From positions 515,025 through 579,024 of the forward strand of contig CAYQZQ010000001.1 of the NCBI GenBank assembly GCA_964422035.1: a DNA stretch of 64,000 bases, read 5' to 3'. The position numbers and the translations under genes were made by a program. Below the pieces are notes generated by a model. That model was not told where the DNA came from, searched no databases, and was given only the letters and a program-made list of their open reading frames with translations. The stretch is from an uncultured Pseudomonadales bacterium (GTDB lineage Bacteria; Patescibacteriota; Microgenomatia; UBA1400; Chazhemtobacteraceae). This document shows, piece by piece, positions 1 through 64,000 of this stretch. Each line of letters opens with the position of its first letter. Positions within the stretch are counted from its first letter, which is position 1.

Positions 1-667
1 TGTGATGTCTATATAACCAATCATCGATGATCCTCTCTGATAGAGAATCACATCGGTGACCATCTTTAGCTTGGTATTGCTTAGCAAAGTGAACTGGATT
101 GGTTTGAAAACCTGCAGCTTGAATAGCTTTGTTCCAGGTACCAAAACCTCGACGAGCTGGCTGATATAAGTGATAAACTTCTCTTTTCATTGGAATACGA
201 CCATGTTTTTGATAAAAGTCTTTAATACCATCTAAGGCTTTTTTTCTAAAATGTGCTTGAGATTTGCGACTATTCATACCAAAACATTTCATGGAGCAGT
301 ATTTCTTGTATTTGGTACTGACCTTGTTGTGACATTTTTTATATTTACATATTGGCAAATTCTTAGTCTTGGCTGACTGGTATTTTTTAGTTTTAACTAC
401 GCGAGTTTTGTTGGTAACAGTAGCAGCGCAACTGTGAGAACAGAAGACATTTCCTGATGGCTCTACTTTGGAAGGCATGCGGGTAATTTTTTGGTCACAC
501 TCCGGATTTGAGCAAACATAAGTTTTGCTTTTTCTATGGAAGCTGTCTTGACATTTTTTGGAACAGTAATTCCTCCAACCCTTGCTTTGATTCTCTCTAA
601 CTCTGAAAAGAGGTTTTGAATATATCTGGCCGCAGTAATCACAAGTCACTTTTGTAGTAGGTCGCAT
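1..667 (-). CDS. Partial ORF (C-terminus beyond window start, not in ORF track): three FCS/TRASH-like zinc ribbons, an HNH-associated repeat and the start of an HNH-nuclease-like core
   Basis: Manual translation of the reverse complement from ATG at 665-667: MRPTTKVTCDYCGQ...YCSKKC...CSNPECDQ...FCSHSC...CKYKKCHN...YCSMKC...GRIPMKREVYHLYQPARRGFGTWNKAIQAAGF...AKDGHRCDSLSERIIDDWLYRHH. It stays open to position 1. The GFGTWNKAIQAAG segment resembles the repeat associated with HNH homing endonucleases. Confidence 0.5.
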   Translation of the reverse strand, partial: MRPTTKVTCDYCGQIYSKPLFRVRENQSKGWRNYCSKKCQDSFHRKSKTYVCSNPECDQKITRMPSKVEPSGNVFCSHSCAATVTNKTRVVKTKKYQSAKTKNLPICKYKKCHNKVSTKYKKYCSMKCFGMNSRKSQAHFRKKALDGIKDFYQKHGRIPMKREVYHLYQPARRGFGTWNKAIQAAGFQTNPVHFAKQYQAKDGHRCDSLSERIIDDWLYRHH

Positions 668-730
668 GTTTTGAACTTAAAAATAGTAAAAATAAACTGT
701 CTATGTGATAAAATGTGATCTGTTGATAAT

Positions 731-803
731 TCGGGCTGTAGTATAGTGGCAGTACAGGCCCCCGGGGCGGGTCAGGTTCCGGTTCAATTCCGGACAGCCC
801 GAC
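731..803 (+). tRNA. tRNA, probably tRNA-Pro (anticodon GGG read from loop CCGGGGC)
   Basis: Cloverleaf readable by eye: acceptor cgggctg/cagcccg, D arm gtat-agtggca-gtac, anticodon stem ggccc/gggtc, T arm tccgg-ttcaatt-ccgga, discriminator A. The 80-aa ORF 639..881 on the opposite strand overlaps it and is spurious. Confidence 0.7.
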
Positions 804-883
804 TGTTTTTACTGTACATCGGTCTTTTTTCAATCTTCTATTTCTCATTTTTGTTGACCGGTGTATAATTAATAACATCATCA

Positions 884-932
884 GGAGGGAAAGTCTGGCC
901 GGGTTAGTCCGGCCAGCTACACCTCCTTTTTT
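884..932 (+). terminator. Intrinsic terminator-like hairpin after the tRNA (ctggccgg-gttagt-ccggccag nested in ggagg/cctcc, then TTTTTT)
   Basis: Perfect 8-bp GC-rich stem at 895-916 with a T6 tract at 927-932. It overlaps the 3' end of the convergent NYN gene. Confidence 0.5.
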
Positions 933-1408
933 AATTTGTTTTTTAAGGGTGTGATAAATTCCAGATAAGGGTATAGATCGGAGTACAGTCGAGAATAAGC
1001 ACGACGATTGGGGATTAAGATCTTGGCTAGTTTGTTATTGCCAGCCAGATGATGAGCGAGGCAGTAAAAATCACCGTCACCAGTAACTATGACTGCTTGG
1101 TGATATTGCTGATAGTTGATTAGGGAGTGTAGAACCAGCTCGGCGTCAACATTGCCTTTGATCTTGGTAGTTCCGTTTTGTTTGATCTTGTAGGTGGGTT
1201 TGAAGATAAGATGAAAGCCAGCTTTTTTTAAGGATTGATATAAGCTTTGAAACTCTTTGACAAAGCCGATGAACAGATAGGCCTGATGAATGTTGTACTT
1301 ATCCTTAAGATAGGTGCGGAAGCGGAAAAAGTCTAGCGTCCAACCCTGGCTTTTGACACCACGATAAAGATTCTGACTGTCTATGAAAGCGTAGTTAATC
1401 TTGTCCAT
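917..1408 (-). CDS. NYN (LabA/PIN-like) domain protein, putative RNase
   Basis: FIDSQNLY...LFIGF...VDAELV...IVTGDGDF pattern typical of NYN domains. Confidence 0.55.
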   Translation of the reverse strand: MDKINYAFIDSQNLYRGVKSQGWTLDFFRFRTYLKDKYNIHQAYLFIGFVKEFQSLYQSLKKAGFHLIFKPTYKIKQNGTTKIKGNVDAELVLHSLINYQQYHQAVIVTGDGDFYCLAHHLAGNNKLAKILIPNRRAYSRLYSDLYPYLEFITPLKNKLKKEV

Positions 1409-1475
1409 TTCTCTTCTTCAATCAAATTTCTCTTACTCAACCTACTTTTAGATTAACCCGAAGTTAACCCTAATG

Positions 1476-1874
1476 TCAAGACTCAGTTTTGGAGGGAATA
1501 AAGTTAACCATCAGAGTTCTCTCTCGGGGGCCTGAAAACTCAAGTAAAACAATTTCTTGCCAGGTGCCCAGTTGTAGTTGGCCATTTTTTACTGGCACAG
1601 ATAAGTTGGGCCCTATCAGGGAAGCTAAGAAGTGATCTGGAAAGTGATCGGGGTCATGTGGGTGGTTAAAATCAAGATCAGGAATAAGTTTGTTAAAAAC
1701 TTTAAGGTAGTCTTGGTCAGTACCAGGATCCAGATCAGCGGTGGTAATGGCAGCGGTGGTGTGAGTAACAAAAAGATGAACTACCCCGTCTTGTGAAGGG
1801 AGTTTGCCTTCTATCTTATTGGTAATGTTAAGTACTTCCCGAGACTGGCTGGTGGCAATTTCTAGAGTCTTCAT
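1476..1874 (-). CDS. yjbQ: YjbQ/UPF0047 family protein (so-called secondary thiamine-phosphate synthase)
   Basis: 132 aa, VTHTTAAITTADLDPGTDQD...HPDH...LQLGTWQEIVLLEF matches the conserved YjbQ family. Confidence 0.6.
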   Translation of the reverse strand: MKTLEIATSQSREVLNITNKIEGKLPSQDGVVHLFVTHTTAAITTADLDPGTDQDYLKVFNKLIPDLDFNHPHDPDHFPDHFLASLIGPNLSVPVKNGQLQLGTWQEIVLLEFSGPRERTLMVNFIPSKTES

Positions 1875-2647
1875 TCTAGCTTGTCTACTTGTTTTTTGAT
1901 TAATCGTCGATAGGCGCAGTGCTCACAATCAGGATCGGCGTTAGGGATAGTATCAGAGTCTAATGTTTTTTTGGCTTCCATCAAAGCGGGCTCAACCCAG
2001 GAATCATCACCCTGATGAGAGATGATCTGAAGTTCAAATTCCAGTTTGCCGTCAAAGACTCTGTCTCCTTTTAAGCCATTAGCATAGACAAAGTAACCGA
2101 TATCAGAGACCTCAAAGTCTTTTTGGCGAAAGATCCATTGATATAGCTCTATTTGTTTTTTGTAACCCTGCTTGTATTTATCATCTAGACTGATCTCTTT
2201 GGTGGTAGAGGTGGATTTGTAGTCAACCATGTGTAGTTCTCCGCTTGAGTTTTCCCAGACATCATCGATGATGCCGCAGACTTCAAGATTGGTTGGCTCA
2301 TGCAAGACACAAGCACCTTTGTATTGATAGTAGTCGTCACGCCAGTCGGGCAGATCGGGATGTTGGAAAGGAACGGCGTCGATGTTGTATTTTTTCATTA
2401 AGACGTGAGGTTGTTGCTTTTCTCTAAGTAGATCAAACTCGTTTTTTAACAGGTGATCAACGGCGGAGTTTAAAGCCCAGCCGGGCATACTGGGCCGATC
2501 AAACCCTAGTCTTCTGTCTAGATAGAAGCAGCGGGGGCAGTCTAGGAAGCGCTCTAAACGAAAGCGGGAAAGGCGAAAGGGGTGAGAGTCGTTAGGATCA
2601 TAAAGATTTCTGGAACGCTTTTTGTAAGCCATGTATTTAGTATACAA
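1871..2647 (-). CDS. PD-(D/E)XK nuclease, Cas4/RecB-like, with 4-Cys cluster
   Basis: N-terminal CPRCFY and C-terminal CEHCAY cysteine pairs, a DYK motif and a QIELYQWIF (QxxxY) motif as in Cas4/RecB-family nucleases. 4-nt overlap with the downstream YjbQ ORF suggests an operon. Confidence 0.5.
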   Translation of the reverse strand: MYTKYMAYKKRSRNLYDPNDSHPFRLSRFRLERFLDCPRCFYLDRRLGFDRPSMPGWALNSAVDHLLKNEFDLLREKQQPHVLMKKYNIDAVPFQHPDLPDWRDDYYQYKGACVLHEPTNLEVCGIIDDVWENSSGELHMVDYKSTSTTKEISLDDKYKQGYKKQIELYQWIFRQKDFEVSDIGYFVYANGLKGDRVFDGKLEFELQIISHQGDDSWVEPALMEAKKTLDSDTIPNADPDCEHCAYRRLIKKQVDKLE

Positions 2648-2742
2648 TCTGTGAACTTAAGACCTTTAAATTATGTGTTAACCGATCATAATTTAGCCGG
2701 TCTTTGAGGAAGTTTTTGCTTTATAAGGTAAGATGAAAAAAG

Positions 2743-3426
2743 ATGCAGATAAAGAAAGCTTTTGAAAAATTGACTCCCAAGGGACTGGCAATAATTCTAG
2801 GTGTCTTTTTGGTTCCATCAATCGTTTTAAATTTCTATCTACACAAACAAAGTCAGGTCTGGCGGCAGGATATTAAGGTAGAGGGAGTAATTGATGGGGA
2901 CACCTTGGTTTTGGACGGCAAAGTAAGATTAAGACTGCGACATGCAGACGCCCCGGAACTTGAGTACTGCGGAGGGGAAGAAGCTAAACAACTATTAAGC
3001 CAGCTGGTGGAAGGGGAAAGAGTGCGGATAAGAGAGAGAATATTGGACCAGAGAGGCAGACCGCTAGCACTGGTTTATGTGGGAGATACATTAGTTAACC
3101 AGGAAATGATAGAGAGTGGCTGGGCGCGGTATCATCATGACACCTCGGACATAAAAGAACTGTTAAAAGAGGCCGGAAGCAAAGCCAAGGAAGAAAAGAG
3201 AGGTATATACGGAAAGTGCTGGGAGCAGGAGGAGAACAGTCAAAATGCAGAATGTAATATCAAGGGTAATATTGACAAAAATAACTCATCGATCAAGCGC
3301 TATTACCTGCCACATTGTGCCCATTACAAATTCACTATTATCGAAAAAGACAGAGGTGAGCAGTGGTTTTGCACTGAAGATCAAGCCCAAAAGGCAGGAT
3401 ATGTGAAAGCCAAGAGTTGTCATTAG
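2743..3426 (+). CDS. Membrane-anchored or secreted thermonuclease (SNase-like, YncB-type) with C-terminal Cys-containing NIKGNI...WFC..E.A..AGY tail
   Basis: N-terminal hydrophobic anchor. SNase core DGDTLVLDGKVRLRLRHADAPE...RGRPLALVYV...NQEMIESGWA. C-terminal CNIKGNI...RYYLPHC...EQWFCTEDQAQKAGYVKAKSC resembles the tail of Bacillus YncB-type nucleases. Confidence 0.65.
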   Translation: MQIKKAFEKLTPKGLAIILGVFLVPSIVLNFYLHKQSQVWRQDIKVEGVIDGDTLVLDGKVRLRLRHADAPELEYCGGEEAKQLLSQLVEGERVRIRERILDQRGRPLALVYVGDTLVNQEMIESGWARYHHDTSDIKELLKEAGSKAKEEKRGIYGKCWEQEENSQNAECNIKGNIDKNNSSIKRYYLPHCAHYKFTIIEKDRGEQWFCTEDQAQKAGYVKAKSCH

Positions 3427-3454
3427 CAGGTATCACTTTAAACAGGATAATATC

Positions 3455-3961
3455 TTAATTGAGGGTTTTTAAAACTAGATCGGTTGTTTGTTTTAGATCT
3501 TTTTTGGTAGTGTTGATGATTTTTTCGTCTTCTACTTGGCCGGGATCGGCATTTTTATACCATTTTTTCATCTGTTTGGATGAAATCGATTGACCTTTCT
3601 TTCTTTGCTTGTTTCTTTGGAGAGCAGTTTTTTGAGAGACTTCGAGAAAGACAAGGTCTATTTTTTTATCATTTTGATGACAGTATTTTCTAAGTTTGGT
3701 AAATAACTGACCGTTCTCGGCAACTGGTAAGATGCCTTCCAGGATAACCAGATAATTATTCTCAAGATATTTTTGGATAGCAAAGTTAAGAATCTGATTA
3801 ACCAAAAGTTTGTTATCCTCTCCAGGGACGACTTGCCAATAAAAGTAATCGGGTGATAGGACAGCTACTTTGGTAGGCAACAGTTTTTGCTGAATTGATT
3901 TGGCAACAGCTGATTTACCAGATCCAGGCCGACCACGTAATATTAATAGCTTTGATTTCAT
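3455..3961 (-). CDS. P-loop NTPase, small kinase-like (AAA_33/zeta-toxin-like fold)
   Basis: Walker A LILRGRPGSGKSAVAK, 168 aa. Confidence 0.4.
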   Translation of the reverse strand: MKSKLLILRGRPGSGKSAVAKSIQQKLLPTKVAVLSPDYFYWQVVPGEDNKLLVNQILNFAIQKYLENNYLVILEGILPVAENGQLFTKLRKYCHQNDKKIDLVFLEVSQKTALQRNKQRKKGQSISSKQMKKWYKNADPGQVEDEKIINTTKKDLKQTTDLVLKTLN

Positions 3962-4075
3962 ACTTATATCTTATCTTAAAAGATAGACAGTGATATTTTA
4001 GGATAGTTAAGAACACCATTGGTGCATTTGCCAAAAATAAGTAATTCTTATCAGACTAGACGATATAATTAGGAT

Positions 4076-4861
4076 ATGCAATTAAATACCTATAGAGATG
4101 CAGCAGTGGCTGGTCTGACCCAGGTGACGAATTATCGCAGTGAGGTTTGGGTTGGTTTTTTAAGTAAATTTTTTTCTTTGGGTGGAATAATTTTGCTTTG
4201 GATTGTTATATCTAAAGGGTCTTCTGAAGGATACAGTCTAAATTTTATAATTCCTTATTTTCTGATAGCCACTGCAAGCTCTGATTTAACAGATGCTGTT
4301 TCAACTCGTTTTACTCGCGTACTCAATGATGAGATCAAGGAAGGTACTTTAAGTTCTCATTTGCTACGACCGGTTAATCCGGCCTTGTTTCTTTATTCGC
4401 GTTTTTGGGGCAGACGCGGAGTAGTGGTGGCGACTTCTCTTCTGGCTATTCTTGGAAGTCTATTTTTTATCCCTGATTTGTCGGCAAAAAATATTTTATT
4501 TTATTTTATCTGTCTGATACTGGCCACACTGGTTTCTTTCTCGATCAATCTTTTTGTAGGAAGCTTGACTTTCTGGACGACGGAGGCGGATCACTTGCAA
4601 AACGTGGCTTCCCATATCATAAGAGTTTTTTCGGGAATTTTGATCCCGCTTTCATTTTTCCCTCTACTTTGGAAGAGAATTGTTTTTCTTTCCCCCTTGC
4701 CAGTTCTGGCTTATTTACCGGCAACTTTACTCCAGACAGGAGATTTTTCATCTTTGAGAGTACCTATCTTGGCTGCTTTTTTGTGGGCTTTGGTGCTACC
4801 CCTTTTGACTTTTAAGTTTTGGCAATTAGGAATAAGGCGCTATGAATCGGTGGGAATTTAA
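4076..4861 (+). CDS. ABC-2 type transporter permease
   Basis: 261 aa, about six hydrophobic segments. Co-directional and overlapping with the next permease, upstream of the ABC ATPase. Confidence 0.5.
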   Translation: MQLNTYRDAAVAGLTQVTNYRSEVWVGFLSKFFSLGGIILLWIVISKGSSEGYSLNFIIPYFLIATASSDLTDAVSTRFTRVLNDEIKEGTLSSHLLRPVNPALFLYSRFWGRRGVVVATSLLAILGSLFFIPDLSAKNILFYFICLILATLVSFSINLFVGSLTFWTTEADHLQNVASHIIRVFSGILIPLSFFPLLWKRIVFLSPLPVLAYLPATLLQTGDFSSLRVPILAAFLWALVLPLLTFKFWQLGIRRYESVGI

Positions 4862-5669
4862 AGAAGCTATTAAGCTTCGCTTCAAAATCAGCAAAGCCAT
4901 TTTGGCTTTTAATACCAAGCAAGCTCTGGCTTATGCATACAACAACTGGGGCGGAATGGCTTCCACGGTTACTTATATGATCACCTACTTGGCATTTTTA
5001 TCGATTATTTATGCCCGAGTGAAGAGCATCGCCGGTTACAGTTATGCCGATATGTTGATGTTCACCCTGGTGGGACAGATAAGTTTTTATACCAATTGGT
5101 TTTGGAGTTTGAACGGGATTCAGCAGATGGTAAGAGATGTTAACTCGGGACGGTTAGATTTGATTTTGAGCAAACCGCTGCCGGCTTTATGGTTTGTAAC
5201 CTTTCAGAAAGCCAATCTACCCAGTATTCTGTTTCAAAGTGTGCCGGCAATGATTCCCTTGTTAGTTTTGATAGCTAAACACGCCAGTTACCTTCCCAGC
5301 TTGAGAGCACTGTTTCTGGCCACTGTTTGTTTTATCTTGGGGGTTATTTTAATCCACTGTTTTACTTTCATCTTGGGACTGACGGTATTTTGGACCGGAC
5401 AGAATAGGGCAATGATTAATTTAGGTTATCAGTTGAGTTATTTTGGCGATACTATACCCTTTGAAGCTTATCCAAAGTCTATTGTTTGGCTGGGTCTGAC
5501 GATTGTACCCTTTTTGGCTCATATTGCTTTAACCAGCTCGTATCTGCTGGGCAAGACGGAATCTTTGAACTATCTGTTGATCGTTTTAGTAGCAGTTATT
5601 ATCTTTTTGGCTGCTAAAATTAGGCTGTGGCGGGTGGCTTTACGTCGCTACGCTTCAGCTTCATCTTAA
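4842..5669 (+). CDS. ABC-2 type transporter permease (second subunit)
   Basis: 275 aa polytopic membrane protein immediately upstream of the ATPase. Confidence 0.5.
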   Translation: MNRWEFKEAIKLRFKISKAILAFNTKQALAYAYNNWGGMASTVTYMITYLAFLSIIYARVKSIAGYSYADMLMFTLVGQISFYTNWFWSLNGIQQMVRDVNSGRLDLILSKPLPALWFVTFQKANLPSILFQSVPAMIPLLVLIAKHASYLPSLRALFLATVCFILGVILIHCFTFILGLTVFWTGQNRAMINLGYQLSYFGDTIPFEAYPKSIVWLGLTIVPFLAHIALTSSYLLGKTESLNYLLIVLVAVIIFLAAKIRLWRVALRRYASASS

Positions 5670-5683
5670 TAAATAAAAAATCT

Positions 5684-6685
5684 ATGTCTAAAATAAATAC
5701 TCTAGCTGTTGAAATCAGTGGACTAACCAAAGAGTACAAGGTACCGGTGAAGGAGAATTTCTTAAAGGATATTTTTGTACCCAACTTTGAATATTTTAGG
5801 GCAGTGACTGATCTATCATTTACCATCCAAGAGGGGGAGTCGGTGGCTTTGTTGGGACCCAACGGGGCGGGCAAGACTACTACTTTGAAGATGTTGACAG
5901 GCCTGCTATATCCCACCAAAGGAAAGATGGAAGTCTTGGGCTATACACCGACTAAACGACGATATTCGTTTCTGCGTCAGATCGCCTTGGTGATGGGGAA
6001 TAAGTCCGGGCTGTCTTGGGATCTTTCAGCCCAGCAGAGCTATGAGTTGTTTAAAACCATCTACCAGATTCCCCGGGAGAAGTATGAACAAACCGTAGAG
6101 GAGTTAACTTCTTTACTGGAGGTTGGAGAGTATCTTAATACTCCGATTAGAAATCTTTCATTGGGCCAGCGGTTAAAGTTTGAGCTTATTGGAGCTATTT
6201 TGCATTCTCCTAAATTGCTTTTTCTAGATGAGCCTACCATTGGACTGGATGTGATCAGTAAACGCAAGATAAGAGATTTTCTAAGATACTTGCATCAAGA
6301 AGAGCAGACGACCATACTCTTAACCTCGCATGAGATAGCCGACATTCAGAAAGTGTCAGACCGGGTGCTGGTGATAAACCAAGGCCAACTGGTTTATGAT
6401 GACTCTTTATCCAAGCTGGAACACTTGCATGAGGACAGAAAGTATTTGTCGGTAACTTTGAAGCAGAAAATAGATGAGGGAGAGCTTGGCAAAGTGGGCA
6501 AGATTGGAAATATTATAAAGTCAAGCGAGTATACCCAGACTATTGAGATTAAAAGAGAGGACCAGTCCAGAGCAGTCTCTTATTTGACAGAGAACTTTGA
6601 AGTAGATGATATTGATATCCAGCCGGTACCCTTGGATGAGATCATTGAGGATTTGTTTATTAAGACCAGAAAATCAATCGATTAA
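5684..6685 (+). CDS. ABC transporter ATP-binding protein (start reassigned to ATG at 5684)
   Basis: Walker A LLGPNGAGKTTTLKML, signature LSLGQRLKFEL, Walker B LLFLDEPTIGLD, H-loop TSHEI. The track ORF from 5627 has a non-conserved leader. Confidence 0.8.
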   Translation: MSKINTLAVEISGLTKEYKVPVKENFLKDIFVPNFEYFRAVTDLSFTIQEGESVALLGPNGAGKTTTLKMLTGLLYPTKGKMEVLGYTPTKRRYSFLRQIALVMGNKSGLSWDLSAQQSYELFKTIYQIPREKYEQTVEELTSLLEVGEYLNTPIRNLSLGQRLKFELIGAILHSPKLLFLDEPTIGLDVISKRKIRDFLRYLHQEEQTTILLTSHEIADIQKVSDRVLVINQGQLVYDDSLSKLEHLHEDRKYLSVTLKQKIDEGELGKVGKIGNIIKSSEYTQTIEIKREDQSRAVSYLTENFEVDDIDIQPVPLDEIIEDLFIKTRKSID

Positions 6686-6732
6686 AAGAAATTTCAGGTC
6701 CGTTTTTAAATTATCTATTATCCGACCCGAAG

Positions 6733-7923
6733 CTAGTCAGTATAGAAGATGCGATAAACTGCTCCTGAGGCATCATCAGAGACTAACAGAGAGCCATCAG
6801 ACATGGAAGTGATATCAACGGGCCTACCCCAAGATGAACCATCCTCTTTGAGCCACCCGGAAGCAAAGACTTGATAGTTGGAAGCTTGATCATCTTTAAT
6901 ATCAACCGTGGTTATTCGATAACCTATTGGAGTACTTCTATTCCAGGAACCATGTTCGGCGATAAAGACTTTGTCTTGATACGAACTGGGAAATAAATCA
7001 TGCTCATAAAAGCTTATCCCCAAAGCAGCTACGTGAGGACCAAGTTCTTGTTGAGGATCTTGGTATTGATCACAGTCAACATCTTCACCAAAATCAGGGT
7101 CTGAAATGTCAGAGCCGTGGCAGTAAGGGAAGCCGAAGTGCTGACCTATTGATGAAAGTTTATTTAACTCATCAGGAGGCTTATTGTCCCCTAACCAATC
7201 ACGACCGTTGTCGGTAAACCAAAGCGTATCAGTATCAGGATGCCAGTCAAAGCCGACGGTGTTTCTAATTCCTTGGGCAACAGTTTCAAAACCGGTGCCG
7301 TCTGGATTAAGTCGATGCAGGGCAGCATAAGGGGCATCTGGATCGCAGATATTGCAGGGGGCGCCTATGGGGACATATAACTTATCATCTGGACCAAAGG
7401 CTATGTATTTCCAACCATGGCTGGAATCAGAGGGCAGTTGATCAAAAACCAGCTGGGGCTCTGGATTGTCTGCATAAGTGGTATCGATGTCTGAGTACTT
7501 AGTTATCTTGTTGATCTGGGCGACATACAAGTCGCCATTGTATAGAGCGACTCCGTTGGGACTGTTAAGGGAGGAGTCGACGGTGATAACTTGATCTGCC
7601 ACCATATCATCATCTTCATCTACTAAAGCATAGACGTTGCCCTGATCACGAGAACCCACATAGACGATACCGTTTTGACTAATTACCAGAGAGCGAGCAC
7701 CGGGGACATCTTGAGCATAGTAGTGGATTTGGAAACCCTCAGGAAGAGAAATACCTGAAACTTGAGGGAGGTTTTGTTGATTTGAGTCTACAGCTTGATC
7801 AGTGGGAGGAGGACTGGTTTTGGGCAGTGAAACTTGGGACCTGAGAGTATAGAGATAATATGCAGCGGCAATTAGAGGCAGGGCTATTAGGGCAAATAAA
7901 AGAATTCTTTTATTTTTCATCAA
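6733..7923 (-). CDS. Soluble quinoprotein (PQQ-dependent) glucose/sorbosone dehydrogenase-like beta-propeller with N-terminal membrane anchor
   Basis: Segments such as PDGTGFETVAQGIRNTVGFDWHPDTDTLWFTDNGRDWLGDNKPPDELN and GQHFGFPYCHG match the GSDH/YliI family. Confidence 0.55.
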   Translation of the reverse strand: MMKNKRILLFALIALPLIAAAYYLYTLRSQVSLPKTSPPPTDQAVDSNQQNLPQVSGISLPEGFQIHYYAQDVPGARSLVISQNGIVYVGSRDQGNVYALVDEDDDMVADQVITVDSSLNSPNGVALYNGDLYVAQINKITKYSDIDTTYADNPEPQLVFDQLPSDSSHGWKYIAFGPDDKLYVPIGAPCNICDPDAPYAALHRLNPDGTGFETVAQGIRNTVGFDWHPDTDTLWFTDNGRDWLGDNKPPDELNKLSSIGQHFGFPYCHGSDISDPDFGEDVDCDQYQDPQQELGPHVAALGISFYEHDLFPSSYQDKVFIAEHGSWNRSTPIGYRITTVDIKDDQASNYQVFASGWLKEDGSSWGRPVDITSMSDGSLLVSDDASGAVYRIFYTD

Positions 7924-8710
7924 GGATTAGAGTTCTGCCTAAAGTTTCTATTTGGGAGATAGCTTTGTTGTAGTAAGCATTTTCGGTCTTGCCTTGAGCA
8001 TTTTTTTTCTTTTGTACTAGTTCTTTTCGTTTTTGATTAATCAGCCAAAGGACTGGATTATTGTCTTTCTCTTTTTTAGCTTGTTGAGAGAAGTCATTGG
8101 CGAGTTCTCTGCTGATCTTGTATTTACCTTGATCGATCTGGTTTTGGACGTATTCTAGAAAATACCTACCGTATTTATCGCCTTTTTTATCTTTTAGTTT
8201 GATAATTTCTTGACCCACTAAGGTGTAGATGAGGTCTTCAACTTTTTGAGGGTCTTGGAGATCTTCTTTGTTAAGCCGAGTAAGAAGAACATCAATGGTA
8301 TCAAGATCAAAGGAGTCGGCATCTTGCTTTATATCAATACTCTGCCCCTCTTTTTGGGCTTTATCTAAAACATCTTTGAATCTTTCTGAGGCTTTAGGAG
8401 CTGGTTGATCTATTTTTGGTTTTTCAGAAGCAGGTTGGTCAGGTTGTCCTTCTACTCTATTTTTGATGGGTTGGGATTGTTGGACAGGTTTTTCTGGTTT
8501 TGGTTTGGGAGGAGTTGGTGAAGGAGAAAACTCTGGAGGTGAGGCAGGTTGAGACAATGAGGAAAGCTCTTGAGGGCCTTTGGACTGAGATTGAAGTTCT
8601 TGTTGATTTTCCGAAGAAGAAGATTGAGAGGGAGTTTCAGATGTTTTTTGGTTTTTAATTCTCTGTACGGATTGCTTTAACTTGTCTTGGTCTAGATCTT
8701 TTAGTTCCAT
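7910..8710 (-). CDS. Hypothetical protein with a low-complexity P/Q/S/E-rich N-terminal half
   Basis: ORF only. No recognisable domain; compositionally biased. Confidence 0.3.
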   Translation of the reverse strand: MELKDLDQDKLKQSVQRIKNQKTSETPSQSSSSENQQELQSQSKGPQELSSLSQPASPPEFSPSPTPPKPKPEKPVQQSQPIKNRVEGQPDQPASEKPKIDQPAPKASERFKDVLDKAQKEGQSIDIKQDADSFDLDTIDVLLTRLNKEDLQDPQKVEDLIYTLVGQEIIKLKDKKGDKYGRYFLEYVQNQIDQGKYKISRELANDFSQQAKKEKDNNPVLWLINQKRKELVQKKKNAQGKTENAYYNKAISQIETLGRTLILDEK

Positions 8711-8817
8711 ATTGAAAGTTTAGCATATTAGTATCAGTTGACATTGAAAACATTATTCCAATAGAAAAGAATCTTTTTTAGATTTTTCATGGTGCGTTAA
8801 ACATACATTAAGAAAGG

Positions 8818-9399
8818 TTATTTTTCTCTTTCTAGCCAGGAGATTGCTTTGTCGACAATTTTTTCTTGTTTTCCCTCAAGACTGTTAAGCAATTGAGTGG
8901 AAAATTGATCCCAATGAGGAACTTTATCTTTACATTTGATAGTGGTGACAAGAGCTGATCTTTTAAGCCAAGGGTTGTCTGATTTAGTCCAGGTTAGAAG
9001 AATTTCTTTCTGTGGCCAGTGTTCAATTAGGTAGGGGGTAATTACTTCAGTAGCAAAAGTATCAACCAAAGACCACTCATCAAGATAAGAAGTAACTAGG
9101 CTCTTAATTTGGTGGAGGTTTAGGTTTTCAACTTTTTTAGCGGTATGGGAGAGTAAAAAGATGCCAGCCATTTTATGTTCATATATTGGACTTTGGAAGA
9201 GGCTCTCTGCAGACAGCAGAGGGTTGAATTTTTTTGTTTTATTTTTTAAGTAAAGATGGGCGACGCTTTTTCTAATCTGAGGAATGGGAAGGTCGAGCGT
9301 TTGAAAGTCCTTGCCTAATAAACGAGATCTCTTGGTGACCTTATCCACCTTATCTATTTGAGCAATTTTTTGCTTGATTAAGGGGGCTAAATTTTCCAT
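8818..9399 (-). CDS. Putative DNA alkylation repair protein (AlkD/AlkC-like HEAT-repeat fold)
   Basis: 193 aa helical protein with an NPWLKRSAL segment resembling the DNA_alkylation family. Weak. Confidence 0.35.
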   Translation of the reverse strand: MENLAPLIKQKIAQIDKVDKVTKRSRLLGKDFQTLDLPIPQIRKSVAHLYLKNKTKKFNPLLSAESLFQSPIYEHKMAGIFLLSHTAKKVENLNLHQIKSLVTSYLDEWSLVDTFATEVITPYLIEHWPQKEILLTWTKSDNPWLKRSALVTTIKCKDKVPHWDQFSTQLLNSLEGKQEKIVDKAISWLEREK

Positions 9400-9411
9400 T
9401 TAATATAATAC

Positions 9412-10581
9412 TTAGCTGCCTATTAAGTATAACTCTTCCTCAGCGCGGGTGATGCCGGTATATAACCAGCGGCGCCACTGTTGATCGTTCATCTGCTTGA
9501 AGCGCTCTTCAAACAGTATGACTTTTTGAGCTTGACTACCTTGAGCTTTGTGAACTGTTAGAGCATAACCAAAATCAAACAAATCCACATCATCTGGAAT
9601 CTTTTTGCCCTCTTTGGTGCGTGACATAGTGCTTTTGGCACCAAACTGATCCTTTAGAACCTTGCCTTGAAAGACTTGATCATCGATGTCCATCTCGATC
9701 TGGACTTTGTAAAAGATATCTTCAAAAGGTTTTATGTTTATCAAAGTGCCCAACATGCCGTTGTAGATGTTTTTTTGGTGATTGTTGCGCAGACAGATAA
9801 CCCTATCCCCTTCCATGGGCTCAATTTGTGGATCAAAGAAACGCTTTTGGCGGATAAAGTCATTTATTTTCACACGGGTATGATTGTATCCGGATAGAAC
9901 AAGAGTGTCGTCATCATACTGGGAGAGCAGGTCTTCTATTCTCTGCTGGGAATCAAATGAGGTCTGATCGATCTTTTCCACAGCTGAGCCGTATTGACCG
10001 GGTTCTATAAAGCCTTTTTTGCGAGCTTTTATTGAGAGCTTGATAATAGGATTATCTTGAGCTTGGCGATGAATTTTTTCCAGTTTTATGTTTGGATCTT
10101 CCATGAGATTAAAGTCACCATGAATGGGAGGCAGCTGACCATGGTCTCCGATGGCCAGGATAGGCAGATCAAAGGAGATAAGATCTCTGAAGATATCAAG
10201 ATTGACCATTGAGGCCTCATCAACGATGATAAGTTGAGCATCAAGCGAAGACTTTTTCTTCCAGCCAGTTACAACTCCACCTGAGCTGACTATGGGAGCG
10301 TATATATATGAATGAATAGTGCCAACAAAGTCCTGATCAAAACGAGCATCGTGTTTGCGTAGAGTAGCATCCAGAACACGGCTAGCTTTACCTGTATATG
10401 AAATTAAAGCGATTTTTAGTTTTTCATTTCTTTTATGCAACAGGCGACGCAACATGGCAGTTAAAGTAGTTTTGCCAGTACCGGCATAGCCACCTAAAGT
10501 TAGGTACTGACTTCTTTCTTTATCCTTAAGCCAAGCTAGGATAGATTTTAAAGCGGATTTTTGATCTTTTGAGAGCTTCAC
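9412..10581 (-). CDS. RecD/Dda-like SF1 DNA helicase (AAA_30 + UvrD_C_2 type), short form
   Basis: Walker A GGYAGTGKTT, Walker B LIIVDEASMV, C-terminal YALTVHKAQGSQAQKVIL motif typical of the RecD/TraA/Dda family. Confidence 0.6.
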   Translation of the reverse strand: MKLSKDQKSALKSILAWLKDKERSQYLTLGGYAGTGKTTLTAMLRRLLHKRNEKLKIALISYTGKASRVLDATLRKHDARFDQDFVGTIHSYIYAPIVSSGGVVTGWKKKSSLDAQLIIVDEASMVNLDIFRDLISFDLPILAIGDHGQLPPIHGDFNLMEDPNIKLEKIHRQAQDNPIIKLSIKARKKGFIEPGQYGSAVEKIDQTSFDSQQRIEDLLSQYDDDTLVLSGYNHTRVKINDFIRQKRFFDPQIEPMEGDRVICLRNNHQKNIYNGMLGTLINIKPFEDIFYKVQIEMDIDDQVFQGKVLKDQFGAKSTMSRTKEGKKIPDDVDLFDFGYALTVHKAQGSQAQKVILFEERFKQMNDQQWRRWLYTGITRAEEELYLIGS

Positions 10582-10679
10582 AAGAGTAAGTATAAAGGTT
10601 CAGATAAATTAAACATAGTCCGCTAAACCCTCCGTTACCTCTTTCAAAGCTCTCATTTTTTATGTGATATATTTTACTT

Positions 10680-11174
10680 ATGGCTAAACCCTACCAGAAT
10701 GCAACTTTAATCTGCATCATTCTTACAATTCTTGCAATAATCGGTTTAGTCCTTGGTATCATCTACTCTCAACCTCTTATAGCCATCTTTCTACTTCTTC
10801 CAACCTCAATCTATGAACTCTATCGCACCGAAGGGGAATCTACAAAACTAGCATCCTGGGGAATGCTTGGTTTACTTATTGCAGAAATCGCTTTTTTAAT
10901 CTTTAACATTAATCTAGACCTGGCCCAATTTCTCAATCAAAACCAGGCATACATATCTGGTTATAAAGTTCCCTTCGGAAAAATCACAGTGCTCTCCCCT
11001 ACTTTAATGGCAGTGCTTTCAATTGTTTTAATCACAAACACTAGAGGCAAGTACACACGCTGGTTAGCTGGAATCATCTTTTTTACTTCATTTGGTATCA
11101 TCTATATCCTCGACCCAAATATATTCACTCAACTCATTCGCTTAGCAATAAAAGAAGTATTCAGCTCAATCTAA
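10680..11174 (+). CDS. Hypothetical integral membrane protein (4-5 TM)
   Basis: Hydrophobic ORF only. Confidence 0.3.
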   Translation: MAKPYQNATLICIILTILAIIGLVLGIIYSQPLIAIFLLLPTSIYELYRTEGESTKLASWGMLGLLIAEIAFLIFNINLDLAQFLNQNQAYISGYKVPFGKITVLSPTLMAVLSIVLITNTRGKYTRWLAGIIFFTSFGIIYILDPNIFTQLIRLAIKEVFSSI

Positions 11175-11375
11175 CTAAATCTCTAAACAATTGATATTCT
11201 TTTGATCACAATAAGCTTCAAAAATAACAAGCTCTTGGTTTAAGTAGATAGTAATTACCCTCCCTATACTGGACGTATTCAGAAGCAAAAAAAATGAGCT
11301 TGGCTTTCCTTTTGGACATCTCACATCAATTCGAGAAATATTGTGTTAGAAAAGTATAAGCTCCCTCATTTAATA

Positions 11376-11406
11376 TCGTAGTTTTGTGTTATTTGAAAAA
11401 CTACGA
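11376..11406 (-). terminator. Possible terminator hairpin 15 nt downstream of the GmrSD stop (tcgtagtttt / aaaactacga)
   Basis: 10-bp perfect inverted repeat. The following T-tract is weak. Confidence 0.3.
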
Positions 11407-11420
11407 AATTTCTATGGCTA

Positions 11421-13148
11421 TTAATAATCCCAGACTTTGTTATATGATAATTTGGCTAGTTTTTTTTGTCTACCTAAAATGTCATGGTTTCCCCACTCAC
11501 CCCTATTATTATCTTTGATGTATTCAACTACTTTTACGGTTGATGGAATTTTAGTTTCTGACAAAATGTCGATCTTTTCATCTAAAGATTTGTTACCAGC
11601 TTTAGAGTTGATTTTTTTGTGTATTAGCACTAGATTACCTAGTTTATCTTTGTATTCTCCATGTATGTGTTTTTCAATGTCCCATTCTTCATTATAGGTT
11701 TGAGGTAGTATATGTTCCAGATTCACAACATCAAAATCGATCGTAAATTCCTCCCCGCCTTCTTGCTCATCAATTTTATTTAATAAGTATTTTAGCAAGC
11801 GTCTTTGTTTGGTTGAGTGCTTGTAGCTAATATCCATAAATTTTTCTTCAAAAGATGGATATTCAGGCTTCAAATCTTTCAATCTTTGGACCATCTTACC
11901 CAGAATGCTCTCTTTTTCACGCTTGCTAAGATTGTTGTCAATGGCTTTTTCTAACTCTATAGCAGTTTGTGAATATAATTTTTCTACCTTGTTTGCTTGC
12001 AGCTTCGAAATCGCAGAATATACGAAGGTAAATTTTTCAATTGTCTCAAAATAATGATCTATCTTGAACTCTAATTCTTCCGCATTGCGCAAGAGAGCGA
12101 GAAATATGACGTAGCATTGCTTTACTCTCATAGCATTAATGCCTAATAAGCTTCTGAAGATTTTTTTGGTTTTCTCAATTTCTTTTATTTCCCAATCGGC
12201 AGGGTTATCGGACAAGATTCTGTGATACCATCTAGATGATTTTAAAAGCTCATCTAGAAAGGCTTTTTTATCAGTTATGTTGTTTTTGATGTCTCGAAAT
12301 AAACCTTTCTTGGTTGTGTGGTTGTATTTTGAAATCCAATGATATCGAATGAAGCGAGCAATACTAGCATCTACACCTCTAACATTATCAATTATTTCCT
12401 GCCATTTTTCTTTAGCAATATCTTTTTTCCCATCTTCGGGTATAACTTCTTGAAATATTAGATTTTTCAATAAATCTGCAATGCCTAGGTCTACTCCTCT
12501 AGCATTCACTGTTTCAAAGACAATATATGCTTTGTCGTTGCTGTCGATACGTATCTCAATCACTTCCAAAGCACTTACTTTTTGATATAAGTCCTCAAGA
12601 ACTTCTTCCTTATCTTCTTGTGATTTTTTGTTAGCCATTTTGTGCTTTATCTTCTCTTTAAGGAGTTCATAAGCATCTTCTACTCTTTTTTCTTCCTCGG
12701 TATCTGCTTCCACCCACCCTCCTTCTTCTCCTGATTGGATATTTGTTTCAAAGAAATCTTTAAGTGAGTCACCGCACAAAACTCTGAAGTCTTTATCTCT
12801 GCCGGTAACGGAGACATCTGCAATCGCCTTCCTTTGGATTCCATCTGAAAGTTTAGTTAAATCATTTTCTCTAGCAATATCACGTAGGGTTGCAAAAAAT
12901 AACGTTATTGTAAGAATCCTCTGTTGACCATCAATTATATCCGAGTATCCTGTTTTTTTCTTCTCTTCTTCATTAAAAACAAACGTGCCAATAAATGGTA
13001 AAGATCGTTTGCCTGCTATTATGTCGTTCCAAAATTCATCTATATTATTTTCTTCCCAGGAATATTCACGTTGATTCCTAGGTATACGATACCTTTTACT
13101 TTCACCTAAAAGGATATCTTCAATTTTTTTCTCTTTTGCTACAAACAT
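11421..13148 (-). CDS. GmrSD-family type IV (modification-dependent) restriction endonuclease, DUF262 + DUF1524
   Basis: N-terminal YRIPRNQREYSWE and IDGQQRILTI (DGQQR hallmark of DUF262/ParB-like NTPase). C-terminal LEHILPQ...GNLVLIHKKINSKAGNKSLDEK (DUF1524 HNH-like). The gene and both flanks are conspicuously AT-rich. Confidence 0.7.
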   Translation of the reverse strand: MFVAKEKKIEDILLGESKRYRIPRNQREYSWEENNIDEFWNDIIAGKRSLPFIGTFVFNEEEKKKTGYSDIIDGQQRILTITLFFATLRDIARENDLTKLSDGIQRKAIADVSVTGRDKDFRVLCGDSLKDFFETNIQSGEEGGWVEADTEEEKRVEDAYELLKEKIKHKMANKKSQEDKEEVLEDLYQKVSALEVIEIRIDSNDKAYIVFETVNARGVDLGIADLLKNLIFQEVIPEDGKKDIAKEKWQEIIDNVRGVDASIARFIRYHWISKYNHTTKKGLFRDIKNNITDKKAFLDELLKSSRWYHRILSDNPADWEIKEIEKTKKIFRSLLGINAMRVKQCYVIFLALLRNAEELEFKIDHYFETIEKFTFVYSAISKLQANKVEKLYSQTAIELEKAIDNNLSKREKESILGKMVQRLKDLKPEYPSFEEKFMDISYKHSTKQRRLLKYLLNKIDEQEGGEEFTIDFDVVNLEHILPQTYNEEWDIEKHIHGEYKDKLGNLVLIHKKINSKAGNKSLDEKIDILSETKIPSTVKVVEYIKDNNRGEWGNHDILGRQKKLAKLSYNKVWDY

Positions 13149-13315
13149 GTTTACTTGTAATTTTTATTTCGATGGACGAGATGTTTTGAATAATTTTATA
13201 ATTGACTTAACTTAAGCTTAAAAGAATAAGCTTATATTAGATTTATTTTATATCACTTTTGTTAGATTTATAATACGAAATTTTCATACAAGCTAAAATA
13301 GTGTTTTTTTATAAT

Positions 13316-14632
13316 CTAATACCCTTCATAAAACCACTCCCAGGAGGGATCTTGCACTTCCTCAATATCACTCTCATACATCTTGTATACCTCGTCTTCT
13401 AAAACCGTCTGCCAGGTGCCCTGATAGTAGTGATACTCAACTGTATCTCCCACCCAGTTTTTGGTCTTGAATTTAACAAAGACAGTGTCAGAGTTGGCAG
13501 AAACAAGCTCGGTTAGATAGATAGTGACATCCAAAATATCAGTAAATCGGGAAGTCCACTCTTTATAGTTAGTCTTTTCCAAGTAGTGGGAAGAGAGTAA
13601 GTCAAAACCCTGCTGCATCTGACGGGTTTTAAGATAGGTATAGAAAGCCTCAACCGCCTCTTTGGGGGACTGGGAGGGATCAACATTAATCTTGGTAATG
13701 TCCTGATCGGTGAAGTTATCCCAGGAACGGTTGATGTAGGAGGAGGAGACAAAGAAGGAAGCTCCGGAAAGAGAAGTGGTATTTAAGCCAACCATGTTGC
13801 CGCACTGATCAACTAAGGGACCACCACTCATACCTTTAACCAGAGAGATGTTGGTCTGCAAGTACTCAGTGTTGGCCTCAGAGGTGGAAGGATGACGCTG
13901 GGCGGTATAGATGCCATCGGAAATGGAGACCTCACCTTCCAGCTGGGTGCCCAGAGAGTAACCGGCAGCCAGGACCGGCTCACCGAAAGTGAGAGTATGG
14001 GGAGGAGCAAATTCAAAGACCAAGTTGGGAAAACTTTTTTCTAGATGTAGGATGGCCAGATCGGCTTCTTTGTAGGCAGTGATGGAAGTAGGAGTAAGAA
14101 AGTTGCCATCAGGCAGAATGACTTTAGGACTGGGCTCACCTTCAATAACATGAAAGTTAGTTAAGACCTGATCGGGAGCAATAAAGGTACCTGAACCCTC
14201 AGAGTAGCCACCAACCACCCTAACTACAGAGCTTTTTAATTGCCGGCTAGTAACCCACTGGGAACAGAAAAACTTGTCATAACCGCCATAGCGCTCTACT
14301 AAAGCTAGGAAGCGATATTCAGTAAAGGCAAAGTAGAGAAAAATCAGACCCCAAAAGACGGTTTTGCCAAAACGGCTCCAGGAGCGGAAAGGCCAGATAA
14401 TGACTTTTAGTATCAAGCGGGCGAGAAAAGATATGAAACGAAGTAAGGACTTAAATAGATAATAAAGAGGGTAGGTAACTAGCTTAAGAGGGAAAAGATA
14501 TAAAGGAAAAAACAAACCTTTGATAAATTTAAAAAAGCGGACTTTAAGAGAAACCAGATGAGAAACTAACTTAAGCCAGTTGTAACGCAAGCGCAAGTAC
14601 AAACGACGCAGAAAAGTAGGAGCTAATAACAT
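13316..14632 (-). CDS. Membrane-anchored trypsin-like (S1/HtrA-like) serine protease with extra C-terminal domain
   Basis: N-terminal TM segments, catalytic triad context TNFHVI (His), EADLAIL (Asp), GMSGGPLV (Ser). Confidence 0.55.
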   Translation of the reverse strand: MLLAPTFLRRLYLRLRYNWLKLVSHLVSLKVRFFKFIKGLFFPLYLFPLKLVTYPLYYLFKSLLRFISFLARLILKVIIWPFRSWSRFGKTVFWGLIFLYFAFTEYRFLALVERYGGYDKFFCSQWVTSRQLKSSVVRVVGGYSEGSGTFIAPDQVLTNFHVIEGEPSPKVILPDGNFLTPTSITAYKEADLAILHLEKSFPNLVFEFAPPHTLTFGEPVLAAGYSLGTQLEGEVSISDGIYTAQRHPSTSEANTEYLQTNISLVKGMSGGPLVDQCGNMVGLNTTSLSGASFFVSSSYINRSWDNFTDQDITKINVDPSQSPKEAVEAFYTYLKTRQMQQGFDLLSSHYLEKTNYKEWTSRFTDILDVTIYLTELVSANSDTVFVKFKTKNWVGDTVEYHYYQGTWQTVLEDEVYKMYESDIEEVQDPSWEWFYEGY

Positions 14633-14657
14633 AAAGATATTATACAGGTCGGAGAAA

Positions 14658-14882
14658 TTATTCAGATAATAATATCAAGACTTTGTTGCGTGACTGATGC
14701 CCTTTATCAATAAAGACTTGGTGCTTTTTAACACCTAAATGATCTGCTATTGTCTCAATTAAAGCCTTGTTGGCCGCCCCTTTTCTAGGCGGGGCGGTAA
14801 CATAGACGGTGCAGCTACCATCAGCTTCTTCTTTGACGTGATTTCTGGATGCTGAGGGGGTAAGCTTGACTTTAAGCTTCAT
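14658..14882 (-). CDS. DUF167/YggU (UPF0235) family protein
   Basis: 74 aa, KLKVKLTPSASRN...VYVTAPPRKGAANKALIETIADHLGV matches YggU-like proteins. Confidence 0.5.
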   Translation of the reverse strand: MKLKVKLTPSASRNHVKEEADGSCTVYVTAPPRKGAANKALIETIADHLGVKKHQVFIDKGHQSRNKVLILLSE

Positions 14883-15309
14883 GGTCAGGTTTTAAACCTA
14901 AATATTTTTGCACGCCTGTATCAAAATCAGTGGTGAAGTAGTTTTTCAATTCTTTAGGCTTGACCCATTTAACTTTAACTGTTTCTTCTTGATTAAAACT
15001 TACTTGATTATCAGACTCAAGTGAAGCTGAAAGATAATGAAGGTGGACAGGAAACTGAGGATGAATGCGTTGGGAGATTTCTTGTTGCGGTTTTATTTGA
15101 TAACCAGTTTCTTCTAAGACCTCTCTTTTAACAGCAGTAAGCTGGTCTTCTCCTGGTTTGATTTTGCCACCAGGAAAAACCCATTCAAGTATAGATTGAG
15201 CTTTTTTCTCTTTTTTTCTTCTTTGGACGATGAGGACTTCTGACTTTTGATTAGTGACAATACCAAGGACAACATGAGTTAGAGATGGTTCGTGTTCAGG
15301 GTTTTTCAT
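14872..15309 (-). CDS. NUDIX hydrolase (likely start at internal Met near 15309)
   Basis: Nudix box GGKIKPGEDQLTAVKREVLEETGY. Confidence 0.65.
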   Translation of the reverse strand: MKNPEHEPSLTHVVLGIVTNQKSEVLIVQRRKKEKKAQSILEWVFPGGKIKPGEDQLTAVKREVLEETGYQIKPQQEISQRIHPQFPVHLHYLSASLESDNQVSFNQEETVKVKWVKPKELKNYFTTDFDTGVQKYLGLKPDHEA

Positions 15310-15882
15310 AAGGTTAATTCTATCAAGAGTATAATAACAGACATGAGAGGATTTCAAGGAAGACATTTAAGTGAGGAGCCTTTGGAGATAGTAAAAAAAG
15401 CAGCCAAACTACTCAAAGCAGATAGCAAAGTGCTGGACTTGGCAGTGGGAGAAGGCAGACATGCTTTGTATCTGGCAGAGAAGGGGCATTTGGTAACTGG
15501 AGTAGATGTCTCAGATGAAAGCTTTGAGAAAATTAAACAAAAAGCATCGGGGGAGATAAAGTTAATAAAAAAAGACGCCAGAGAGTTTGAAAGTGAAGAA
15601 AAGTATGATCTGGTCGTTTGCACGGGCTTATTGCACTTTTTTGAAGATAATGAAGTAGAAATGATAATAGAGAAAATGAAACAACTGACCAAACCCGGCG
15701 GCTACAACGTCTTGGCAGCCAGGATGGACCAGAACCCAAGAGGCAGTTTGTCTCACCTATTTAGTCATCAGGAAATGAAGGGATACTATACCAACTGGGA
15801 GATAATAGAGTATGAGGAAGTAGAAAAAGAAGATTATCCGGCCCGTAAAGTACAGATTGTGTTAAGCGAAAAGACAGAGTAG
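15292..15882 (+). CDS. SAM-dependent methyltransferase (TehB-like class I)
   Basis: Motif I VLDLAVGEGRHALYLAEKGHLVTGVDVS. Start probably at an internal Met. Confidence 0.55.
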   Translation: MFRVFHKVNSIKSIITDMRGFQGRHLSEEPLEIVKKAAKLLKADSKVLDLAVGEGRHALYLAEKGHLVTGVDVSDESFEKIKQKASGEIKLIKKDAREFESEEKYDLVVCTGLLHFFEDNEVEMIIEKMKQLTKPGGYNVLAARMDQNPRGSLSHLFSHQEMKGYYTNWEIIEYEEVEKEDYPARKVQIVLSEKTE

Positions 15883-15897
15883 TTTTCTAACTTACTC

Positions 15898-16257
15898 TTA
15901 AGAATCGATCAACAAATTTCGTCCTTCAACTAACCAGTCATCTATCCAGTTTTTTATATCTTGATCGGTGTGGTGATCAAAATCAACGGTTTTTTCAGCA
16001 AACCAATAGAGAAAAAGCTCAACATCTAAAGAGTGCTTGTTATTTTCCTGTCCCTTAATTTCAGCACCCAGGGCTCTACTTATGACACCTAAAAGATAGG
16101 CATCGCTGTCTTTTTTAGGAGGAGTGTTTTCCATAATGTGTCTGCCGTCTTCACCGAAAGGGTCTTTGAGATCACTAGGTGTGGTTTTATCTATCGGCTT
16201 GTTGCTGCTCCAGCGAACAACTTCATTTAAAAGTTTGATATTTTCTTTTCGGCTCAT
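15898..16257 (-). CDS. Hypothetical protein (start assumed at MSRKEN)
   Basis: ORF only. The track ORF's 5' end overlaps pyrH, so an internal start is assumed. Confidence 0.3.
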   Translation of the reverse strand: MSRKENIKLLNEVVRWSSNKPIDKTTPSDLKDPFGEDGRHIMENTPPKKDSDAYLLGVISRALGAEIKGQENNKHSLDVELFLYWFAEKTVDFDHHTDQDIKNWIDDWLVEGRNLLIDS

Positions 16258-16327
16258 AAAGATATAGTTTTTATGATGATAGGATAGCAGATCAGGCAGT
16301 TTTGGCAAGATGGTAGAATCTTTATTA

Positions 16328-17050
16328 ATGGTAAAAAGTAGTAGAGTCAAAAGAGTAATTTTGAAGTTAAGCGGGGACTTGTTTTCTGATGATGATGATC
16401 GGATTAGTTTTTCTGCTTATGATAAGGTGGCCAAGAAAATTATAAAGATAGTAGATAAGACGGAAGTTGAGATGGTAATTGTAGTAGGCGGAGGCAATAT
16501 ATTCAGAGGCCGACAAGTAAAAAAGATGCAAGTGGATAGATCAGAGGCAGATACGATGGGAATGTTAGCTACCATAATAAATGGGACGGGCTTGCGGGAA
16601 TCACTGGTGCGAAATGGTAAGCATGATAGCCGGCTGATGACGGCCATTGAGATGCCAGAAGTGGGTGAACCTTATCTGCGATTGCGAGCCAGACATCATT
16701 TACGTAAAGGCAGAGTGGTGATTATCGGTGGCGGACTTGGCAGGCCATTTTTCACCACTGATTCGGCGGTAGCTCAGTACGCGACGGAGCTTAAGTGTGA
16801 TTTGGTATTGAAAGCCAGCACGGTTGATGGTGTTTATGAAAAAGACCCCAAAAAACACCCGGAGGCCAAAAAATATGAAGAGCTTGATTTTCAAGAAGCT
16901 TTAGTGAAAGACTTGAAGATCATGGATGCAACTGCTTTTGCTATGTGTCGAGAACAAGAGCTGCCGGTAATTGTTTTTAACATTAAAGACCTGGAAAAAC
17001 TGCCTGATATGTTAAACGGAGAGCTTAAGCTGGGAACAAAGATTAAGTAG
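16328..17050 (+). CDS. pyrH: Uridylate kinase
   Basis: KRVILKLSGD...VIVVGGGNIFRG...MLATIINGTGL match UMP kinase. No frr follows it here. Confidence 0.8.
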   Translation: MVKSSRVKRVILKLSGDLFSDDDDRISFSAYDKVAKKIIKIVDKTEVEMVIVVGGGNIFRGRQVKKMQVDRSEADTMGMLATIINGTGLRESLVRNGKHDSRLMTAIEMPEVGEPYLRLRARHHLRKGRVVIIGGGLGRPFFTTDSAVAQYATELKCDLVLKASTVDGVYEKDPKKHPEAKKYEELDFQEALVKDLKIMDATAFAMCREQELPVIVFNIKDLEKLPDMLNGELKLGTKIK

Positions 17051-17296
17051 CTATATTAAAGAAAGCTTTTCTTTTCTGGAGAGGGATTTTATTTGATGCT
17101 CGCGCTTTAGGGCGCTTGAGTAGCTGCCAGCTTTTTGTTGGTAAACTAACTTGACCGGCAGTCGCCCTTTGGTGTATTTGGCCCCGTTACCAGTATTGTG
17201 TTTTTTTACTCTTTGGGTGACGTTTTTGGTAATGCCGGTATATAGAGTATTGTCAGAACATTTGATGATGTATACGTACCAGATGCTTTTGGCCAT
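17051..17296 (-). CDS. GIY-YIG nuclease superfamily protein (YhbQ/UPF0213-like)
   Basis: WYVYIIKCSDNTLYTGITKNVTQRVKKHN. Confidence 0.6.
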   Translation of the reverse strand: MAKSIWYVYIIKCSDNTLYTGITKNVTQRVKKHNTGNGAKYTKGRLPVKLVYQQKAGSYSSALKREHQIKSLSRKEKLSLI

Positions 17297-17379
17297 AGGG
17301 AGATTGTATGAGCTAGACGATTATTAGACAAGCATTCTTCAATTGACTAAAGAATCGTTATTGGTGATATGATGAAAAT

Positions 17380-17907
17380 ATGAACTTAATACTTTTGGCT
17401 GGAAACAGCCCAGAGAACGAAGAGTGGATCGAGGAGGTAGAGACGACTTTGGGAGAAAACTTTGATATTACTTATGTGCAAAGATACCAGCACTGGAATG
17501 GAAATGGTGATGTAATTGATCTTGAGGAAGAGCTTAAAAGACTAGTAGAAAACGAGGAGCAGTTAAGGCCGTATACTATTTTTGCAAAATCAGCAGGAGT
17601 GCTTTTAACCCTTAAGGGGATGAGTGAAGGAGTAATAAAACCTGAGAACAATATTTTCTGTGGAACTCCCAGAGGCTTTGCCACCAGATTAAATGCTCCT
17701 ATAGATGAGTGGATAAGTAAGTTGTCTACTCCATCTTTATTTATCCAAAACTATCATGATCCGGCCATGCACTTTGAAGACTTAAAAGAGTATTTAAAAC
17801 AAATGGGATCTAAAAACTACAAACTAGCTAGACTAGAAGGGAGCAACCATCATTATGGAGACTTGGATAAATTAAGACAGCTAACAGAAGGGTTTTTAGA
17901 GGAGTAA
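17380..17907 (+). CDS. Hypothetical protein, possibly small alpha/beta-hydrolase-like
   Basis: ORF only. Weak FAKSAGV nucleophile-elbow-like segment. Confidence 0.25.
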   Translation: MNLILLAGNSPENEEWIEEVETTLGENFDITYVQRYQHWNGNGDVIDLEEELKRLVENEEQLRPYTIFAKSAGVLLTLKGMSEGVIKPENNIFCGTPRGFATRLNAPIDEWISKLSTPSLFIQNYHDPAMHFEDLKEYLKQMGSKNYKLARLEGSNHHYGDLDKLRQLTEGFLEE

Positions 17908-17913
17908 AAAGGT

Positions 17914-18327
17914 TTATCGTTTTGGAGATTGGCGTTTGGCTCGAGCTTTAGAACCAGCAGTACCAGGTTTTCTGGTTTCTTTCATACGAGGATCTCGAGT
18001 TAGAAAGCCTTGAGTTTTTAGGATTGGTCTGAATCGCTCTGGATTGACTTTAGATAAAGCACGGGCAATACCATGGATAAAAGCACCCAGTTGACCCTTT
18101 TTACCGGAACCCTCTACCTTTACCGAGGCGGTGTATTTTTTATGGGTATTGGTAGTTATAAAAGGCTCCATGTAACGTTTTTTGTTGATTTCTCCCGGCC
18201 AGTATTCGTCGATGGGCTTACCATTGACGGTAATTGGAGACTTGCCTTCTTTGAGGCGGACTCTGGCTACGGCAGTTTTTCTTCTACCTACTGCGTAGAT
18301 ATAGTCTTTTTTCTTTTTGCTTGCCAT
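17914..18327 (-). CDS. rpsI: 30S ribosomal protein S9
   Basis: Sequence family match and position downstream of rplM. Confidence 0.85.
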   Translation of the reverse strand: MASKKKKDYIYAVGRRKTAVARVRLKEGKSPITVNGKPIDEYWPGEINKKRYMEPFITTNTHKKYTASVKVEGSGKKGQLGAFIHGIARALSKVNPERFRPILKTQGFLTRDPRMKETRKPGTAGSKARAKRQSPKR

Positions 18328-18752
18328 TATTTGCTACTGTTAATTTGTGATTGGTGTGGATGTTTGTCATCTTTGAAGATTTTAAAACGGGCTAGTCGTG
18401 GTTTTCTCATCTTGTTTTTGGGCAACATGTTTTTAACAGCTAGTTTGATGACTTCTCTGGAGTCTTTGTCCATCTTTTCTTTTAGGGTAGTTTGCTTAAA
18501 GCCGCCGGCGTAGCCGGAATGAGTGTAGTATATTTTATTTTCAAGTTTTTTCTTGGTACTGACTTGAGTGTCATCAGAGTTGATGGCAACCACGTAGTCA
18601 CCGGCGTCAAGATTGGGTGAGTAGTAGACTTTGTCTTTGCCTTGTAGAAGCTGGGCTATTTCTGAAGCAACACGGCCCAAGGTCTTGCCCTTAAGATCAA
18701 TAAGGTGCCAGCTTCTTTCAATGTCTGATGCTTTGGTTGTAGGAGTTTTCAT
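18327..18752 (-). CDS. rplM: 50S ribosomal protein L13
   Basis: Sequence family match, L13-S9 pair. Confidence 0.85.
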   Translation of the reverse strand: MKTPTTKASDIERSWHLIDLKGKTLGRVASEIAQLLQGKDKVYYSPNLDAGDYVVAINSDDTQVSTKKKLENKIYYTHSGYAGGFKQTTLKEKMDKDSREVIKLAVKNMLPKNKMRKPRLARFKIFKDDKHPHQSQINSSK

Positions 18753-18759
18753 AGATTAT

Positions 18760-19158
18760 TTATTTTGATTTCTTTTTTGATTTTTTCTTTTCCTGTTTGG
18801 GCTTGTCTACCCAGGAGATTTTAGCTACTGAGGCGTTGTCACCGGGACGCAGTCCTAGTTTTTGGATGGTGGTATGACCAGAAGTGCGATCACTTCTTTT
18901 GGCGATATCATCAACCAACTTGTTGGTAGCTTGCTTGTGATTAAGCTTTGAGTGAACTTGTCTGCGAGCATGGAGGGAACCCTTTTTTGCTTTAGTAACT
19001 AGCTTGTCGGCTAGGGGACGAATTGCCTTGGCTTTGGCAGTTGTGGTGGTGATAGATTCATTGAGAATCAAGTCACGCAAGAGACCCTTGTAAAGGGCCT
19101 TTCTCTGCTTGGTAGTGCGCCCCAGGGTTGACCCGTGGGCTCGGTGACGTTTAGGCAT
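18760..19158 (-). CDS. rplQ: 50S ribosomal protein L17
   Basis: Follows rpoA as in the alpha operon. Confidence 0.85.
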   Translation of the reverse strand: MPKRHRAHGSTLGRTTKQRKALYKGLLRDLILNESITTTTAKAKAIRPLADKLVTKAKKGSLHARRQVHSKLNHKQATNKLVDDIAKRSDRTSGHTTIQKLGLRPGDNASVAKISWVDKPKQEKKKSKKKSK

Positions 19159-19160
19159 AT

Positions 19161-20069
19161 TTATTCAAGTTCAATGTCATGTTTTTTAAGCTTTTTGAGA
19201 ACTTTGTTTACGGATTTTTCTCCGATGTTTTTAACTTCTTTAAGCTCTGCTTCGGTTGACTCTTCAAAGTCAGCTAAAGTCTGATAGCCGCCTTTTTTAA
19301 GAGCGTTAGTGATACGAGTAGGTAGCTCTAGATCTTCAACCGGCTGGGATAGAATGGCTTTAACCTCTTGGGATTGACCCTCTTCCTCTTCTTGGAAAGT
19401 TGGGTGAATGATTTGTTCGAAGTATTCGACTAAGATTGAGGCGGCTTCTTCAACTGCCTCTTGAGGAGTTACAGCTCCATTGGTCTCTACCATTAGTTTT
19501 AGTTTGTCCAGATCGGTGCGACGACCAACACGGGTGGCTTCAACCATGTAGTTAGCACTGGTAACAGGAGTGAAAACAGAGTCTAAAGCAAGAACTCCTA
19601 CTTCGTCGATGTCGCGCTCTTCTGCGGTTACGTAACCGGTGCCACGTTCTATCGTAATGGTAGCTTTAAGCTTGGCACTGTCATCGGTTAAGGTAGCTAA
19701 GTGATGATCAGGATTGGTGATTTCAAGATCAGGCTGGGTTTTAAGATCAGCAGCTGTTACTTTTTGCTTGCCAGAAACGTCTAGTTTAACAGTGGTAGGA
19801 CCTTCACCATCAAGTTTGAAGTTAACTTCTTTAATGTTAAGTAGAAGATTAACAACGTCTTCTTTCATACCGTTGATGGTAGAAAATTGATGACGGACGC
19901 CGTCGATACTAATCTGAGTTGGAGCAGCTCCAGAAAGATTAGATAACAAGACGCGGCGAAGGGCGTTACCTAAGGTGTGACCAAAGCCCTTTTCTAACGG
20001 CTCGATGTGTATCTCGGCATAGTTTTCTTTGGTAACTTCTGGGGTGAGTTTAAAGTTTGGTTTGTTCAT
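19161..20069 (-). CDS. rpoA: DNA-directed RNA polymerase subunit alpha, with C-terminal HhH domain (alpha-CTD)
   Basis: Alpha NTD motifs. C-terminal LELPTRITNALKKGGYQTLADF...NIGEKSVNKV. Confidence 0.85.
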   Translation of the reverse strand: MNKPNFKLTPEVTKENYAEIHIEPLEKGFGHTLGNALRRVLLSNLSGAAPTQISIDGVRHQFSTINGMKEDVVNLLLNIKEVNFKLDGEGPTTVKLDVSGKQKVTAADLKTQPDLEITNPDHHLATLTDDSAKLKATITIERGTGYVTAEERDIDEVGVLALDSVFTPVTSANYMVEATRVGRRTDLDKLKLMVETNGAVTPQEAVEEAASILVEYFEQIIHPTFQEEEEGQSQEVKAILSQPVEDLELPTRITNALKKGGYQTLADFEESTEAELKEVKNIGEKSVNKVLKKLKKHDIELE

Positions 20070-20111
20070 GTTTGTTTTGGCTAAAGACCAAAAGAGTTCG
20101 TCAGTTGGTTA

Positions 20112-20720
20112 TTAGCGTGAATAATATTCAATAATTAATTGTTCATCTATGTGATCAGCTATTTCCTCTCTTGAGGGTAGTGATTTGATTTTGACAAGGG
20201 TGGCTTTTCTTTGCAGCCAACTTGGATGTTGCAGTTTGTCTTCTTCTTCATGAAGCTCTTGGACAGCGGGGATGTTCATGACTTTGTCTTTAACTGTAAT
20301 AATTTCTCCTGGTTTTACCTGATATGAGGGGATGTCAACTTTTTGATCATCTACCTTGACGTGGCCATGGGAGACGAGTTGGCGAGCCATGCGTCTGGTA
20401 GGAGCCAGATTAGCTCGAAAGACAACATTATCTAGGCGAGTCTCAAGTAGTTGGAGAAGTCTAAGACCAGTGTTGGCGGGGTTTTTAAGAGCCTTTTTGT
20501 AGTAGCGCTTGAATTGTTTTTCCAGTACACCGTAGATGCGTTTTACCTTTTGCTTTTCTCGAAGCTGAACACCGTAGTCAGACATGCGACGCTGGTATTT
20601 TTTACCGTGTTGGCCTGGAGGTTGGGCGCCCTGCTTGTCTAGAGGACATTTTTTGGCATTGCACAACCTGACACCTTCGCGGCGGCAGAGTTTGTGGATT
20701 GAGCCTGTATATCTAGCCAT
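20112..20720 (-). CDS. rpsD: 30S ribosomal protein S4
   Basis: MARYTGSI...RLDNVVFR family match. Confidence 0.85.
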   Translation of the reverse strand: MARYTGSIHKLCRREGVRLCNAKKCPLDKQGAQPPGQHGKKYQRRMSDYGVQLREKQKVKRIYGVLEKQFKRYYKKALKNPANTGLRLLQLLETRLDNVVFRANLAPTRRMARQLVSHGHVKVDDQKVDIPSYQVKPGEIITVKDKVMNIPAVQELHEEEDKLQHPSWLQRKATLVKIKSLPSREEIADHIDEQLIIEYYSR

Positions 20721-20748
20721 TTGTGTATTTAAGTTTTAAATTAATAAA

Positions 20749-21165
20749 TTAGACTCGACGGGTCTTTTTAGGACGACAACCATTGTGTGGAATAGGAGTA
20801 ACGTCAGAGATTTTAATGATCTCAAGACCGGCGTTACGTAGAACCCGCAGAGCGGAGTCACGACCGGGGCCGGGACCTTTGATGAAGACTTCGACTGATT
20901 TTAGACCTTTTTCTTTAGCTTGCTTGACTGCTTCCTGAAGAGTGGTGGTGACAGCGTAAGGAGTTGACTTGCGGGTACCTTTAAAACCGACCTGACCGGT
21001 GGAGACAGAGGCAATTGTGTTGCCTTTGTCATCGGTGAAGTTGACGATGGTGTTATTGAAGGTAGCTTTGACGTACATGCGACCCTTGCTAACAGCTAGA
21101 CGAGAGCGGTTGCTCTTAGTCTGCTTTTTGCTTTTGGTTTGGTCTTGGTCTTTTTTAGTTGCCAT
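20749..21165 (-). CDS. rpsK: 30S ribosomal protein S11
   Basis: Family match, GPGPGRDSALR. Confidence 0.85.
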   Translation of the reverse strand: MATKKDQDQTKSKKQTKSNRSRLAVSKGRMYVKATFNNTIVNFTDDKGNTIASVSTGQVGFKGTRKSTPYAVTTTLQEAVKQAKEKGLKSVEVFIKGPGPGRDSALRVLRNAGLEIIKISDVTPIPHNGCRPKKTRRV

Positions 21166-21180
21166 ATTTATTTATTTGTA

Positions 21181-21618
21181 TTATTCCTTTTTTTCTTTCT
21201 TTTCAGGGCTTTCAGACTTTGGAGAGGATTTGTCGCCAACTTTTTGACGAATCTCTTTGGTCATAGCACCAACGGTCTTTCGCTTACCTCTTCTGGTACG
21301 AGCATTGGTGCGAGTGCGCTGACCTCTAACTGGTAGGCCACTTTGATGACGATCGCCTCTGTAGGAGCCGGTTCTTTTAAGCCTTTGAATGTTGTCGCGG
21401 ATTTGTTTTTTAAGATCTCCTTCGGTTGGAGTCTTGTCAATAAGATTGGCCAAAATTTGAATCTGGTCTCCTTTTAGATCCTTGGCTCTGGTATCAGGAT
21501 CGATGTTTGCCTGTTTGACTAGATTTAAAGCCTTAGAACGACCAACACCGAAGATGTCTGTTAAGGCAACTTTGATGGGTTTGTCGTTGGCTATATCGAC
21601 TCCGGCGATACGTGGCAT
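21181..21618 (-). CDS. rpsM: 30S ribosomal protein S13 with Lys-rich C-terminal extension
   Basis: MPRIAGVDI... family match. About 25 extra basic/acidic residues at the C-terminus. Confidence 0.85.
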   Translation of the reverse strand: MPRIAGVDIANDKPIKVALTDIFGVGRSKALNLVKQANIDPDTRAKDLKGDQIQILANLIDKTPTEGDLKKQIRDNIQRLKRTGSYRGDRHQSGLPVRGQRTRTNARTRRGKRKTVGAMTKEIRQKVGDKSSPKSESPEKKEKKE

Positions 21619-21640
21619 GTTTTTATATTTTTAATAATGA

Positions 21641-21754
21641 TTATCCTTGTCGTTGTTTGTGGCGGGGGTTGTCACAGATGACATAGACTACGCCTTTACG
21701 ACGGACGATTTTACAATTTTGACAGCGTTTTTTTACTGATGCTTTAACTTTCAT
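21641..21754 (-). CDS. rpmJ: 50S ribosomal protein L36 (absent from the ORF track, below length cutoff)
   Basis: Manual translation of the reverse complement: [37 protein letters not shown], a canonical L36 zinc ribbon between infA and rpsM. Confidence 0.85.
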
Positions 21755-21804
21755 AAGCGCTAAAAAATCAAGCAGAGACTGCTTGATAGTTAAATGACTG
21801 ATAA

Positions 21805-22032
21805 CTATTTATTACGATAAACTATGCGACCTTTAGAGTCGTCATAGGGGGTCATTTCGATCTCAACCTCATCTCCTGGCATGACTCTAATGCGGTACAT
21901 GCGCATCTTGCCTGAGAGGTGAGCGATTATCTTGTGACCGTCATCTAACTCGACTCGAAACTGAGTGTTGGGCAGAGCTTCAGTTACTGTGCCTTTGACT
22001 GTGGTCACTTGATTGTTTTTATTAGGTGCCAT
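21805..22032 (-). CDS. infA: Translation initiation factor IF-1
   Basis: 75 aa S1-like OB fold. Family match and position. Confidence 0.85.
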
Positions 22033-22118
22033 AGGTTTGTTTGTACGAGTTAGTATTATAGCAAAGTAAGCTAATTTTGGCCAATTTTCAGGCTGGAGCG
22101 GTTAAATTGATTTGATGA

Positions 22119-22853
22119 TTATTCGGTTAGAATTATCGGACCATCTTGAGTTATGAAGATTGTGTGCTCCACAAGGGCAGAAAGTGAGCCGTCTTTGGTG
22201 GTAATTGTCCAGTTGTCGTCAAGTAATTTAATCTTTTCTGATCCCTGAGTGTACATGGGCTCAATAGCCATGGCCTGGCCTGCTTTAAGCTCAAAATCGC
22301 TGTTTTTAGGATCAAAGTAGTTGGGGATGTAGGGGTCTTGATGAAGCTTTTTGCCGATACCGTGACCGGTTAAGTCTCGAACAGGAGTATAGCCGGAGGA
22401 GACGATGACCTCTTCAATGGCTCTACTTATATCACTTACTTTATTGCCAGCCTGGGCTTTTTTAATACCTGCAGACAATGCCTGCCAACCGGTATTGATA
22501 AATTTTTCAAGGTCTTTTTTTGGATTGCCTGCAACTACTGTAGTTGAGGTATCGGTGTGATAATTTTTGTATAAAAGACCCAGATCTATACTAACCAGAT
22601 CAGAGTCTTTAAAAGGAATTTGGGAGGGAATGCCATGAACCAGACCGTCATTAACGTTGATGCAAGTAGCGTGATGATAATCGGGGACAGTCTTAAAAGA
22701 GGCTTGACCACCAGTTTTTTTAATTAAAGTATTAGCTAGATTCTCAATTTCAACTGGAGCAACGCCGGGCTTGACGGCATCGGCTAGTTGATTTCTGATG
22801 TCGGAGAGCATTTTACCGCCCTCTTTCATTACTTTAAGTTTCTTTTTATTCAT
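22119..22853 (-). CDS. map: Methionine aminopeptidase type I
   Basis: Pita-bread fold metal ligands region, position after adk. Confidence 0.85.
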   Translation of the reverse strand: MNKKKLKVMKEGGKMLSDIRNQLADAVKPGVAPVEIENLANTLIKKTGGQASFKTVPDYHHATCINVNDGLVHGIPSQIPFKDSDLVSIDLGLLYKNYHTDTSTTVVAGNPKKDLEKFINTGWQALSAGIKKAQAGNKVSDISRAIEEVIVSSGYTPVRDLTGHGIGKKLHQDPYIPNYFDPKNSDFELKAGQAMAIEPMYTQGSEKIKLLDDNWTITTKDGSLSALVEHTIFITQDGPIILTE

Positions 22854-22919
22854 ATGTGAGTATTTTACTAGCCTGATGAGTTAAGTACAAAAAAACACCG
22901 AAAGAAAGGATAATGATCT

Positions 22920-23474
22920 TTAAGAAAGCTTTTGGACGATGTCCTGGTGAATAGTGTCAATATCAGGACTGCCATTGATTTTAAGAAGTAGATCTTTGTC
23001 TTGATAAAACTTAATTAAAGGCTTGGTTTGTCGATGATATTCTTTTAAGCGGTTTTTGATTATTTGAGGACTGTCGTCTGAGCGGTTTTCCTTTTTTGCT
23101 CGTTTTAAAAGTCTTTGAGTGGCTTCTTGATCAGTGAGGGAAAGAAAAATAACTTTTTTTATCTGGATATCGTTTTGGGTAAAAAACCAGTCCAAATGTT
23201 GGGCTTGAGAAAGATTGCGAGGAGCCCCGTCGAGAATAAAACCCTGAGAAGTAGTGAGGATTTTCTCTTCCATTAACTCCAAAATGGTATCAAAGGGGAC
23301 AAACTCACCTCTGTCCAGATATGATTTAATGGCTTCTGATTTATCGGTGTCTTTTTTGACTTGGTCTCGTAGAAGTTGGCCGGTTGAGATATGTAAGAGA
23401 TTGAATTTTTCAGCTAAAAGTTTGGCTTGGGTGCCCTTACCTGACCCGGGCGGGCCTAGAAAGATTAAATTCAT
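22920..23474 (-). CDS. adk: Adenylate kinase (start at MNLIFLGPPGSGKGT; the track ORF has 5 extra codons)
   Basis: P-loop GPPGSGKGTQ, LID region. Confidence 0.85.
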   Translation of the reverse strand: MNLIFLGPPGSGKGTQAKLLAEKFNLLHISTGQLLRDQVKKDTDKSEAIKSYLDRGEFVPFDTILELMEEKILTTSQGFILDGAPRNLSQAQHLDWFFTQNDIQIKKVIFLSLTDQEATQRLLKRAKKENRSDDSPQIIKNRLKEYHRQTKPLIKFYQDKDLLLKINGSPDIDTIHQDIVQKLS

Positions 23475-23510
23475 AAAGATAGTATACAAGGCGCAAAGAT
23501 AATTTAAAAC

Positions 23511-23570
23511 AAAAAAATCCTCCCTAGGGAAGTAAAATCACGGTGTGTGATTTCCCTGAGGGAGGTTTTT
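23511..23570. terminator. Long nested hairpin flanked by A7 on one side and T5 on the other; candidate bidirectional intrinsic terminator between the small membrane ORFs and adk
   Basis: cctccctagggaa ... ttccctgagggagg arms (13/14 bp) enclosing an inner aatcac/gtgatt hairpin. On the minus strand it is followed by TTTTTTTGTTTT. Confidence 0.55.
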
Positions 23571-23575
23571 GTCCT

Positions 23576-23845
23576 TTATGAAAAAAGCTTGCGGACGACG
23601 GGAACGGTGTCAGTGAGGTAGAAGACGAAAGAGGTAACGACTATGACGGCCCAACTAGTTTGAGAATGACCAGAGGCAAGTAAGTTGGTTATACCAATGT
23701 AAATGGCTGATACTGTTAATGCCAAACGAAGAATCTTTAAGTACCAGCATTTCTGACTGAACAGGAACTGAGGATCATATATTGATATAGCAACATAAGG
23801 GGAAATCAGTAGAATGCTGAAGATGACTGTAGGTGGGAACATCAA
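23576..23845 (-). CDS. Small hydrophobic membrane protein (89 aa, about 3 TM)
   Basis: ORF with strongly hydrophobic segments; overlaps the upstream 65-aa ORF by 4 nt. Confidence 0.4.
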   Translation of the reverse strand: MMFPPTVIFSILLISPYVAISIYDPQFLFSQKCWYLKILRLALTVSAIYIGITNLLASGHSQTSWAVIVVTSFVFYLTDTVPVVRKLFS

Positions 23846-24039
23846 TTTTCTCCTTTGGTAAATTTGGATGAGTTTTTAATCCTGGCGATAAAACAGAGTG
23901 ACAGGCCGATCAGAAAGGGAATAACTACCCAAGTTCCGATCGTGTAACCTGAAAGACTAAAGATGGTAAAAAGGGTAGAGGTGCCAAAGACAAGCGCAAG
24001 TCCTATATCTAACAACATCTTTTCCTCCTTTTGGAACAT
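23842..24039 (-). CDS. Small hydrophobic membrane protein (65 aa, 2 TM)
   Basis: ORF with two TM helices; preceded by a good promoter-like element. Confidence 0.4.
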   Translation of the reverse strand: MFQKEEKMLLDIGLALVFGTSTLFTIFSLSGYTIGTWVVIPFLIGLSLCFIARIKNSSKFTKGEN

Positions 24040-24115
24040 AGACTATCTTTTTGGCTGCTTTTTTCACAAATTAAGGTGCGAAAATAAGGCTAGATACGCT
24101 TATTTGTATGAGAGT

Positions 24116-24144
24116 AATATACTATTATATAGGATATAAGTCAA
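24116..24144 (-). promoter_or_regulatory. Sigma70-like promoter (TTGACT-17nt-TATATT) reading into the small membrane ORFs, in the secY-adk spacer
   Basis: On the minus strand: -35 ttgact (24139-24144), 17-nt spacer, -10 tatatt (24116-24121); about 75 nt upstream of the ATG at 24039. Confidence 0.45.
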
Positions 24145-24190
24145 GTCGTGCTGGAGGCTGGAAAAGATAAATATCAGGAGGGTTTTGTGT

Positions 24191-25471
24191 TTAGAGGAAC
24201 TTGTCGTAATTTCTCATAACCAGCTGGGCCTGGACATCTTTAGTAGTCTCCAGGACTACTGAAACAACGATTAGAAGACCTGTGCCCCCGATGGCTAGTG
24301 ACTGGATGTTGGTGATTTGTTGAGCTAGATTAGGCAGAATGGCAATTAAGCCCAGAAAGACAGCCCCGGCGGCGGTGATGCGGGTAAGGATGTAGGAAAG
24401 ATGTTTGGCGGTGGGTGTACCTGGCCTGACTCCGGGAATAAAACCACCATTTTTCTTTAGTTGTTCAGAGATTTTATCGGGATCAAAAACCACGGCCGTA
24501 TAGAAGAAGGTGAAAGCGACTACCAAAACAAAATAGACACCGTTATATAAGAATGAGTCGGGAGTAAATTGATTAGCAAAAAAGTAACCAAGGTTTGATA
24601 GAGCAGGATTGGCAACAGAGGTAAGAAAATTGCCCAGCATTGATGGAAGAAGCATTAGAGAGACGGCGAAGATGATGGGGATAACTCCTGCTTGATTTAA
24701 GCGCAGCGGTAGGTGACTCATCTGGCCACCGGGGGTGGATTGATTGCGGGAACGACGGGCGTACTGAACGGTAATCTCTCTTTGGGCTTGGGTTATCTTG
24801 ACGACAAAGTAAATGACAGCGATTGCCAGGGCAGCAAAAACCAATAGATTAGTAGTTTGACGAGCTTGAGTGGTGGCAGTTGTCTGAAAGAGCGAGATAG
24901 GTAAGCGACCAACGATGCCGGCGAAGATGATGATGGAGACTCCGTTGCCGATGCCGTACTCGGTGATAAGCTCACCCAGCCAAGTTAAAAGAAGGGTGCC
25001 GGTAGTGAGGGTAACAATAATGGTAATAAGCTGCAAGGGCGAGGAGATAATAGCAATACCCTGGCTTTTTAGGAGAGTGATTAAACCAAAACTTTGAATG
25101 ATAGATAGCGGGATGGTCAGCCAACGAGTATATTGATTGATTTTTTCCTGTCCGTACTGACCTTCTTCACGGAGCTTTTCAAGTTGAGGGATGACCATGG
25201 ACATCATCTGGAGAATAATGGAGGCATTGATGTAGGGATTAACACCCAAAGCCATGATGGAAAGATTAGCCAGGGTACCCCCTGAGAAAAGATCTAACAA
25301 TGAGAGAAATGCAGAGCCGGAGAAAAGTCTTTGCAGAGTAGCGTGATCGATGCCGGGAACAGGTACATGAGCAGCAAAACGAAAGATGGTAAGAATTAGA
25401 AAGGTAACCAGAAGTTGGTTGCGGAGTTTTTTTACTTTGAAAATGTTTTTTAGAGTTGCTATAACACTCAT
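24191..25471 (-). CDS. secY: Preprotein translocase subunit SecY
   Basis: 426 aa, 10 TM. Family match and position after rplO. Confidence 0.9.
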   Translation of the reverse strand: MSVIATLKNIFKVKKLRNQLLVTFLILTIFRFAAHVPVPGIDHATLQRLFSGSAFLSLLDLFSGGTLANLSIMALGVNPYINASIILQMMSMVIPQLEKLREEGQYGQEKINQYTRWLTIPLSIIQSFGLITLLKSQGIAIISSPLQLITIIVTLTTGTLLLTWLGELITEYGIGNGVSIIIFAGIVGRLPISLFQTTATTQARQTTNLLVFAALAIAVIYFVVKITQAQREITVQYARRSRNQSTPGGQMSHLPLRLNQAGVIPIIFAVSLMLLPSMLGNFLTSVANPALSNLGYFFANQFTPDSFLYNGVYFVLVVAFTFFYTAVVFDPDKISEQLKKNGGFIPGVRPGTPTAKHLSYILTRITAAGAVFLGLIAILPNLAQQITNIQSLAIGGTGLLIVVSVVLETTKDVQAQLVMRNYDKFL

Positions 25472-25475
25472 GATG

Positions 25476-25922
25476 TTATTTTACCGTTCCCTCTTGAGCT
25501 TTAACAGCGCTGGCTGCACCTTTGGAGATATTAATCTCGTCGGTGATGGTTAGCTTTTTTTCTAGTTTGCCTCGTTTGAGGATCTTGATGCCACGCTTTT
25601 TAGCTTCTTGGGCACTGAGATTAAACTCCTCAACTAGTTTTTCCACAGTTACTTTAGAGCCGGAACGCAGATTATTAAGCTGTTGAGTGTGAATTAAAAT
25701 TGGGCTTGGTTTTAAGGGCTTGAAACGTCCTTTACCACGAAGCAATGGGATGGCACGAATAAAGGGTAGTTGGCCTCCCTCAAACCACAATGGGATTTTA
25801 GAACGAGATTTTTGTCCTTTCATACCTCTGTTGGTGGTGTGACCACCTTTGCCTGAACCATAGCCGCGGCCTAGTCTTTTTTTCTTGTTTTTGGTGATTT
25901 TGGGTAGATTAGATAGATCCAT
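25476..25922 (-). CDS. rplO: 50S ribosomal protein L15
   Basis: Family match. Directly follows rpsE with no rpmD (L30) gene between. Confidence 0.85.
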   Translation of the reverse strand: MDLSNLPKITKNKKKRLGRGYGSGKGGHTTNRGMKGQKSRSKIPLWFEGGQLPFIRAIPLLRGKGRFKPLKPSPILIHTQQLNNLRSGSKVTVEKLVEEFNLSAQEAKKRGIKILKRGKLEKKLTITDEINISKGAASAVKAQEGTVK

Positions 25923-26680
25923 TATTTTTGAGGAAAGTAATTTCTGATTTCTTCAAGACCTTTTTTGCCGATACCGGAGATGTCTAGTAGTTGTTGATCA
26001 TCCATGTTAGCAATCTTGGAGGTGGTGATTTTAGCATCAGTTAGGGCATTTTCTGTTCTGGTGGAGAGTTGACTGAAGTCTTTGGCGGTTCTTTCTGCCT
26101 TTTTCTCTTCAGTTGGCTTGTCAACTTGTTTTTTAGTCTTTTTGGTTTTTTGGCTAGGCTTTTCTTGTTTTTCGTCTTGATCGATACCGGCTAGTTTTTT
26201 TCGATGAGCATGTTTTTTCTCTAGTTGTTCAATTTTCTCTAGAGCTTTCATGGTAGCAAAAACGTTGGTTAGCTTGTTGTTATTGCCAAGCATTTTGGCG
26301 ACGATGTCTTTAACTCCGGCTACTTCGACTACGGCTCTGACTGAACCACCGGCGATAACACCGGTGCCGGGAGGAGCAGGTTTAAGTAAAACTCTAGCAG
26401 CTGAGAACTCAGCGATTATAGAGTGGGGGATGGTGCCGTCTACCAGTGGTAGGTTGACCAACTTACGGGTAGCTTTACGAGAGGCTTTTTGAATGGCAGA
26501 TTTAACACCAGGTGCCTTGCCTAGACCAACACCGACTCTACCTTTGTGATCACCGAGAACAACGAGGGCAGTAAAACTGATGCGGTTGCCTCCTTTAGTT
26601 TTTTTAGAGACACGACGGATCTGAAGAACTTTTTGATCGAAGCCTTGTTGATTTTGGTTTTGATTTCTGTTGTTAGCCAC
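25922..26680 (-). CDS. rpsE: 30S ribosomal protein S5 fused to a C-terminal Lys-rich linker and an RpoA-alpha-CTD-like HhH domain
   Basis: S5 core ([22 protein letters not shown]...[21 protein letters not shown]), then [15 protein letters not shown]..., then [49 protein letters not shown]. Confidence 0.85.
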
Positions 26681-26709
26681 TTTAGTGTGTATAAATTGTA
26701 GTAATGATA

Positions 26710-27063
26710 TTAAATTTCCAGCCCTGCTTTGCGAGCAGCTTGAGTGAAAGCCTTGATACGACCGTGATAACGATAAGGACCGCGGTCTAAGACAGCTTGC
26801 TTGATACCTTCCTGTTTGGCTTGTTTGGCCAGTTTTTCACCAAGTTTTTGAGCTTTTTGGGTTTTGGTTAAATCCTTACCCTTAACATTGATGGTTGAAA
26901 GAGCTAAAAGAGTTTCTTCTGCCTGGTCATCGATCAGCTGAGCATGAAGATGTTGATTTGAACGAAAAACACTCAGGCGGGGTTTTCGAGCGGTTCCATT
27001 GATCTTGGAGCGTACTCTTGTTTTTCGTTTTTGAGCTTTGGTTTTTGTGTGATGTCTAATCAT
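26710..27063 (-). CDS. rplR: 50S ribosomal protein L18
   Basis: Family match and order. Confidence 0.85.
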   Translation of the reverse strand: MIRHHTKTKAQKRKTRVRSKINGTARKPRLSVFRSNQHLHAQLIDDQAEETLLALSTINVKGKDLTKTQKAQKLGEKLAKQAKQEGIKQAVLDRGPYRYHGRIKAFTQAARKAGLEI

Positions 27064-27065
27064 AT

Positions 27066-27629
27066 TTAAATTCCTTCCCCGGCAGCACCGACCTTAGCAG
27101 CTTTTCCAGGCTTGCGACGGACCAGTTCATCATGATAACGAATACCTTTGCCCTGGTAGGGCTCTGGAGGCCTTAGACGACGTATTTGAGCTGCTGTCTG
27201 GCCTACTAATTGTTTATCTATGCCCTTAACTGTGATGCGGTCTCTTTCTTCGACTTCAAATTCAATACCATCAGGTGCTTTAACCTCAACTGGATGAGAG
27301 AAGCCTAAAGTCATGGAAAGATCAGAACCCTGTTTCTGGACACGATATCCAGTGCCGTGCAGCTCAAGTTTTTTCTGGTAACCTTCTGAAACGCCTTGGA
27401 TCATGTTGTTGACTAGAGAACGAGTCAGGCCGTGAAGAGATTTGGTGGGCTTGAGGTTATCAGCTCTTTTGAAGATAAGCTGGTTATCTTTTTTGGTAAT
27501 GGTGATTTTAGAATCAAATTTATCTTTAAGCTCACCTTTGGGACCTTTGACGACAACTTGATTATCATCGTTTATGTCTACGGTGATTTTTTCGGGTATG
27601 GTGATGGGTTGATTTCCAATACGTGACAT
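27066..27629 (-). CDS. rplF: 50S ribosomal protein L6
   Basis: Family match and order. Confidence 0.85.
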   Translation of the reverse strand: MSRIGNQPITIPEKITVDINDDNQVVVKGPKGELKDKFDSKITITKKDNQLIFKRADNLKPTKSLHGLTRSLVNNMIQGVSEGYQKKLELHGTGYRVQKQGSDLSMTLGFSHPVEVKAPDGIEFEVEERDRITVKGIDKQLVGQTAAQIRRLRPPEPYQGKGIRYHDELVRRKPGKAAKVGAAGEGI

Positions 27630-27633
27630 AGGT

Positions 27634-28017
27634 TTACCAGATTTGACAAATTAATTCTCCGCCAAGGTTTTTCTTGCGAGCCTCTTTATCGGTCATTAGA
27701 CCTTGGGAGGTAGACAGTATTACCAAGCCACGACCGGACAGGGCGTAGGGAATCTTGTCAGAAGTAGTGTAGCGGCGCAGACCCGGTTTGGAGATAAGGG
27801 ATAGATGAGTTATTAAAGCTTGTTCGTCTAAGTAAAGAAGTTGACATTGAAGTTTGGCTGGAGTTTCGTCAATTTTTTCAATTTCGCCTATGTAGCCATG
27901 ATCGGAAAGAATCTGGGCTAGTGAGTTATTAAATTTTGAGTAAGGAAGAGTAACCTGCTTGTGTTTAGCAGCGTAGGCGTTTTTGATGATGGTAATAAAG
28001 TTAGATAGTGAGCTCAT
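27634..28017 (-). CDS. rpsH: 30S ribosomal protein S8
   Basis: Family match and order. Confidence 0.85.
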   Translation of the reverse strand: MSSLSNFITIIKNAYAAKHKQVTLPYSKFNNSLAQILSDHGYIGEIEKIDETPAKLQCQLLYLDEQALITHLSLISKPGLRRYTTSDKIPYALSGRGLVILSTSQGLMTDKEARKKNLGGELICQIW

Positions 28018-28018
28018 T

Positions 28019-28204
28019 TTATTTACTTGATTTAACTACTCCTGGTAAATGACCTTGGTGGGCAAGCTCTCGGAAACAGATTCTGCATAGGCCAAACAGT
28101 CTAATGTACCCACGAGGACGACCGCAGATATTGCAGCGGTTTATTCCCTTGGTGGGATGATCTTTAAGTCTTTCTGACTTTAGTATTTTAGATTTTTTAG
28201 CCAT
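28019..28204 (-). CDS. rpsZ: 30S ribosomal protein S14 type Z (zinc-binding, 61 aa)
   Basis: [20 protein letters not shown]. Confidence 0.85.
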
Positions 28205-28211
28205 GTTTTAG

Positions 28212-28775
28212 TTATTTATTAGTATCCTTTTCTTCTTCTTTTTCAAAAGGCATACCCAAAGCCTCCAGCAACAAACGGGCGGCATGAGGATCAGAGGTGG
28301 AGTTAGTAAGAGTAATTTCCAACCCCTGGACTTGTCCTATTTTATCATAATCAACCTCAGGAAAGACAATTTGCTCTTCTAAACCGAGGGTGTAGTTGCC
28401 CTGCCCATCGAAACTGTCAAGGCTGACACCTTGAAAGTCTTTGGTTCTGGGTAGAACGATGTTGACTAGTTTTTGTAGAAAGGCGTACATGCGATCGCCT
28501 CTTAGAGTTACTACTAGGCCAATCTTGTCACCTTCGGTAAGATCAAAGTCAGCGATAGATTTTTTGGCACGAGTAACTTTAGGATTTTGGCCAGTAATTG
28601 AAGATAGCCATTCTTTGGTTTTTTCAAACAGATCTTCGTCGTGGTGAAATTGAGGAGAACTAGTATTGATAGTAATTTTTTTAACTTTAGGAACAGCTAA
28701 AGGGCTATCTAGATCTAGCTCTTTTTGTAGTTTAGGAGTAATAACTTCTTGGAATTTTTTTCTTAATGGATTCAT
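28212..28775 (-). CDS. rplE: 50S ribosomal protein L5 (start reassigned to MNPLRKK at 28775; the track ORF runs 46 codons into rplX)
   Basis: L5 family match from MNPLRKKFQEVITPKL. The reassigned start leaves a 7-nt gap after the rplX stop. Confidence 0.8.
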   Translation of the reverse strand: MNPLRKKFQEVITPKLQKELDLDSPLAVPKVKKITINTSSPQFHHDEDLFEKTKEWLSSITGQNPKVTRAKKSIADFDLTEGDKIGLVVTLRGDRMYAFLQKLVNIVLPRTKDFQGVSLDSFDGQGNYTLGLEEQIVFPEVDYDKIGQVQGLEITLTNSTSDPHAARLLLEALGMPFEKEEEKDTNK

Positions 28776-28782
28776 ATATTTT

Positions 28783-29100
28783 TTATTTATTTTCTTTATC
28801 AATTGGCTTATCGCATTTTTTACAAACACGAACCTTGCTTTGCCCCTCACCTGAGTGGGCAATGCGAGTCGGCTTGTCACAGTTGGGGCAGACGAGTTGT
28901 ACCTTGCTGGCATGAAGAGGGCGAGAAAGGGTGACTATGCCGCCTTTTTGTTCACCTTGAGGGGGAACATGTTTTTTGTAGGTATTTAAGCCATCAACGA
29001 GAATTTTGCCTTTTTTAGTAAAGACTTTTTTAATTTCTCCGGTTCGACCTCGATCGTCACCGGTTAAAACTTTGATGGTATCTCCTTTTTTTAGATTCAT
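28783..29100 (-). CDS. rplX: 50S ribosomal protein L24 with C-terminal CxxC...CxxC zinc-ribbon extension
   Basis: KOW motif GDTIKVLTGDDRGRTGEI, then CPNCDKPTRIAHSGEGQSKVRVCKKCDKPI. Confidence 0.85.
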   Translation of the reverse strand: MNLKKGDTIKVLTGDDRGRTGEIKKVFTKKGKILVDGLNTYKKHVPPQGEQKGGIVTLSRPLHASKVQLVCPNCDKPTRIAHSGEGQSKVRVCKKCDKPIDKENK

Positions 29101-29102
29101 GG

Positions 29103-29477
29103 TTATACAACTTCAGGTGCCAGAGAGGCAATTTTGTTAAAACCAGCTTCTTTGACTTCTCTGGCAATAGGACCAAAGACGCGGGTACCAATAGGATTTT
29201 TGTTTTTTAGATCTTCTAAAATAACTGCTGCATTGTCATCAAAACGGACGTAAGTGCCATCAGGCCGAGAGGTTTCCTTTTTGGTGCGGACGATGATAGC
29301 TTTGATAACCTGACCTTTTTTGACGGTAGCATTAGGATCAGCATCAATAACAGAAGCGACAACGACATCTCCGACTCCGGCAAATCTGCGAGCGGAGCTG
29401 CCAGGAATTCCCATAACTCGAAGACGTTTAACTCCGGTATTATCAGCTGGTCTAAGAATACTTCTTAATTGAATCAT
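29103..29477 (-). CDS. rplN: 50S ribosomal protein L14
   Basis: [15 protein letters not shown] family match. Confidence 0.9.
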
Positions 29478-29713
29478 TGTTGTTGTTTTTTAATTATTTT
29501 CTTAACCTGAAAACGCTTGCGCTTACTTTTAGGCCTGATTTGTTCAATCTCGACAAGGTCTCCCTCAGAGACACCCTGCTCATCGTGAACCAGATATCTT
29601 TTACTTTTTTTAATGCGTTTTTTATATAAAGGGTGCTGCCACATGCTGTCGACTTCGACAACGGCAGATTTTTGCATTTTGGTGGACACGACTGTGCCGG
29701 TTAAGGTTTTCAT
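29474..29713 (-). CDS. rpsQ: 30S ribosomal protein S17
   Basis: Family match and order. Confidence 0.85.
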
Positions 29714-29714
29714 A

Positions 29715-29903
29715 TTATTCTTTTAGTTGTAATTGTCTAATTTCTGTTAGGATTTGAGCTATTTGTTTTTTTAAAGGCCTGTGAGCGTTAGTGTTGGTTT
29801 GCTCGCCGGCTTTGATGTCCAGTTTGGTAATGGCCAGCTTTTTTCTCAGCTTAGTGAGTTTGTTCTGCAGTTTTTTTATGGAATCGGTTTTTTTAGTAGC
29901 CAT
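29715..29903 (-). CDS. rpmC: 50S ribosomal protein L29
   Basis: 62 aa helical; order between rplP and rpsQ. Confidence 0.8.
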   Translation of the reverse strand: MATKKTDSIKKLQNKLTKLRKKLAITKLDIKAGEQTNTNAHRPLKKQIAQILTEIRQLQLKE

Positions 29904-30307
29904 TAGCGAGATACAAATTTAGTATTAACTGGTAACTTGTGGCTGGCGCGTCTTAGAGCTTCTCTGGCTGTCTCCTCATCAACACCGGCCATTTCGATTA
30001 AAATACGGCCTGGTTTAACTACAGCAACATATTTTTCAATGTCACCCTTACCACCACCCATGCGAGCACCGGAAGAGCGAGCTGTAACCGGCTTGTGGGG
30101 AAAGATGCGGATAAATATTTTACCAGCTCTTTTAGTATAGTGGGCAATTGAACGACGAGCAGCCTCGATTTGTCGTGAGGTAACCCAGTCGCGAGAGGTG
30201 GCTTTGAGGCCAAAATCTCCGTATGACAGGCGGTGACCACGTTGAGCCATTCCTTTCATTTTGCCTCTAAATTCTTTTCGGTATTTGCGTTTTTTTGGTT
30301 GTAGCAT
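29903..30307 (-). CDS. rplP: 50S ribosomal protein L16
   Basis: Family match and order. Confidence 0.9.
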
Positions 30308-30308
30308 T

Positions 30309-30959
30309 TTAGGTTGTTTGTTTTTCGCCTTTGTAAATCCAGACTTTGACCCCTACATAACCGGAGCGGGTCAGAGCTGGCACTTGAGCATAATCAATAT
30401 CAGCACGTAAAGTTGAAGTAGGCATTTTACCACGATCATATTTTTCTACACGAGAAATTTCAGCACCACTAATTCTGCCTGAGAAAACTACTTTGATGCC
30501 TTTGGCGCCGGAACTCATAACCTTTTCCATGGCTTGATCTTTAGCTCGGCGGTGTGGATAGCGACGCTCAAGCTGGTGGGCAATCCTTTCAGCAACAAGC
30601 TTGGCAGAAAGTTCGGGATTGTTTACTTCAATAGGATGAATTTGAACGGCTATTTGTTCGTCTTTGTTTTTGTTGACCATCTTGTGTAACTCTTTTTTAA
30701 GTCTTTCTATGTTAGAGCCACCCTTGCCGATAACAACACCTGGCCTGGCGATGTGAAGATAGATATCGACGGTATTGATGGAGCGTTTTATTTCAACACG
30801 AGTAAGTCCAGCCAGTCGTAGTTCACCTTCTAGATATTGGCGTAGTTTGTAGTCTTCTGCAACTAGTTTTTTGTAGCGGCCTGGATCTGCGTACCATAGG
30901 GAGTCCCAGTCATAGAGGACGCCTGTTCGATAGCCGGTTGGATTTACTTTTTGTCCCAT
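30309..30959 (-). CDS. rpsC: 30S ribosomal protein S3
   Basis: [11 protein letters not shown]... family match. Confidence 0.9.
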
Positions 30960-30992
30960 TTTTTTATGTAATATTAATAGTTAATTAGGTGA

Positions 30993-31535
30993 TTACTCAC
31001 TTTTTGATTTTTGATCAGGTAATCTGGTTTGTTTGTTAGGCTGACGGGCAGCTGGCTTGGTACTGGGAGATTGAGGAGTTTTTTTAGGAGCAGAAGTTTT
31101 CTTGTCTCTGGTTAGGTCGGCGAGATCGGGCTTGGGCGGCTTAGCCTGTTCAATGGTGGTTTCTTTTGGTTTTTGGCTTTTTGGCATAGTTGCTTTTTGA
31201 GGAGTTTCAAGCTTAACAATTAGGTGGGAAGAGCGCTTGGCATAAGGCTTGGCTCGACCACGGGCAGCGGCTCTCCATCTTTTGGAGTAGCGCATGGAAG
31301 CTTGATTGACGATGATTTCACTAAATGAAAGTTTATTTGGCTGAAGCTTGAAGTTGTGGGCAGCGTTAGCGATAGCTTGTTTAATTGTCTTTTGCAAGTG
31401 AGAAGCAGCAGAGTGGTTTAAGTAGCCTAGTTTAACTACAGCTTCTTGAGGATTAAGGTCCTTGATGGCTTCAACCATAAAGCGCATTTTTTTGGGTGTA
31501 ACTGGTAAGTTTTTTTGTGTAGCTATAACAATCAT
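30993..31535 (-). CDS. rplV: 50S ribosomal protein L22 with about 70-aa low-complexity P/K/T-rich C-terminal extension
   Basis: L22 core, then ...PKSQKPKETTIEQAKPPKPD...KKTPQSPSTKPAARQPNKQ. Confidence 0.8.
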   Translation of the reverse strand: MIVIATQKNLPVTPKKMRFMVEAIKDLNPQEAVVKLGYLNHSAASHLQKTIKQAIANAAHNFKLQPNKLSFSEIIVNQASMRYSKRWRAAARGRAKPYAKRSSHLIVKLETPQKATMPKSQKPKETTIEQAKPPKPDLADLTRDKKTSAPKKTPQSPSTKPAARQPNKQTRLPDQKSKSE

Positions 31536-31539
31536 GTTT

Positions 31540-31824
31540 TTAAGTTTTGCTGATAATTCGTTTAGTCATCTTGCCGTGGCCGCGGAATGTACGGGTATGA
31601 GAAAACTCGCCTAGGCGGTGACCAACCATGGCTTCTGTAACGAAAACTTCAAGAAAGTCTCGGCCGTTGTGAACCAAAAAAGTGTAGCCAACAAATTCGG
31701 GAGGAATTTGGCTGTTTCTAGCCCAGGTTTTAATTGGATCTTTACGATTAGCCTTTTTTTGAGCCATTACCTTATCATAAAGTTTTTGGTCTATATATGG
31801 TCCTTTTTTATTTGATCTACCCAT
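31540..31824 (-). CDS. rpsS: 30S ribosomal protein S19
   Basis: Family match and order. Confidence 0.9.
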
Positions 31825-31827
31825 GTT

Positions 31828-32670
31828 TTATTTCTTTTTAATACGACGGTCTTTAATAATTTTTTTATCTGAATACTTATTGCGCTTTCTGGTCTTTTTA
31901 CCCAGAGTCTTTTTACCCCAAGGACTCTTAGGAGAAGGCATACCAATTCCAGATCGACCTTCACCACCACCGTGAGGATGGCTATCAGGGTGTTGGGCTA
32001 CTCCGCGGACTGATGGTCTCCAACCCATGAGTCGTTTGCGTCCAGCTTTACCAATCTGGCGATTTTTATGATCAATGTTGCTGACTTGACCAATGGTCGC
32101 CATGCATTTGGCATTGAATTTCCTTAATTCTCCGGAAGGAAGCTTTACGGTTACTGATTTTCCTTCTTTGTCCTGAATTAAGGCTGCTACTCCAGCGGAG
32201 CGAACCATTTGACCACCTTTACCGGGGGTTATCTCTAAGTTGTGGATAGGGGTGCCAACAGGTACTTTACCCAGCGGTATAGTATTACCAGGTTCTACTT
32301 CCAGCTGTTTGTCACGACTAGAGAGAATTGTCTGGCCAACTTTGAGTTTGTCAGGAGCTAGAATATAACGACGAACTCCATTTCTGTATTTAACAAGTGC
32401 AATATTTGCGGAGCGGTTAGGGTCGTATTCGAGACTCTCGACTTGAGCAGGGATGTCTAATAAGTCGCGCTTAAAATCAATCTTACGATAGAAACGCTTG
32501 TGACGACCACCGCGGTGACGCACAGTTATTTTACCAGAATTGTTGCGTCCAGCATAGTTTTTATTGGTACTACGCAGTTTTTTAGGTGGTTTTGATTCAC
32601 CTAAATCATTAACAGCCTTGACTTGATGTCTTTGGCCTGGTGTATTTGGTTTTTTTCTTTTCAGAGCCAT
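31828..32670 (-). CDS. rplB: 50S ribosomal protein L2
   Basis: Family match, GGGEGRSGIG region. Confidence 0.9.
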   Translation of the reverse strand: MALKRKKPNTPGQRHQVKAVNDLGESKPPKKLRSTNKNYAGRNNSGKITVRHRGGRHKRFYRKIDFKRDLLDIPAQVESLEYDPNRSANIALVKYRNGVRRYILAPDKLKVGQTILSSRDKQLEVEPGNTIPLGKVPVGTPIHNLEITPGKGGQMVRSAGVAALIQDKEGKSVTVKLPSGELRKFNAKCMATIGQVSNIDHKNRQIGKAGRKRLMGWRPSVRGVAQHPDSHPHGGGEGRSGIGMPSPKSPWGKKTLGKKTRKRNKYSDKKIIKDRRIKKK

Positions 32671-32672
32671 GT

Positions 32673-32954
32673 TTAGCCTTCAAAATAGCTAATTGATTGC
32701 TTGTCTTTTAGTTGAACAACAGCTTTTTTCTTTTTGGGTGTAGTTCTGCGGCGGCCGGTACGACCGGAACGAGAAGTTGTGGGTTTGAGGGTTGAGGTGG
32801 TAATTTTAACAACTTCAACATCAAAGAGGTTCTGAACAGCATTTTTAATTTGGTCTTTGTTAGCTTTGTAATCAACCAAGAAGGTGTAGCGATTGAAGTC
32901 TTTGACTTGTTTTAAGCTTTTCTCGGTGATGTGAGCTTTTTTTATGATAGACAT
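32673..32954 (-). CDS. rplW: 50S ribosomal protein L23
   Basis: Family match and order. Confidence 0.85.
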   Translation of the reverse strand: MSIIKKAHITEKSLKQVKDFNRYTFLVDYKANKDQIKNAVQNLFDVEVVKITTSTLKPTTSRSGRTGRRRTTPKKKKAVVQLKDKQSISYFEG

Positions 32955-32955
32955 G

Positions 32956-33585
32956 TTATTTTGCTAGCCACTCGCCTAGCGGCTTGAGGGCTTTTTGATC
33001 AATAATTAAATGTTTAGTCTTTAAAAGATCGTGTATGTTGGTGTGGTCAAAACGAGCAACAATTAAATTTGGAATGTTGCGGGCTGAAAGCTCTAAGCCT
33101 GGATATTGTTCAGCCACTACTATTAAAGTGTTATCATGGGCTTTGACTTTATCAAGAAGTGAAGCTAGTTTTTTGGTTTTTGGCTTAAGCTTGTCCAAAC
33201 CTTTGATGACTGTTATTTTGTGATTGTCAGCTAGGAAAGAGAAAGCTCCGCGAAAACTTGCTTTTCTCATTTTCTTATTCATCTTTTTGCGCTTTGGCTT
33301 TACACCCTTAGGACCATGGGCTACTCCACCTCCAACGAAAATGGGGGCTGATTGAGCTCCGTGTCGGGCTCTTCCAGTACCTTTTTGCTGGTACCATTTG
33401 GATTTGGTGAGACTAACTTCGCCACGGGTTTGAACTTTACTAGTGTGCTGTGCTTGATTTTTTTTGTAAACGTGAATTGCTTGGGCCATAAGCTGAGGAT
33501 CTACTTGAGCTCCAAAAACAGGCTTAGGTAGACTAACCTTCTTTTCTTGCTTCTTGCCGGTGTGGTTATATAAATTAGCTTTCAT
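32956..33585 (-). CDS. rplD: 50S ribosomal protein L4
   Basis: Family match and order. Confidence 0.85.
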   Translation of the reverse strand: MKANLYNHTGKKQEKKVSLPKPVFGAQVDPQLMAQAIHVYKKNQAQHTSKVQTRGEVSLTKSKWYQQKGTGRARHGAQSAPIFVGGGVAHGPKGVKPKRKKMNKKMRKASFRGAFSFLADNHKITVIKGLDKLKPKTKKLASLLDKVKAHDNTLIVVAEQYPGLELSARNIPNLIVARFDHTNIHDLLKTKHLIIDQKALKPLGEWLAK

Positions 33586-33586
33586 G

Positions 33587-34234
33587 TTAGTCTTGTTTTG
33601 TCTTTTGAGTAATAGTGAGAGTGACTAGTTGATTGCGAGAACCAGGAACAGGACCTGAAACCCAGATTTGGTTATTATCTAAATCAATTTTTAAAACTTT
33701 AAGATTGGTAACCGTCTTATTTTCGCTACCCATGCGGCCAGGCATTTTTTTACCAGGCAAAACGCGTCCTGGAGTTGTAGTTCTGCCGATTGAACCACCG
33801 TGACGTTGTCTTGTTTGACCATGTGTTCTGGCAGCTCCTTTGAAGTTGTGTCGTTTTATAACTCCAGCAAACCCCTTTCCTTTTGAGATAGCGGTGGCGT
33901 TGATGGTGTCTTTCTCTGAGATGATATCGGCAATTGGCAAATCGTCGCCTACTTTTAGATCTTCAATCTCTTTTTCATCTTGTAGTTTTATTTCCCTTAA
34001 CCATTGAGGCTCTTTTTTAAGTTTAAGTTTTTTTAAGTGACCGTTCAAAGACTTGCCACTTGGCTTGTTTTTTTGGCCGATGGCCACTTGAACTGCACTA
34101 TAGCCGTCATTATCGGTATTTTTAAGTTGTGAGATGGTCTGTTTGGGGATGTCTAAAACTGTTACAGGAGTCCTTTTACCTTCTGGAAAGGATTGGGTCA
34201 TATGTGATTTGGTAGTAAAGATTTGTTTTAACAT
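33587..34234 (-). CDS. rplC: 50S ribosomal protein L3
   Basis: Family match and order. Confidence 0.9.
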   Translation of the reverse strand: MLKQIFTTKSHMTQSFPEGKRTPVTVLDIPKQTISQLKNTDNDGYSAVQVAIGQKNKPSGKSLNGHLKKLKLKKEPQWLREIKLQDEKEIEDLKVGDDLPIADIISEKDTINATAISKGKGFAGVIKRHNFKGAARTHGQTRQRHGGSIGRTTTPGRVLPGKKMPGRMGSENKTVTNLKVLKIDLDNNQIWVSGPVPGSRNQLVTLTITQKTKQD

Positions 34235-34241
34235 TTTATTT

Positions 34242-34271
34242 TCAATAAAAAAGCCCCGAAATACGGGGCTT
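34242..34271 (-). promoter_or_regulatory. Terminator/attenuator-like hairpin (aagccccg-tattt-cggggctt, then TTTTTTATTG on the minus strand) between rpsJ and rplC
   Basis: Perfect 8-bp GC-rich stem at 34250-34270 with a U-tract reading toward rplC; lies only about 10 nt upstream of the rplC ATG. Confidence 0.5.
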
Positions 34272-34343
34272 GCTTCTCCGTATTTGTAAGCTGTCTATGT
34301 AAATGTCTGGCCTGGCAGGCTGCAAGATACCATCAAATATATT

Positions 34344-34664
34344 TTACATTTTAATTTCGATGCCTACACCAGCAGGTAACTCAAGGTGCATTAGTGAGTC
34401 GATGGTCTTGCTGGTTGGCGAAAGAATGTCGATGAGTCTTTTGTGAGTTAGAATCTCAAAATGCTCTCGGGCATCCTTATCTGTGTGAGGACTGGTGGTG
34501 ACGACGATCTCTTTGCGCTTGGTAGGCAAAGGAACCGGCCCAGAAACCCTAGCTCCTGTTGAAAGAGCGGTTTGCAAGATCTTACCGGCAGCTTCATCAA
34601 TGACGCGATGGTCAAATGATTTTAGCCGGACTCTAATGCGTTGCTGATCTTTTTTAGTAGGCAT
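34344..34664 (-). CDS. rpsJ: 30S ribosomal protein S10 (start reassigned to [11 protein letters not shown]; the track ORF's 11 extra codons cover a leader hairpin)
   Basis: S10 family match from [22 protein letters not shown]. Confidence 0.85.
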
Positions 34665-34744
34665 ATAAATGTGCGGGCAAATTTTCAGGGCGGCCAAAGA
34701 GGTCGCCCTGAAGAACTAATTTTCTTGGCTAATAGACCTTGTGA

Positions 34745-35920
<1,176 letters not shown>

Positions 35921-35967
35921 GTTTATAGTTATTAATTTTTAATTTGTTTGTACAAATGTATATTTTA

Positions 35968-38112
35968 TCATTTTTTGCCAGAATCTCCAGTTTGAGAGTC
36001 TATTAATTGTTGTGTGATGTTGTCTGGAACTATATCGTAGGAGTGAGGCTCCATGTAGTGATGGGCGCGCCCTTTGGTTAATGAACGCAATGAAGTAGTG
36101 TATCGAGACATTTCTGAGAGGGGGATTAGGCAGGTAATAACCCTGGCATTACCTCGCTGAACATTGCTTAAGATGTGTGCTCTTCTTGAAGAAAGATCTC
36201 CGATAACATCACCCATGAATTCCTGAGGTGTGGTTACCTCCATTTTCATGATAGGTTCAAGCAAAACTGGTTTGGCGCTTCGGACTGCGCTTTGAAGTGC
36301 TTCAGAGCCAGCGATTTTGAAGGCAACTTCTGAAGAGTCAACGTCATGGTAAGAACCATCATATAGTTCTACCTGAAGATCAGTTAGGGGATAGCCTGCC
36401 AGAATACCATTGTCTTCTGCTTCGGTAACACCCTTTTCTACTGGGTTAATAAATTCTCTAGGGATTGCTCCTCCGGTAATCTTGTTCTCAAACTTACGTC
36501 CTTCACCGCGAGGTAAAGGCTTGATTCGAATCAAGCAGTGACCATATTGACCGCGACCTCCTGATTGGCGGATGTATTTTCCTTCACCTTCAGCAGGACT
36601 GGTAATAGTTTCCTTATAAGCAACTTGGGGCTGGCCGGTGTTGGCTTCGATACTAAACTCTCGTTTGAGACGATCTACTAGAATCTCGAGGTGTAGCTCG
36701 CCCATTCCTGAAATGAGAGTTTGGCCAGTGTCAGGATCGGATTTTATTTGAAAAGTAGGATCTTCATCGGAAAGTCGTCTTAAAGCAGAACCTAGTTTTT
36801 CCTGATCTGATTTTGTTTTTGGTTCAATAGCTAGAGAAATGACTGGGTCAGGGAAAGAAATGGTTTCCAAAATAACTGGTTGTTCGGGATCACAAAGCGT
36901 ATCACCAGTACTAGAATCGGATAATCCAACAGCGGCAACAATCTCACCAGCACGAGCTGTATCAATTTGCTCTCGACTATTTGCATGCATTAAAAGTAAT
37001 CGTCCTAAGCGCTCTTTGTTTCCTTTTGAAGAATTATAGATGTATGAACCTGACTCGATGGTACCAGAATAAACACGCAGATAAGTTAGGCGGCCAACGT
37101 GAGGGTCTGTTTGAATCTTGAAAGCAAGAGCAGTAACTGGACCTTCTGTGTCAGCTTGGCGGATAATTTCTTTTTCTGTCCCGGGTTTTACACCTTTGAC
37201 AGGAGGCACATCTAGAGGGCTTGGTAGAAAGTCAATTATGGCATCTAGAAGAGGTTGAACGCCTTTGCTGCGCAAAGCTGATCCGGGGAATACCGGGACC
37301 AGGTCATTTGCAATTGTAGCTTTTCTAAGAACTTTTTTAAGCCCAGAAATATCAGGCTCTGTTCCATTAAGATATTTTTCCATTAACTGGTCATCTCTCT
37401 CTACTATTTGCTCGATGAGTTGAGAGCGATATTTTTTGATTTTGTCTTGATCAAGATTTTCAGGAACCTCATCGGTCACTTCATATTCTGTGCCAGTATC
37501 ATCCTCAGGATTCCAAATTATAGCTTTTTGCTCTAAGAGTAGATACATACCTTTAAAAGAGTCCTCTACGCCAATGGGTAAGGCCATAACGGCAGTATTA
37601 GCACCGAGTTTTTGGTGGACATCTTCAATGGTGTCGTGAAAATCAGCACCAAGAGAATCCATTTTGTTGACCATGGCGATTCGAGGAACATTATATTTGT
37701 CAGCCTGTCTCCAGACTGTTTCGGTTTGAGATTGAACTCCGGAACTTGCATCAAGTATTACGACACCACCATCAAGAACTCTTAAAGACCGCTCAACTTC
37801 AGCAGTGAAGTCAACGTGTCCGGGAGTGTCGATGATGTTAATACGATGTTTATCTTGATGTAAAGCAGTGTCTGAAGCCGGAGACCAGAAGGTAGTAGTA
37901 GCAGCAGACATAATGGTGATTCCACGCTCTTTCTCTTGCTCCATCCAGTCCATTTGAGTATCACCCTCATCAATATTGCCGATTTTGTATGTTTTACCGG
38001 TGTAGTAAAGAATTCTTTCTGTAGTGGTAGTCTTACCAGCATCGATGTGAGCAATAATTCCAATGTTTCTTAGTTTTTTTAGTGGTAGTATTTCTTGTCT
38101 TTTTTCTGCCAT
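35968..38112 (-). CDS. fusA: Elongation factor G
   Basis: AHIDAGKTTTTERIL..., 714 aa; family match and order. Confidence 0.95.
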   Translation of the reverse strand: MAEKRQEILPLKKLRNIGIIAHIDAGKTTTTERILYYTGKTYKIGNIDEGDTQMDWMEQEKERGITIMSAATTTFWSPASDTALHQDKHRINIIDTPGHVDFTAEVERSLRVLDGGVVILDASSGVQSQTETVWRQADKYNVPRIAMVNKMDSLGADFHDTIEDVHQKLGANTAVMALPIGVEDSFKGMYLLLEQKAIIWNPEDDTGTEYEVTDEVPENLDQDKIKKYRSQLIEQIVERDDQLMEKYLNGTEPDISGLKKVLRKATIANDLVPVFPGSALRSKGVQPLLDAIIDFLPSPLDVPPVKGVKPGTEKEIIRQADTEGPVTALAFKIQTDPHVGRLTYLRVYSGTIESGSYIYNSSKGNKERLGRLLLMHANSREQIDTARAGEIVAAVGLSDSSTGDTLCDPEQPVILETISFPDPVISLAIEPKTKSDQEKLGSALRRLSDEDPTFQIKSDPDTGQTLISGMGELHLEILVDRLKREFSIEANTGQPQVAYKETITSPAEGEGKYIRQSGGRGQYGHCLIRIKPLPRGEGRKFENKITGGAIPREFINPVEKGVTEAEDNGILAGYPLTDLQVELYDGSYHDVDSSEVAFKIAGSEALQSAVRSAKPVLLEPIMKMEVTTPQEFMGDVIGDLSSRRAHILSNVQRGNARVITCLIPLSEMSRYTTSLRSLTKGRAHHYMEPHSYDIVPDNITQQLIDSQTGDSGKK

Positions 38113-38284
38113 ATGTATTTATTTAATGGATAAACAGTAAAAAACTGCCTCGAAAAGAAGCAGTTTGACTGCCAATTTTGACTAGATTATTATTTTAGCA
38201 CAACTTAAGGCCAGAGGGCAAAGAATAGTACTTAATTTATTTTTTCATAAGTTCAGGCTCGACTTTAGTTAAGTGAAGTATTCT

Positions 38285-38761
38285 TTACCAACGAAAGTGT
38301 GCAAAAGCTTTATTAGCTTCAGCCTGTTTGTGAGTGTCTTCTCTTCTTTTAATGGCTGCACCCTGATTATTGTAGGCATCCATTATTTCTGCTGAAAGTT
38401 TGTCTGAATAGGTGTGGTGGTCTTTTTGATTTCGATTACGAGCAGCATTTACTAACCAACGAATGGCTAAAGAGTTGCGTCGAGGACCTTTAACTGAAGT
38501 TGGAATTTGGTAGGCGGCCCCTCCAACTCTTCTAGTTCTTACCTCAACTTGAGGTTTGATGTTTTCTATCGCTTGTCTAAATACTTCTAAAGGATCTTTT
38601 TTTATCTTTTTTTCGATTTGGTCGAAAGCTTTATAAACGTGTTTGCGTGATACTGCTTTTTTACCATCAACCATAGAGCGGTTTACCAGCTTGGCTACTA
38701 GTTTATTTTCATATACTGGATCTTCTTTGATTTTTCGTTTTGGAGCTTGTTTAGAACGCAT
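38285..38761 (-). CDS. rpsG: 30S ribosomal protein S7
   Basis: Family match and order. Confidence 0.9.
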
Positions 38762-38785
38762 TGTAAATTGAATTAATTAAACTTA

Positions 38786-39280
38786 TTAAGCTGATTCAGT
38801 GGGAGTTTCTGACTCGGTACTTGCTTCAGATTCTTCTTCACCAGCAATTGGAGCTTCTCCACTTGCAGCTACTCCGCCTTGGCGGGTGCCGTATTTGGAT
38901 CTGGCTTGCTTTCTTCCTTCTACGCCAGCACAGTCATATACACCTCTTATGATGTGGTATTTAACTCCTGGAAGATCTTTGACTCGTCCTCCGCGAACTA
39001 AGACAACTGAGTGCTCAGCAAGGTTATGACCCTCTCCTGGAATGTAGGCGGTAACTTCCTGTTTATTTGAAAGTCTCACCCTGGCTATTTTTCTTAAAGC
39101 AGAGTTTGGTTTTTTAGGAGTCATTGTTTTAACTTGCAAGCAAACACCTCTTTTTTGAGGATTAGTTGTTTTGGTAATTTTTCTCTTTTTGGCATTGAAA
39201 GACTTACGCAATGCCGCTGCTTTTACCTTTTTCTTCTTGGGTCTACGTCCTTTACGGACTAATTGATTAATGGTTGGCAT
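38786..39280 (-). CDS. rpsL: 30S ribosomal protein S12 with basic N-terminal insertion and acidic C-terminal tail
   Basis: [11 protein letters not shown] ... [10 protein letters not shown]...[16 protein letters not shown]... family match, plus about 30 extra acidic/Ser/Thr residues at the C-terminus. Confidence 0.85.
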
Positions 39281-39300
39281 ATCAGTCTAATTTTATCATT

Positions 39301-42300
39301 TTAAACATTTAGTAACAAGTCAGGATTAATCTTTGCTCTTTCGGGGGTTGTGGGAATAAGTCGACCAATGATTACGTTTTCTTTTAAACCAAGAAGTGGG
39401 TCTATCTTGCCAGCAAGAGAGGTTTCAGTTAGTACTTTGGTAGTATTTTGGAATGAGGCGGCTGAAAGCCAAGACTCTGTGTATAAGGATGTTTGTATCA
39501 ATCCTAAAATCATTATAGAGGCAGTAGCCGGCTCTCCCCCTTCGGCCAGTACAGCTTCATTAGCAGCTTGGAAGCGGCCTTTGTTGACTATCTGGCCTGG
39601 TAATAAGTCGGTATCTCCGGGATCCTCAATCTTTACCTTATTGCTCATCTGGTTAACTACAACCTCAAAGTGCTTGTCATTGATTGCAATACCCTGATTT
39701 TCATAGACGTTCTGCACCTCTTTAATCAAATATTTTTGTGCTTCTGTAACGCCCTTTACTTTTAGGATTTGCTCTATGTCAATATGTCCTGTAGCAAGGG
39801 GTTGGCCGGCAGGCACAATTTGCTCATCTTCAACTTTTAGATCTGCAGTAAGAGGAATTGTGTAGTTGAACTGTTTATCTTTATCGCCCATAGTGGGAGT
39901 AATAGTAATCTTGTAGCCATTTTCGCTTTCTTTAACTTTGACTTTACCTGCAACTTCAGCAATGGGGGAAAGGTTTTTGGGTGTTCTTACTTCAAGTAAC
40001 TCTGTTACACGAGGAAGTCCTTGAGTAACATCGAGACCGACGACACCGGCTTTGTGTTTAGTACGCATAGTTAGCTGAGTGCCTGGCTCACCAATTGATT
40101 GAGCAGCTAAAATTCCAACAGGGTCACCGATTTCAGTTAATTGCCTGTCGGCAAAGTTCCAACCGTAGCAGTGGATACAAAGACCTATTTTGGAGTTACA
40201 ACTGAGAGGTGAGCGTACTTCAATTTCTTCTATGCCAGCTTCAACTAGCTGATCACGCATTTCTTCTGTTATAAGCTCATTTTTGCCAATGATTTGTTTT
40301 TTAGTTTCAGGGTGCATGACTCTCTTTAAAGTAAAGCGGCCCAAGATGCGATCGCCGAATTTTTCTTTTCGCTCTCCTTCAATTGCCACAGTAAGACCCT
40401 TGTCTGTCCCGCAATCTTCTTCTCGAATAATGGCATCGTGAGAGGCGTCTACGAGTCGGCGGGTCAGATAACCGGCATCAGCAGTTTTGAGAGCTGTGTC
40501 GATTAATCCTTTACGAGACCCACGAATTGAATTTACGTATTCAAAAATTGACAAACCTTCTCTAAAATTAGATTTGACTGGCAACTCTACAATATTGCCC
40601 AAAGGATCAACAACTAATCCTCTCATGGCTGACAACTGCTTAATGGTGTCACGAGTAATACGGCCCATTCCAGTATCAATGATCAATCTAATAGGGTTGC
40701 CAGGCCTGAAAGATTCCCAAGTTCTATCTGCTACTTGATCTGTAATATCCATCCAAACTTCATTAGACAAACGTCTTCGTTCTGAATTTGTGATAAGGCC
40801 TTGAGTGTAGTTTTGTTCAATTTGGGCGACTTTTTCATTTCCTTCTTGAATAATTTGATCTTTCTTTTCATAGATTTCATTGTCGGGAATGGCAAATGAA
40901 AGCCCTGATATCGTTCCAGCCCAGAAACTAAGTCGTTTAATATCATCAATTAATTCTACGACTCTCTGATTAGGGAGTTCTTTTATTGCTTTGTCAAAAA
41001 AATCTTTTATATCATCGTTGGTAATTGTCTGGTTAATGAATCCAAATTCGGAAGGTAAAACATCGTTAAATATAATTCTTCCCGGAGTTGTAACAATAAT
41101 TTCGTGGTTTAATCTCATCTTAACCGGGTGTCTTAGGTGAAGATGTTGAGTTCTGTAAGCAAGAAGGACTTCGTTTTGATTTGCATATATATGTTCTTCA
41201 TCTGGTTTTTGACCTTCTTTAATCATGGTCATATAATATGTTCCGATCGACATTTCTTTTTTAGCTGGAATAGAAATTGGCTTACCGGTAGCTGGTTTTA
41301 GTAAGTTCTGGGAAGGCATCATCTGGTTTTTAGCTTCTTCAATAGATTGTTTGGTGAGTGGTACGTGAACAGCCATTTGATCTCCATCAAAATCTGCGTT
41401 GAAACCATCACAAACTGCAGGGTGTAACCTGATTGCAGAACCTTCAATTAAAACAGGCTTGAAAGCTAAGATCGATAGTTTATGCAGGGTTGGAGCTCGA
41501 TTTAGTAAAACAGGATGATCTTTTGTAACGTCTTCGAGAATGTCGTAAACTTCCGGAACTTGTCTTTCAATTAAAGTCTTGGCGGACTTAACATTAGGAG
41601 CGAGTCCGTTAGCTATTAGCCGATGCATAACAAAAGGTTTAAACATCTCAAGAGCCATGTCTTTTGGAAGTCCACATTGATCAAGTTCGAGCTCTGGACC
41701 GACAACAATTACTGATCTTCCTGAATAATCAACTCGTTTTCCAAGCAAATTACGACGGAAACGACCTTGTTTTCCCTTAAGCATTTCTGATAATGACTTC
41801 AGTTTGCGACGACGAGACCTGCGTGAAGATCTTGACTGAGGTTTGTCAATTAATGCGTCAACAGACTCTTGAAGCATTCTTTTTTCATTTCGTAATATTA
41901 TTTCTGGAGCTCCAAGGTTTAGTAAATGTTTAAGACGATTATTGCGATTAATAACTCGACGATACAAGTCATTTAAGTCTGATGTAGCGAATCTGCCACC
42001 TGATAGTTGAACCATAGGTCTAAGTTCGGGTGGAATTACGGGAAGTGCTTTCAAAATCATCCACTCAGGTATAACATCAGACTTTAGGAAACCTACTACT
42101 ACTTTAAGTCTTTTTGTGGCTTTCTTACGCTTTGTTTTTGAGCCATCCTTAATTAGTTTTCTCAATTTACTAGCAAGATCGCGTAGATCAACTTTTTTAA
42201 CTGCTTCAAGAACTGCTTCTGCACCCATGCCAACTTTTAAGAAATCACTAGCTTCATAATCCACTAGTTTTAAGTACTCATCCTCTGCTAAGACTTTATT

Positions 42301-43023
42301 TATTTCAATGCTTTTAATCAAGGAAATTAGAGCCTCATATATTTCATCGGTAGCTTCGATTTCTGCTATCATTTTTTCTCGAGATGAGGCTACCTCTTTC
42401 TTAGTTTCTAACTTGGTTTCCTCGATCTTTACATGTCTTTGGTCTTTATTTTTGATTTCTTTACGAAGATTTTTTACCTTCTTTTTACCTTTTTCCTTAA
42501 TTTCTTCAATCTTTTCTTCACTTTTTTCTTTAATGCTCTCTTTTTTGTCTTTAGATATTTCTTCTAACTTTTTTAGTGCTATTTTTCTTTTATCTTCATC
42601 AACATCGATAACAAGATACCTTGAAAAATAAATTACTGATGCAAGTTTTTTAGGTGAAACATTTAATAAAAGTGATAATTTAGACGGTGATCCCCTAAAA
42701 TACCAAACATGAATAACGGGAGCAGCTAATTCAATGTGCCCCATTCTTTCTCTTCTTACTCTTTTTCTTGTAATTTCTACCCCACACTTATCGCAAACAA
42801 TCCCTTTATAACGAACTCCTTTATATTTTCCACAGTAACACTCCCAATCTTTTGTGGGACCAAATATCCTTTCACAAAAAAGTCCATCTTTTTCTGGACG
42901 CAATGTTCTGTAGTTTATAGTTTCAGGTTCGGTTACTTCACCATGCGACCAGCTCCTCATTTCTTCAGAAGAAGCGAGTTTAAGTTGTAAGCCTTGGAAA
43001 TCAGATAAGTTTCTTAGGTTCAT
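39301..43023 (-). CDS. rpoC: DNA-directed RNA polymerase subunit beta prime
   Basis: 1240 aa; zinc-binding CYCGKYKGVRYKGIVCDKCGVEI, NADFDGDQMAVH catalytic motif. Confidence 0.95.
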   Translation of the reverse strand: MNLRNLSDFQGLQLKLASSEEMRSWSHGEVTEPETINYRTLRPEKDGLFCERIFGPTKDWECYCGKYKGVRYKGIVCDKCGVEITRKRVRRERMGHIELAAPVIHVWYFRGSPSKLSLLLNVSPKKLASVIYFSRYLVIDVDEDKRKIALKKLEEISKDKKESIKEKSEEKIEEIKEKGKKKVKNLRKEIKNKDQRHVKIEETKLETKKEVASSREKMIAEIEATDEIYEALISLIKSIEINKVLAEDEYLKLVDYEASDFLKVGMGAEAVLEAVKKVDLRDLASKLRKLIKDGSKTKRKKATKRLKVVVGFLKSDVIPEWMILKALPVIPPELRPMVQLSGGRFATSDLNDLYRRVINRNNRLKHLLNLGAPEIILRNEKRMLQESVDALIDKPQSRSSRRSRRRKLKSLSEMLKGKQGRFRRNLLGKRVDYSGRSVIVVGPELELDQCGLPKDMALEMFKPFVMHRLIANGLAPNVKSAKTLIERQVPEVYDILEDVTKDHPVLLNRAPTLHKLSILAFKPVLIEGSAIRLHPAVCDGFNADFDGDQMAVHVPLTKQSIEEAKNQMMPSQNLLKPATGKPISIPAKKEMSIGTYYMTMIKEGQKPDEEHIYANQNEVLLAYRTQHLHLRHPVKMRLNHEIIVTTPGRIIFNDVLPSEFGFINQTITNDDIKDFFDKAIKELPNQRVVELIDDIKRLSFWAGTISGLSFAIPDNEIYEKKDQIIQEGNEKVAQIEQNYTQGLITNSERRRLSNEVWMDITDQVADRTWESFRPGNPIRLIIDTGMGRITRDTIKQLSAMRGLVVDPLGNIVELPVKSNFREGLSIFEYVNSIRGSRKGLIDTALKTADAGYLTRRLVDASHDAIIREEDCGTDKGLTVAIEGERKEKFGDRILGRFTLKRVMHPETKKQIIGKNELITEEMRDQLVEAGIEEIEVRSPLSCNSKIGLCIHCYGWNFADRQLTEIGDPVGILAAQSIGEPGTQLTMRTKHKAGVVGLDVTQGLPRVTELLEVRTPKNLSPIAEVAGKVKVKESENGYKITITPTMGDKDKQFNYTIPLTADLKVEDEQIVPAGQPLATGHIDIEQILKVKGVTEAQKYLIKEVQNVYENQGIAINDKHFEVVVNQMSNKVKIEDPGDTDLLPGQIVNKGRFQAANEAVLAEGGEPATASIMILGLIQTSLYTESWLSAASFQNTTKVLTETSLAGKIDPLLGLKENVIIGRLIPTTPERAKINPDLLLNV

Positions 43024-43038
43024 TATTTGGATTAAGTA

Positions 43039-46000
43039 TTAATTATTGTTTTCATCATCTTTGCTTTTCTCAAGATCTTGATCTTTATCCTCATCTTCTT
43101 CAATAACATTCAATGAAGCGTGGCTTGGGGCTTTTTCTTCTTCAGATTTTTCTTCTGATTCATTCTTTTCATCATCAGATATTAAAACGGCGGGGTCTAC
43201 TTTTAACCCTAAACTGTTGAGTTCTTTTATTAGAACACGGAATGATTCAGGAACTGTTGCTTCCGGAATTTCTTCTCCTTTAACAATTGATTCGAAAGCT
43301 CTAGACCTACCTATTACATCATCTGATTTGATAGTTAGCATCTCTTGTAGAGTATGAGCAGCTTTGTGTCCTTCTAGTGCCCAGACTTCCATCTCACCCA
43401 ACCTTTGTCCACCCATTTGAGCTTTTCCGCCAAGTGGTTGTTGAGTCACTAATGAATATGGCCCCGTTGATCTAGCGTGGGTCTTGTCTTCCACCATATG
43501 TATCAATTTAAGAATGTATGTAATTCCTACAGCAGTTTCTTCTTCAAAAGGTTCCCCCGTGCGCCCGTCAATTAAACGAACCTTTCCAGAAGCTGGCAAA
43601 TTTGCTTTTTCCATCTCCTCGACAATTTTTTCCTCAGTTATTTTTTCGAATACTGGAGCCGCAACTTTATAGTTCAACTTTTCGGCTGTCCAACCCAATT
43701 GAGCTTCTAATAGCTGTCCCAGATTCATTCTAGCTAGGACTGATAAAAATGAAATAATTACATCCACAGATCTTCCGTTTGAAAGTCTTGGCATGTCTGC
43801 CTCAGGAACAACCTTGGAAATAACGCCTTTATTCCCGTGTCTTCCTGCTAATTTATCTCCGACTTTAATCTTTCTTAATTGTGCTACTTTTACATTAATT
43901 TGCTTTATAACTCCTGGATCAAGTTCATCTCCTTCCTCTCTTTCTAAAACTTGCACCTCGATGACAGTTCCCCTCTCACCATGGGGTACTCTCAATGAAG
44001 TATCTCTTACCTCCCTAGCTTTTTCTCCAAAGATTGCTCTGAGCAATCTTTCTTCTGCTGAAAGCTCAGTTTCTCCTTTAGGGGCTATTTTTCCTACGAG
44101 AATATCATTTGGTCCTACCTGAGAACCAATTGCGACAACACCTTCTTCAGTTAGATTTCTAAGGTCTGACTCTGAAACATTTGGAATATCTCGTGTTAAT
44201 TCTTCTGGCCCAAGTTTTGTGTCCATAACCTGAGCTTCATATTCATTGATGTGTATTGAAGAAAGCAGGTCTTCTTTTACAAGTCTATCTGATACGATTA
44301 TCGCGTCTTCGTAGCCTAATCCTTCAAAATTAGTATATGCAATGAGAAGATTTTGACCTAATGCCAACTCACCTTCTTCAGTTGCTGGTCCATCAATAAT
44401 TATTTCTCTTTTTTTGATTTCGTCACCCACCTTAACAAGTGGTTTCTGTGAAAAGCTAGTAGATTGAGAGCTTCTATAAAAACTCTTGAGATGATAGGTT
44501 TCATTTTTACCTTTTACCGTAATTCCTCTATGTGGACTTTGTTTTGCCACTTTTTTTAATTCTTCTTGATGCTCATCTTTAACTTGAACTGTAATTTTGT
44601 CAGAATCAGATTCTACAACTTTACCGTCAAATCTTGCTCTCACAACCCAATCCATTGATTGTGCGATTTCAGTTTCAATTCCTGTTCCAACCAGAGGTGC
44701 TTCTGGTTTAATTAAAGGTACTGCCTGGCATTGCATGTGACTTCCCATAAGCGCTCTGGTTCCATCATCGTGTTGTAAAAAAGGTATTAACGAAGCAGAA
44801 GTACCCACTACTTGTCTTGGTACTAAATCGATTAGTTGAATTTTTGTCGCATCTACTTCCATAAAACGACCTTTGTATCTTGCTGGCACCCAATCTTGAT
44901 CAATAAAGCCATCTTTTCTAGAGATGTCAGCATGTGTAATATAAAAATCTTCTTCATCATCGGCTGTCAAATATACTATTTCATCAGTAATTCTCATCTT
45001 AGTTTCTCCATCTTTTTCGATCTCTTCCACTTTGTAGTATGGCGCCTCAATAAATCCATATTCGTTGATGCGAGCATATAAAGCTAAGTAAGTCACCAAT
45101 CCAATGTTTGGTCCCTCTGGAGACCTAATTGGACAAATTCTTGAATACTGAGAAGCATGTATGTCTCGCATTGAAAAAGAAGCTCTTTCTCTCGAAACTC
45201 CTCCCGTACCCATGACAGTAACTCTGCGAGCATTATCTATCTCGGACAAAGGATTAACTTGGTCCAAAATTGAACTTAAACGATTTCTTCTAAAGAATTC
45301 TGAGACTGTTGCAATAACTGGCCTTGGGTTTACCAAACGTCCAGGAGTTAGTGGCCGATCCTTTTTGGCAAGGCTCATTTTTTCACGAATAGATCTTTCC
45401 AGCCTCAATAAACCAATCCTAAATGGACCTTGTTGTACAAGCTCTCCAACTCTTCTGATGCGTCGGTTTCCCAGGTGATCAATGTCATCCGTTTTTCCTT
45501 CGCCATTTTGCAATTTTATTAGGTACCTTAAGGATGCAATTAAGTCTTCTTTTCTTAATACTGTATTGTCTCGCTCAACAGAACTCTTGATGTTTAATTT
45601 TTTATTTGTTTTATATCTACCCACTAAACCTAAGTCATATCTTCTTGGATCGAAGAATGTTTGATACATAAGCTCTTTTGCATTCTCTAAAACTGCTGGT
45701 TCCCCAGGCCTGATCTTTTGATAGAATTCTAACAAAGCTTCTTTTTGATTATTCGTGGAATCCTTTAATAAAGAAGCCTCAATATATTGATGCTCCTCAT
45801 CTTTATCGACATCTTTAAAAAGTTTTCTAATGTCGTCATCGGTTTCATATCCCATTGCTCGCAATAAAGTAGCTACTGAGAATTTTCGATTTCTATCTAT
45901 TCTGACACTAATATAGTCACGTCTGTTTACAGTTATTTCTAACCAGGACCCTCGAAGTGGTCTGATTTCCGCTATGTGAAGATCTCTACCAGATTTAGCA

Positions 46001-46443
46001 TCTAGTTCCCCTGTAAAAAATACGCCTGGAGACCGAACAAGTTGATGTATTATAACTCTTTCTACTCCATTAATAATGAAGGTTCCCCTTGAAGTCATCT
46101 GGGGAATATCTCCTAAGAAAACTTCTTGGGTTTTTGTTTGTGATGTCTCAACGTCTGTTAAAGTTGTTTCTACGTATAATGGCGCATCGTAAGTTAAATT
46201 TTTCTTTAAACATTCCTCAGGAGTATATTCAAGTTCACCAAAATAGTGATTACCAAAGCTAAGAGTATATTGCTCTTCTGTAAAATCTTTAATTGTTCCC
46301 ACCTCAATCAAAGATTGTTTTATGCCCTCATTAAGAAAATAATCATATGATTTTTTCTGAGTTTGAGCCAAATTTAATGTCGGCAAATTGTGGTCTGTTC
46401 TTCCCCAATTAACTCTTTTTTTGTCTTTTTTATCAGTCTTCAT
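43039..46443 (-). CDS. rpoB: DNA-directed RNA polymerase subunit beta
   Basis: 1134 aa; conserved beta regions. No rplKAJL upstream. Confidence 0.95.
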   Translation of the reverse strand: MKTDKKDKKRVNWGRTDHNLPTLNLAQTQKKSYDYFLNEGIKQSLIEVGTIKDFTEEQYTLSFGNHYFGELEYTPEECLKKNLTYDAPLYVETTLTDVETSQTKTQEVFLGDIPQMTSRGTFIINGVERVIIHQLVRSPGVFFTGELDAKSGRDLHIAEIRPLRGSWLEITVNRRDYISVRIDRNRKFSVATLLRAMGYETDDDIRKLFKDVDKDEEHQYIEASLLKDSTNNQKEALLEFYQKIRPGEPAVLENAKELMYQTFFDPRRYDLGLVGRYKTNKKLNIKSSVERDNTVLRKEDLIASLRYLIKLQNGEGKTDDIDHLGNRRIRRVGELVQQGPFRIGLLRLERSIREKMSLAKKDRPLTPGRLVNPRPVIATVSEFFRRNRLSSILDQVNPLSEIDNARRVTVMGTGGVSRERASFSMRDIHASQYSRICPIRSPEGPNIGLVTYLALYARINEYGFIEAPYYKVEEIEKDGETKMRITDEIVYLTADDEEDFYITHADISRKDGFIDQDWVPARYKGRFMEVDATKIQLIDLVPRQVVGTSASLIPFLQHDDGTRALMGSHMQCQAVPLIKPEAPLVGTGIETEIAQSMDWVVRARFDGKVVESDSDKITVQVKDEHQEELKKVAKQSPHRGITVKGKNETYHLKSFYRSSQSTSFSQKPLVKVGDEIKKREIIIDGPATEEGELALGQNLLIAYTNFEGLGYEDAIIVSDRLVKEDLLSSIHINEYEAQVMDTKLGPEELTRDIPNVSESDLRNLTEEGVVAIGSQVGPNDILVGKIAPKGETELSAEERLLRAIFGEKAREVRDTSLRVPHGERGTVIEVQVLEREEGDELDPGVIKQINVKVAQLRKIKVGDKLAGRHGNKGVISKVVPEADMPRLSNGRSVDVIISFLSVLARMNLGQLLEAQLGWTAEKLNYKVAAPVFEKITEEKIVEEMEKANLPASGKVRLIDGRTGEPFEEETAVGITYILKLIHMVEDKTHARSTGPYSLVTQQPLGGKAQMGGQRLGEMEVWALEGHKAAHTLQEMLTIKSDDVIGRSRAFESIVKGEEIPEATVPESFRVLIKELNSLGLKVDPAVLISDDEKNESEEKSEEEKAPSHASLNVIEEDEDKDQDLEKSKDDENNN

Positions 46444-46567
46444 TAAAAAATAGAAATAACTAAAATTCAGGCAGGTGAATTAAACGCAAAAAATAACACT
46501 CCCCAAAAGGAGGCTTTTTACAATGTGGTCAAGTTTAACAATGCTATTGCAGTATGTCAAGAGCTTG

Positions 46568-47572
46568 TTATCTAAGATAAAATTGAACGTTCTCATTGTG
46601 CTCTTGGATAGTTTTAGCATAATGTATTTGACCATTTGTGTCATGTAAATAAAACCAGTAAGGCGTTTGAGTTGGATTGTAAGCTGCTTTTATGCTCGAA
46701 ATTGAAGGATTGGCTATTGGACTTGGCGGCAGTCCTGGCTGATTATATGTATTGTATGGTGAGTCGATATTAATATCTTCCCGAGTAATATTATTTGGCC
46801 ACCAATTACAAGTCAAAACCTTACACTCACGATTAGCAATAATATATTGTACCGAAGCGTCAACCTGAAGAGGCCAGTCGTTTTGAAGTCTTTTATAGAG
46901 TATTCCTCCAACAACTGAGCGTTCTTTGTCATTTGCAGCTTCACGCTCTATTAAAGATGCCAGTACTAGAGACTCTCGGTCGGAGAGAGTAGTATTATTA
47001 GACAGTTTTGAAGTACGATTCTGATAGTTTTCCAATAGTTGAGCAAGAATTTCTTCACTCGATGCATCGAGTGGAATAGCATATGTGTCCGGATATAGTC
47101 TACCTTCATACTCTGTGCTGATACTTAAAAATTCGTTAGGGTCGAAGTTGTATTCAGGATTATTTTCACTCAACTCATTAATGATTTCTTGCGTGTATTG
47201 TTCTCTTCTCCAACCTTCAAGTAAAGTTATCCACCTATCAGAAGTGCCCTTGGTCAGCCTTATAATGATTTCTTTAAGAGGAAGTTTTGGTGAAAGCCTA
47301 TATTGGCCTGCTTGAAGTGATCTGCTCAAGCCTGACAAGGCAACTTGAATTTTAAATGCGGGAACTGACCTTATTAATTTCTTCTCTTTTAACTTCTTCG
47401 CTATTTGATCTAAAGACTCCCCTTTCTGAATGCTTAAAGTTACCATTTGATTACCATTGCGAACAACAGGTCTTGATTGAATTTTAAACCAAATTATTCC
47501 TGAAAGGAAAGATAGAAAAGCAATAATGATAAGCGATGAGATGCCCTTGGTTATATAGCTATAATTCGACAT
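46568..47572 (-). CDS. mltG: Endolytic murein transglycosylase MltG (YceG-like), start reassigned to MSNYSYI
   Basis: N-terminal TM, then the YceG family pattern (LIRS...GQYRLSPKLPLKEII...GWRREQ..). Confidence 0.7.
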   Translation of the reverse strand: MSNYSYITKGISSLIIIAFLSFLSGIIWFKIQSRPVVRNGNQMVTLSIQKGESLDQIAKKLKEKKLIRSVPAFKIQVALSGLSRSLQAGQYRLSPKLPLKEIIIRLTKGTSDRWITLLEGWRREQYTQEIINELSENNPEYNFDPNEFLSISTEYEGRLYPDTYAIPLDASSEEILAQLLENYQNRTSKLSNNTTLSDRESLVLASLIEREAANDKERSVVGGILYKRLQNDWPLQVDASVQYIIANRECKVLTCNWWPNNITREDINIDSPYNTYNQPGLPPSPIANPSISSIKAAYNPTQTPYWFYLHDTNGQIHYAKTIQEHNENVQFYLR

Positions 47573-47573
47573 T

Positions 47574-47777
47574 TCAAACTTCTTCAAAAAGCGCCCTTCT
47601 GTAAGTTTTTTCTTTTGTGTTGTACATAAATATCCTTCCACATTTACATGTTACTTTTTCGTGATTTTTTACTTTAGATTTTTTCTTTTGGCCTTGTTTA
47701 AGTGGAGTACCACAACCAACACACTTGCCTTTTGATAATAGCCACGCCTGTATGGGAGCTATAATATTTTTAAACAT
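47574..47777 (-). CDS. Small zinc-ribbon protein (CxxC...CxC)
   Basis: 67 aa, CVGCGTPL ... CKCGRIF. Sits in the ruvX-mltG spacer. Confidence 0.35.
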   Translation of the reverse strand: MFKNIIAPIQAWLLSKGKCVGCGTPLKQGQKKKSKVKNHEKVTCKCGRIFMYNTKEKTYRRALFEEV

Positions 47778-47781
47778 AATT

Positions 47782-48174
47782 TTATTGTATCAGATCGTCA
47801 ATGAAGTTTTGTAAAATAACTGCTGCTGAAATTTGATGGATTTTTTTTGAATTTTTCTTTGAATTTATAATTTCATCTTTTGCTCTAGCACTGGTTTTGT
47901 CTTCATTTACATATATAACTGGCGTTTCCATGTCTTTTTGAATTGCTTTACCTAGTTGTTTTGAATACTTATGAACATCTCCCCTTTTAGGGAGACCTAT
48001 TATAATTTTTTCAGGATTGTATTTATTGATTATTTGTATAATTTTTTCAAGTTGTTGACTAAAACCTAATCCTTGTATGGTAGTTAATCCTTCTGAAAAT
48101 TTTCCATAATGTGATACTGCTATCCCCGCATGCTTGAGCCCAGGATCGATACACAGAAATTTTATTTTTGTCAT
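47782..48174 (-). CDS. ruvX: Holliday-junction resolvase-like RNase YqgF/RuvX
   Basis: FLCIDPGLKHAGIAVS... RNase H-like fold signature; conserved position next to mltG. Confidence 0.75.
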   Translation of the reverse strand: MTKIKFLCIDPGLKHAGIAVSHYGKFSEGLTTIQGLGFSQQLEKIIQIINKYNPEKIIIGLPKRGDVHKYSKQLGKAIQKDMETPVIYVNEDKTSARAKDEIINSKKNSKKIHQISAAVILQNFIDDLIQ

Positions 48175-48899
48175 TTTGAAACTAATTTTGCTGTTACAAC
48201 TAAGCGCCTGGTTTTAAGTCCTGGAGGCACACAAGTGATTAGTTTAAGATTTTTAGAGTCATATTTTTGTCTTAGTACCCATAGATCATCGGGGAAAACT
48301 TCTTGTTTCTCAATGACTTGGTATGTATAAACAACATTGTCGTAGTTTAAAAATATCTCATCACCATTTTCCAATTTTGGCAAAAGAGAGAAAATTGCCA
48401 GATAGTTATTTGGGTCATAAAACTGTGGAAGTATTGAGTGACCAAAAATAACAGGACTGCCCAGTTCTCCTGGTAATGCAGTATCAGGGTAATGAACTAA
48501 TCCCTCATTAAGATTCTCTCCTCCAATGATTACTCTTGCTTGATCGATTTTTAATTTGGGAATTGCAAGTTGGTATTTACTAGAGTCTAAATTGCTTGAG
48601 CTTTTACTTCTGTCTTGAGGGAACCAATTTTGAGGCCTAGTATAGTCATATTCTCCAACAACCTTGGGCTTTGGAGATTGTTGAGAAGTGCCTACTACAG
48701 GAGAGATCAGTCCAGATTGTTTGTTGTTTAACTGAAAAGAATTAATTTGTAACTCGTAAGACACGATCGGCCATATAACAAAAGCTATTAATAACAGGCC
48801 GACGACTGAAATCAGTGTAGGCAAAACCTGTATGTGAAAAGGTTTTAAAGAATTTTTAAAAGTATCAAGGCTGGCCTTGTGGTATACATAGAGTGGCAT
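48171..48899 (-). CDS. Sortase family transpeptidase
   Basis: N-terminal TM; GELGSPVIFGHS (His), LITCVPP (TLxTC Cys), RRLVVTAKLV (Arg). Confidence 0.7.
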   Translation of the reverse strand: MPLYVYHKASLDTFKNSLKPFHIQVLPTLISVVGLLLIAFVIWPIVSYELQINSFQLNNKQSGLISPVVGTSQQSPKPKVVGEYDYTRPQNWFPQDRSKSSSNLDSSKYQLAIPKLKIDQARVIIGGENLNEGLVHYPDTALPGELGSPVIFGHSILPQFYDPNNYLAIFSLLPKLENGDEIFLNYDNVVYTYQVIEKQEVFPDDLWVLRQKYDSKNLKLITCVPPGLKTRRLVVTAKLVSK

Positions 48900-48900
48900 C

Positions 48901-51036
48901 TTAAATTGGTTCTATAGTTATGTTAATCTTTTCAGCTCGTGGGGGCATGTATCTTCTTAGTATCGGCAAATTTGGAGATATGATTAGCTGACTTCGCTTA
49001 TAGCCGGCAATGTTTTCTAAAAGCCTCCTGGTTTCTCTTGCTGACATTTTTTTCATTTGTTCTTGATAGTCTGCAATAGGTACATCAGGTGTTAGTTGGG
49101 CTTCAATTTTGACATCCGCAGTGAGGGAGTTGTCTTGAGAGTTTAAAGCTATAAACTCGGTTGTTGTGTCTTCCAATCTTAATTTCCAACCAGGAGGAAT
49201 GTCATCTCTGATTTTATTTTTCAAAAGGTTAACCATGTCTTCGTCTTTATATGTAAGCAGGGTAAATTCAGCCTTTAGATTCAGACTCAAATTATCAGCA
49301 GGGTCTCCAGCCTCAACACTGTATTGAGCATCTGTAATTTCTGGACTTGATATAGGAACTGTGTTTTGCCCATCCTTTTGAGTCTTATTTAGTTTCTCCT
49401 TAGATTGACTGATAATCTCCTCAGTGACATTTTTTAACAATCTATCAAGATCCTCTTGGTTGGGAGATTTAACGGTTTCAGAATATCCCCCGGAAAAATC
49501 ATCATTTGCTTTAGCTAAAACTGATGTTTTAGGATATGTGTCAACACTTAACTCTGTTCCTGAACTAATATTTCCCTCTTCACCAACTTGTTCTGCTGTA
49601 ACTGATGTCGTGCTTTGACCAGGAACCAGAGTTGTAATTTCGCTTTCATCAGTTGAAGCAGTTTGTGAAGCAATTTCAACTTCCTCGTCTAGAGTGTACT
49701 CTATGTTATTGCTAGTAGCTAGGATGGCTCCTTTTTCAATAACCTTAGAAGAGTTTGTCTTGTTGTACAAAACAACTTGACCTTTTGCGGGATTTCCAAT
49801 TAAAGTTTCTCCTGTAGTAGAGATTTCTCCTTGGCCCTCTAGAGAAATTGATTGTTGGCCTGCCTTTAACGTGGAATTGCCACTCCCTTGATCTGAAATA
49901 TCTATAGTTAATCTTTTAGTAACTTTCTCTGGCTCTACAAAAACTTTTATATTTGCTGTTAAAAACTGCATGTAAATAATTAAGGTTCCTATTCCCATTA
50001 ACAATAAAATGATTAAGGGGGCAAGTATTTTCCAAGTTTTTGAAATATTTGTTTTAGGAAAAGAAAAGTTTACTGAAGGTCTTTTAAAATTTTTGATCTT
50101 ATTAACTAAAATAGATGAGTAAGTTTTTATGCCTTTTCTATCTTGGGTGTCTTTTATTTTTTTTACTTCATCATCAGGTTCACTTTCTTGGTCTTGGTGT
50201 GAAGACTTTGTAATATCGTCCGAGATAAAACTGTTCTGTTTGTGTTTTGTGTTAGATTTGTTTTTATCTTTTTTAATTTTTTTGTCGCTGATCTTTATCC
50301 CCATAGATTTTGCTGCTTCGATACCTCCCGCTAACGCAACTGATTGAATGGTTAATTGAGAATCTGGTTGCTCTACTTTAGGAAGGTGTATAAAGGGTAG
50401 TTTTTCTTGCCAGGGGTATGATGAAAGTTGCTGCTCAGCGTCTGACTCAGATCCATTAATTATTAATATGCGTGACGGTAGTTGTTTGACGTCAATTCTT
50501 GCCAACGCCTCTTCAACATCCTGACCCAGATCTTCACTTCTTCCCACCTCTTGCCTTCCTATGACACGGCCAAGTTTAATCACTACAACATTTACTTTTG
50601 TATCATTTAGTTCTAAGAGGATAAGGCTTGGAGGAATACCTTCACTGATTTTAAGTTGTTGAATAATGGCTTCTGTTATAACAACAAATCCTACAGCCTC
50701 AATTTCAAGCTTCTTTGTAATATCTTTAATTTTGGGCTGAATAGATAAGGCAATTTTTTTTCCTTTTACCCAAGCCTCTGGTAGTCCGAAAATTGCTTTA
50801 TCGGGTTCAGAACTTAAACCTTTCAATGCAGAACCTAAAGACTTGTCAACAGCTAGCAACAATGATTCGTCATCTCTCCAACTTTCAACTGAACCATAGT
50901 TGATAATCTTAGGTTGGTTGTCGACAATCTGCCAGACTGCAGTTTTTACCCTAGATTCTTGAATTTCAATTGCAAGAAACTTTTCGGGTGACATCTCGTC
51001 TTTGTTGTTCTTTTTTAGAATATTGTTTATTTCCAT
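48901..51036 (-). CDS. 711-aa bitopic membrane protein: cytoplasmic N-domain with weak FtsA/PilM actin-like resemblance, single TM near residue 330, large extracellular S/T/E-rich domain
   Basis: LAIEIQESRVKTAVWQIVDNQPKII and LILLELNDTKVNVVVIKLGRVIGRQEV resemble the phosphate-1/2 segments of actin-like ATPases (degenerate). TM WKILAPLIILLLMGIGTLIIYMQFL. No LPXTG motif. Confidence 0.35.
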   Translation of the reverse strand: MEINNILKKNNKDEMSPEKFLAIEIQESRVKTAVWQIVDNQPKIINYGSVESWRDDESLLLAVDKSLGSALKGLSSEPDKAIFGLPEAWVKGKKIALSIQPKIKDITKKLEIEAVGFVVITEAIIQQLKISEGIPPSLILLELNDTKVNVVVIKLGRVIGRQEVGRSEDLGQDVEEALARIDVKQLPSRILIINGSESDAEQQLSSYPWQEKLPFIHLPKVEQPDSQLTIQSVALAGGIEAAKSMGIKISDKKIKKDKNKSNTKHKQNSFISDDITKSSHQDQESEPDDEVKKIKDTQDRKGIKTYSSILVNKIKNFKRPSVNFSFPKTNISKTWKILAPLIILLLMGIGTLIIYMQFLTANIKVFVEPEKVTKRLTIDISDQGSGNSTLKAGQQSISLEGQGEISTTGETLIGNPAKGQVVLYNKTNSSKVIEKGAILATSNNIEYTLDEEVEIASQTASTDESEITTLVPGQSTTSVTAEQVGEEGNISSGTELSVDTYPKTSVLAKANDDFSGGYSETVKSPNQEDLDRLLKNVTEEIISQSKEKLNKTQKDGQNTVPISSPEITDAQYSVEAGDPADNLSLNLKAEFTLLTYKDEDMVNLLKNKIRDDIPPGWKLRLEDTTTEFIALNSQDNSLTADVKIEAQLTPDVPIADYQEQMKKMSARETRRLLENIAGYKRSQLIISPNLPILRRYMPPRAEKINITIEPI

Positions 51037-51065
51037 TATCTTAGTTTATTACAATGGAGGGCAGT

Positions 51066-52919
51066 TTAAACCAATTTTGCATAAATCCTTTGTATACCCT
51101 TACCCACTGATGTCTGTTTATATATTTTAATATGTCCGATATCTCCTGTACTAGAGACATGAGGTCCGTTGCATACCTCAAGGCTAAAGTCTCTAATGCT
51201 ATATACTTTGACTTCTTGCTGATTGTATCTTTCTTTAAAAAAGGCAAGTGCATTTTTTTCTAGTGCTTCCTCTAAGGTCATTTGAGAAAATTCAACCTGT
51301 AAGTCTTCATCAATTTTTTTATTTACGATTTTCTCAACTTCCCTTAATTCTTCATCACTAATTTTTTGGGAATGCGTGAAATCAAATCGGAGTCTTTCTT
51401 TTGTAATATTTGAACCTGTTTGTTTGACTTGCTCTCCCAAGACCTTCCTTAGTGCTTTGTGAACAAGGTGTGTAGCAGTGTGATATTTCGTGGTTGTCTC
51501 TGAATGATCAGCTAACCCCCCCTTAAACATTCCCTTACTTGCAGAGCGAGATTTTTCTGCATGATTTTGAATTAATTTTTCAAACTTTTTTTTGTCAAGA
51601 TTTACCCCCTTGCGAGCCAATAAGTTGCTGGTGATTTCGAAGGGTAAGCCGTGGGATTGATAGAGATCAAATGCTTTTTGTTCGTCAATTTTGGAGAATT
51701 TTAGTTTTTCAAGTTCTCTTAAACCTCTTTCTAAAGTTTTTGAAAATTTATTTAGCTCCGAATCAATAGTGTCCTTAATTATTGTTTTCTTTGTTTCTAA
51801 ATAATCATAGTCCTGCTTGTATATATCTACTACTGTTTCTACCAAAGAAGCCAATTGCTTGGAAGCTGGGTTATCTGTTAGGTGATACATTGACATCGAG
51901 GCGTTTCTTAACAGGCGTCGAAGAATATAACCTTGTTGCTTGTTGGAAGGGCGGACTCCTTGCCCAATCATAAACGTTGAGGCTTTAATGTGGTCAGCTA
52001 TAGCTTGAAAATCAGCTTTATTATTGGACGTGTATTCTTCATTAGTTAATATTTTAAGTTTGTTTATAATCGGCTGAAATAAATCAGTTCTAAACATATC
52101 GGGAGTATCTTGTTTGGCAGCTAAGAGTCGCTCAAGACCTCCTCCAAAATCGACGTTGGGGTGTTTTAATTTTTCAAAAGTGCCATCTTTGTTTTTTTTA
52201 TATTGCATAAAAACTGAATTGCCGATTTCAAAAAATCTTCCGCAGTCACAGTTGGGATGACAATGTGGGCCATATTTTGAGTCATGCTCGACTTGATCAA
52301 ATTCAAAAAAGACTTCGGAGTCTGGTCCTCCAGGCTCTTGAGGGGGCATGTTTTCTGGTACTCCCTGCCTACTCCACCAGTTTTTTTGAGCATCATAAAA
52401 GAATATGCGTGCGTTTTTTTTGAGACCACTGCTTTTTGCTTCTTCTCCATCTTGTGTGACAGCTTTTATGCCAACATCAGAGAATAAATTTTTCCAAATA
52501 CTTACTGACTCTTCGTCTTTAGAGATATTATTTTGTGAAGAACCAGAAAAAACAGAGACATAGAGTCTCTCTGGTGAGAGCTTAATCTCTTGAATAAGAA
52601 AATCCCAAAACCACGATAGTTGTTGTGCCTTAAAGTAATCTCCGAGCGACCAATTTCCTAGCATTTCAAAGAATGTTGTATGTCTATCATCTCCTACTTC
52701 ATCAATGTCTTCAGCTCTAAAAGAAGGCTGCGAGTTGACTAAGCGGACTCCTTGGGGGTGCTTTTGTCCTAGAAGATAGGGAACAAGGGGTTGCATTCCA
52801 GAACCGGTGAACAGGGTGGTGGGGTCTTCCTGAGGAACAAGAGAAGCAGGGGAGATAATGACGTGGTCTTTGGATTTAAAATAATTTAGATATTTTTGCC
52901 TTAATTCTTGACCAGTCAT
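51066..52919 (-). CDS. alaS: Alanine--tRNA ligase, short form lacking the C-Ala domain
   Basis: Catalytic-core match (DPTTLFTGSGMQP..., HTTFFEMLGNWSLGDYF) and editing-domain HTATHLVH...CNGPHV. 617 aa versus the usual about 870. Confidence 0.85.
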   Translation of the reverse strand: MTGQELRQKYLNYFKSKDHVIISPASLVPQEDPTTLFTGSGMQPLVPYLLGQKHPQGVRLVNSQPSFRAEDIDEVGDDRHTTFFEMLGNWSLGDYFKAQQLSWFWDFLIQEIKLSPERLYVSVFSGSSQNNISKDEESVSIWKNLFSDVGIKAVTQDGEEAKSSGLKKNARIFFYDAQKNWWSRQGVPENMPPQEPGGPDSEVFFEFDQVEHDSKYGPHCHPNCDCGRFFEIGNSVFMQYKKNKDGTFEKLKHPNVDFGGGLERLLAAKQDTPDMFRTDLFQPIINKLKILTNEEYTSNNKADFQAIADHIKASTFMIGQGVRPSNKQQGYILRRLLRNASMSMYHLTDNPASKQLASLVETVVDIYKQDYDYLETKKTIIKDTIDSELNKFSKTLERGLRELEKLKFSKIDEQKAFDLYQSHGLPFEITSNLLARKGVNLDKKKFEKLIQNHAEKSRSASKGMFKGGLADHSETTTKYHTATHLVHKALRKVLGEQVKQTGSNITKERLRFDFTHSQKISDEELREVEKIVNKKIDEDLQVEFSQMTLEEALEKNALAFFKERYNQQEVKVYSIRDFSLEVCNGPHVSSTGDIGHIKIYKQTSVGKGIQRIYAKLV

Positions 52920-52960
52920 AATGATTAATTATACTGGCCTTGATAGAAAATCCAAAATGA

Positions 52961-53272
52961 TTAGTTTCTTAGTGGTTGTCCATTTTTAGTGAAAGAAGAT
53001 AAATTTGAATTTGAATTGTTTCTTTTGAGCTTGTTAAGAACTGTCTTTTTGGGTTTTTCAACCTCTTGATGTCTATTTTCTGAAAAAACTTCTTTTAGGT
53101 TGGGATCAAGATCTTTGGCTAGTTTTTTTGCTTCTTTGTAAAGCTCCCTAGACACTTCTCTTCCTCTTTGGGTTCCTAGTAGTAAGGCAGCTACAGCACC
53201 CACCGCAGCTCCAGTAAAAAAGGAGGACAAGGAGTTCTCTTGATGATAATACTTATTATTTTTCTGTGACAT
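52961..53272 (-). CDS. YtxH-like (DUF948-family) small protein
   Basis: GAAVGAVAALLLGTQRGREVSREL, a YtxH-type motif. Confidence 0.45.
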   Translation of the reverse strand: MSQKNNKYYHQENSLSSFFTGAAVGAVAALLLGTQRGREVSRELYKEAKKLAKDLDPNLKEVFSENRHQEVEKPKKTVLNKLKRNNSNSNLSSFTKNGQPLRN

Positions 53273-53543
53273 AGGTATCCTTGTTCTTCTTTTCAAAAAA
53301 AGTTCGAATTACTTCAACTAGATTAATACCTTGCTTAACACCTGTTATTATATTATTTAAGCTTTGTCCGGGATTCCCAAGTTTATGGATCAGTAATTCT
53401 ATTTCGTCGATAACCTCGTTAGTTCTTTGGATGGTTTTTCTTAATTCTTTAAGTAACAAGATTATCTGAATACCGACAAAGGTAAGTACGCCGGTTATCA
53501 GCACAATGACTACTATTAAAAGGGCTTGATTAAATGTGAACAT
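53256..53543 (-). CDS. DUF948-like small membrane protein
   Basis: N-terminal TM plus coiled-coil; 95 aa. Confidence 0.4.
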   Translation of the reverse strand: MFTFNQALLIVVIVLITGVLTFVGIQIILLLKELRKTIQRTNEVIDEIELLIHKLGNPGQSLNNIITGVKQGINLVEVIRTFFEKKNKDTYVTEK

Positions 53544-53584
53544 ACCTGCAGTTTGTCATATATTTGGTAATTTTTAAAGTATCA

Positions 53585-54217
53585 TTATGAAGACACGATA
53601 GTTATAGGGATTGTTTTTTTATTGGTCCTAGAAAATCGATTAGTAGATTTGATTTCAAGCTCGTACTCACCAGGAGAGAGGTTGATCTGGGTAAAGAATA
53701 TGCCGGAAGAGTCAGGTTTAATATGAGTATTTTGATTAATCATTATTGATGAATCAGGAGAGGTTTTACCTTCGATAATTACAGGTGAAACAATAACAGA
53801 ATTAGCTTCAGGTTGAGTAATGCTTAGGGGTGGAGGAACAACAAGTGCTCTATATTGAAAAGCTAAATATCCAAAGAAGGCAATTATTCCTGTAGCTACC
53901 AACTTCCAGCCCGTTGATGAAATTATTGAAGATTTTTGCTTAATGTTAGAGGTAGATTCTTTTTCTAATGTTGTATTTTTAGTAGAAGAGTAATCTCTAC
54001 GAAAAACAGCGATCAACTCCTCAGGGGGAACATCGACTTGAATAGCATAGTTTCTTATAAACCCTTTTACAAAAGTTGGAGGGGGCAGCTTTTGAAATTT
54101 ATCGTTCTCTAGCGCCTTGATGTATCTGGCTTCAATCCTAGTTGCCTGAGCGATATCTTGAATAGAAAGTTTTTTCTCTTTGCGTGCAGAAGTTAGGATT
54201 TCCCCAAGAGATTTCAT
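53585..54217 (-). CDS. rodZ: RodZ-like cytoskeleton protein (XRE-type HTH + TM + C-terminal beta domain)
   Basis: LGEILTSARKEKKLSIQDIAQATRIEARYIKALEND HTH, TM at about residue 105. Confidence 0.6.
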   Translation of the reverse strand: MKSLGEILTSARKEKKLSIQDIAQATRIEARYIKALENDKFQKLPPPTFVKGFIRNYAIQVDVPPEELIAVFRRDYSSTKNTTLEKESTSNIKQKSSIISSTGWKLVATGIIAFFGYLAFQYRALVVPPPLSITQPEANSVIVSPVIIEGKTSPDSSIMINQNTHIKPDSSGIFFTQINLSPGEYELEIKSTNRFSRTNKKTIPITIVSS

Positions 54218-54220
54218 TTT

Positions 54221-56344
54221 TTACTCTTCTTCTACTTCGTTTAAAATTTCGTCTGCTGAATCAATTAAGACATCGCGCGGTTTGCTTCCGTCTGGAGGAG
54301 TAACAATGCCAGCTCTTTGTAGTTGATCTAAGATGCGAGCAGCTCTTGCATAACCAATTGAAAGGCGTCTCTGGAAAAGAGAGGCTGAGGCTTTATCGTG
54401 TTGCACACTAAGCTTAACGGCATCATCAAATAATTCATCTACATCTTCAAGTGGTTCTCCTTCTATGCTAGTAGGGGCACTTGAAGAGTGGGTTTCAGTA
54501 ACTTCCTCCTCGTACTCAGGTTTTTCTGAATGCTTTTTAAGGTAATCAATTACTTCTTTGGTTTCACTATCGGAAACAAATGTGCCCTGAATTCTGCGTG
54601 GTTTGGCTTGGTCAGGAGGAATATACAACATGTCACCTTTGCCTAACAATTTTTCAGCTCCAGGAGTATCAATGATAACTCTAGAGTCAACCATAGAAGT
54701 CACATTAAAGGCGATACGACAAGGGATATTTGCTTTGATTAAGCCAGTGATTACATCTGTAGATGGCCTTTGAGTAGATAATATTAGATGTATACCTACA
54801 GCTCGTGCCATTTGAGCAAGTCTAGTAATTGTATCTTCAACTTCGGACGTGTTGTAAAGCATGATATCAGCCAGTTCGTCAATAAAGATAACGATGTAAG
54901 GCATTGCTTGAAAGCCAGATAGTTGATTGTATGCAGCAATATTTCTTACCTTAACTTCTGAGAACAATTTATATCTTCTTTCCATTTCCTGAAGGGCCCA
55001 TTTCAATGAAGCTACCACTTTTTCTGGGTCGATTATCACGGGAGTAAGAAGATGGGGAATTCCGTTGTACTGAGTTAATTCTACTCGTTTGGGATCAACT
55101 AATATGAGTTTTACTTCTGAGGGTGAGGTTCTGTAAAGGATTGAGGAAATAAATGAGTTAATACAAACGGACTTACCCGAGCCCGTAGCACCGGCAATTA
55201 AGACGTGGGGCATTTTGGTTATATCAACTACAACTGGCTCACCGGAAACATTTAACCCCAAACCAACAACTAGTTTTGAATCGGATTCCTTCATGGGTTG
55301 AGAAACAAGCATTCGCTTTAAAGATACATTTTCAGCAGAACGATTGGGGACTTCTATGCCAACAAGATTTCTGCCAGGAATGGGAGCTTCTATTCTTATC
55401 TGACCAGTGGGAGCTGATAGAGCCAGGGCAAGGTCGTTTTGGAGATTAGTTACTTTTGATAGCTTGGTTCCAATTGCAAGTTCGATGGCATATTGTGTTA
55501 CGGCTGGACCAAGATTTACTTCAACCACCCGGGCTTCAATACCGAACGATTCAAGCGTTTTTTCAATAATATCGGCATTCTTTTTTATATCACCGCGATC
55601 GGCTTGACCTGTTTTTACATCCTCTAATAAGTCCAGTGAAGGTGCTTGCCACTGTTGATTGCTATCAGCCGAAGGTTGATTCCTGACAACTTGATTTTCC
55701 AGGTCTGTTGATTCATCTTCTTTATTGATATCTTTCTGTTTTTTTGTGTCAGCGGATTTATCTAATGATTCAGATTTTGAACTTGGAGTCATGCCACCAA
55801 CCTTCAATTGTCTTTTGGAAAGGATTTTTGATGTTTTGGGTTTAGGTACATTTTGACCAGCTTTTTGAATGAATTTTAAAGTATCTTTGATAAAAACAAC
55901 CATATCTTCCAGTGATGTCTCAAAGAATATAATCAGGCCTATTAACGTGCCTGAAAAAAAGAACAAGTATGTTCCAGGAGAGGTTATAAGAGATTTAAAG
56001 GATATGAAGACTTGAGAGCCAATTTCACCAGACTGAAATAAAGTTATTAAAGATAATAAGATAATTAGTGCTCCAAGAAAAATATGAGGCTTCGCTGCTT
56101 CTAACTTTACTTTGGTGATAACCAATCCTCCCAATATAAAAATAAAGGGTAGTCCTATCAATCCCCAACCAAAAAGATGGGAGCCTAGTTGGTATATTTT
56201 GGAAAGTATTGGTCCTTGTTGCGAAAAAGAGATTGAGACTAGCCCACCTAGAGTAATAAGACTGACGGCAGCTATCGACCTTAGAGAGTCTTTCTTTAAT
56301 TTAAGTTTAAAAGGTTTAGTGCGTCTTCCGCGCTTTCGAGCCAT
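54221..56344 (-). CDS. ftsK: DNA translocase FtsK/SpoIIIE
   Basis: N-terminal TMs; motor domain HVLIAGATGSGKSVCIN, IVIFIDELAD; C-terminal gamma-like domain. Confidence 0.9.
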   Translation of the reverse strand: MARKRGRRTKPFKLKLKKDSLRSIAAVSLITLGGLVSISFSQQGPILSKIYQLGSHLFGWGLIGLPFIFILGGLVITKVKLEAAKPHIFLGALIILLSLITLFQSGEIGSQVFISFKSLITSPGTYLFFFSGTLIGLIIFFETSLEDMVVFIKDTLKFIQKAGQNVPKPKTSKILSKRQLKVGGMTPSSKSESLDKSADTKKQKDINKEDESTDLENQVVRNQPSADSNQQWQAPSLDLLEDVKTGQADRGDIKKNADIIEKTLESFGIEARVVEVNLGPAVTQYAIELAIGTKLSKVTNLQNDLALALSAPTGQIRIEAPIPGRNLVGIEVPNRSAENVSLKRMLVSQPMKESDSKLVVGLGLNVSGEPVVVDITKMPHVLIAGATGSGKSVCINSFISSILYRTSPSEVKLILVDPKRVELTQYNGIPHLLTPVIIDPEKVVASLKWALQEMERRYKLFSEVKVRNIAAYNQLSGFQAMPYIVIFIDELADIMLYNTSEVEDTITRLAQMARAVGIHLILSTQRPSTDVITGLIKANIPCRIAFNVTSMVDSRVIIDTPGAEKLLGKGDMLYIPPDQAKPRRIQGTFVSDSETKEVIDYLKKHSEKPEYEEEVTETHSSSAPTSIEGEPLEDVDELFDDAVKLSVQHDKASASLFQRRLSIGYARAARILDQLQRAGIVTPPDGSKPRDVLIDSADEILNEVEEE

Positions 56345-56385
56345 AAGCAGGCAATAAGTTTTTTATAGTAAGACTATTATATCGT

Positions 56386-58044
56386 CTATGCTTCAACTAC
56401 AACAGGGATAATAAGTGGGTTTCTTTCTGTTTTTTGATAGATAAAGTTATCAAGACGATCTTGTATTTTATTTCGAATAAATCCCCAGTCAGTGACTTGG
56501 CCTTTGTGTTTTTCTAAGGCTTTTTTGACTTGATCTTTAATTTCATCGATAAGATCTTCAGACTCTTTGACATAGACAAATCCTCTGGAAACTATCTCGA
56601 TGTCTCCTGTAATCTGTCCTGTGCTGTGATCTACGGGGATGATGGCTACAACTATGCCCTCTTCAGACATTACTTGCCTGTCTCTAAGAACTACCTTACC
56701 CACATCGCCAATACCCAAGCCATCAACATAAATGTTTCTTAATCTTGTTGTATTACCAAGCTTAACTTGTCGGTCTTTTAAGATAATTTCTTGTCCATCT
56801 TTGGGTAAAAGAGTTTTATCTTCAGAGTAGCCTAGATCTTGTACCATCTTTTTGTAGGCGTATTGGTGTCTAATCTGTCCTCCAATTGGGAAGAAGTATT
56901 TAGGCTTGGTTAACCTGGCTAATAATTTTAGCTCACCTCTATAGCCGTGGCCTGAAACGTGCAGTTGGTTAGTTATATCGCTGTATATGACCTCAACACC
57001 TTGTCGAGTTAAGGTGTCAATTAAAGAGTAGACACCTGACTCATTCCCTGGAATAGCGTCTGATGAAATAACTACTTTGTCACCTTCTTTAAGTTTGACG
57101 TTTCTGTGCTCTCCTGCAGCGGCTCTTTGCATAGATGAACCTTCCTGTCCTTGAGATCCTGCAATCATTAAAGCGACTTGACTATCTTTAAAGTTTTTTA
57201 TTTTGTGACGATCGATTAACATGTTTTTAGGTATGTTGACATAACCTTCTTCTGCAGCAATTTTTAAGTTAGTTTCTACGCTGCGCCCAACTAGGGCAAT
57301 TTTACGCCCTGCAGAAGCGGCTGCCTCAATGGCCATGCCGAATCGAGCAACAGAAGAACTCATGGTGGTAACAATAAATTTCCCTTTGGTTGTTCTAAGT
57401 TCTTTTTGAAAGGTTTCTTTGATAAGTTTTTCGGGCTGAGTAAAGCCTGCTTTCTCGACGCGAAGACAGTCTGACAAGAGAAGATCAATTCCTGCACTAC
57501 CTACTTGAGCAATTTTATTGAGGTCTGGTGGTTTTCCATCAGGAGGAGTTAGATCAAATTTAAAGTCAGTACCGTGATACACGGTTCCGGCGGGTGTCTC
57601 GATAAGAAAATGTTTACAATCAGGAATCGAGTGGGTTACGTGGATGGGTGTTATGGAGAAGGGTCCAAGTTGGATTTTATTTTTTATAAGCTTAAATGGA
57701 TTATGTAATCCGTATTCTTGTACATTGTTTTTGGCTAGAGCAATAGTTAGTTGTGAACCATATATGGGAAGATCCTTTTCAAGTCTAGGTAAAACGTATG
57801 GCAGTCCACCCATGTGATCTTGATGACCATGAGTTAGAACAATGCCGTGCAGTTTTTTGTTTGATTTTTCTATGTACGATATGTCAGGGATAAGGACGTC
57901 TACTCCTAGCATGCTTTCCGTTGGGAAACCAATGCCGCAGTCTACGGCAATTTGATGTTCTCCATATTCATAGATGAACATGTTTTTGTTAACTTGACCA
58001 TTTCCACCTAGTGGAATGATTTTGAGTGATTTTGATGAATTCAT
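56386..58044 (-). CDS. rnj: Ribonuclease J (beta-CASP metallo-beta-lactamase)
   Basis: HGIVLTHGHQDHMGGLPYVL and the beta-CASP region; 552 aa. Confidence 0.85.
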   Translation of the reverse strand: MNSSKSLKIIPLGGNGQVNKNMFIYEYGEHQIAVDCGIGFPTESMLGVDVLIPDISYIEKSNKKLHGIVLTHGHQDHMGGLPYVLPRLEKDLPIYGSQLTIALAKNNVQEYGLHNPFKLIKNKIQLGPFSITPIHVTHSIPDCKHFLIETPAGTVYHGTDFKFDLTPPDGKPPDLNKIAQVGSAGIDLLLSDCLRVEKAGFTQPEKLIKETFQKELRTTKGKFIVTTMSSSVARFGMAIEAAASAGRKIALVGRSVETNLKIAAEEGYVNIPKNMLIDRHKIKNFKDSQVALMIAGSQGQEGSSMQRAAAGEHRNVKLKEGDKVVISSDAIPGNESGVYSLIDTLTRQGVEVIYSDITNQLHVSGHGYRGELKLLARLTKPKYFFPIGGQIRHQYAYKKMVQDLGYSEDKTLLPKDGQEIILKDRQVKLGNTTRLRNIYVDGLGIGDVGKVVLRDRQVMSEEGIVVAIIPVDHSTGQITGDIEIVSRGFVYVKESEDLIDEIKDQVKKALEKHKGQVTDWGFIRNKIQDRLDNFIYQKTERNPLIIPVVVEA

Positions 58045-58063
58045 ATTTTTTGTAATTTATTAA

Positions 58064-59134
58064 TTAATTTTTTGGTAAAAAGTTTTGAAGATTTTGTTGA
58101 GTAATGTGCACAGATTCAGCCTTGTTTTCAACGATCATGCGCGCTGTTTTTCTAGCGATTCCCTGCAGGCTTCTCTTTAAGGTTCTTATTCCTGCGTCAT
58201 AGCCTAATGGGCGTACAATTTGCGGCCATAATTGGTCATCAATGGTTAATTGCTGACTAGTTAGACCTGCATCTTCTATTACTTGGGGGAACAGGTAGTC
58301 TTGAGCTATGTGCATTTTTTCCTCATCTGTATAAGAGGGCATTCTGATGGGCTCCAGCCTGTCCTGCACAGCAGTGGCAATATTGGTGGTATTGTTGCCG
58401 GTAGCAATGAAGATGATTTCAGAGAGATCAATTGGATAGTCTATGTAATGATCAATAAAATTAGAGTTTTGTTCCTGATCTAACAGTTCAACTAAAACTC
58501 CCATTATGTCATCTCGATTTTTTTCAGTTATTCTATCAATCTCATCTAGAAGAATAATCGAGTTCTTTGCCTGTGTTTGAGCTAAAGATTTAACGATATA
58601 TCCTGGCTCAGACTCTAGATGAAGGCTTGACTGCCCCCTTAGGTCTTTGGCTGAACCTAGCCCTCCAAAAGGTATACGCGCCATTGGCCTGTCTAAAGCT
58701 TCAGATAGGGCACGAGCAAAGGTTGTTTTTCCGGTTCCTACAAGACCCACCAAGAATATGGTGGGGGCCTTAGCTACGCCTTGATTGCGAGATAGGCGGA
58801 GCTTGAGAACCGACATATATTCAAGGATGCGGTCTTTTACATCTTGCATACCGTAATGATGCTTGTCCAAAGTTTGCTGTATTTTTGTAATATCAATTGG
58901 TTTTTGAACTCTTTTGTTCCAGGGCAGTTTTGTAATCCAGTCGATGTAATGACGGGCTGTCTCGTATTCTTTGCTATAGTAATCACTGTTTTCCATGCGC
59001 TGAAGGCGGTCTGTCATTCTTTTTGCTTTATTTTCGAGATCTGGGGGCAATGTAGTCTGCTCAATCTTTTGATTAAGATTGATAACATCTTGATTAGGCG
59101 ACTTGCTAGAAGGGTGGTTGGCAGGCTGATCCAT
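58064..59134 (-). CDS. Lon-type AAA+ ATPase module without N-domain or S16 protease domain
   Basis: YIDWITKLPWNKR, DHYGMQDVKDRILEYMSV, Walker A LVGLVGTGKTT, Walker B ILLDEIDRI, AGIRTLKRSLQGIARKTARMIV; all collinear with the Lon AAA+ module. The ORF stops right after the alpha-helical lid and no protease domain follows. Confidence 0.6.
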   Translation of the reverse strand: MDQPANHPSSKSPNQDVINLNQKIEQTTLPPDLENKAKRMTDRLQRMENSDYYSKEYETARHYIDWITKLPWNKRVQKPIDITKIQQTLDKHHYGMQDVKDRILEYMSVLKLRLSRNQGVAKAPTIFLVGLVGTGKTTFARALSEALDRPMARIPFGGLGSAKDLRGQSSLHLESEPGYIVKSLAQTQAKNSIILLDEIDRITEKNRDDIMGVLVELLDQEQNSNFIDHYIDYPIDLSEIIFIATGNNTTNIATAVQDRLEPIRMPSYTDEEKMHIAQDYLFPQVIEDAGLTSQQLTIDDQLWPQIVRPLGYDAGIRTLKRSLQGIARKTARMIVENKAESVHITQQNLQNFLPKN

Positions 59135-59151
59135 AGACTCAGTATAAACGG

Positions 59152-61284
59152 TTAGCGATGGTCTTGAAAGCGTTTCGCTCGTTTTGAAGAGGACTTGTCT
59201 TCTTTTTGCTTATCACTTTTCATTGTTAAGTTGATGCGATCCTTGTCATCAATTTCAGTTACCTTGACTTCAACTTTCTCCCCTTCTTTGACAACACTTC
59301 TAGGATCTTTTACAAACTCATCACTCATCTCAGACACATGAACTAATCCTTCTTGTCCGGGCAGTACTTCTACAAAAGCTCCGAAGTCAAGAATGTTTTT
59401 TACGGTGCCAGTATAAGTTTTACCAACCTCTACTTCAGCAGTTAGGTTTTCAACATATTCTTTGGCTTTTTCAACCTTTTTGGCATCAACGCCTGAAATA
59501 TTAACTAGTCCTTTTTCATCAGCATCTTCTACGTTAACTTCAACATCGAAGTCTTCTTGAATTTGTCGAATCATTTTTCCACCAGGCCCAATCACGGTGC
59601 CTATTTTTTTGGCGGGAATAACTAAGTTAACAACTCTAGGCGCGTACTGATTTATATCAGTACGAGGCTCGGACAGAGCTTTGTTCATTTCTTTAAGAAT
59701 GTGCAATCTGCCTTTTTTAGCATCTTGTAAAGCATCACCTAAGAATTTAGGGGTAACGTTTAGTTTTTTTACATCCATTTGAATTGCTGTAATACCATCT
59801 TGAGTTCCAGCTACTTTGAAGTCCATGTCTCCCATGAAATCTTCAACGCCAAGAATATCAGTAAGTAAAACAGTCTCATCATCTTCGCTAACAGCACCCA
59901 TGGCAATTCCTGCAACAGGTTTTTTAATAGGCACTCCAGCATCCATCAAGGAGAGAGATGAGCCGCAGACGGCTGCTTGTGAGGTCGAGCCGTTGGACGA
60001 CATTATCTCTGAGACAACCCTAATTGTGTAAGGGAAGTCATTTTCGTCAGGAATTACAGGCATCATAGCTCTTTCTGCTAATGAGCCGTGGCCGATTTCT
60101 CTTCGTGAGGGCCAAGCTAGACGACCTGATTCCCCGGTTGAAAACGGAGGCATGTTGTAATGATGAATATATCTTTTAGTCGATTCTCCTTCCATTGTTT
60201 CCATTAATTGTTCGTGAGCGGGGGAGGCTAAAGTTGTAATAGACAAAGCATGAGTTAGTCCGCGCTTGAACTGTACAGAGCCATGAGTTCTCGGTAGCAA
60301 ACCTGTTTCAATTTCAATGTTGCGAATATCTTGAGGCTTTCTACCATCTGGACGAAGTTGTTCTTTGACAATTTTTTGTCGAATACTGTTTTTAAGAAGT
60401 TTAAATAGAGTATTGTCGATTTCCTTTTTATCAAGATCTTCATGTTCTTGAGATATAGCTCTAACAACGTCTCCTATGCTTCTGCCTTTGTGAGTAGCCC
60501 ATTCAGTTGCTAATTTGTCAAAATCATCAACGTGTTTGTTAATCACTTCTTCAATTTCTGAGTCATCTTGCTCTGGTGAACTGAAAGAGATCTTTTCAGT
60601 ACCAACTTTATCAACAAGATCTTTTATGGCTGAAATTATTTTTTGATTTTCCTGATGGGCAAACTCTAAAGCTTCTGCTAGTTTTTCTTCACCGACCTCT
60701 TTGGCGCCGGCTTCTATCATGGTGAGAGATTCTTTGGTGCCACTGACGATTAGGTCAAGATCAGATTCTTTCATCTGCTTGTTGCTTGGATTTGATTGAA
60801 GCTCTCCGTCAACTATCCCCACACGAACTGCTCCGACAGGACCATTGAATGGGGTGGAAGCGATAGAAGCTGCTGCTGAAGCTGCAATTGCTGAAAGAAT
60901 TTCTGGCTCATTTTCACCATCCACTGATAGAGGAGTGATAATGATTTGAAGATCTCCTCGATAACTTTTGGGAAATACAGGTCGTAGTGTTCGATCTATT
61001 AAGCGAGCAGTCAAAAAGTCCTCATCAGATGGACGACCTTCTCTTTTAACAAAACGGGAAGACTTAATTATTCCTCCAGCATACAATTTAGGCCTGTAGT
61101 CTACTGTAAGAGGTAAAAAGTCTAGTCCTTCTTTGGGTGGATTATCGTTTAGTGTTGCTAGAACCAGTGTGTCTCCGCAAAGAGCTGTAACAGCTGCTGT
61201 TGCTTGGGGAGCAAACCGTCCCGTTTCTAGTTCAATAGTAATATCTCCCTTTAAGGAGATAGTGGTTTTTTTTATAGATGTCAT
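59152..61284 (-). CDS. pnp: Polynucleotide phosphorylase (start reassigned to MTSIKKTT)
   Basis: Two RNase PH domains plus C-terminal KH and S1 (GKTYTGTVKNILDFGAFVEV). Confidence 0.9.
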   Translation of the reverse strand: MTSIKKTTISLKGDITIELETGRFAPQATAAVTALCGDTLVLATLNDNPPKEGLDFLPLTVDYRPKLYAGGIIKSSRFVKREGRPSDEDFLTARLIDRTLRPVFPKSYRGDLQIIITPLSVDGENEPEILSAIAASAAASIASTPFNGPVGAVRVGIVDGELQSNPSNKQMKESDLDLIVSGTKESLTMIEAGAKEVGEEKLAEALEFAHQENQKIISAIKDLVDKVGTEKISFSSPEQDDSEIEEVINKHVDDFDKLATEWATHKGRSIGDVVRAISQEHEDLDKKEIDNTLFKLLKNSIRQKIVKEQLRPDGRKPQDIRNIEIETGLLPRTHGSVQFKRGLTHALSITTLASPAHEQLMETMEGESTKRYIHHYNMPPFSTGESGRLAWPSRREIGHGSLAERAMMPVIPDENDFPYTIRVVSEIMSSNGSTSQAAVCGSSLSLMDAGVPIKKPVAGIAMGAVSEDDETVLLTDILGVEDFMGDMDFKVAGTQDGITAIQMDVKKLNVTPKFLGDALQDAKKGRLHILKEMNKALSEPRTDINQYAPRVVNLVIPAKKIGTVIGPGGKMIRQIQEDFDVEVNVEDADEKGLVNISGVDAKKVEKAKEYVENLTAEVEVGKTYTGTVKNILDFGAFVEVLPGQEGLVHVSEMSDEFVKDPRSVVKEGEKVEVKVTEIDDKDRINLTMKSDKQKEDKSSSKRAKRFQDHR

Positions 61285-61397
61285 ATCTTTTTTGGAGAGA
61301 GATTCAAGTGGTTGAGAAGTCGGGGGTGGAAACATTTTATTTGCACTCCTGATTCCTCAACCAGATATTTGGGCTCCCTATGTAAATTTGATAATTA

Positions 61398-61865
61398 TTA
61401 TTTTAAAATTTCTTCTTTAATTTCTTGCAGGCCTTTTTTGCCGATACCATCGATTTCTAAAATCTCATCTTCAGAAAGCTTTGATAGCTTGTCAACAGTT
61501 ATATTTGCATTTTGAAGAGCGTTTTCGGTTCGTGTAGACAATTCTTTAAAATCATTAATTGATGATTTTTCTTGAGTTTCTGCGTTTGATTTGATTTTTG
61601 TTTGTCTGATATCAAGTTCTCTAACAAGATCCTGATATGCTTTTGGGTTTGATTGACCCAAGTAGTTAAGCAATCTGCGTCTTTTGCCAACTATTTTAAT
61701 CAAACCTCTTCGGGAATGGTTATCTTTAGGGTGTCCCTCAAGATGATCAGTTAAATCTCTTAGCTGGTAAGTAAGCAAGGCAATTTGGACCTGAGGAGAT
61801 CCGGTGTCTCCTTTGCTTGTAGCATAACTGTCGATAATTTCTTGTTTTCGTTTTTTGTCTAACAT
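61398..61865 (-). CDS. rpsO: 30S ribosomal protein S15 fused to a C-terminal RpoA-alpha-CTD-like HhH domain (start at MLDKKRKQ)
   Basis: S15 core GDTGSPQVQIALLTYQLRDLTDHLEGHPKDNHSRRGLIKIVGKRRRLLNYL, then ...[51 protein letters not shown]. Confidence 0.85.
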   Translation of the reverse strand: MLDKKRKQEIIDSYATSKGDTGSPQVQIALLTYQLRDLTDHLEGHPKDNHSRRGLIKIVGKRRRLLNYLGQSNPKAYQDLVRELDIRQTKIKSNAETQEKSSINDFKELSTRTENALQNANITVDKLSKLSEDEILEIDGIGKKGLQEIKEEILK

Positions 61866-61934
61866 AAATGGGTGTTGAAATCTCAACAAGACTGTATTTT
61901 AGCAGAAAAGGCTTGGAGAGTAAAAGATAAAAGG

Positions 61935-62825
61935 CTAATTGCGCTGTGAATCACTGTGATAAATTTTAGGTTTTTGCCAATCTGAAGGAACGTCTTCGTC
62001 TGAAAAATCAGATTTTTGTGTGGACAAATCGGGGTGTGGCTTAGGTTCTTGAAAAGAAGGCTGTTCTTCAAAAAAAGGAGGCTTATTAGAAGAGGTTAGC
62101 TGGTTAACTTGAGCATTATTTTCAAGTAAGTAAGCAGCGATTTTGAATGTTTGAGGAGTTATGTGAGGGGATTTAAATTGATCAGTATTATCGAGCATGC
62201 GTTGGTATAAGATGGTGGCAGTTGATTGAGAAATTTTCAATTTAAATTTTTTAAGGAGATAAGAGATTGCTTCGGAAATTCCGGTGCTACGAGCATTAAG
62301 GTCAAGTGTAGGAAATTCAAGTTCTTCATTGTCTTGATGGATATTGATAAGAGTAGATTTGTCGATGAATTCTTTTTCTTGGGAGTATAGTTTACCTAGT
62401 TCTGATAAAGATTTTATGCCAATAGTGATAACTAAGTCTGCCTGTGCCCCAGAAAACGAGTATTCTACCTGTTTGGGGTCAAGTGGTTGCCCTTCTTTGG
62501 CAGGCTTGATCATTAAGTTAAATACTTGTTTATCTTTATTAATATCATATGAAACATGGCCAACAGATTCTGCTTTGTATGGAAAAGAGATTATTAAATT
62601 TTGGTTGCCAACTTGTTGTTGAATCTCTTCCGCTCCCGGAAGTTGAGAGTCAATCTTTGAAGAACAACCAATTGTTGATTTTTTATCGGCCTTTTTTAAG
62701 CTTGAATGGAGGGCTAAGCCTGCTGCAATTAAGTCTGCACTTGGCTTTGGTGGTAGAAGCACTAAAACAGTTGAGGAAGATTTGAGCAGTTCTTGAAAAC
62801 TATCGACTTTATTTTGTCCAAACAT
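61935..62825 (-). CDS. DHH/DHHA1 phosphoesterase-like (NrnA-like) protein with degenerate catalytic motifs
   Basis: VLVLLPPKPSADLIAAGLALHSSLKK aligns to NrnA motif I-II but DxD is replaced by SAD. NIHQDN sits where DHH is expected. A conserved DHH-family gene is known next to infB-rbfA in other bacteria. Confidence 0.35.
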   Translation of the reverse strand: MFGQNKVDSFQELLKSSSTVLVLLPPKPSADLIAAGLALHSSLKKADKKSTIGCSSKIDSQLPGAEEIQQQVGNQNLIISFPYKAESVGHVSYDINKDKQVFNLMIKPAKEGQPLDPKQVEYSFSGAQADLVITIGIKSLSELGKLYSQEKEFIDKSTLINIHQDNEELEFPTLDLNARSTGISEAISYLLKKFKLKISQSTATILYQRMLDNTDQFKSPHITPQTFKIAAYLLENNAQVNQLTSSNKPPFFEEQPSFQEPKPHPDLSTQKSDFSDEDVPSDWQKPKIYHSDSQRN

Positions 62826-64000
62826 TATTTAGATCTGATTTTATATGAGATAATAACATCCCCGGATTTTATGTCAAGCTCTGGTTTACAAATAAGCCCA
62901 AACTCATCGCCTTTTTTGACCATTTTTACGTCTTGGTCGCCTTGCTTTAGTGAAATAATGATCGATCCTTTTTCTGTGCCCTCAACTTTTATTTTATCTT
63001 GGTAGCGAATTGCTCCTGATGATATTTTTCCACCGATTACTTGATAATCATTGTAATCAAAAATCTTAATAACATCAGCTTTTCCATTTACGACCTCTTC
63101 TTTTTGGGGACTGGATTCTGACTCAATTAATTGTTTTACTTTTTTTAGAAGATCATAGATTGATTTATAAGTGAATATTGGAATTTCTTCAATATCAGCC
63201 AGTTGCTTAGCAGACCTGTTGGGTTGAACTCTGAAGCCTAAAATTGTTGCGTTGCCTGTTTGGGCTTGCATGATATCTGACTCTGTAATACTACCGGTAC
63301 TGGCGGATATTAGTTGAGTCTCTTTGGGAAGACTAGATGATATAGCTTCCAAAGATCCTAAAAAATCAGTTTTTAATATTATGTTAATTTTATCTTCTTG
63401 AGGAGAACCCACATCAATGTCTGACTTGCTAGATTCTAGCAAGTCCTTGAATTCGTCGACTGATTCCTTTTGAGTAACTAGGCTTCCAGCCGGAGGTACT
63501 TTTTGAAAGCCGAGTATTTGTGCAGGAGAAGAAGGACCAAGTTTGGAAACTTGATCTGCTTTCCAGTCTAATAATGACTTAACTTTGCCGTTGATTTGCT
63601 CTGAATTAATTCCTACAATAGCGGAGACTTCTTGGTTTTTTTCAATAGAACCATTTTTAATAATCAAAGTGGCCAGAGGTCCGCTGCGCTTATCTAGTTG
63701 AGATTCAACAACTATAGCTTCAAGAATGGCTTGCGGGTCAGCTTTTAGCTCTTGAAGTTCTGATAATACCAACAATGTCTCAAGTAATTCATCTAAGTTT
63801 TTATTTTTGAGGGCAGAAATTTCCACGACGGGAACATCTCCTCCAAAACCTTCAACCAAAACTTCTTCTTCGGCAAGTTGTGTCTTTATTTTTTGTATAT
63901 CGACATCAGGTAAGTCAACTTTATTTATAGCAACTATGTAAGGAATACCTGCTTGTTTTATGTGGGTAATGGATTCTTTTGTTTGTGGTTGTACCCCATC
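62825..64000 (-). CDS. infB: Translation initiation factor IF-2, C-terminal part (open to window end)
   Basis: Frame stays open to position 64000: DGVQPQTKESITHIKQAGIPYIVAINKVDLP... (G domain), continuing into IF2 domains II-IV. The track ORF's start at 63859 is an internal TTG. Confidence 0.9.
   Translation of the reverse strand, partial: DGVQPQTKESITHIKQAGIPYIVAINKVDLPDVDIQKIKTQLAEEEVLVEGFGGDVPVVEISALKNKNLDELLETLLVLSELQELKADPQAILEAIVVESQLDKRSGPLATLIIKNGSIEKNQEVSAIVGINSEQINGKVKSLLDWKADQVSKLGPSSPAQILGFQKVPPAGSLVTQKESVDEFKDLLESSKSDIDVGSPQEDKINIILKTDFLGSLEAISSSLPKETQLISASTGSITESDIMQAQTGNATILGFRVQPNRSAKQLADIEEIPIFTYKSIYDLLKKVKQLIESESSPQKEEVVNGKADVIKIFDYNDYQVIGGKISSGAIRYQDKIKVEGTEKGSIIISLKQGDQDVKMVKKGDEFGLICKPELDIKSGDVIISYKIRSK

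What the first reader, a model, noticed from the sequence alone, without database searches (positions are those of the whole stretch)
11175..13315. GmrSD-family type IV restriction enzyme on an AT-rich islet
The 575-aa ORF has DUF262 (DGQQR) and DUF1524 (HNH-like) hallmarks of GmrSD/BrxU modification-dependent restriction enzymes. The gene and both flanks (11175-11420, 13149-13315) are visibly more AT-rich than neighbouring genes, suggesting horizontal acquisition. A type IV enzyme implies this organism faces phage with modified DNA; it sits near a Dda-like helicase.
Basis: partly seen in the sequence, partly recalled or inferred. Interest (0 to 1): 0.5.

Follow-up and report, generated by a model that had tools for sequence, protein, structure and literature searches.

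The report
GmrSD-like anti-phage nuclease gene
This is an intact single-gene anti-phage nuclease of a well-known family (GmrSD-like, closest to the HEC-06 subtype) in a tiny-genome Patescibacteria bacterium, so it is an ordinary new member of a known kind.

Summary
ORF 11421-13148 (-) encodes a 575-aa protein with GmrSD_N/DUF262 (E 1e-31) and GmrSD_C/DUF1524 (E 2e-21). Its DGQQR NTPase motif and E478-H479...N505...N514 nuclease motif are intact.

The best defence model is HEC-06 (full length, E 2e-98). HEC-06 is a validated single-gene defence, and a distant homologue blocks T-even phages only when their DNA is modified. The closest solved structure, however, is DndI, a phosphorothioate-sensing nuclease with the opposite self/non-self logic. 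No dnd or ssp genes lie in the window or beside two homologues, so a stand-alone type IV-like enzyme is the best reading. It is not proven.

The stretch is the lowest-GC 2.1 kb of the window (0.326 against 0.398). This is weak evidence for transfer: roughly two thirds of the gene's deficit comes from its Lys/Glu/Ile-rich protein, GC3 and codon choice are typical, and intergenic DNA is AT-rich throughout.

Phyletic pattern and context support acquisition better. The nearest homologues are at most 46% identical, and every named one is non-Patescibacteria. The adjacent S1C protease is conserved across Patescibacteria and is flanked by different defence genes in 8 of 10 relatives.

The helicase is Dda/RecD-like, with no evident link. 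New member of a known kind; low interest.

The parts
11421..13148 (-). Gene for a 575-aa GmrSD-family (HEC-06-like) NTPase-nuclease
   Evidence: ORF. Pfam GmrSD_N plus GmrSD_C. PADLOC HEC-06 over the full length, E 2.4e-98. phrog_21165, E 8e-87. AlphaFold2 model with pLDDT 90.4.
12453..13121 (-). N-terminal DUF262 / ParB-like NTPase domain (residues 10-232). Includes the P23-x-x-Q26-R27-x-Y29-x-W31 motif and DGQQR (residues 73-77, nt 12918-12932).
   Evidence: Pfam envelope. DGQQR is invariant in all 112 aligned sequences. Q79A and R80A in this motif abolish HEC-06 defence (10.1101/2024.01.29.577857).
11868..12452 (-). All-helical linker domain (about residues 233-427)
   Evidence: DSSP on the AlphaFold2 model shows helices from 244 to 426, with pLDDT mostly above 90. 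A helical linker is the typical GmrSD architecture according to the text quoted.
11451..11867 (-). C-terminal DUF1524 His-Me finger nuclease domain (residues 428-566). Catalytic E478-H479 are at nt 11712-11717; N505 and N514 follow.
   Evidence: Pfam GmrSD_C. E478, H479, P482, G504, N505 and N514 are invariant in 112 sequences. The equivalent E471A and H472A mutations abolish HEC-06 defence (10.1101/2024.01.29.577857).
13149..13315 (-). 5' spacer of 167 bp at 19.8% GC, presumed to be the gene's own promoter region. A TATAAA box lies at 13200-13195 on the minus strand. There is no clear -35 element or Shine-Dalgarno sequence.
   Evidence: Sequence and GC. The consensus scan found no minus-strand promoter-like site here, so promoter function is inferred only.
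11175..11420 (.). 3' spacer of 246 bp between convergent genes. It holds a 10-bp A/U-rich hairpin (inverted-repeat arms 11372-11385 and 11397-11410) just after the stop codon.
   Evidence: Inverted repeat I9. RNA fold -13.4 kcal/mol, z = -2.6. No Rfam match. Only short ORFs of 49 aa or less. Terminator function is inferred; there is no U-tract.
13316..14632 (-). Context: conserved Patescibacteria S1C (HtrA-like) membrane protease. It bounds one side of the variable slot.
   Evidence: Trypsin_2. 862 homologues; the named ones are almost all Patescibacteria (one Woesebacteria, one candidate division WWE3), best identity 64%. Defence genes flank it in most of the relatives sampled.
1871..2647 (-). 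Context: conserved PD-(D/E)XK-family gene. It neighbours the protease in relatives and may bound the far side of the variable slot.
   Evidence: Pfam PDDEXK_1. 66% identity to L094 14632-15366 and 62% identity to L095 7261-7998.
9412..10581 (-). Context only: SF1B Dda/RecD-like helicase. Not shown to be part of the system.
   Evidence: Pfam AAA_30 and UvrD_C_2, plus a sub-threshold SH3_13 match. phrog_325 'Dda-like helicase', E 1.1e-89. Separated from the nuclease gene by the convergent gene 10680-11174 (+).

Best explanation
The gene encodes a stand-alone, single-chain nuclease of the GmrSD superfamily, HEC-06-like subtype.

Proposed mechanism:
- The N-terminal ParB-like DUF262 domain binds and hydrolyses NTP through DGQQR. 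This domain is shown to be present; its activity is inferred.
- A helical linker couples it to the nuclease domain.
- The C-terminal DUF1524 His-Me finger (E478/H479, N505, N514) cuts or nicks DNA.

There is no partner methyltransferase or sulphur-modification system next to it. Self-DNA is therefore most likely spared because the enzyme acts only on DNA carrying a phage-type base modification, which is type IV logic. That is inferred from HEC-06 relatives.

The gene is accessory cargo. It sits with its own unusually long spacers directly downstream of a conserved Patescibacteria protease gene, at a position where relatives carry other defence systems. It was probably acquired horizontally, but not recently, because its codon usage matches the host.
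For: Family and subtype:
- Both Pfam domains score far above their cut-offs.
- Three PADLOC HEC-06 models match end to end (328, 316 and 297 bits).
- All catalytic residues are invariant across 112 homologues. The window protein deviates at only 3 of 85 columns that are at least 95% conserved, against a family mean of 1.1 and maximum of 6, so there is no sign of decay.
- The model is confident: pLDDT 90.4, pTM 0.82.

Function, from the literature:
- HEC-06 is an experimentally validated defence gene that needs DGQQR and the E-H residues (10.1101/2024.01.29.577857).
- A Bacteroides homologue only 22% identical to HEC-06 blocks T-even phages but not unmodified T4-GT7 (10.1101/2025.02.28.640651).

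Stand-alone status:
- Pfam scans of 26 window ORFs outside the ribosomal-protein/rpoBC block show housekeeping or unrelated genes and no dnd or ssp genes.
- Homologues P0003 and P0011 sit alone among housekeeping and other unrelated genes.

Acquisition:
- The nearest homologues are at most 46% identical. Every named one is from a non-Patescibacteria phylum.
- The host's RpoB finds relatives at 96%, 93% and 83% identity. Named hits at 65-69% are mostly Patescibacteria (Collierbacteria, Chisholmbacteria, Woesebacteria, Pacebacteria), with one labelled Spirochaetia.
- The adjacent protease is a conserved Patescibacteria gene.
- In 8 of 10 distinct relatives' loci that protease is flanked within about three genes by defence-type genes: type IIG enzyme plus SNF2/PLD helicase (three loci), type I RM (two), a type II methyltransferase, HEC-05-like DUF262 proteins (two, one sharing a IIG locus), and Hhe.
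- The window's PD-(D/E)XK gene is the protease's neighbour in L094 and L095.
Against: - No biochemical or phage data exist for this protein or for any close relative. The best characterised relatives are probably below 30% identity.
- The closest solved structure is DndI, not a type IV enzyme: profile E 6e-32, Foldseek TM 0.71.
- PADLOC 'Orf5' models also score highly (262 bits). These probably represent ORF5/DndI of the Salmonella dpt cluster (PMC2978375).
- Only 64 kb of a roughly 725-kb contig was visible, so a modification system elsewhere in the genome cannot be excluded.
- Residue 25 is Asn, where 99 homologues have Tyr and 12 have Phe. In DndI and SspE this aromatic residue mediates sensing of the modification, so substrate sensing here may differ or be impaired.
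- No flanking direct repeats, tRNA gene or integrase mark an insertion.
- No close relative was available to show an empty site.
Confidence: 0.6

Rival explanations
1. DndI/SspE-like enzyme. The nuclease attacks DNA that lacks a host-made backbone (phosphorothioate) or other mark. The host's own modification, sensed by the DUF262 domain, switches it off self-DNA.
For: - DndI (9JFL) is the best PDB match by sequence (E 1.4e-14 with the single sequence; E 6.2e-32 with the profile).
- DndI is also the best match by fold (Foldseek E 1.7e-17, TM 0.71/0.69). SspE is next.
- PADLOC 'Orf5' models reach 262 bits. ORF5 lies in the Salmonella dpt/dnd cluster (PMC2978375).
Against: - No dnd, ssp or IscS-like genes were found among the 26 window ORFs scanned against Pfam or within 8 kb of two homologues. 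dndI, by contrast, is adjacent to dndBCDE (PMC11662687).
- HEC-06 models outscore Orf5 and far outscore SspE.
- The residue equivalent to the PT-sensing Y25 of DndI and Y30 of SspE is Asn here.
- An unpartnered nuclease of this type would be expected to be toxic. DndI and SspE both need host DNA modification to spare self DNA (PMC11662687).
Confidence: 0.12
2. A GmrSD-superfamily defence nuclease whose trigger is neither a phage base modification nor a host mark. It might be activated by a phage protein or a DNA structure, or it might act as an abortive-infection nickase.
For: - The HEC-06 paper text that was read gives no substrate specificity.
- DUF262-DUF1524 proteins have been recruited for several different logics: GmrSD/BrxU, SspE and DndI.
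- The unusual N25 falls at a sensing position.
Against: The only phenotype reported for a HEC-06-type homologue is modification-dependent: T2, T4 and T6 are blocked but T4-GT7 is not (10.1101/2025.02.28.640651). No data support another trigger.
Confidence: 0.15
3. The AT-rich islet marks a recent horizontal insertion of foreign DNA whose composition has not yet adjusted to the host.
For: - It is the lowest-GC 2.1-kb stretch of the window, and the gene has the second-lowest GC of 61 ORFs.
- The spacers on both sides are unusually long for this compact genome.
- Homologous genes are also 8-13 GC points below their flanks in soil contigs.
Against: - GC3 z = -0.78. Synonymous codon choice is at about the median of the window's genes. 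Expected GC from the protein alone is 0.362 against 0.341 observed.
- Core genes such as rpoB deviate more.
- The contrast at the 13.3-kb boundary is inflated by a protease gene that is unusually GC-rich at synonymous sites (+0.049).
- All true intergenic spacers in the window are AT-rich.
Confidence: 0.15
4. The gene is a non-defence housekeeping nuclease, or an inactive relic.
For: It sits among DNA-metabolism genes: a helicase and an AlkD-like alkylation-repair gene. It carries three deviations at conserved columns plus N25.
Against: - The ORF is full length and every catalytic residue is intact.
- Its deviation count is within the family range.
- The family distribution is patchy and cross-phylum.
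- It matches defence-family models and a phage-borne family (phrog_21165).
Confidence: 0.05

Closest known systems
HEC-06 (Hma-embedded candidate 06; PADLOC models PDLC04154/04155/04157), a GmrSD-like single-gene defence
   Same: Full-length HMM match (E 2.4e-98). Same size, about 560-580 aa. DGQQR is present. The nuclease motif is EHILP here and EHICP in HEC-06. It is a single gene. According to the papers, HEC-06 defence needs both motifs, and a distant homologue acts only on modified T-even phages.
   Different: The gene is not embedded in an Hma or type I RM system. It stands alone between a protease gene and a membrane-protein gene. The host is a Patescibacteria bacterium with a roughly 725-kb contig.
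DndI (ORF5 of the Salmonella Cerro 87 dnd/dpt cluster; PDB 9JFL)
   Same: Closest solved structure by sequence profile (E 6e-32 over residues 17-562) and by fold (TM 0.71). Same DUF262, helical and HNH architecture, with DGQQR.
   Different: DndI works with IscS-DndBCDE and spares PT-marked self DNA. No such genes are seen here. Identity is only about 20%. The PT-sensing Y25 is Asn here.
GmrSD / Eco94GmrSD / BrxU (classical type IV enzymes acting on glucosyl-hmC and other modified cytosines)
   Same: Same two Pfam domains and domain order, the DGQQR motif, single-chain form and stand-alone or island location. This is the functional logic proposed for the window protein.
   Different: Sequence similarity is marginal (BrxU 7P9K, E 0.17, N-terminal 40 residues only). 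BrxU is not among the Foldseek hits. There is no RLFDS motif. This is a different clade of the superfamily.
SspE (PT-sensing nickase of the SspABCD-SspE system)
   Same: DUF262 N-terminal domain and DUF1524 C-terminal motif. Second-best structural match.
   Different: SspE is about 770 aa. Only the two ends align and TM is 0.45 or lower. There are no sspABCD genes.

Membership tests
GmrSD superfamily (DUF262 + DUF1524 single-chain enzymes) | N-terminal DUF262/ParB-like domain with the DGQQR NTPase motif | tested here: met
   PF03235, E 1.1e-31, residues 10-232. D73-G-Q-Q-R77 is invariant in 112 sequences.
GmrSD superfamily (DUF262 + DUF1524 single-chain enzymes) | C-terminal DUF1524 His-Me finger nuclease with (D/E)-H ... 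N ... N | tested here: met
   PF07510, E 2.2e-21, residues 428-566. E478, H479, N505 and N514 are invariant.
GmrSD superfamily (DUF262 + DUF1524 single-chain enzymes) | Large alpha-helical linker between the two domains | tested here: met
   The AlphaFold2 model has helices spanning residues 244-464 at high pLDDT.
Type IV (modification-dependent) restriction enzyme | Cleaves modified DNA but not unmodified DNA; NTP-stimulated | not testable with these tools
   Inferred only from HEC-06 and HEC-06_Bact phenotypes reported in 10.1101/2024.01.29.577857 and 10.1101/2025.02.28.640651.
Type IV (modification-dependent) restriction enzyme | No cognate modification enzyme encoded with it | tested here: met
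   The immediate neighbours are an S1C protease and a small membrane protein. No DNA methyltransferase or dnd/ssp genes appear among the 26 scanned ORFs of the 64-kb window. The rest of the genome was not visible.
HEC-06 | Full-length match to HEC-06 profile models, scoring better than other DUF262-DUF1524 subfamilies | tested here: met
   PDLC04157 at 328 bits, residues 16-574 aligned to model positions 19-556 of 558. The next family, Orf5, reaches 262 bits, and SspE 58 bits or less.
HEC-06 | Embedded within an Hma or other modification-based defence system | tested here: not met
   The gene is stand-alone. This is a discovery context rather than a strict requirement. Homologues P0003 and P0011 are also stand-alone.
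DndI | Encoded next to dndBCDE (and dndFGH) and dependent on PT modification | tested here: not met
   No Dnd-type genes among the 26 scanned window ORFs. The whole genome was not available.
DndI | Aromatic PT-sensing residue (Y25) in the P-x-Y-Q-R motif | tested here: not met
   The window protein has N25. The alignment to 9JFL is ungapped across this stretch. Homologues have Y (99) or F (12).
SspE | Protein of about 770 aa associated with sspABCD | tested here: not met
   The protein is 575 aa. SspE models match only the termini. There are no ssp genes.
BrxU / HEC-05 | Sequence similarity to BrxU, including the RLFDS nucleotide-binding motif; BREX-embedded | tested here: not met
   7P9K scores E 0.17 with the family profile and is absent from the Foldseek hits. 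No HEC-05 model is among the 25 best of 28 PADLOC matches. The protein sequence contains no RLFDS, by inspection.

The most novel reading that the evidence does not exclude
The position next to the conserved S1C protease (and its frequent PD-(D/E)XK neighbour) may be a lineage-wide defence-gene hotspot in Microgenomates-type Patescibacteria. Different lineages carry different cargo there: type I RM with embedded TIR genes, a type IIG enzyme with an SNF2/PLD helicase, Hhe, HEC-05-like DUF262 proteins and, in this genome, a HEC-06-like nuclease. The Asn at the otherwise aromatic sensing position (N25) could additionally reflect a changed modification specificity.
Probability: 0.4. Interest if true: 0.45.

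Novelty: new member of a known kind. Interest (0 to 1): 0.25.

Why it matters
It adds one divergent member (at most 46% identity to anything sampled) of a validated defence family to a reduced-genome Patescibacteria lineage. This is consistent with such organisms investing in cheap single-gene defences, and it hints that their phages may modify their DNA.

The more useful by-product is the conserved protease anchor. It could serve as a landmark for mining variable defence cargo in Patescibacteria metagenomes. None of this changes current understanding of GmrSD-type enzymes.

Tried and rejected
- **Synteny with close relatives, to find an empty site.** The genome scan with the protease returned only relatives at 51% and 34% identity, with no shared gene order. 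The metagenome scan with the helicase returned one partial 52% hit. RpoB relatives at 96%, 93% and 83% identity sit on contigs of 4-7 kb, too short and too far from the locus. An exact look-up of the window protein found no record. The insertion therefore could not be delimited directly.
- **GC as proof of transfer.** Rejected after the codon-level analysis.
- **Insertion scars.** No flanking direct repeats or att-like sites, no nearby tRNA (the only one is at 732-803) and no integrase or transposase.
- **RNA or small genes in the long spacers.** No Rfam match. Only ORFs of 49 aa or less.
- **Promoter and terminator scans.** The number of hits was no higher than in shuffled sequence, and there was no minus-strand promoter call in the 5' spacer.
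- **Functional link to the Dda-like helicase.** None was found, and the two genes are in different transcription units. PADLOC hits for the helicase are generic SF1 matches.
- **The protease as a defence component.** Its PADLOC hits (RT-Protease, LmuA) cover only the trypsin fold, and it is broadly conserved, so I treat it as a core anchor gene.
- **NCBIfam.** No model matched the nuclease.
Full report
**1. Observation**

The ORF exists exactly as described: 11421..13148 on the minus strand, 575 aa, ATG start. It is bounded by a 246-bp spacer (11175-11420) and a 167-bp spacer (13149-13315). DGQQR is at residues 73-77 (nt 12918-12932). The nuclease motif reads V-N-L-E478-H479-I-L-P ... G504-N505-L ... 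I-N514-S-K-A-G-N519.

The AT-richness is also real. GC of 11175-13315 is 0.326 against 0.398 for the window, and no other 2141-bp window is as low.

**2. What the composition means**

- Gene GC (0.340) is the second lowest of 61 ORFs (z = -1.95). The deficit sits at codon position 2, where it is the lowest of all ORFs, and at position 1.
- GC3 (0.306) is unremarkable: z = -0.78, with 17 of 60 ORFs lower.
- The protein is 12% Lys, 11% Glu, 10% Ile, 8% Asp and 5% Asn.
- Given its amino-acid sequence and the window's own synonymous codon preferences, the expected GC is already 0.362. The residual of -0.021 is smaller than for rpoB (-0.044) or ruvX (-0.051). Synonymous codon choice is at about the median of the window's genes.
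- The neighbouring protease is unusually GC-rich at synonymous sites (+0.049), which sharpens the visible boundary.
- True intergenic spacers elsewhere in the window are 0.26-0.33 GC. The flanks (0.313 and 0.198) are ordinary to slightly extreme intergenic DNA.
- Homologues in soil contigs are likewise 8-13 GC points below their flanks, so low GC goes with this family.

Composition alone does not demonstrate a recent transfer.

**3. Identity of the protein**

- Pfam gives GmrSD_N/PF03235 (E 1.1e-31, residues 10-232) and GmrSD_C/PF07510 (E 2.2e-21, residues 428-566). Both are far above their gathering thresholds.
- NCBIfam has no model for it.
- PADLOC places it best with HEC-06: PDLC04157 at E 2.4e-98 and 328 bits, end to end, with two further HEC-06 models at 316 and 297 bits. 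'Orf5' models come next at up to 262 bits, and SspE matches are weak and terminal.
- A PHROG of unknown function matches over the full length (phrog_21165, E 8e-87). A few prophage or phage records encode relatives at about 30% identity or less.
- The family is large: 827 clusters (at 50% identity) at E <= 1e-30 and 12,139 at E <= 1e-3.
- In an alignment of 112 members, P23, Q26, R27, Y29, W31, D73-R77, E478, H479, P482, G504, N505 and N514 are invariant.
- The window protein deviates at 3 of 85 columns that are at least 95% conserved. The family mean is 1.1 and the maximum 6, so there is no sign of decay.
- AlphaFold2 with this alignment gives a confident model (pLDDT 90.4, pTM 0.82). It shows an alpha/beta N-terminal domain, a long helical middle and a beta-beta-alpha-type C-terminal region.

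**4. Which kind of DUF262-DUF1524 enzyme**

Proteins with this architecture operate under opposite logics.

- GmrSD and BrxU cut modified phage DNA.
- SspE and DndI sense the host's own phosphorothioate and attack unmarked DNA (text quoted).

By sequence and fold, the closest solved structure is DndI (9JFL): E 1.4e-14 with the single sequence and 6.2e-32 with the family profile over residues 17-562, and Foldseek E 1.7e-17 with TM 0.71. SspE follows. BrxU is at the noise level (E 0.17). PADLOC's 'Orf5' is very probably ORF5 of the Salmonella Cerro 87 dpt cluster (PMC2978375), the gene later named dndI (PMC11662687). This clade is therefore a sister of DndI rather than of classical GmrSD.

Three things argue against a DndI-like role.

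- HEC-06 models score higher than Orf5 models.
- No dnd, ssp or other DNA-modification genes were found among the 26 window ORFs that were scanned against Pfam, which are the ORFs outside the ribosomal-protein/rpoBC block. None lie within 8 kb of homologues P0003 or P0011 either. P0003 sits between isocitrate and malate dehydrogenase genes, and P0011 sits next to RibD_C-domain and KAP-NTPase genes.
- The aromatic residue that mediates PT sensing (DndI Y25, SspE Y30) is Asn25 in the window protein. The other 111 family members have Tyr (99) or Phe (12) there.

HEC-06 itself is experimentally validated. It reduces plaquing in E. coli and loses activity with Q79A/R80A (in DGQQR) and E471A/H472A (in EHICP) (10.1101/2024.01.29.577857). 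It was reported to block T4. A Bacteroides homologue only 22% identical to it protects against T-even phages but not the unmodified T4-GT7 (10.1101/2025.02.28.640651).

The most likely mechanism is therefore an NTP-driven, modification-dependent His-Me nuclease. This step is inferred, not shown.

**5. Genomic setting and acquisition**

The window comes from a Patescibacteria chromosome.

- It holds the ribosomal-protein cluster and rpoBC.
- RpoB is 65-69% identical to proteins labelled Collierbacteria, Chisholmbacteria, Woesebacteria and Pacebacteria. One hit is labelled Spirochaetia.
- The source contig is 725,544 bp.

The nuclease has no relative above 46% identity. Every named relative is from another phylum: Verrucomicrobia, Omnitrophica, Bacteroidota, Zixibacteria, Thermodesulfobacteriota or Acidobacteria-type. 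In contrast, the adjacent S1C protease (13316-14632) has 862 homologues, and the named ones are almost all Patescibacteria, up to 64% identity.

I examined the protease's neighbourhood in ten distinct relatives' loci.

| Locus | What flanks the protease |
|---|---|
| L087, L088, L091 | SNF2/PLD helicase plus type IIG restriction-methylase directly upstream. L088 and L091 add HEPN_AbiU2; L088 also has a HEC-05-like DUF262 protein and a Cas4-like nuclease. |
| L090 | NUDIX-protease, as in the window, followed downstream by RadC and a type I RM system with two embedded ThsB-TIR genes |
| L089 | A type II methyltransferase and a ParB_N protein downstream |
| L094 | A LexA-like gene and type I methylase and specificity subunits downstream |
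| L095 | An 800-aa HEC-05-like DUF262 protein two genes upstream |
| L096 | A 1325-aa Hhe/PDC-S37 helicase-nuclease (E = 0), then an integrase fragment and a phage packaging gene |
| L092/L093 | Ambiguous: helicase, Metallophos and SMC-type ATPase |
| L001 | No defence genes |

Sources.

The DUF262 proteins in L088 and L095 belong to a different subfamily from the window's. Only the N-terminal motif aligns.

The window's PD-(D/E)XK gene (1871-2647) is 66% and 62% identical to genes that lie 5.4 kb downstream of the protease in L094, with RM cargo in between, and immediately upstream of it in L095. The window's YjbQ gene matches one about 0.8 kb from the protease in L089.

The flank of this protease thus looks like a slot for variable, mostly defence, cargo. 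In the window, the nuclease occupies the first position of that slot. It has two of the longest spacers in an otherwise compact region.

This supports horizontal acquisition better than GC does. Native-like codon usage suggests the acquisition is not recent.

The left limit of the acquired segment is undetermined, anywhere between 11175 and about 2650. No repeats, tRNA gene or recombinase mark it, and no close relative with an empty site could be retrieved.

**6. The helicase**

ORF 9412-10581 is an SF1B helicase. It matches AAA_30 and UvrD_C_2, with a sub-threshold SH3_13 match, and phrog_325 'Dda-like helicase' at E 1.1e-89. The label is fair. However, it lies beyond a convergently transcribed membrane-protein gene and next to an AlkD-type alkylation-repair gene. 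Nothing ties it to the nuclease.

**7. Spacers**

- The 3' spacer has a 10-bp A/U-rich hairpin right after the stop codon (-13.4 kcal/mol, z = -2.6) but no U-tract.
- There is no Rfam family match and no credible small ORF.
- The 5' spacer has a TATAAA box on the coding strand, but the scan called no promoter there.
- Regulatory roles for both spacers are inferred only.

**8. Verdict**

The type IV function is the best-supported mechanism, but it rests on distant relatives. A DndI-like rival is disfavoured by context.

The AT-rich islet is mostly a consequence of protein composition. Horizontal origin is nevertheless likely, on phyletic and contextual grounds.

Type IV enzymes have already been tallied in Candidate Phyla Radiation (CPR) genomes, the group that includes Patescibacteria (10.64898/2026.07.13.738296; Mrr in a patescibacterial epibiont, 10.1101/2024.03.08.584096). 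This is therefore a new member of a known kind, of low interest. The protease-anchored defence slot is a modestly interesting side observation.

Noticed in passing
window 13316-14632 and loci L087-L096: The conserved Patescibacteria S1C protease gene is flanked by different defence systems in 8 of 10 distinct relatives' loci: type IIG enzyme plus SNF2/PLD helicase, type I RM with TIR genes, a type II methyltransferase, HEC-05-like DUF262 proteins and Hhe. This may be a lineage-wide defence hotspot.
   Followed up: partly
window 1871-2647 (-); L094 14632-15366; L095 7261-7998: The PD-(D/E)XK-family gene is 62-66% identical to the protease's neighbour in two relatives. In the window, the interval between the protease and this gene is 10.7 kb of mixed cargo: nuclease, membrane protein, helicase, AlkD, GSDH, ABC-2 transporter, AAA_33 kinase and SNase.
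   Followed up: partly
window residue 25 of the nuclease (nt 13074-13076): Asn replaces an aromatic residue that is Tyr in 99 and Phe in 12 of the other 111 aligned members. The position corresponds to DndI Y25 and SspE Y30, reported to mediate sensing of phosphorothioate.
   Followed up: partly
window 48901-51036 (-): A 711-aa ORF next to a sortase gene has weak Baseplate_J / phage baseplate-wedge similarity (Pfam E 4e-7; phrog_6 E 1e-6), in an otherwise housekeeping stretch.
   Followed up: no
window about 38000-64000 versus 1-35000: Genes to the right of about 38 kb, including rpoB and rpoC, use fewer G/C at synonymous sites than expected from window-wide usage. Many genes to the left use more. 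The cumulative GC skew also turns over near 39-47 kb.
   Followed up: no
window 917-3961: A cluster of small nuclease or toxin-like genes lies next to tRNA-Pro (732-803): NYN domain, PD-(D/E)XK, SNase and an AAA_33/zeta-toxin-like kinase.
   Followed up: no
L096 10064-14041: A relative carries a 1325-aa Hhe/PDC-S37 helicase-nuclease (PADLOC E = 0) followed by an integrase fragment and a GP3 packaging gene, directly downstream of the protease orthologue.
   Followed up: no
L001 (CAYMZX010000014.1): A contig labelled 'uncultured Gammaproteobacteria' carries the genome collection's best match to the Patescibacteria-type protease (51% identity), together with trigger factor and DUF5660 genes. The taxonomic label may be a mis-binning.
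   Followed up: no

Follow-up and report, generated by a model that had tools for sequence, protein, structure and literature searches.

What are two very small membrane proteins doing between secY and adk, inside the ribosomal-protein super-operon? The question is posed by a 64,000-nucleotide stretch of DNA (here called the window) from an uncultured Microgenomates (CPR) bacterium, where a cassette at positions 23490–24190 of the minus strand separates the two genes. In it, a sigma70-like promoter match precedes two small, coupled ORFs, termed orfA and orfB, which are followed by a strong hairpin with a U-tract. A sequence-only reading had described it as a separately regulated unit and had offered a SecY-associated subunit, a small toxin or holin-like peptide, and a membrane-stress module as candidates. 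The explanation favored here, held to be probable if by no means certain, is a young, clade-restricted, non-essential accessory membrane-protein cassette at a permissive junction of the super-operon.

Layout of the Locus

The features described below all lie on the minus strand. The upstream neighbor, secY (24191–25471), encodes 426 amino acids and is recognized by Pfam SecY with an E-value of 1.8e-107. Downstream is adk (22920–23474; 184 amino acids, Pfam ADK E-value 9.7e-45), whose true start is the ATG at 23474, not the TTG at 23489; the gene call in L001, the window's own contig, begins at the same ATG. The insertion, first put at 700 bp, is real, but with the corrected adk start the spacer measures approximately 716 nt. 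The neighbors of the cassette are housekeeping genes, and no endolysin, bacteriocin, or ABC-exporter gene adjoins it. A search for signs of a mobile element, either direct repeats at the flanks or inverted repeats at the termini, gave nothing convincing. Duplication of secY or of some other gene in the window was dismissed as the source, the best tblastn matches elsewhere in the window having E-values of 0.06–0.26.

The same cassette occupies the same position in three other lineages at ~88% nucleotide identity. The comparison set therefore comprises four lineages (the window, L083, L085, and L086) on six contigs, and the evolutionary rates given below rest on few substitutions because there are only four. 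SecY is 96–97% identical in amino acids to its L083 and L086 orthologues, with a dN/dS of 0.02–0.04, and the dN/dS of adk is 0.04–0.11. The spacer directly after secY (24145–24190) is unconstrained: it contains indels, and 10 of its 50 alignment columns (20%) are invariant over the four lineages. It is used here as the local neutral baseline.

The Small ORFs and Their Conservation

The first ORF, orfA (23842–24018), encodes 58 amino acids and ends with the TGA at 23844–23842. Its start is set at the second ATG, 24018, because the first ATG is ATT in L085. The second, orfB (23576–23842), encodes 88 amino acids from the ATG at 23842–23840, so that the stop of one and the start of the other share a single nucleotide in the sequence TGATG. 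Two overlapping ORFs of 65 and 89 amino acids had been claimed; both exist and do overlap, but with the lengths and the 1-nt overlap given here. The start codons of the corrected ORFs, the cores of their Shine–Dalgarno (SD) sites, the stop codons, and the TGATG overlap are invariant in the four lineages. The indels in the ORFs, at least five events, are all multiples of three.

Orthologues of orfA (P0002, P0003, and P0007) are all sited between secY and adk. Amino acid identity between lineages is 62–79%, dN/dS is 0.30–0.53, and 57–63% of columns are invariant. Variability at codon positions 1, 2, and 3 is 0.35, 0.21, and 0.52, a bias of the kind left by coding constraint (chi-square about 10.8, p about 0.005). 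Between the window and L083 there are 13 nonsynonymous and 10 synonymous differences. The dS of orfA, 0.27, is lower than the 0.58 of the flanks, which hints at a possible constraint at the nucleotide level. Two hydrophobic stretches, corresponding to two transmembrane (TM) segments, are present in every allele, and the AlphaFold2 model is a helical hairpin of helices 2–23 and 26–54 with modest confidence (pLDDT 70).

The pattern of orfB is different in its parts. The C-terminus carries the motif Y..DT.P.VRKLFS, with 71–75% invariant columns; residues Y75, D78, T79, and R84–S88 are invariant in the four alleles, and the last five sense codons are unchanged even at synonymous sites. Of the columns in the hypervariable core (~23624–23806), 32% are invariant, as are 31% in the N-terminal segment; the neutral spacer has 20%. 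Overall amino acid identity across lineages is 39–60%, compared with 96–97% for SecY, and dN/dS is 0.24–0.62 when taken against the gene's own saturated dS. Codon position 2 is the most conserved, with variability of 0.64, 0.35, and 0.64 at positions 1, 2, and 3. In L085, an in-frame deletion of 61 codons leaves a product of 31 amino acids with one TM segment. Hydropathy gives three TM segments in the full-length alleles and a hydrophobic stretch at residues 1–22 in all alleles. The AlphaFold2 model has three long helices and a short one at residues 24–28 (pLDDT 61). The earlier estimate of two to three TM helices per ORF therefore holds, with two in orfA and three in orfB by both hydropathy and modeling.

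The window allele of orfB is the outlier, being 39–40% identical in amino acids to alleles P0005 (92 aa) and P0006 (89 aa) with a dN of 0.48, yet the flanking genes place L086 as the outgroup. On the window branch, the ratio of orfB dN to secY dS is ~1.3. Such a near-neutral rate could mean that function is being lost there. A diversity-generating retroelement was considered as the source of orfB variation and rejected, since the differences include indels and are not limited to particular bases.

Could the ORFs be no functional genes at all, the spacer being an old insertion remnant in which only the terminator and promoters are selected? The family is a tiny orphan, the orfB core barely exceeds the neutral spacer in conservation, most of orfB is deleted in one lineage, and the Logan gene caller missed orfA on L001. 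These observations are outweighed by the coding substitution pattern and dN/dS of orfA, by the invariant SDs, starts, and stops, by indels that all preserve the frame, and by neutral simulation, in which the orfB core stayed open in 8% of runs and open and hydrophobic in 0.4%. The remnant explanation is thus very unlikely. Judged by sequence comparison, orfA and orfB are genuine genes; the conservation in relatives and the ribosome-binding sites whose absence the sequence-only reading would have counted against them are present. The cassette encodes two translationally coupled small proteins that are predicted to be integral to the membrane, a moderately constrained two-TM hairpin (orfA) and a three-TM protein (orfB). 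In the alignments, orfB is shown to keep its frame, its predicted hydrophobic helices, and a cytoplasmic-type tail, VRKLFS, around a core that appears to turn over almost neutrally and to be deletable in frame.

Predicted Expression Signals of the Cassette

The promoter match reads TTGACT (24144–24139), 17 nt, TATATT (24121–24116), spans 24116–24144, and agrees with the consensus at 10 of 12 positions. The -35 TTGAC core is kept in three of the four lineages (L083 has TTGAAC). All four share the 17-nt spacing, and their -10 hexamers read TATATT or TAGATT. The segment has 66% invariant columns compared with 20% in the adjacent spacer. Bare matches of this kind are not above chance, with 16 sites in 12.5 kb against 18.6 expected from shuffled sequence. 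The site has the hexamers, a spacing within 16–18 nt, and the conservation in relatives that characterize a sigma70-type promoter, so the promoter originally proposed here is present as a conserved match whose activity is predicted.

The 5' leader of orfA (24019–24115) is conserved as well, with 67% invariant columns, and contains the SD AAGGAGG at 24030–24024. AAGGAGG occurs seven times in the window; only the copy in the orfA leader precedes the start of a free-standing ORF, and one other precedes an in-frame GTG inside a longer ORF. The SD of orfB, AAAGGAG (23850–23856), falls within the codons for orfA's conserved TKGE tail and precedes the ATG of orfB by 7 nt. It is AAAGGAG in three lineages and AAGGGAG in L085, with an invariant GGAGAA core. 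These SDs are unusually strong for the surrounding stretch of genome, where most genes have none.

Several RNA structures were considered for the leader and set aside. A structured RNA was rejected on a folding z of -1.7, the absence of compensatory or covarying pairs, and the lack of an Rfam match. A hok-like fold-back of leader positions 24070–24057 onto the orfB 3' end (23588–23575) would form a 14-nt duplex, and comparable pairs arose in 5 of 40 shuffles; changes in its 5' arm in L086 are uncompensated. A second complementarity, 24053–24039 with 23486–23472, is not nested with that duplex.

Downstream of orfB is a predicted intrinsic terminator (23506–23575), a nested hairpin whose GC stem arms (23565–23559 and 23525–23518) are followed by seven U residues (23517–23511). 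The orfB stop codon is 10 nt upstream of the GC stem. The hairpin has a folding energy of -31.7 kcal/mol (z = -6.3), none of 200 shuffles was equally stable, and it is unique in the window. It is also the most conserved segment of the locus, with 60 of 66 columns (91%) invariant in the four lineages. An A-tract precedes the stem, and the inner stem was detected by a consensus scan too. A stable GC-rich stem directly before a U-tract, an upstream A-tract, and a favorable folding energy are shared with known intrinsic terminators, and the earlier assignment of this hairpin as a terminator before adk is borne out at the level of prediction. Compared with usual terminators, however, the stem is unusually long and nested (~22 pairs), its columns stay invariant though synonymous sites of the lineages differ by 40–50%, and it sits within a normally co-transcribed gene cluster.

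A further promoter-like site, TTTAAA (23508–23503), 16 nt, TATACT (23486–23481), spans 23481–23508 and matches the consensus at 9 of 12 positions. Neither hexamer varies among the four lineages, invariant columns make up 75% of the segment, and the site ends 6 nt before the adk ATG. We infer that it is probably the adk promoter. Because adk lacks an SD and the -10 hexamer ends so close to the ATG, the adk mRNA may be leaderless; the missing SD is not diagnostic of this, since most neighboring genes also lack one.

As for the cassette being a separately regulated unit, the two-gene unit, the conserved promoter match, and the strong predicted terminator stand, but the unit may not be independent of the upstream operon: the interval from secY to orfA has no predicted terminator-like site, so transcripts from secY can be expected to run through in addition to any that start at a promoter of its own.

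Distribution and the secY–adk Junction in Relatives

Neither ORF matched a family in Pfam, NCBIfam, PHROGs, or PADLOC. The best Pfam matches, YohP included, had E-values of 0.06–0.4, far below the cut-offs, and the best PHROGs matches (0.004–0.02) were to unrelated families of unknown function that differed between alleles. A sequence-profile search of the PDB with both ORFs returned no match at an E-value of 10 or below, a Foldseek search of the PDB with the orfA model returned none, and no relatives of either ORF were found in viral contigs. A word-indexed search of 5.8 billion protein clusters, together with HMMER against 1.84 billion representatives, recovered only the proteins themselves and the alleles of the four lineages; for orfB, P0005 and P0006 were the sole credible matches of the exhaustive HMMER search. 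Two candidates were discarded. P0004, a 478-aa match with seven matched stretches, is a low-complexity tandem-repeat protein and spurious. Three JGI metagenome contigs matching a 19-nt terminator arm share only 19–24 nt, carry no Sec or adk genes, and are attributed to chance. Co-occurrence of the small ORFs with secY across the CPR, a possibility raised at the outset, was not seen: both are absent from 80 GTDB-representative relatives that have SecY and are known only from the four closely related lineages.

The junction itself is variable. In 72 relatives an adk-like gene follows secY; the gap between the two exceeds 150 nt in 11 of these and 300 nt in 5, and five further relatives have no adk within 4 kb of secY. 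To call this adjacency among the most conserved was therefore an overstatement for this phylum. Among the inserts examined at the junction in relatives are genes for P-loop kinases, some of them guanylate-kinase-like; others encode L33, a PurD-like protein, a GIY-YIG nuclease, and, in L034, a HicB-like antitoxin. The secY/adk junction is an insertion hot spot in these relatives. The cassette resembles the other Microgenomates/Patescibacteria cargo in its position, in the range of insert size (0.2–1.5 kb), and in being lineage-specific, the inserts being mutually unrelated. Unlike that cargo, which belongs to recognizable families, it has no recognizable family.

Alternative Roles of the Cassette

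Position next to secY invites the idea that orfA, or orfA with orfB, is a lineage-specific accessory subunit of SecYEG with a SecG- or YajC-like role, co-expressed with SecY. The ORFs do follow secY directly in all four lineages with no predicted terminator between, and a small multi-TM protein under purifying selection, as orfA is, would suit such a part. SecY of the same family is nevertheless found in the 80 relatives that lack the cassette, so the partner would be confined to one narrow clade; no Pfam or NCBIfam match at an E-value of 1 or below and no PDB match at 10 or below points this way, SecE and SecG included. The rates are also hard to reconcile with a shared complex, SecY being nearly invariant where orfA and orfB have dN 5–20 times faster, and the orfB core is deleted in L085 at a junction that takes unrelated cargo elsewhere. 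The subunit proposed in the sequence-only reading is accordingly disfavored, and we regard it as quite unlikely.

A small membrane toxin, or a holin-like or immunity-type module with hypervariable orfB at a conflict interface, is unlikely too. A type I toxin, an abortive-infection effector, and an immunity protein against bacteriocins or for phage exclusion are examples of what such a module might be. The small hydrophobic proteins, their patchy clade-specific spread, the strong SDs, and an insertion hot spot where L034 carries a HicB-like antitoxin are consistent with it, as is an orfB divergence that is incongruent with the flanks and near or above neutral on one branch. At 58 aa and two TM segments, orfA has the size of a type I toxin, usually <60 aa. 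A consensus scan, which could miss a weak promoter, found no promoter-like site for an antisense antitoxin on the plus strand within 23490–24190, however, and there is no Rfam match. The leader and the 3' end are complementary only to a degree expected by chance, and the pairing shows no covariation. Phage holins and lysis cassettes differ in that the present ORFs have no similarity to phage families, no relatives in viral contigs, and neither an endolysin, a bacteriocin, nor an ABC-exporter gene nearby, with secY and adk as neighbors. PHROGs, PADLOC, and antisense-promoter scans thus lend the toxin or holin proposal no support.

The remaining alternative concerns RNA. By analogy, orfB might be mainly a cis-acting translated leader that links how far transcription passes the terminator into adk-map-infA to the insertion of the protein in the membrane or to the state of its translation. 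Known Sec/YidC monitoring substrates include SecM, MifM, VemP, ApcA/ApdA/ApdP, and the uORF families of Fujiwara et al. 2024 (PMC10987492). They are described by a uORF directly upstream of the controlled sec or yidC gene, an N-terminal signal peptide or TM segment, a conserved C-terminus, and a spacer of >30 residues (PMC10987492). The likeness of orfB lies in a small ORF beside a protein-localization gene, with an N-terminal TM segment, a weakly conserved but retained N-terminal part, a variable or deletable middle, and a conserved C-terminus near an RNA hairpin. Its full-length alleles (88–92 aa) share three of the four published features, spacer included; its final codons are invariant, and its stop lies close to an exceptionally conserved terminator. 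The defining feature is the one it lacks, as orfB is downstream of secY and upstream of adk rather than of secA, secDF, or yidC. Furthermore, the 31-aa L085 allele violates the spacer length and is too short to work co-translationally, as translation would end while its TM segment was still inside the ribosome. The hairpin, a predicted terminator, sequesters no SD, neither a RAPP-like motif nor any other known arrest motif occurs, a terminating ribosome would reach only the first 1–3 nt of the GC stem, and the conserved tail may be a mere cytoplasmic anchor. A leader role is highly improbable. Its fullest form is the least probable claim of all, namely that orfB is a translated sensor and not primarily a membrane protein with its own function, and that TM insertion and the behavior of the ribosome at the VRKLFS-stop determine how much transcription of the secY operon continues into adk-map-infA and into the alpha operon. 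If it were true, a Sec/YidC-monitor-like attenuator would act on a terminator inside the ribosomal super-operon.

Proposed Role and Significance

The accessory membrane-protein cassette remains the favored explanation. Transcription would come from secY read-through and from the conserved sigma70-like promoter, and TGATG coupling with strong SDs would yield orfA and orfB in similar amounts. The coupling of the genes suggests that the two products might form a small membrane hetero-oligomer, which would work by contacting proteins or lipids and not as an enzyme. Within it, orfA would be the constrained partner and orfB the fast-evolving, dispensable one, a pattern that would be expected of an environment- or conflict-facing accessory protein or of a young gene. 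The cassette would not be a core partner of SecY. Its terminator probably halts most transcription before adk, in which case adk-map would be served by the conserved TTTAAA-16-TATACT site directly upstream. Together, the terminator and this site would have as their most dependable effect a split of the S10-spc-alpha super-operon at secY/adk.

Small membrane proteins such as KdpF, AcrZ, CydX, and YohP are known as operon add-ons. The cassette resembles them in proteins of <100 aa with one to three TM segments and no catalytic domain, in probable co-transcription with larger genes, and in the ease with which gene callers miss such genes, as happened with orfA. It differs in having no sequence similarity to them, in pairing two coupled genes with a promoter-like site and a terminator of their own, and in its restriction to one CPR clade with one hypervariable partner.

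The finding leaves knowledge of the Sec machinery unchanged, and a family this narrow lacks general importance. It does offer a natural series for the evolution of tiny membrane proteins, in which a conserved partner accompanies three divergent full-length alleles and a mini-allele shortened in frame. If the favored explanation is true, even the most conserved gene cluster of bacteria has a permissive joint in the CPR, at secY/adk, that takes lineage-specific cargo, and a terminator that arrives with the cargo can leave the housekeeping genes farther downstream dependent on a new promoter.

Genomic Context of the Cassette

The minus strand of the window carries a long series of translation and transcription genes. 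On the upstream side of a 700-nt interval lie rpoB, rpoC, fusA, tuf, the S10 and spc ribosomal-protein genes, rplR, rpsE, rplO, and secY (24191–25471, minus strand, Pfam match). The downstream side holds adk, whose adenylate kinase identity is confirmed by Pfam and whose start ATG is at 23474 (minus strand), followed on the same strand by map, infA, rpmJ, rpsM, rpsK, rpsD, rpoA, and rplQ. Among one-per-species genomes, the top SecY matches are 53–61% identical and come from Gottesman-, Woese-, Daviesbacteria, and other Microgenomates or Patescibacteria MAGs, which places the organism in the Microgenomates group of the CPR. Numerous nearest SecY relatives (loci L002, L004, L007, L008, and others) are recorded as ‘uncultured Gammaproteobacteria bacterium’ or ‘uncultured Candidatus Saccharibacteria’, titles that seem untrustworthy because SecY and gene order group these MAGs with Microgenomates. 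Ribosomal protein S5 (25922–26680, minus strand, 252 aa) has a C-terminal extension of roughly 90 residues, the end of which matches the RNA polymerase alpha C-terminal (helix-hairpin-helix) domain (PF03118, E 8e-07, 29.1 bits; cut-off 23.8); the orthologue in L086, a relative carrying the cassette, is of equal length.

The sequence-only reading regarded secY-adk adjacency as among the most conserved in bacteria, a premise that fails for this phylum. In 72 relatives with a downstream adk-like gene, the gap has a median of 32 nt, but it exceeds 150 nt in 11 of them and 300 nt in 5, and five additional relatives have no adk within 4 kb. The inserts examined are unrelated to one another and comprise ribosomal protein L33, a GIY-YIG nuclease with another ORF, an antisense HicB-like antitoxin, guanylate-kinase-like proteins, other P-loop kinases, and a PurD-like protein. 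The junction is a cargo hot spot, and the cassette of the window is a further case, with orphan content.

Several of these loci have features of their own. The HicB-like gene of L034 (5555–6042, minus strand of the locus, Pfam E 2.2e-12), antisense between secY and adk, is accompanied by a small upstream ORF. In L024 (5446–6576), L047 (5454–6581), and L048 (5464–6591), adk carries a second, fused P-loop kinase-like domain (~375 aa in all) and is preceded by rpmG (L33), which sits between secY and adk. In many relatives of the Gottesmanbacteria type, adk and map are separated by an additional gene, which encodes a cytidylate-kinase-like protein (~230 aa) or a P-loop kinase-like one (~185 aa) (L002, L003, L006, L009, L014, L025, L028, and L042, at about 5850–6680; also L004, L005, L007, L008, L010, L011, L016, L021, and L036). 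The window has no kinase gene at that position.

Gene Models and Coding Evidence

In tblastn searches, orfA and orfB were absent from 80 of 80 GTDB-representative relatives. Protein searches found three more cassette lineages, all in Logan or ENA assemblies, and each keeps the order secY-orfA-orfB-adk. The L082/L083/L084 lineage has the orfA orthologue P0002 and the orfB allele P0005 (92 aa); L085 has the orfA orthologue P0003 and an orfB product of 31 aa; and L086 has the orfA orthologue P0007 (52 aa) and the orfB allele P0006 (89 aa). L083, L082, and L085 share ~88% DNA identity with the window, and L086 is farther away, judged on flanking genes.

Both ORFs of the sequence-only reading exist, although its 65-aa model has to be shortened. 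In the alignment, the first ATG of the 65-codon ORF reads ATT in L085, and the second ATG, at 24018, is invariant across lineages along with an AAGGAGG five nt upstream. The start of orfA was thus set at 24018, giving 58 aa. In every lineage, the orfA stop and the orfB ATG (23842, minus strand) overlap in TGATG, with a GGAG-type Shine–Dalgarno sequence (SD) 7 nt upstream of that ATG (AAAGGAG; AAGGGAG in L085). Both ORFs recur in the three further lineages behind strong SDs.

The fraction of variable sites per codon position was compared across lineages. At positions 1, 2, and 3, it is 0.35, 0.21, and 0.52 for orfA and 0.64, 0.35, and 0.64 for orfB, next to 0.09, 0.01, and 0.51 for secY and 0.16, 0.05, and 0.54 for adk. 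The inequality is significant by chi-square for orfA (p ~0.005) and orfB (p ~1e-4), and the position-2 conservation of orfB fits selection for hydrophobic residues. For orfA, dN/dS is 0.30–0.53. All indel lengths in the alignments are multiples of three: the orfA tail of L086 is shorter by 18 nt, orfB differs by several indels, and L085 has a 183-nt deletion. In neutral simulations started from the L083 orfB allele (divergence 0.46, against 0.49 observed in the core), 8% of runs kept the core open, and 0.4% kept it both open and as hydrophobic as observed. The SDs of orfA and orfB are the strongest in a neighborhood (20700–27100, minus strand) where most genes, namely rpsE, rplO, infA, rpmJ, rpsM, rpsK, rpsD, rpoA, rplQ, and adk, have no recognizable SD. 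Of seven AAGGAGG copies in 64 kb, only that of orfA stands before a free-standing ORF start; another lies before an in-frame GTG within a longer ORF. A foreign origin, or the need to initiate independently, could account for the near-perfect SDs of orfA and orfB. Because of the codon-position pattern, dN/dS, in-frame indels, simulation, and SDs, we conclude on sequence grounds that orfA and orfB are both translated genes.

The final five sense codons and stop of orfB (23576–23596, minus strand; CGC AAG CTT TTT TCA TAA) are identical in four of four lineages, also at synonymous sites, while elsewhere about half of third positions vary. The orfA dS of 0.27 is about half that of the flanks. Together, these features point to a putative nucleotide-level constraint.

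Predicted Proteins and Evolution of orfB

The two to three transmembrane helices ascribed to each ORF agree with hydropathy, which gives two hydrophobic segments in each orfA allele, three in each full-length orfB allele, and one in the 31-aa product of L085. AlphaFold2 models orfA as a helical hairpin (helices 2–23 and 26–54, pLDDT 70) and orfB, with low confidence (pLDDT 61), as three long helices plus a short one (residues 24–28). By the positive-inside rule, orfA is predicted to be N-in/C-in with an outer loop of four residues (SGYT), and orfB N-out/C-in; the L085 deletion takes out two helices and therefore keeps the orfB topology. Neither protein has a recognizable family in Pfam, NCBIfam, PHROGs, PADLOC, or PDB sequence profiles, the orfA model has no Foldseek match, and no relatives of either occur in viral contigs or elsewhere in the window.

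On flanking genes, L086 is the outgroup, with a secY dS of 0.92–0.96 to L086 versus 0.58 for the window–L083 pair. The orfB alleles show the opposite: L083 and L086 share 60% identity, and the window allele shares 39–40% with each of them. Partitioning the distances on a three-taxon tree (window, L083, L086) gives an orfB dN of ~0.35 against a secY dS of ~0.27 on the window branch, a ratio near 1.3; the corresponding values are ~0.45 for the L083 branch and ~0.2 for that of L086. Diversifying selection, recombination with a divergent allele, or relaxed constraint that keeps an open hydrophobic frame would each fit this divergence. Taken with the in-frame L085 mini-allele, the window-branch rate shows the orfB core to be both dispensable and labile. 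The N-terminal segment of orfB is kept but varies, and the tail Y..DT.P.VRKLFS is conserved.

Predicted Regulatory Elements

A consensus scan finds the expected sigma70-like site, TTGACT-17-TATATT (24144–24116, minus strand), in a region whose promoter-like matches do not outnumber those expected from shuffled sequence (16 observed, 18.6 expected). The proposed hairpin before adk is likewise present: the folding energy of 23506–23575 is −31.7 kcal/mol, compared with −14.8 ± 2.7 for shuffled versions (z = −6.3), and seven U follow it. Rfam gives nothing above noise within the interval, the orfA leader has no convincing RNA structure, and the consensus scan finds no terminator-like element in the secY-orfA spacer. 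Of the separately regulated unit once proposed, the gene unit and the conserved terminator are real, but its transcriptional independence is only a possibility, no terminator being predicted between secY and orfA.

Constraint was scored as the share of alignment columns that do not vary across the four lineages. The stretch from the secY stop to the −35, which contains indels, serves as the neutral yardstick at 20%. The fraction is 66% from −35 to −10, 67% in the leader, 57% in orfA (63% over three lineages), 31% in the N-terminal 12 codons of orfB, 32% in its core (three lineages), 71–75% in its last 15 codons, 91% in the terminator, and 75% from the terminator to the adk ATG, where the TTTAAA and TATACT hexamers are both invariant. 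Since their fractions exceed the yardstick, the promoter-like element, leader, terminator, and adk-proximal element are, judged by conservation, all under selection.

Farther downstream, a TG-extended TTGGCC-18-TATAAT lies upstream of infA (22055–22084, minus strand) and the stretch between infA and rpmJ contains a 9-bp hairpin with a T-run behind it (21767–21787, minus strand). Because these repeat a similar arrangement, the ribosomal cluster of this organism may be cut into several transcription units.

Proposed Function of the Cassette

What sequence and alignments establish is two coupled genes for predicted membrane proteins, a hairpin of high stability and strong conservation that carries a U-tract, and promoter-like elements before orfA and before adk that are conserved in four lineages. 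Transcription of orfA and orfB would come from secY read-through plus their own promoter; the two would be translated efficiently as a coupled pair, and their products would lie side by side in the membrane. The terminator would stop most transcription, so that adk-map would rely on the TTTAAA-16-TATACT element.

That the ORFs are non-functional is unlikely given their coding signatures. A SecY-associated subunit, one of the roles first suggested, is disfavored by the narrow distribution of the cassette and the evolutionary rate of its proteins; the orfB traits appear to be those of an accessory protein, possibly conflict-facing or very young, and not those of a SecY partner, given that SecY is 96–97% conserved across these lineages. 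A toxin, holin, or immunity role would fit the small size, patchy distribution, and rapid evolution of the cassette, but nothing else speaks for it. A cis-regulatory orfB resembling the monitoring substrates, which are Sec/YidC-sensing arrest-peptide uORFs, has a low probability: the published search criteria include being the uORF of a sec or yidC gene (PMC10987492), a key trait that orfB does not have, and the 31-aa allele is too short for co-translational action. As an orphan family, the cassette is new, yet it belongs to a familiar kind, small accessory membrane proteins in a permissive operon joint.

Follow-up and report, generated by a model that had tools for sequence, protein, structure and literature searches.

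GspL of type II secretion is a bitopic protein in which a cytoplasmic actin-like domain that binds no nucleotide is followed by one transmembrane (TM) helix and an extracytoplasmic domain, and it represents the fused counterpart of two separate proteins of type IV pili, the ATP-binding PilM and PilN. PilM binds the N-terminal peptide of its bitopic partner PilN. FtsA contacts downstream divisome proteins and FtsZ through its 1C and 2B subdomains. Baseplate wedge proteins such as P2 J, Mu gp47, T4 gp6 and diffocin TRI-2 are soluble, reside in multi-protein baseplates and are encoded in tail gene clusters. The gene order alaS-ruvX-mltG is known from Firmicutes.

The locus described here lies in a 64-kb window (the whole stretch of DNA that was analysed) and encodes a 711-aa protein with the architecture of GspL/EpsL, in which a nucleotide-free actin-like domain is joined through one TM helix to an extracytoplasmic domain. 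However, it is not a member of the GspL or PilN families: Pfam and NCBIfam searches with the 711-aa protein returned zero GspL matches, and its ectodomain is a 350-aa wedge homolog rather than a ferredoxin-like domain. Moreover, unlike GspL and PilM-PilN loci, those encoding the 711-aa protein have no secretion or pilus ATPase, platform, pilin or gspE/F/M neighbours. The analogy with a PilM-PilN fusion drawn in the original prediction is apt at the level of architecture.

Results

On the minus strand of the window, tightly packed genes follow in the order alaS (51066-52919; NF002436, 646 bits), the 711-aa gene (48901-51036), a gene for a 242-aa sortase (48171-48899; PF04203, E 4e-23, and TIGR01076), ruvX (yqgF, 47782-48174; PF03652 and TIGR00250), an ORF for a 67-aa zinc-ribbon protein with a CxxC...CxC pattern (47574-47777) and mltG (YceG, 46568-47641; PF02618, E 1.5e-72, and TIGR00247), the last gene of the apparent operon. 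Only 29 nt lie between alaS and the 711-aa gene and 1 nt between the latter and the sortase gene, whose stop overlaps the start of ruvX by 4 nt, a spacing that is operon-like. The ORFs and their order match exactly what had been predicted, namely an alaS-ruvX-mltG neighbourhood with the 711-aa gene and the sortase inserted before ruvX; the 67-aa gene between ruvX and mltG has to be added to that description. The surrounding co-directional housekeeping array exceeds 45 kb. A terminator-like hairpin 3' of mltG (46499-46512, minus strand) and a promoter-like site for rpoB (46532-46560) are putative, both coming from a consensus scan alone.

The family of the 711-aa protein is large, comprising 4,673 clusters of 50% identity at E<=1e-30, with 94 full-length homologs and 69 Microgenomates loci at the species level that carry the gene. 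The sortase gene is directly 3' in 56 of the 63 loci from species-level genomes with enough downstream sequence, and this adjacency spans several Microgenomates candidate phyla, down to 25-30% identity of the partner protein. Given this recurrence, the arrangement is far beyond chance. In the remaining 7 of 63 fused-form loci the sortase is missing, and in three of them the 711-aa-type gene abuts ruvX or mltG. Upstream, alaS occurs on the same strand within 600 nt of the fused gene in 45/57 loci; downstream, mltG is found in 48/51, and tblastn matches to the 67-aa CxxC gene are present in most related loci. The original prediction had named two outcomes that would speak against it, an N-domain without an actin-fold signal and a pair absent or unlinked in all relatives; the N-domain does have such a signal (see below), and since the pairing is kept in 56/63 loci, neither outcome applies.

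The 711-aa protein consists of four parts, a cytoplasmic actin-like domain, a disordered linker, one TM helix and a folded ectodomain (AF2 model, mean pLDDT 83). As predicted, the protein is bitopic: its sole hydrophobic segment (residues 331-363) contains the TM helix (residues 336-358; 49963-50031, minus strand, as are all features below), modelled as a helix at 333-357. The K/R-rich sequence N-terminal of this helix and an N-domain that has no signal peptide point to an N-in/C-out orientation. The cytoplasmic part had been taken for a domain of ~330 residues, but only residues 18-245 (50302-50985) are folded, forming a minimal ASKHA (actin/FtsA/PilM-like) domain, whereas residues 246-335 are a K/S/D-rich linker of ~90 residues (50032-50301) with pLDDT <50, as seen for residues 250-325 of the AF2 model. 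Within this linker F270 (50227-50229) is invariant in alignment A2, with conservation of 90% or more in A1, and its context reads 'LGF' in the family consensus versus 'NSF' in the window protein.

The N-domain has the two RNase-H-like beta-beta-beta-alpha-beta-alpha-beta-alpha subdomains that define the ASKHA superfamily, with PilM as its top structural match, but it lacks the nucleotide-binding motifs of this superfamily (phosphate-1 DxG, phosphate-2 DxGGG and adenosine GG). Across 42 members of the fused family, the column of the phosphate-1 Asp holds E/Q/L/K, and the columns equivalent to the phosphate-2 and adenosine motifs hold E/Q/G/R and N/D-G/S, with no glycine loops, so that the predicted degeneracy of this actin-like domain is borne out. 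The FtsA models TIGR01174 and PF14450 gave zero matches at E<=0.1 with the fused protein and the 42 members, and the PilM models PF11104/TIGR01175 likewise gave zero HMM matches with the protein and its family. The domain has neither a 1C (SHS2) subdomain nor a C-terminal amphipathic targeting helix; linker and true TM helix come next.

The ectodomain (residues 359-711, 353 residues; 48904-49962) has homologs among phage baseplate wedge proteins of the J/gp47/gp6/TRI-2 type, a relationship missed in the original prediction. Its core beta-barrel (residues 415-518; 49483-49794) matches Pfam Baseplate_J (PF04865) at E 4.3e-7 and 29.9 bits, above the cut-off of 21.1, as do 30/42 family members, and the ectodomain also matches the PHROG 6 baseplate wedge subunit (E 1.3e-6) and, in the PDB, TRI-2 CD1371 (E 0.013). 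Its structural matches are phage and diffocin wedge proteins, and it aligns full-length with solved wedge proteins, with a similar order of subdomains over ~350 residues; the PF04865 barrel core is homologous to that of P2 J, Mu gp47, T4 gp6, diffocin TRI-2 and T6SS TssF. The barrel carries conserved GDKAxGxVTxYN and IGxxxN motifs (G485, N489) and ends C-terminally in an SGG motif (G516, G517); invariant residues of the ectodomain region are G409, G414, G419, G485, N489, G517 and D529, while an invariant Lys that could serve as a sortase nucleophile was sought in the ectodomain alignment and not found. An S/T/E-rich extracellular domain of 380 residues had been described; the T/E/S richness holds, if modestly, but residues 359-711 are confidently folded (pLDDT mostly >85) into a domain above the Baseplate_J threshold rather than low-complexity sequence.

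These Baseplate_J and PHROG 6 matches, together with the structural similarity to phage and diffocin wedge proteins, would also be expected of a prophage, tailocin or contractile injection system remnant, in which a domesticated baseplate gene still acts in a phage-like particle. We regard this reading as hardly credible. Genes for gp25/W-like, gp7/I-like, spike, tube and sheath proteins were sought in the window and related loci and none were found, the domain lies on the outer side of a TM helix in a cellular protein, the position in a housekeeping operon is fixed across at least 69 genomes and the GC content of the 711-aa gene region is that of its flanks. Unlike soluble wedge proteins in their baseplates, the domain here lies outside the membrane with no other baseplate genes at hand.

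In other lineages of the ultrasmall CPR bacteria (Saccharimonadia and unclassified Patescibacteria) two genes fill the slot alaS...ruvX-mltG, one for a cytoplasmic FtsA paralog and the other for a baseplate-J-like protein that is bitopic. In two such loci (L078 and L081) an FtsA-family gene of 415-444 aa sits directly upstream of a gene of 575-585 aa for a TM and J-like protein, with 2-6 nt between the coding sequences and the pair placed between alaS and ruvX; in a third (L083) both genes are present in a rearranged order. Comparison by hhalign links the fused family to the split FtsA-like paralogs (prob 98.4, E 4.4e-15), with which its N-domain shares a W-x3-LPF-x3-P-x-V motif, and to the split J-like protein (prob 99.6, E 9e-25). 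Given these profile links to both genes, the Microgenomates protein is a fusion: both halves are homologous and occupy the same alaS-ruvX-mltG position. It is thus well supported that the 711-aa protein is the single-chain version of a two-gene module known from several CPR lineages. Fused and split forms are analogous to GspL on the one hand and PilM plus PilN on the other.

The split FtsA-like paralogs keep the 1C/SHS2 subdomain and the ATP motifs DxGT, DxGGGTTD and CGGG, whereas the fused family has none of the three motifs and, by hhalign, no counterpart of the 1C segment. That the FtsA-like part, fused at the N-terminus, has lost 1C/SHS2, much of 2B and the ATP-binding motifs is well supported, as is the addition of a sortase gene directly 3' of the fusion in Microgenomates. 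The split J-like protein has a SpoIIAA/STAS-like N-domain of ~100 aa where the fused protein has its ASKHA domain. In this sample Microgenomates-type loci are the only ones with the fusion, and a sortase directly 3' of the J-like gene is absent from every split-form locus. The suggestion of a module specific to this lineage does not hold for the core, which also occurs in other CPR.

Southlakia epibionticum ML1 of the Saccharibacteria, whose gene order matches that of L078 (alaS ... ruvX-mltG-LysM-obg), offers a genetic view of the split form. SEML1_0655, a 'baseplate J/gp47 family protein', belongs to the Patescibacteria-enriched core and is class II essential, its Tn-seq insertions falling from 25 to 7 to 2 (Wang et al. 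2023, PMC10633639, Table S1). The FtsA/PilM-like gene SEML1_0656, also in this core set, shows a growth defect, with reads dropping from 2427 to 221 (PMC10633639, Tables S1/S2). Both are apparent orthologs, assigned by gene order and annotation only; they occupy the same slot and encode the same modules (FtsA-family ASKHA; TM and gp6/J-like ectodomain), but as two separate genes with no sortase adjoining. Polar effects on the essential ruvX could account in part for what is seen with the J-like gene, yet the FtsA-like gene upstream of it tolerates insertions, an observation that runs counter to polarity.

One reading of the locus is that of a divisome or elongasome part, in which an FtsA-derived membrane anchor would couple the cytoplasmic machinery of division or elongation to peptidoglycan enzymes outside the cell, for example MltG, LysM/CHAP hydrolases or PBPs. 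By sequence, the nearest family to the split paralog is FtsA (TIGR01174, 116 bits; PDB FtsA 7q6f, E 3.5e-22; KEGG K03590 in Southlakia, PMC10633639). Neighbours of the 711-aa gene include ftsK, a RodZ-like HTH_25 protein and mltG; LysM/CHAP genes lie nearby in L078 and L083, and mraW, PBP and Mur ligase genes in L079 (a short form and the only locus placed after PBP and Mur ligase genes). However, the paralog remains below the FtsA equivalog cut-off of 176 bits, and Southlakia has a separate, canonical and essential FtsA-FtsZ pair (SEML1_0174/0175), while its MltG is non-essential, in contrast to the J-like gene (PMC10633639). Compared with FtsA, the fused domain is missing 1C and most of 2B as well as the ATP motifs and the C-terminal amphipathic helix, has a real TM helix instead, and is encoded with no ftsZ neighbour, canonical FtsA being separate in Saccharibacteria. 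Linkage to ftsZ or the dcw cluster was looked for, and no ftsZ occurs in the window or in the related loci that were read for gene content. The divisome anchor of the original prediction finds no backing in the context, and we consider a divisome role unlikely.

The same prediction had also raised a pilus assembly module. On a reading of this kind, the locus would encode a type IV (or other) pilus alignment subcomplex with a PilM-PilN/PilO-like platform and a sortase that would polymerise or anchor pilins. It is true that PilM is the best structural match of the N-domain, that PGAP gives the Saccharibacterial partner SEML1_0656 the name 'pilus assembly protein PilM' (PMC10633639), that the architecture is akin to GspL and PilM-PilN and that type IV pili (T4P) are near-universal and essential in CPR (PMC6744442, PMC10633639). 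Yet Pfam PilM_2 does not match the fused domain, and genes for pilin, PilB/T/C/N/O and prepilin peptidase never adjoin the gene in at least 80 loci; pilin, PilB/C/N/O and sorting-signal proteins, including a sorting-signal pilin, were found neither in the window nor in ~1 Mb of related loci. Genuine PilM proteins are instead encoded in T4P loci, both in Southlakia, as a distinct PilM-PilN pair (SEML1_0104/0105; PMC10633639), and in a Microgenomates genome (PMC7143001). A pilus role thus seems quite improbable. The 711-aa locus has no relation to the Pam pilus operon known from CPR.

The sortase is predicted to be membrane-anchored and catalytically intact, with a TM segment (residues 27-47; 48759-48821), a catalytic domain (residues 111-240; 48180-48569) and a triad of His154 (48438-48440), Cys223 (48231-48233) and Arg232 (48204-48206) that is 100% conserved among 60 orthologs. 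It scores above the cut-offs of PF04203 (81.8 versus 26.6 bits) and TIGR01076 (56.8 versus 39.35), and shares with class A/E and C sortases the fold, a TLxTC-like 'LITCVP' motif, the His-Cys-Arg triad and the N-terminal anchor; among solved structures, 4d70 and sortases of classes C/E come nearest to it. However, all class models remain below their cut-offs of 160-166 bits (E 58.6, C 56.4, D 45.7, F 25.5), and it therefore belongs to no defined class; unlike those classes, it has a conserved NWFP motif in its linker (48618-48629). As had been predicted, an LPXTG-like motif is absent from the whole 711-aa protein, and no sorting-signal substrate (motif, TM helix, basic tail) was found in the 64-kb window or ~1 Mb of loci.

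Méheust et al. 2019 (PMC6744442) report a near-ubiquitous sortase family in Microgenomates. The present sortase could be the general housekeeping sortase of Microgenomates and share the operon without functional meaning, the 711-aa protein acting independently. The split module occurs without an adjacent sortase and 7/63 fused loci lack one, three of them abutting ruvX or mltG, and the sortase may thus be functionally independent; moreover, no substrate lies in the neighbourhood and the operon also holds the functionally unrelated alaS and ruvX. Such independence is conceivable but somewhat unlikely, as adjacency is retained in 56/63 species-level genomes of several candidate phyla despite the low partner identity, only 1 nt separates the two genes in the window, and both the fusion and a sortase directly 3' of the J-like gene were seen only in Microgenomates-type loci in this sample.

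Discussion

The most likely role of the 711-aa protein is that of a trans-envelope scaffold. The cytoplasmic pseudo-ATPase domain would mediate docking or oligomerisation independently of nucleotide and be held by a flexible linker with a short conserved motif around F270, while the wedge-like ectodomain would assemble in the wall zone, probably as an oligomer, and there organise how the cell envelope or cell surface is put together. In Microgenomates it would do so in concert with the co-translated sortase, and perhaps with MltG as well, the sortase anchoring substrates encoded elsewhere. The module would provide a housekeeping function needed for growth rather than constitute an accessory island. 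We give the explanation as a whole, a fused CPR module that acts as a trans-envelope scaffold, roughly even chances. The synteny with ruvX and mltG may reflect ancestral gene order rather than shared function.

A bolder and rather unlikely possibility is that an unrecognised CPR trans-envelope machine exists, in which an FtsA-derived cytoplasmic module operates with an extracellular, membrane-anchored ring of wedge homologs, a cellular 'baseplate' in the wall zone that would be essential for the epibiotic lifestyle. If so, surface fibres or adhesins could be mounted on this 'baseplate' as on a platform or collar, or it could serve passage through the wall, and in Microgenomates a dedicated sortase would process its cargo.

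A large share of bacterial diversity belongs to the CPR/Patescibacteria, whose envelope construction is poorly understood. What emerges from the locus is a module of two parts, an FtsA paralog plus a membrane protein with a phage-baseplate-wedge fold outside the cell, which the papers found here do not discuss in their main text. Several CPR lineages keep it at a single housekeeping position, it is part of the Patescibacteria-enriched core set and it matters for growth in the one genetically tractable relative. The fusion in Microgenomates is evidence from nature for a physical cooperation of the two parts, and the tightly linked sortase offers a biochemical handle on the module. With both, thousands of clusters of an anonymous 'hypothetical protein' become a defined, testable candidate for a CPR-specific envelope machine. 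The locus also illustrates how a structural fold known from phages has been recruited for cellular housekeeping.

A bitopic protein and a sortase within a housekeeping gene array

The 711-aa open reading frame at 48901-51036 (-) and the gene for a 242-aa sortase at 48171-48899 (-) lie between alaS (51066-52919 (-)) and ruvX (47782-48174 (-)), and the coordinates and gene calls of the original prediction are correct. The gene order begins with ftsK (54221-56344 (-)), which is always followed by a gene for a RodZ-like membrane protein with an HTH_25 domain, a transmembrane (TM) helix and, C-terminally, an Ig-like domain (53585-54217 (-)), then by genes for a DUF948-like and a YtxH membrane protein, both small and encoded on the minus strand, and by alaS, an order that is kept in related loci. 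Downstream of ruvX come an ORF of 67 aa (47574-47777 (-)), mltG (46568-47641 (-)), rpoB/rpoC and the superoperon of ribosomal-protein genes (together at 17000-46443 (-)). Since these last genes are co-directional with the 711-aa and sortase genes, the module resides inside an array of housekeeping genes that exceeds 45 kb. Genes are spaced as in an operon: 29 nt separate alaS from the 711-aa gene and 1 nt separates the latter from the sortase gene, which overlaps ruvX by 4 nt. By consensus scan only, mltG is followed by the sole terminator-like hairpin with the right orientation and an intergenic position, and this hairpin by a promoter-like site ahead of rpoB. The GC content of the locus (0.33-0.38) is the same as that of its flanks, and a horizontal insertion of the module was rejected on genomic context and base composition.

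The 67-aa protein carries cysteines in a CxxC...CxC arrangement, is conserved in most Microgenomates loci by tblastn and is probably a zinc ribbon; its sole family match is a marginal one to prepilin peptidase, in the zinc-binding N-domain of that enzyme. By position, its gene takes the place of the small genes that separate ruvX from mltG in Firmicutes. Elsewhere, the window encodes a GmrSD-type (DUF262/DUF1524) restriction endonuclease targeting modified DNA (11421-13148 (-)), a RecD/PIF1-like helicase (9412-10581) and two proteins of 266 aa (7910-8710 (-)) and 296 aa (61935-62825 (-)) with no Pfam match at E<=0.001.

An actin-like fold joined to a baseplate-wedge homolog

An AlphaFold2 model built from 42 homologs (mean pLDDT 83), together with a topology read from hydrophobicity and charge, divides the 711-aa protein into four parts. 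Residues 18-245 form two beta-beta-beta-alpha-beta-alpha-beta-alpha units that constitute an ASKHA (actin-like) fold in minimal form, residues 246-335 a linker rich in K, S and D with pLDDT below 50, residues 336-358 the sole hydrophobic helix of the protein, and residues 359-711 a beta-rich ectodomain whose fold is modelled with confidence. The cytoplasmic actin-like domain that had been proposed thus stands as to its fold, but only residues 18-245 are folded and the remainder to residue 335 is linker. The N-domain very probably does not bind nucleotides, because family members vary, and are poor in glycine, where the phosphate-1 Asp, the DxGGG loop of phosphate-2 and the adenosine GG would be expected, and because no ASKHA model of Pfam or NCBIfam matches it in any of the 42. 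The linker is otherwise disordered and weakly conserved around an invariant residue, F270 (50227-50229 (-)), embedded in "LGF" in the family consensus and in "NSF" in the window protein; this site looks like a putative short linear binding motif.

The extracellular part, previously described as S/T/E-rich and left without an identity, is a homolog of phage baseplate wedge proteins. Pfam Baseplate_J (PF04865) scores 29.9 bits, above its gathering score of 21.1, and matches 30 of the 42 members, PHROG 6 ("baseplate wedge subunit") matches the ectodomain with an E value of 1.3e-6, and a family profile sequence search of the PDB finds diffocin TRI-2 (E 0.013). Foldseek aligns some 345-363 columns of the model to whole wedge proteins of 346-404 aa, namely those of cyanophage A-1(L) (gp31), phi812, diffocin (TRI-2) and XM1 (gp16), and many "Baseplate J like" proteins are among the matches to the model in a viral structure library. 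As these long alignments come with a high rmsd, the subdomains differ in their spatial arrangement. No other baseplate, tail or injection-system genes were found near the 711-aa gene. A prophage remnant was rejected on genomic context and base composition, and we regard the chance that the gene is a relic of a phage as next to negligible.

A conserved neighbourhood and a gene fusion

An exhaustive profile search, counted in representative proteins, returned 12,816 family members at E<=1e-3, of which 4,673 reach E<=1e-30; each of the top 150 spans the full length (684-822 aa). Scanning a single genome for each species on the basis of 12 closer sequences yielded 69 loci, and those with a meaningful organism name are all of the Microgenomates type (Collier-, Beckwith-, Chisholm-, Shapiro-, Davies- and Amesbacteria), to which Gottesmanbacteria are added from a further locus. 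Many metagenome-assembled genomes with a Microgenomates-type locus (L007-L075) are titled "uncultured Pseudomonadales" or "Gammaproteobacteria bacterium", and one protein "Pseudomonadota bacterium", which look like placeholder or wrong taxonomic labels. The neighbourhood is conserved: among loci with enough sequence, tblastn places a sortase on the same strand within 2.5 kb downstream in 56 of 63, alaS on the same strand within 600 nt upstream in 45 of 57 and mltG downstream in 48 of 51. Of the seven loci lacking the sortase, four show a synteny break after the gene, two have the gene adjoining ruvX-mltG and in one mltG alone was detected. The genes that lie between the sortase and ruvX/mltG in five loci (L009, L013, L014, L031 and L060) look unrelated on inspection.

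The suggestion that the module may be specific to this lineage does not hold, since split forms occupy the same slot in other CPR lineages. A profile search of the protein database added only two remote relatives and, through P0229, led to short and split forms. The short form of about 403 aa (Kuenenbacteria-type) consists of a short tail, a TM helix and the ectodomain, while a form of about 560-600 aa in Saccharimonadales and other Patescibacteria has a small alpha/beta N-domain (~90-100 aa) that a linker and a TM helix connect to the ectodomain. In the Saccharimonadales locus L078 the order is alaS, a 272-aa protein, an FtsA-family protein (444 aa), the J-like protein (585 aa), ruvX, mltG, LysM/CHAP and obg, and in L081 (Patescibacteria group) it is alaS, FtsA-like (415 aa), J-like (575 aa) and ruvX. 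In the short-form lineages the J-like gene lies 3' of alaS, directly (L079) or two genes on (L080), before infA and ribosomal-protein genes. Both genes are present but rearranged in L083, where a single downstream gene (6824-8278 of that locus) encodes a 484-aa protein with RuvX (PF03652) and YceG/MltG (PF02618) domains, a hint that the ruvX-mltG linkage itself may be functional.

Profile-profile comparison matches the fused family to three FtsA-like paralogs over residues 11-226 (probability 98.4%, E 4.4e-15), which together with the ASKHA fold of the model bears out the predicted actin fold, and to the split J-like protein over residues 336-709 (probability 99.6%, E 9e-25). The N-domain also matches a single FtsA-like sequence (E 6e-9), and a W-x3-LPF-x3-P-x-V motif is common to the fused family and the paralogs. 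Given the matches to both halves and the genomic contexts, the Microgenomates protein is a gene fusion, and in this statement and in the identity of the protein we have high confidence. The two-part module is ancestral to CPR or, at the least, widespread among them. The split paralogs keep DxGT, DxGGGTTD and CGGG and have FtsA as the nearest solved structure (E 3.5e-22), with a score below the FtsA equivalog cut-off (116 vs 176 bits). Relative to them, the fused N-domain has the 1C/SHS2 subdomain cleanly deleted and much of 2B as well; the actin-like half appears to have turned pseudo-ATPase in the fusion.

Counterparts in Southlakia epibionticum

Gene order from SEML1_0657 to SEML1_0651 in S. 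epibionticum is identical to that of L078, with alaS (SEML1_0657), the FtsA-like SEML1_0656, the J-like SEML1_0655, RuvX (SEML1_0654), MltG (SEML1_0653, non-essential by Tn-seq), LysM (SEML1_0652) and ObgE (SEML1_0651) (Wang et al., 2023, Cell; PMC10633639, Tables S1 and S2). From this synteny and from alignments to L078-type proteins we infer that SEML1_0655/0656 are orthologous to the window protein. SEML1_0655, annotated "baseplate J/gp47 family protein", is class II essential (Tn-seq NE/ES/ES, insertions falling from 25 to 7 to 2), is assigned by ECOD a SpoIIAA-like N-domain, a beta-barrel and a gp6 C-terminal domain III, and is flagged, like SEML1_0656, as a core, Patescibacteria-enriched family (PMC10633639). 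SEML1_0656 itself shows a growth defect (reads 2427 to 221; PMC10633639). As the FtsA-like gene upstream tolerates insertions (PMC10633639), we consider strong polarity an unlikely cause of the SEML1_0655 phenotype. The two genes are not discussed in the main text of that study (PMC10633639), nor described in the other literature that we found.

The genome also encodes FtsA-FtsZ (SEML1_0174/0175, essential) and the type IV pilus proteins PilM-PilN (SEML1_0104/0105) as further, separate pairs (PMC10633639), so the module represents a third actin-fold system. It is possible that the module acts in the divisome or elongasome; however, the fused domain has lost 1C and 2B and a canonical FtsA exists separately, which makes this role unlikely. 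A role in pilus alignment appears more improbable still, as pilus genes are never adjacent and PilM-PilN exists separately. The module has no relation to the "Pam" pilus operon described for CPR bacteria (bioRxiv 2026.03.03.709456).

The sortase and its substrate

The sortase passes general sortase models and none of the class A-F models, its nearest solved relatives being 4d70 and class C/E enzymes. His154, Cys223 and Arg232 are kept in 60 of 60 orthologs, P67 is invariant, and an NWFP motif common to orthologs (residues 91-94, 48618-48629 (-); W92 and F93 at least 90% conserved) lies in the extracellular linker just before the catalytic domain, where it could serve as a putative lid-like or partner-binding element. 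One family of sortases occurs in nearly all Microgenomates (Méheust et al., 2019; PMC6744442). The 711-aa protein has no LPXTG-like motif, as originally noted, and the search for a substrate elsewhere, by scanning the window and all loci for C-terminal sorting signals, gave no credible candidate; the literature on sortases in CPR names no substrate either. In L082, where a short J-like protein of 455 aa sits elsewhere in the genome with a sortase 4 kb upstream (features at 572-1210 and 5001-6368 of that locus), the sortase directly follows an 883-aa PKD/TSP1/CLIPPER surface protein, a candidate type of sortase substrate for CPR. We judge it roughly an even call that the sortase and the 711-aa protein truly work as partners; that the sortase is a mere passenger beside the gene seems doubtful.

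A possible trans-envelope scaffold

In baseplates, wedge proteins serve as building blocks that oligomerise, and for this reason the wedge-like ectodomain may oligomerise in the wall zone. Since they are fused in one gene, the cytoplasmic and extracellular halves would interact physically, and the fused protein could act as a trans-envelope scaffold that relates to the split module as GspL does to PilM plus PilN. In Microgenomates, it would cooperate with the co-translated sortase to assemble surface proteins or the wall. We put this mechanism forward tentatively, at slightly less than even chances. The architecture follows the GspL/PilM-PilN type among bitopic actin-fold scaffolds, with a baseplate-wedge ectodomain that is unprecedented.

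The window sequence is already in public databases, and Saccharibacterial counterparts already carry the automatic names "baseplate J/gp47 family protein" and "PilM". Literature on baseplate J with Patescibacteria, Saccharibacteria or sortase does not describe the family and, to our knowledge, neither the module itself nor the nucleotide-free fused form nor the tight coupling to an unclassified sortase has been described in the searchable literature. The fused module is real and conserved, it is probably essential and, together with its sortase, it is well worth experimental follow-up.
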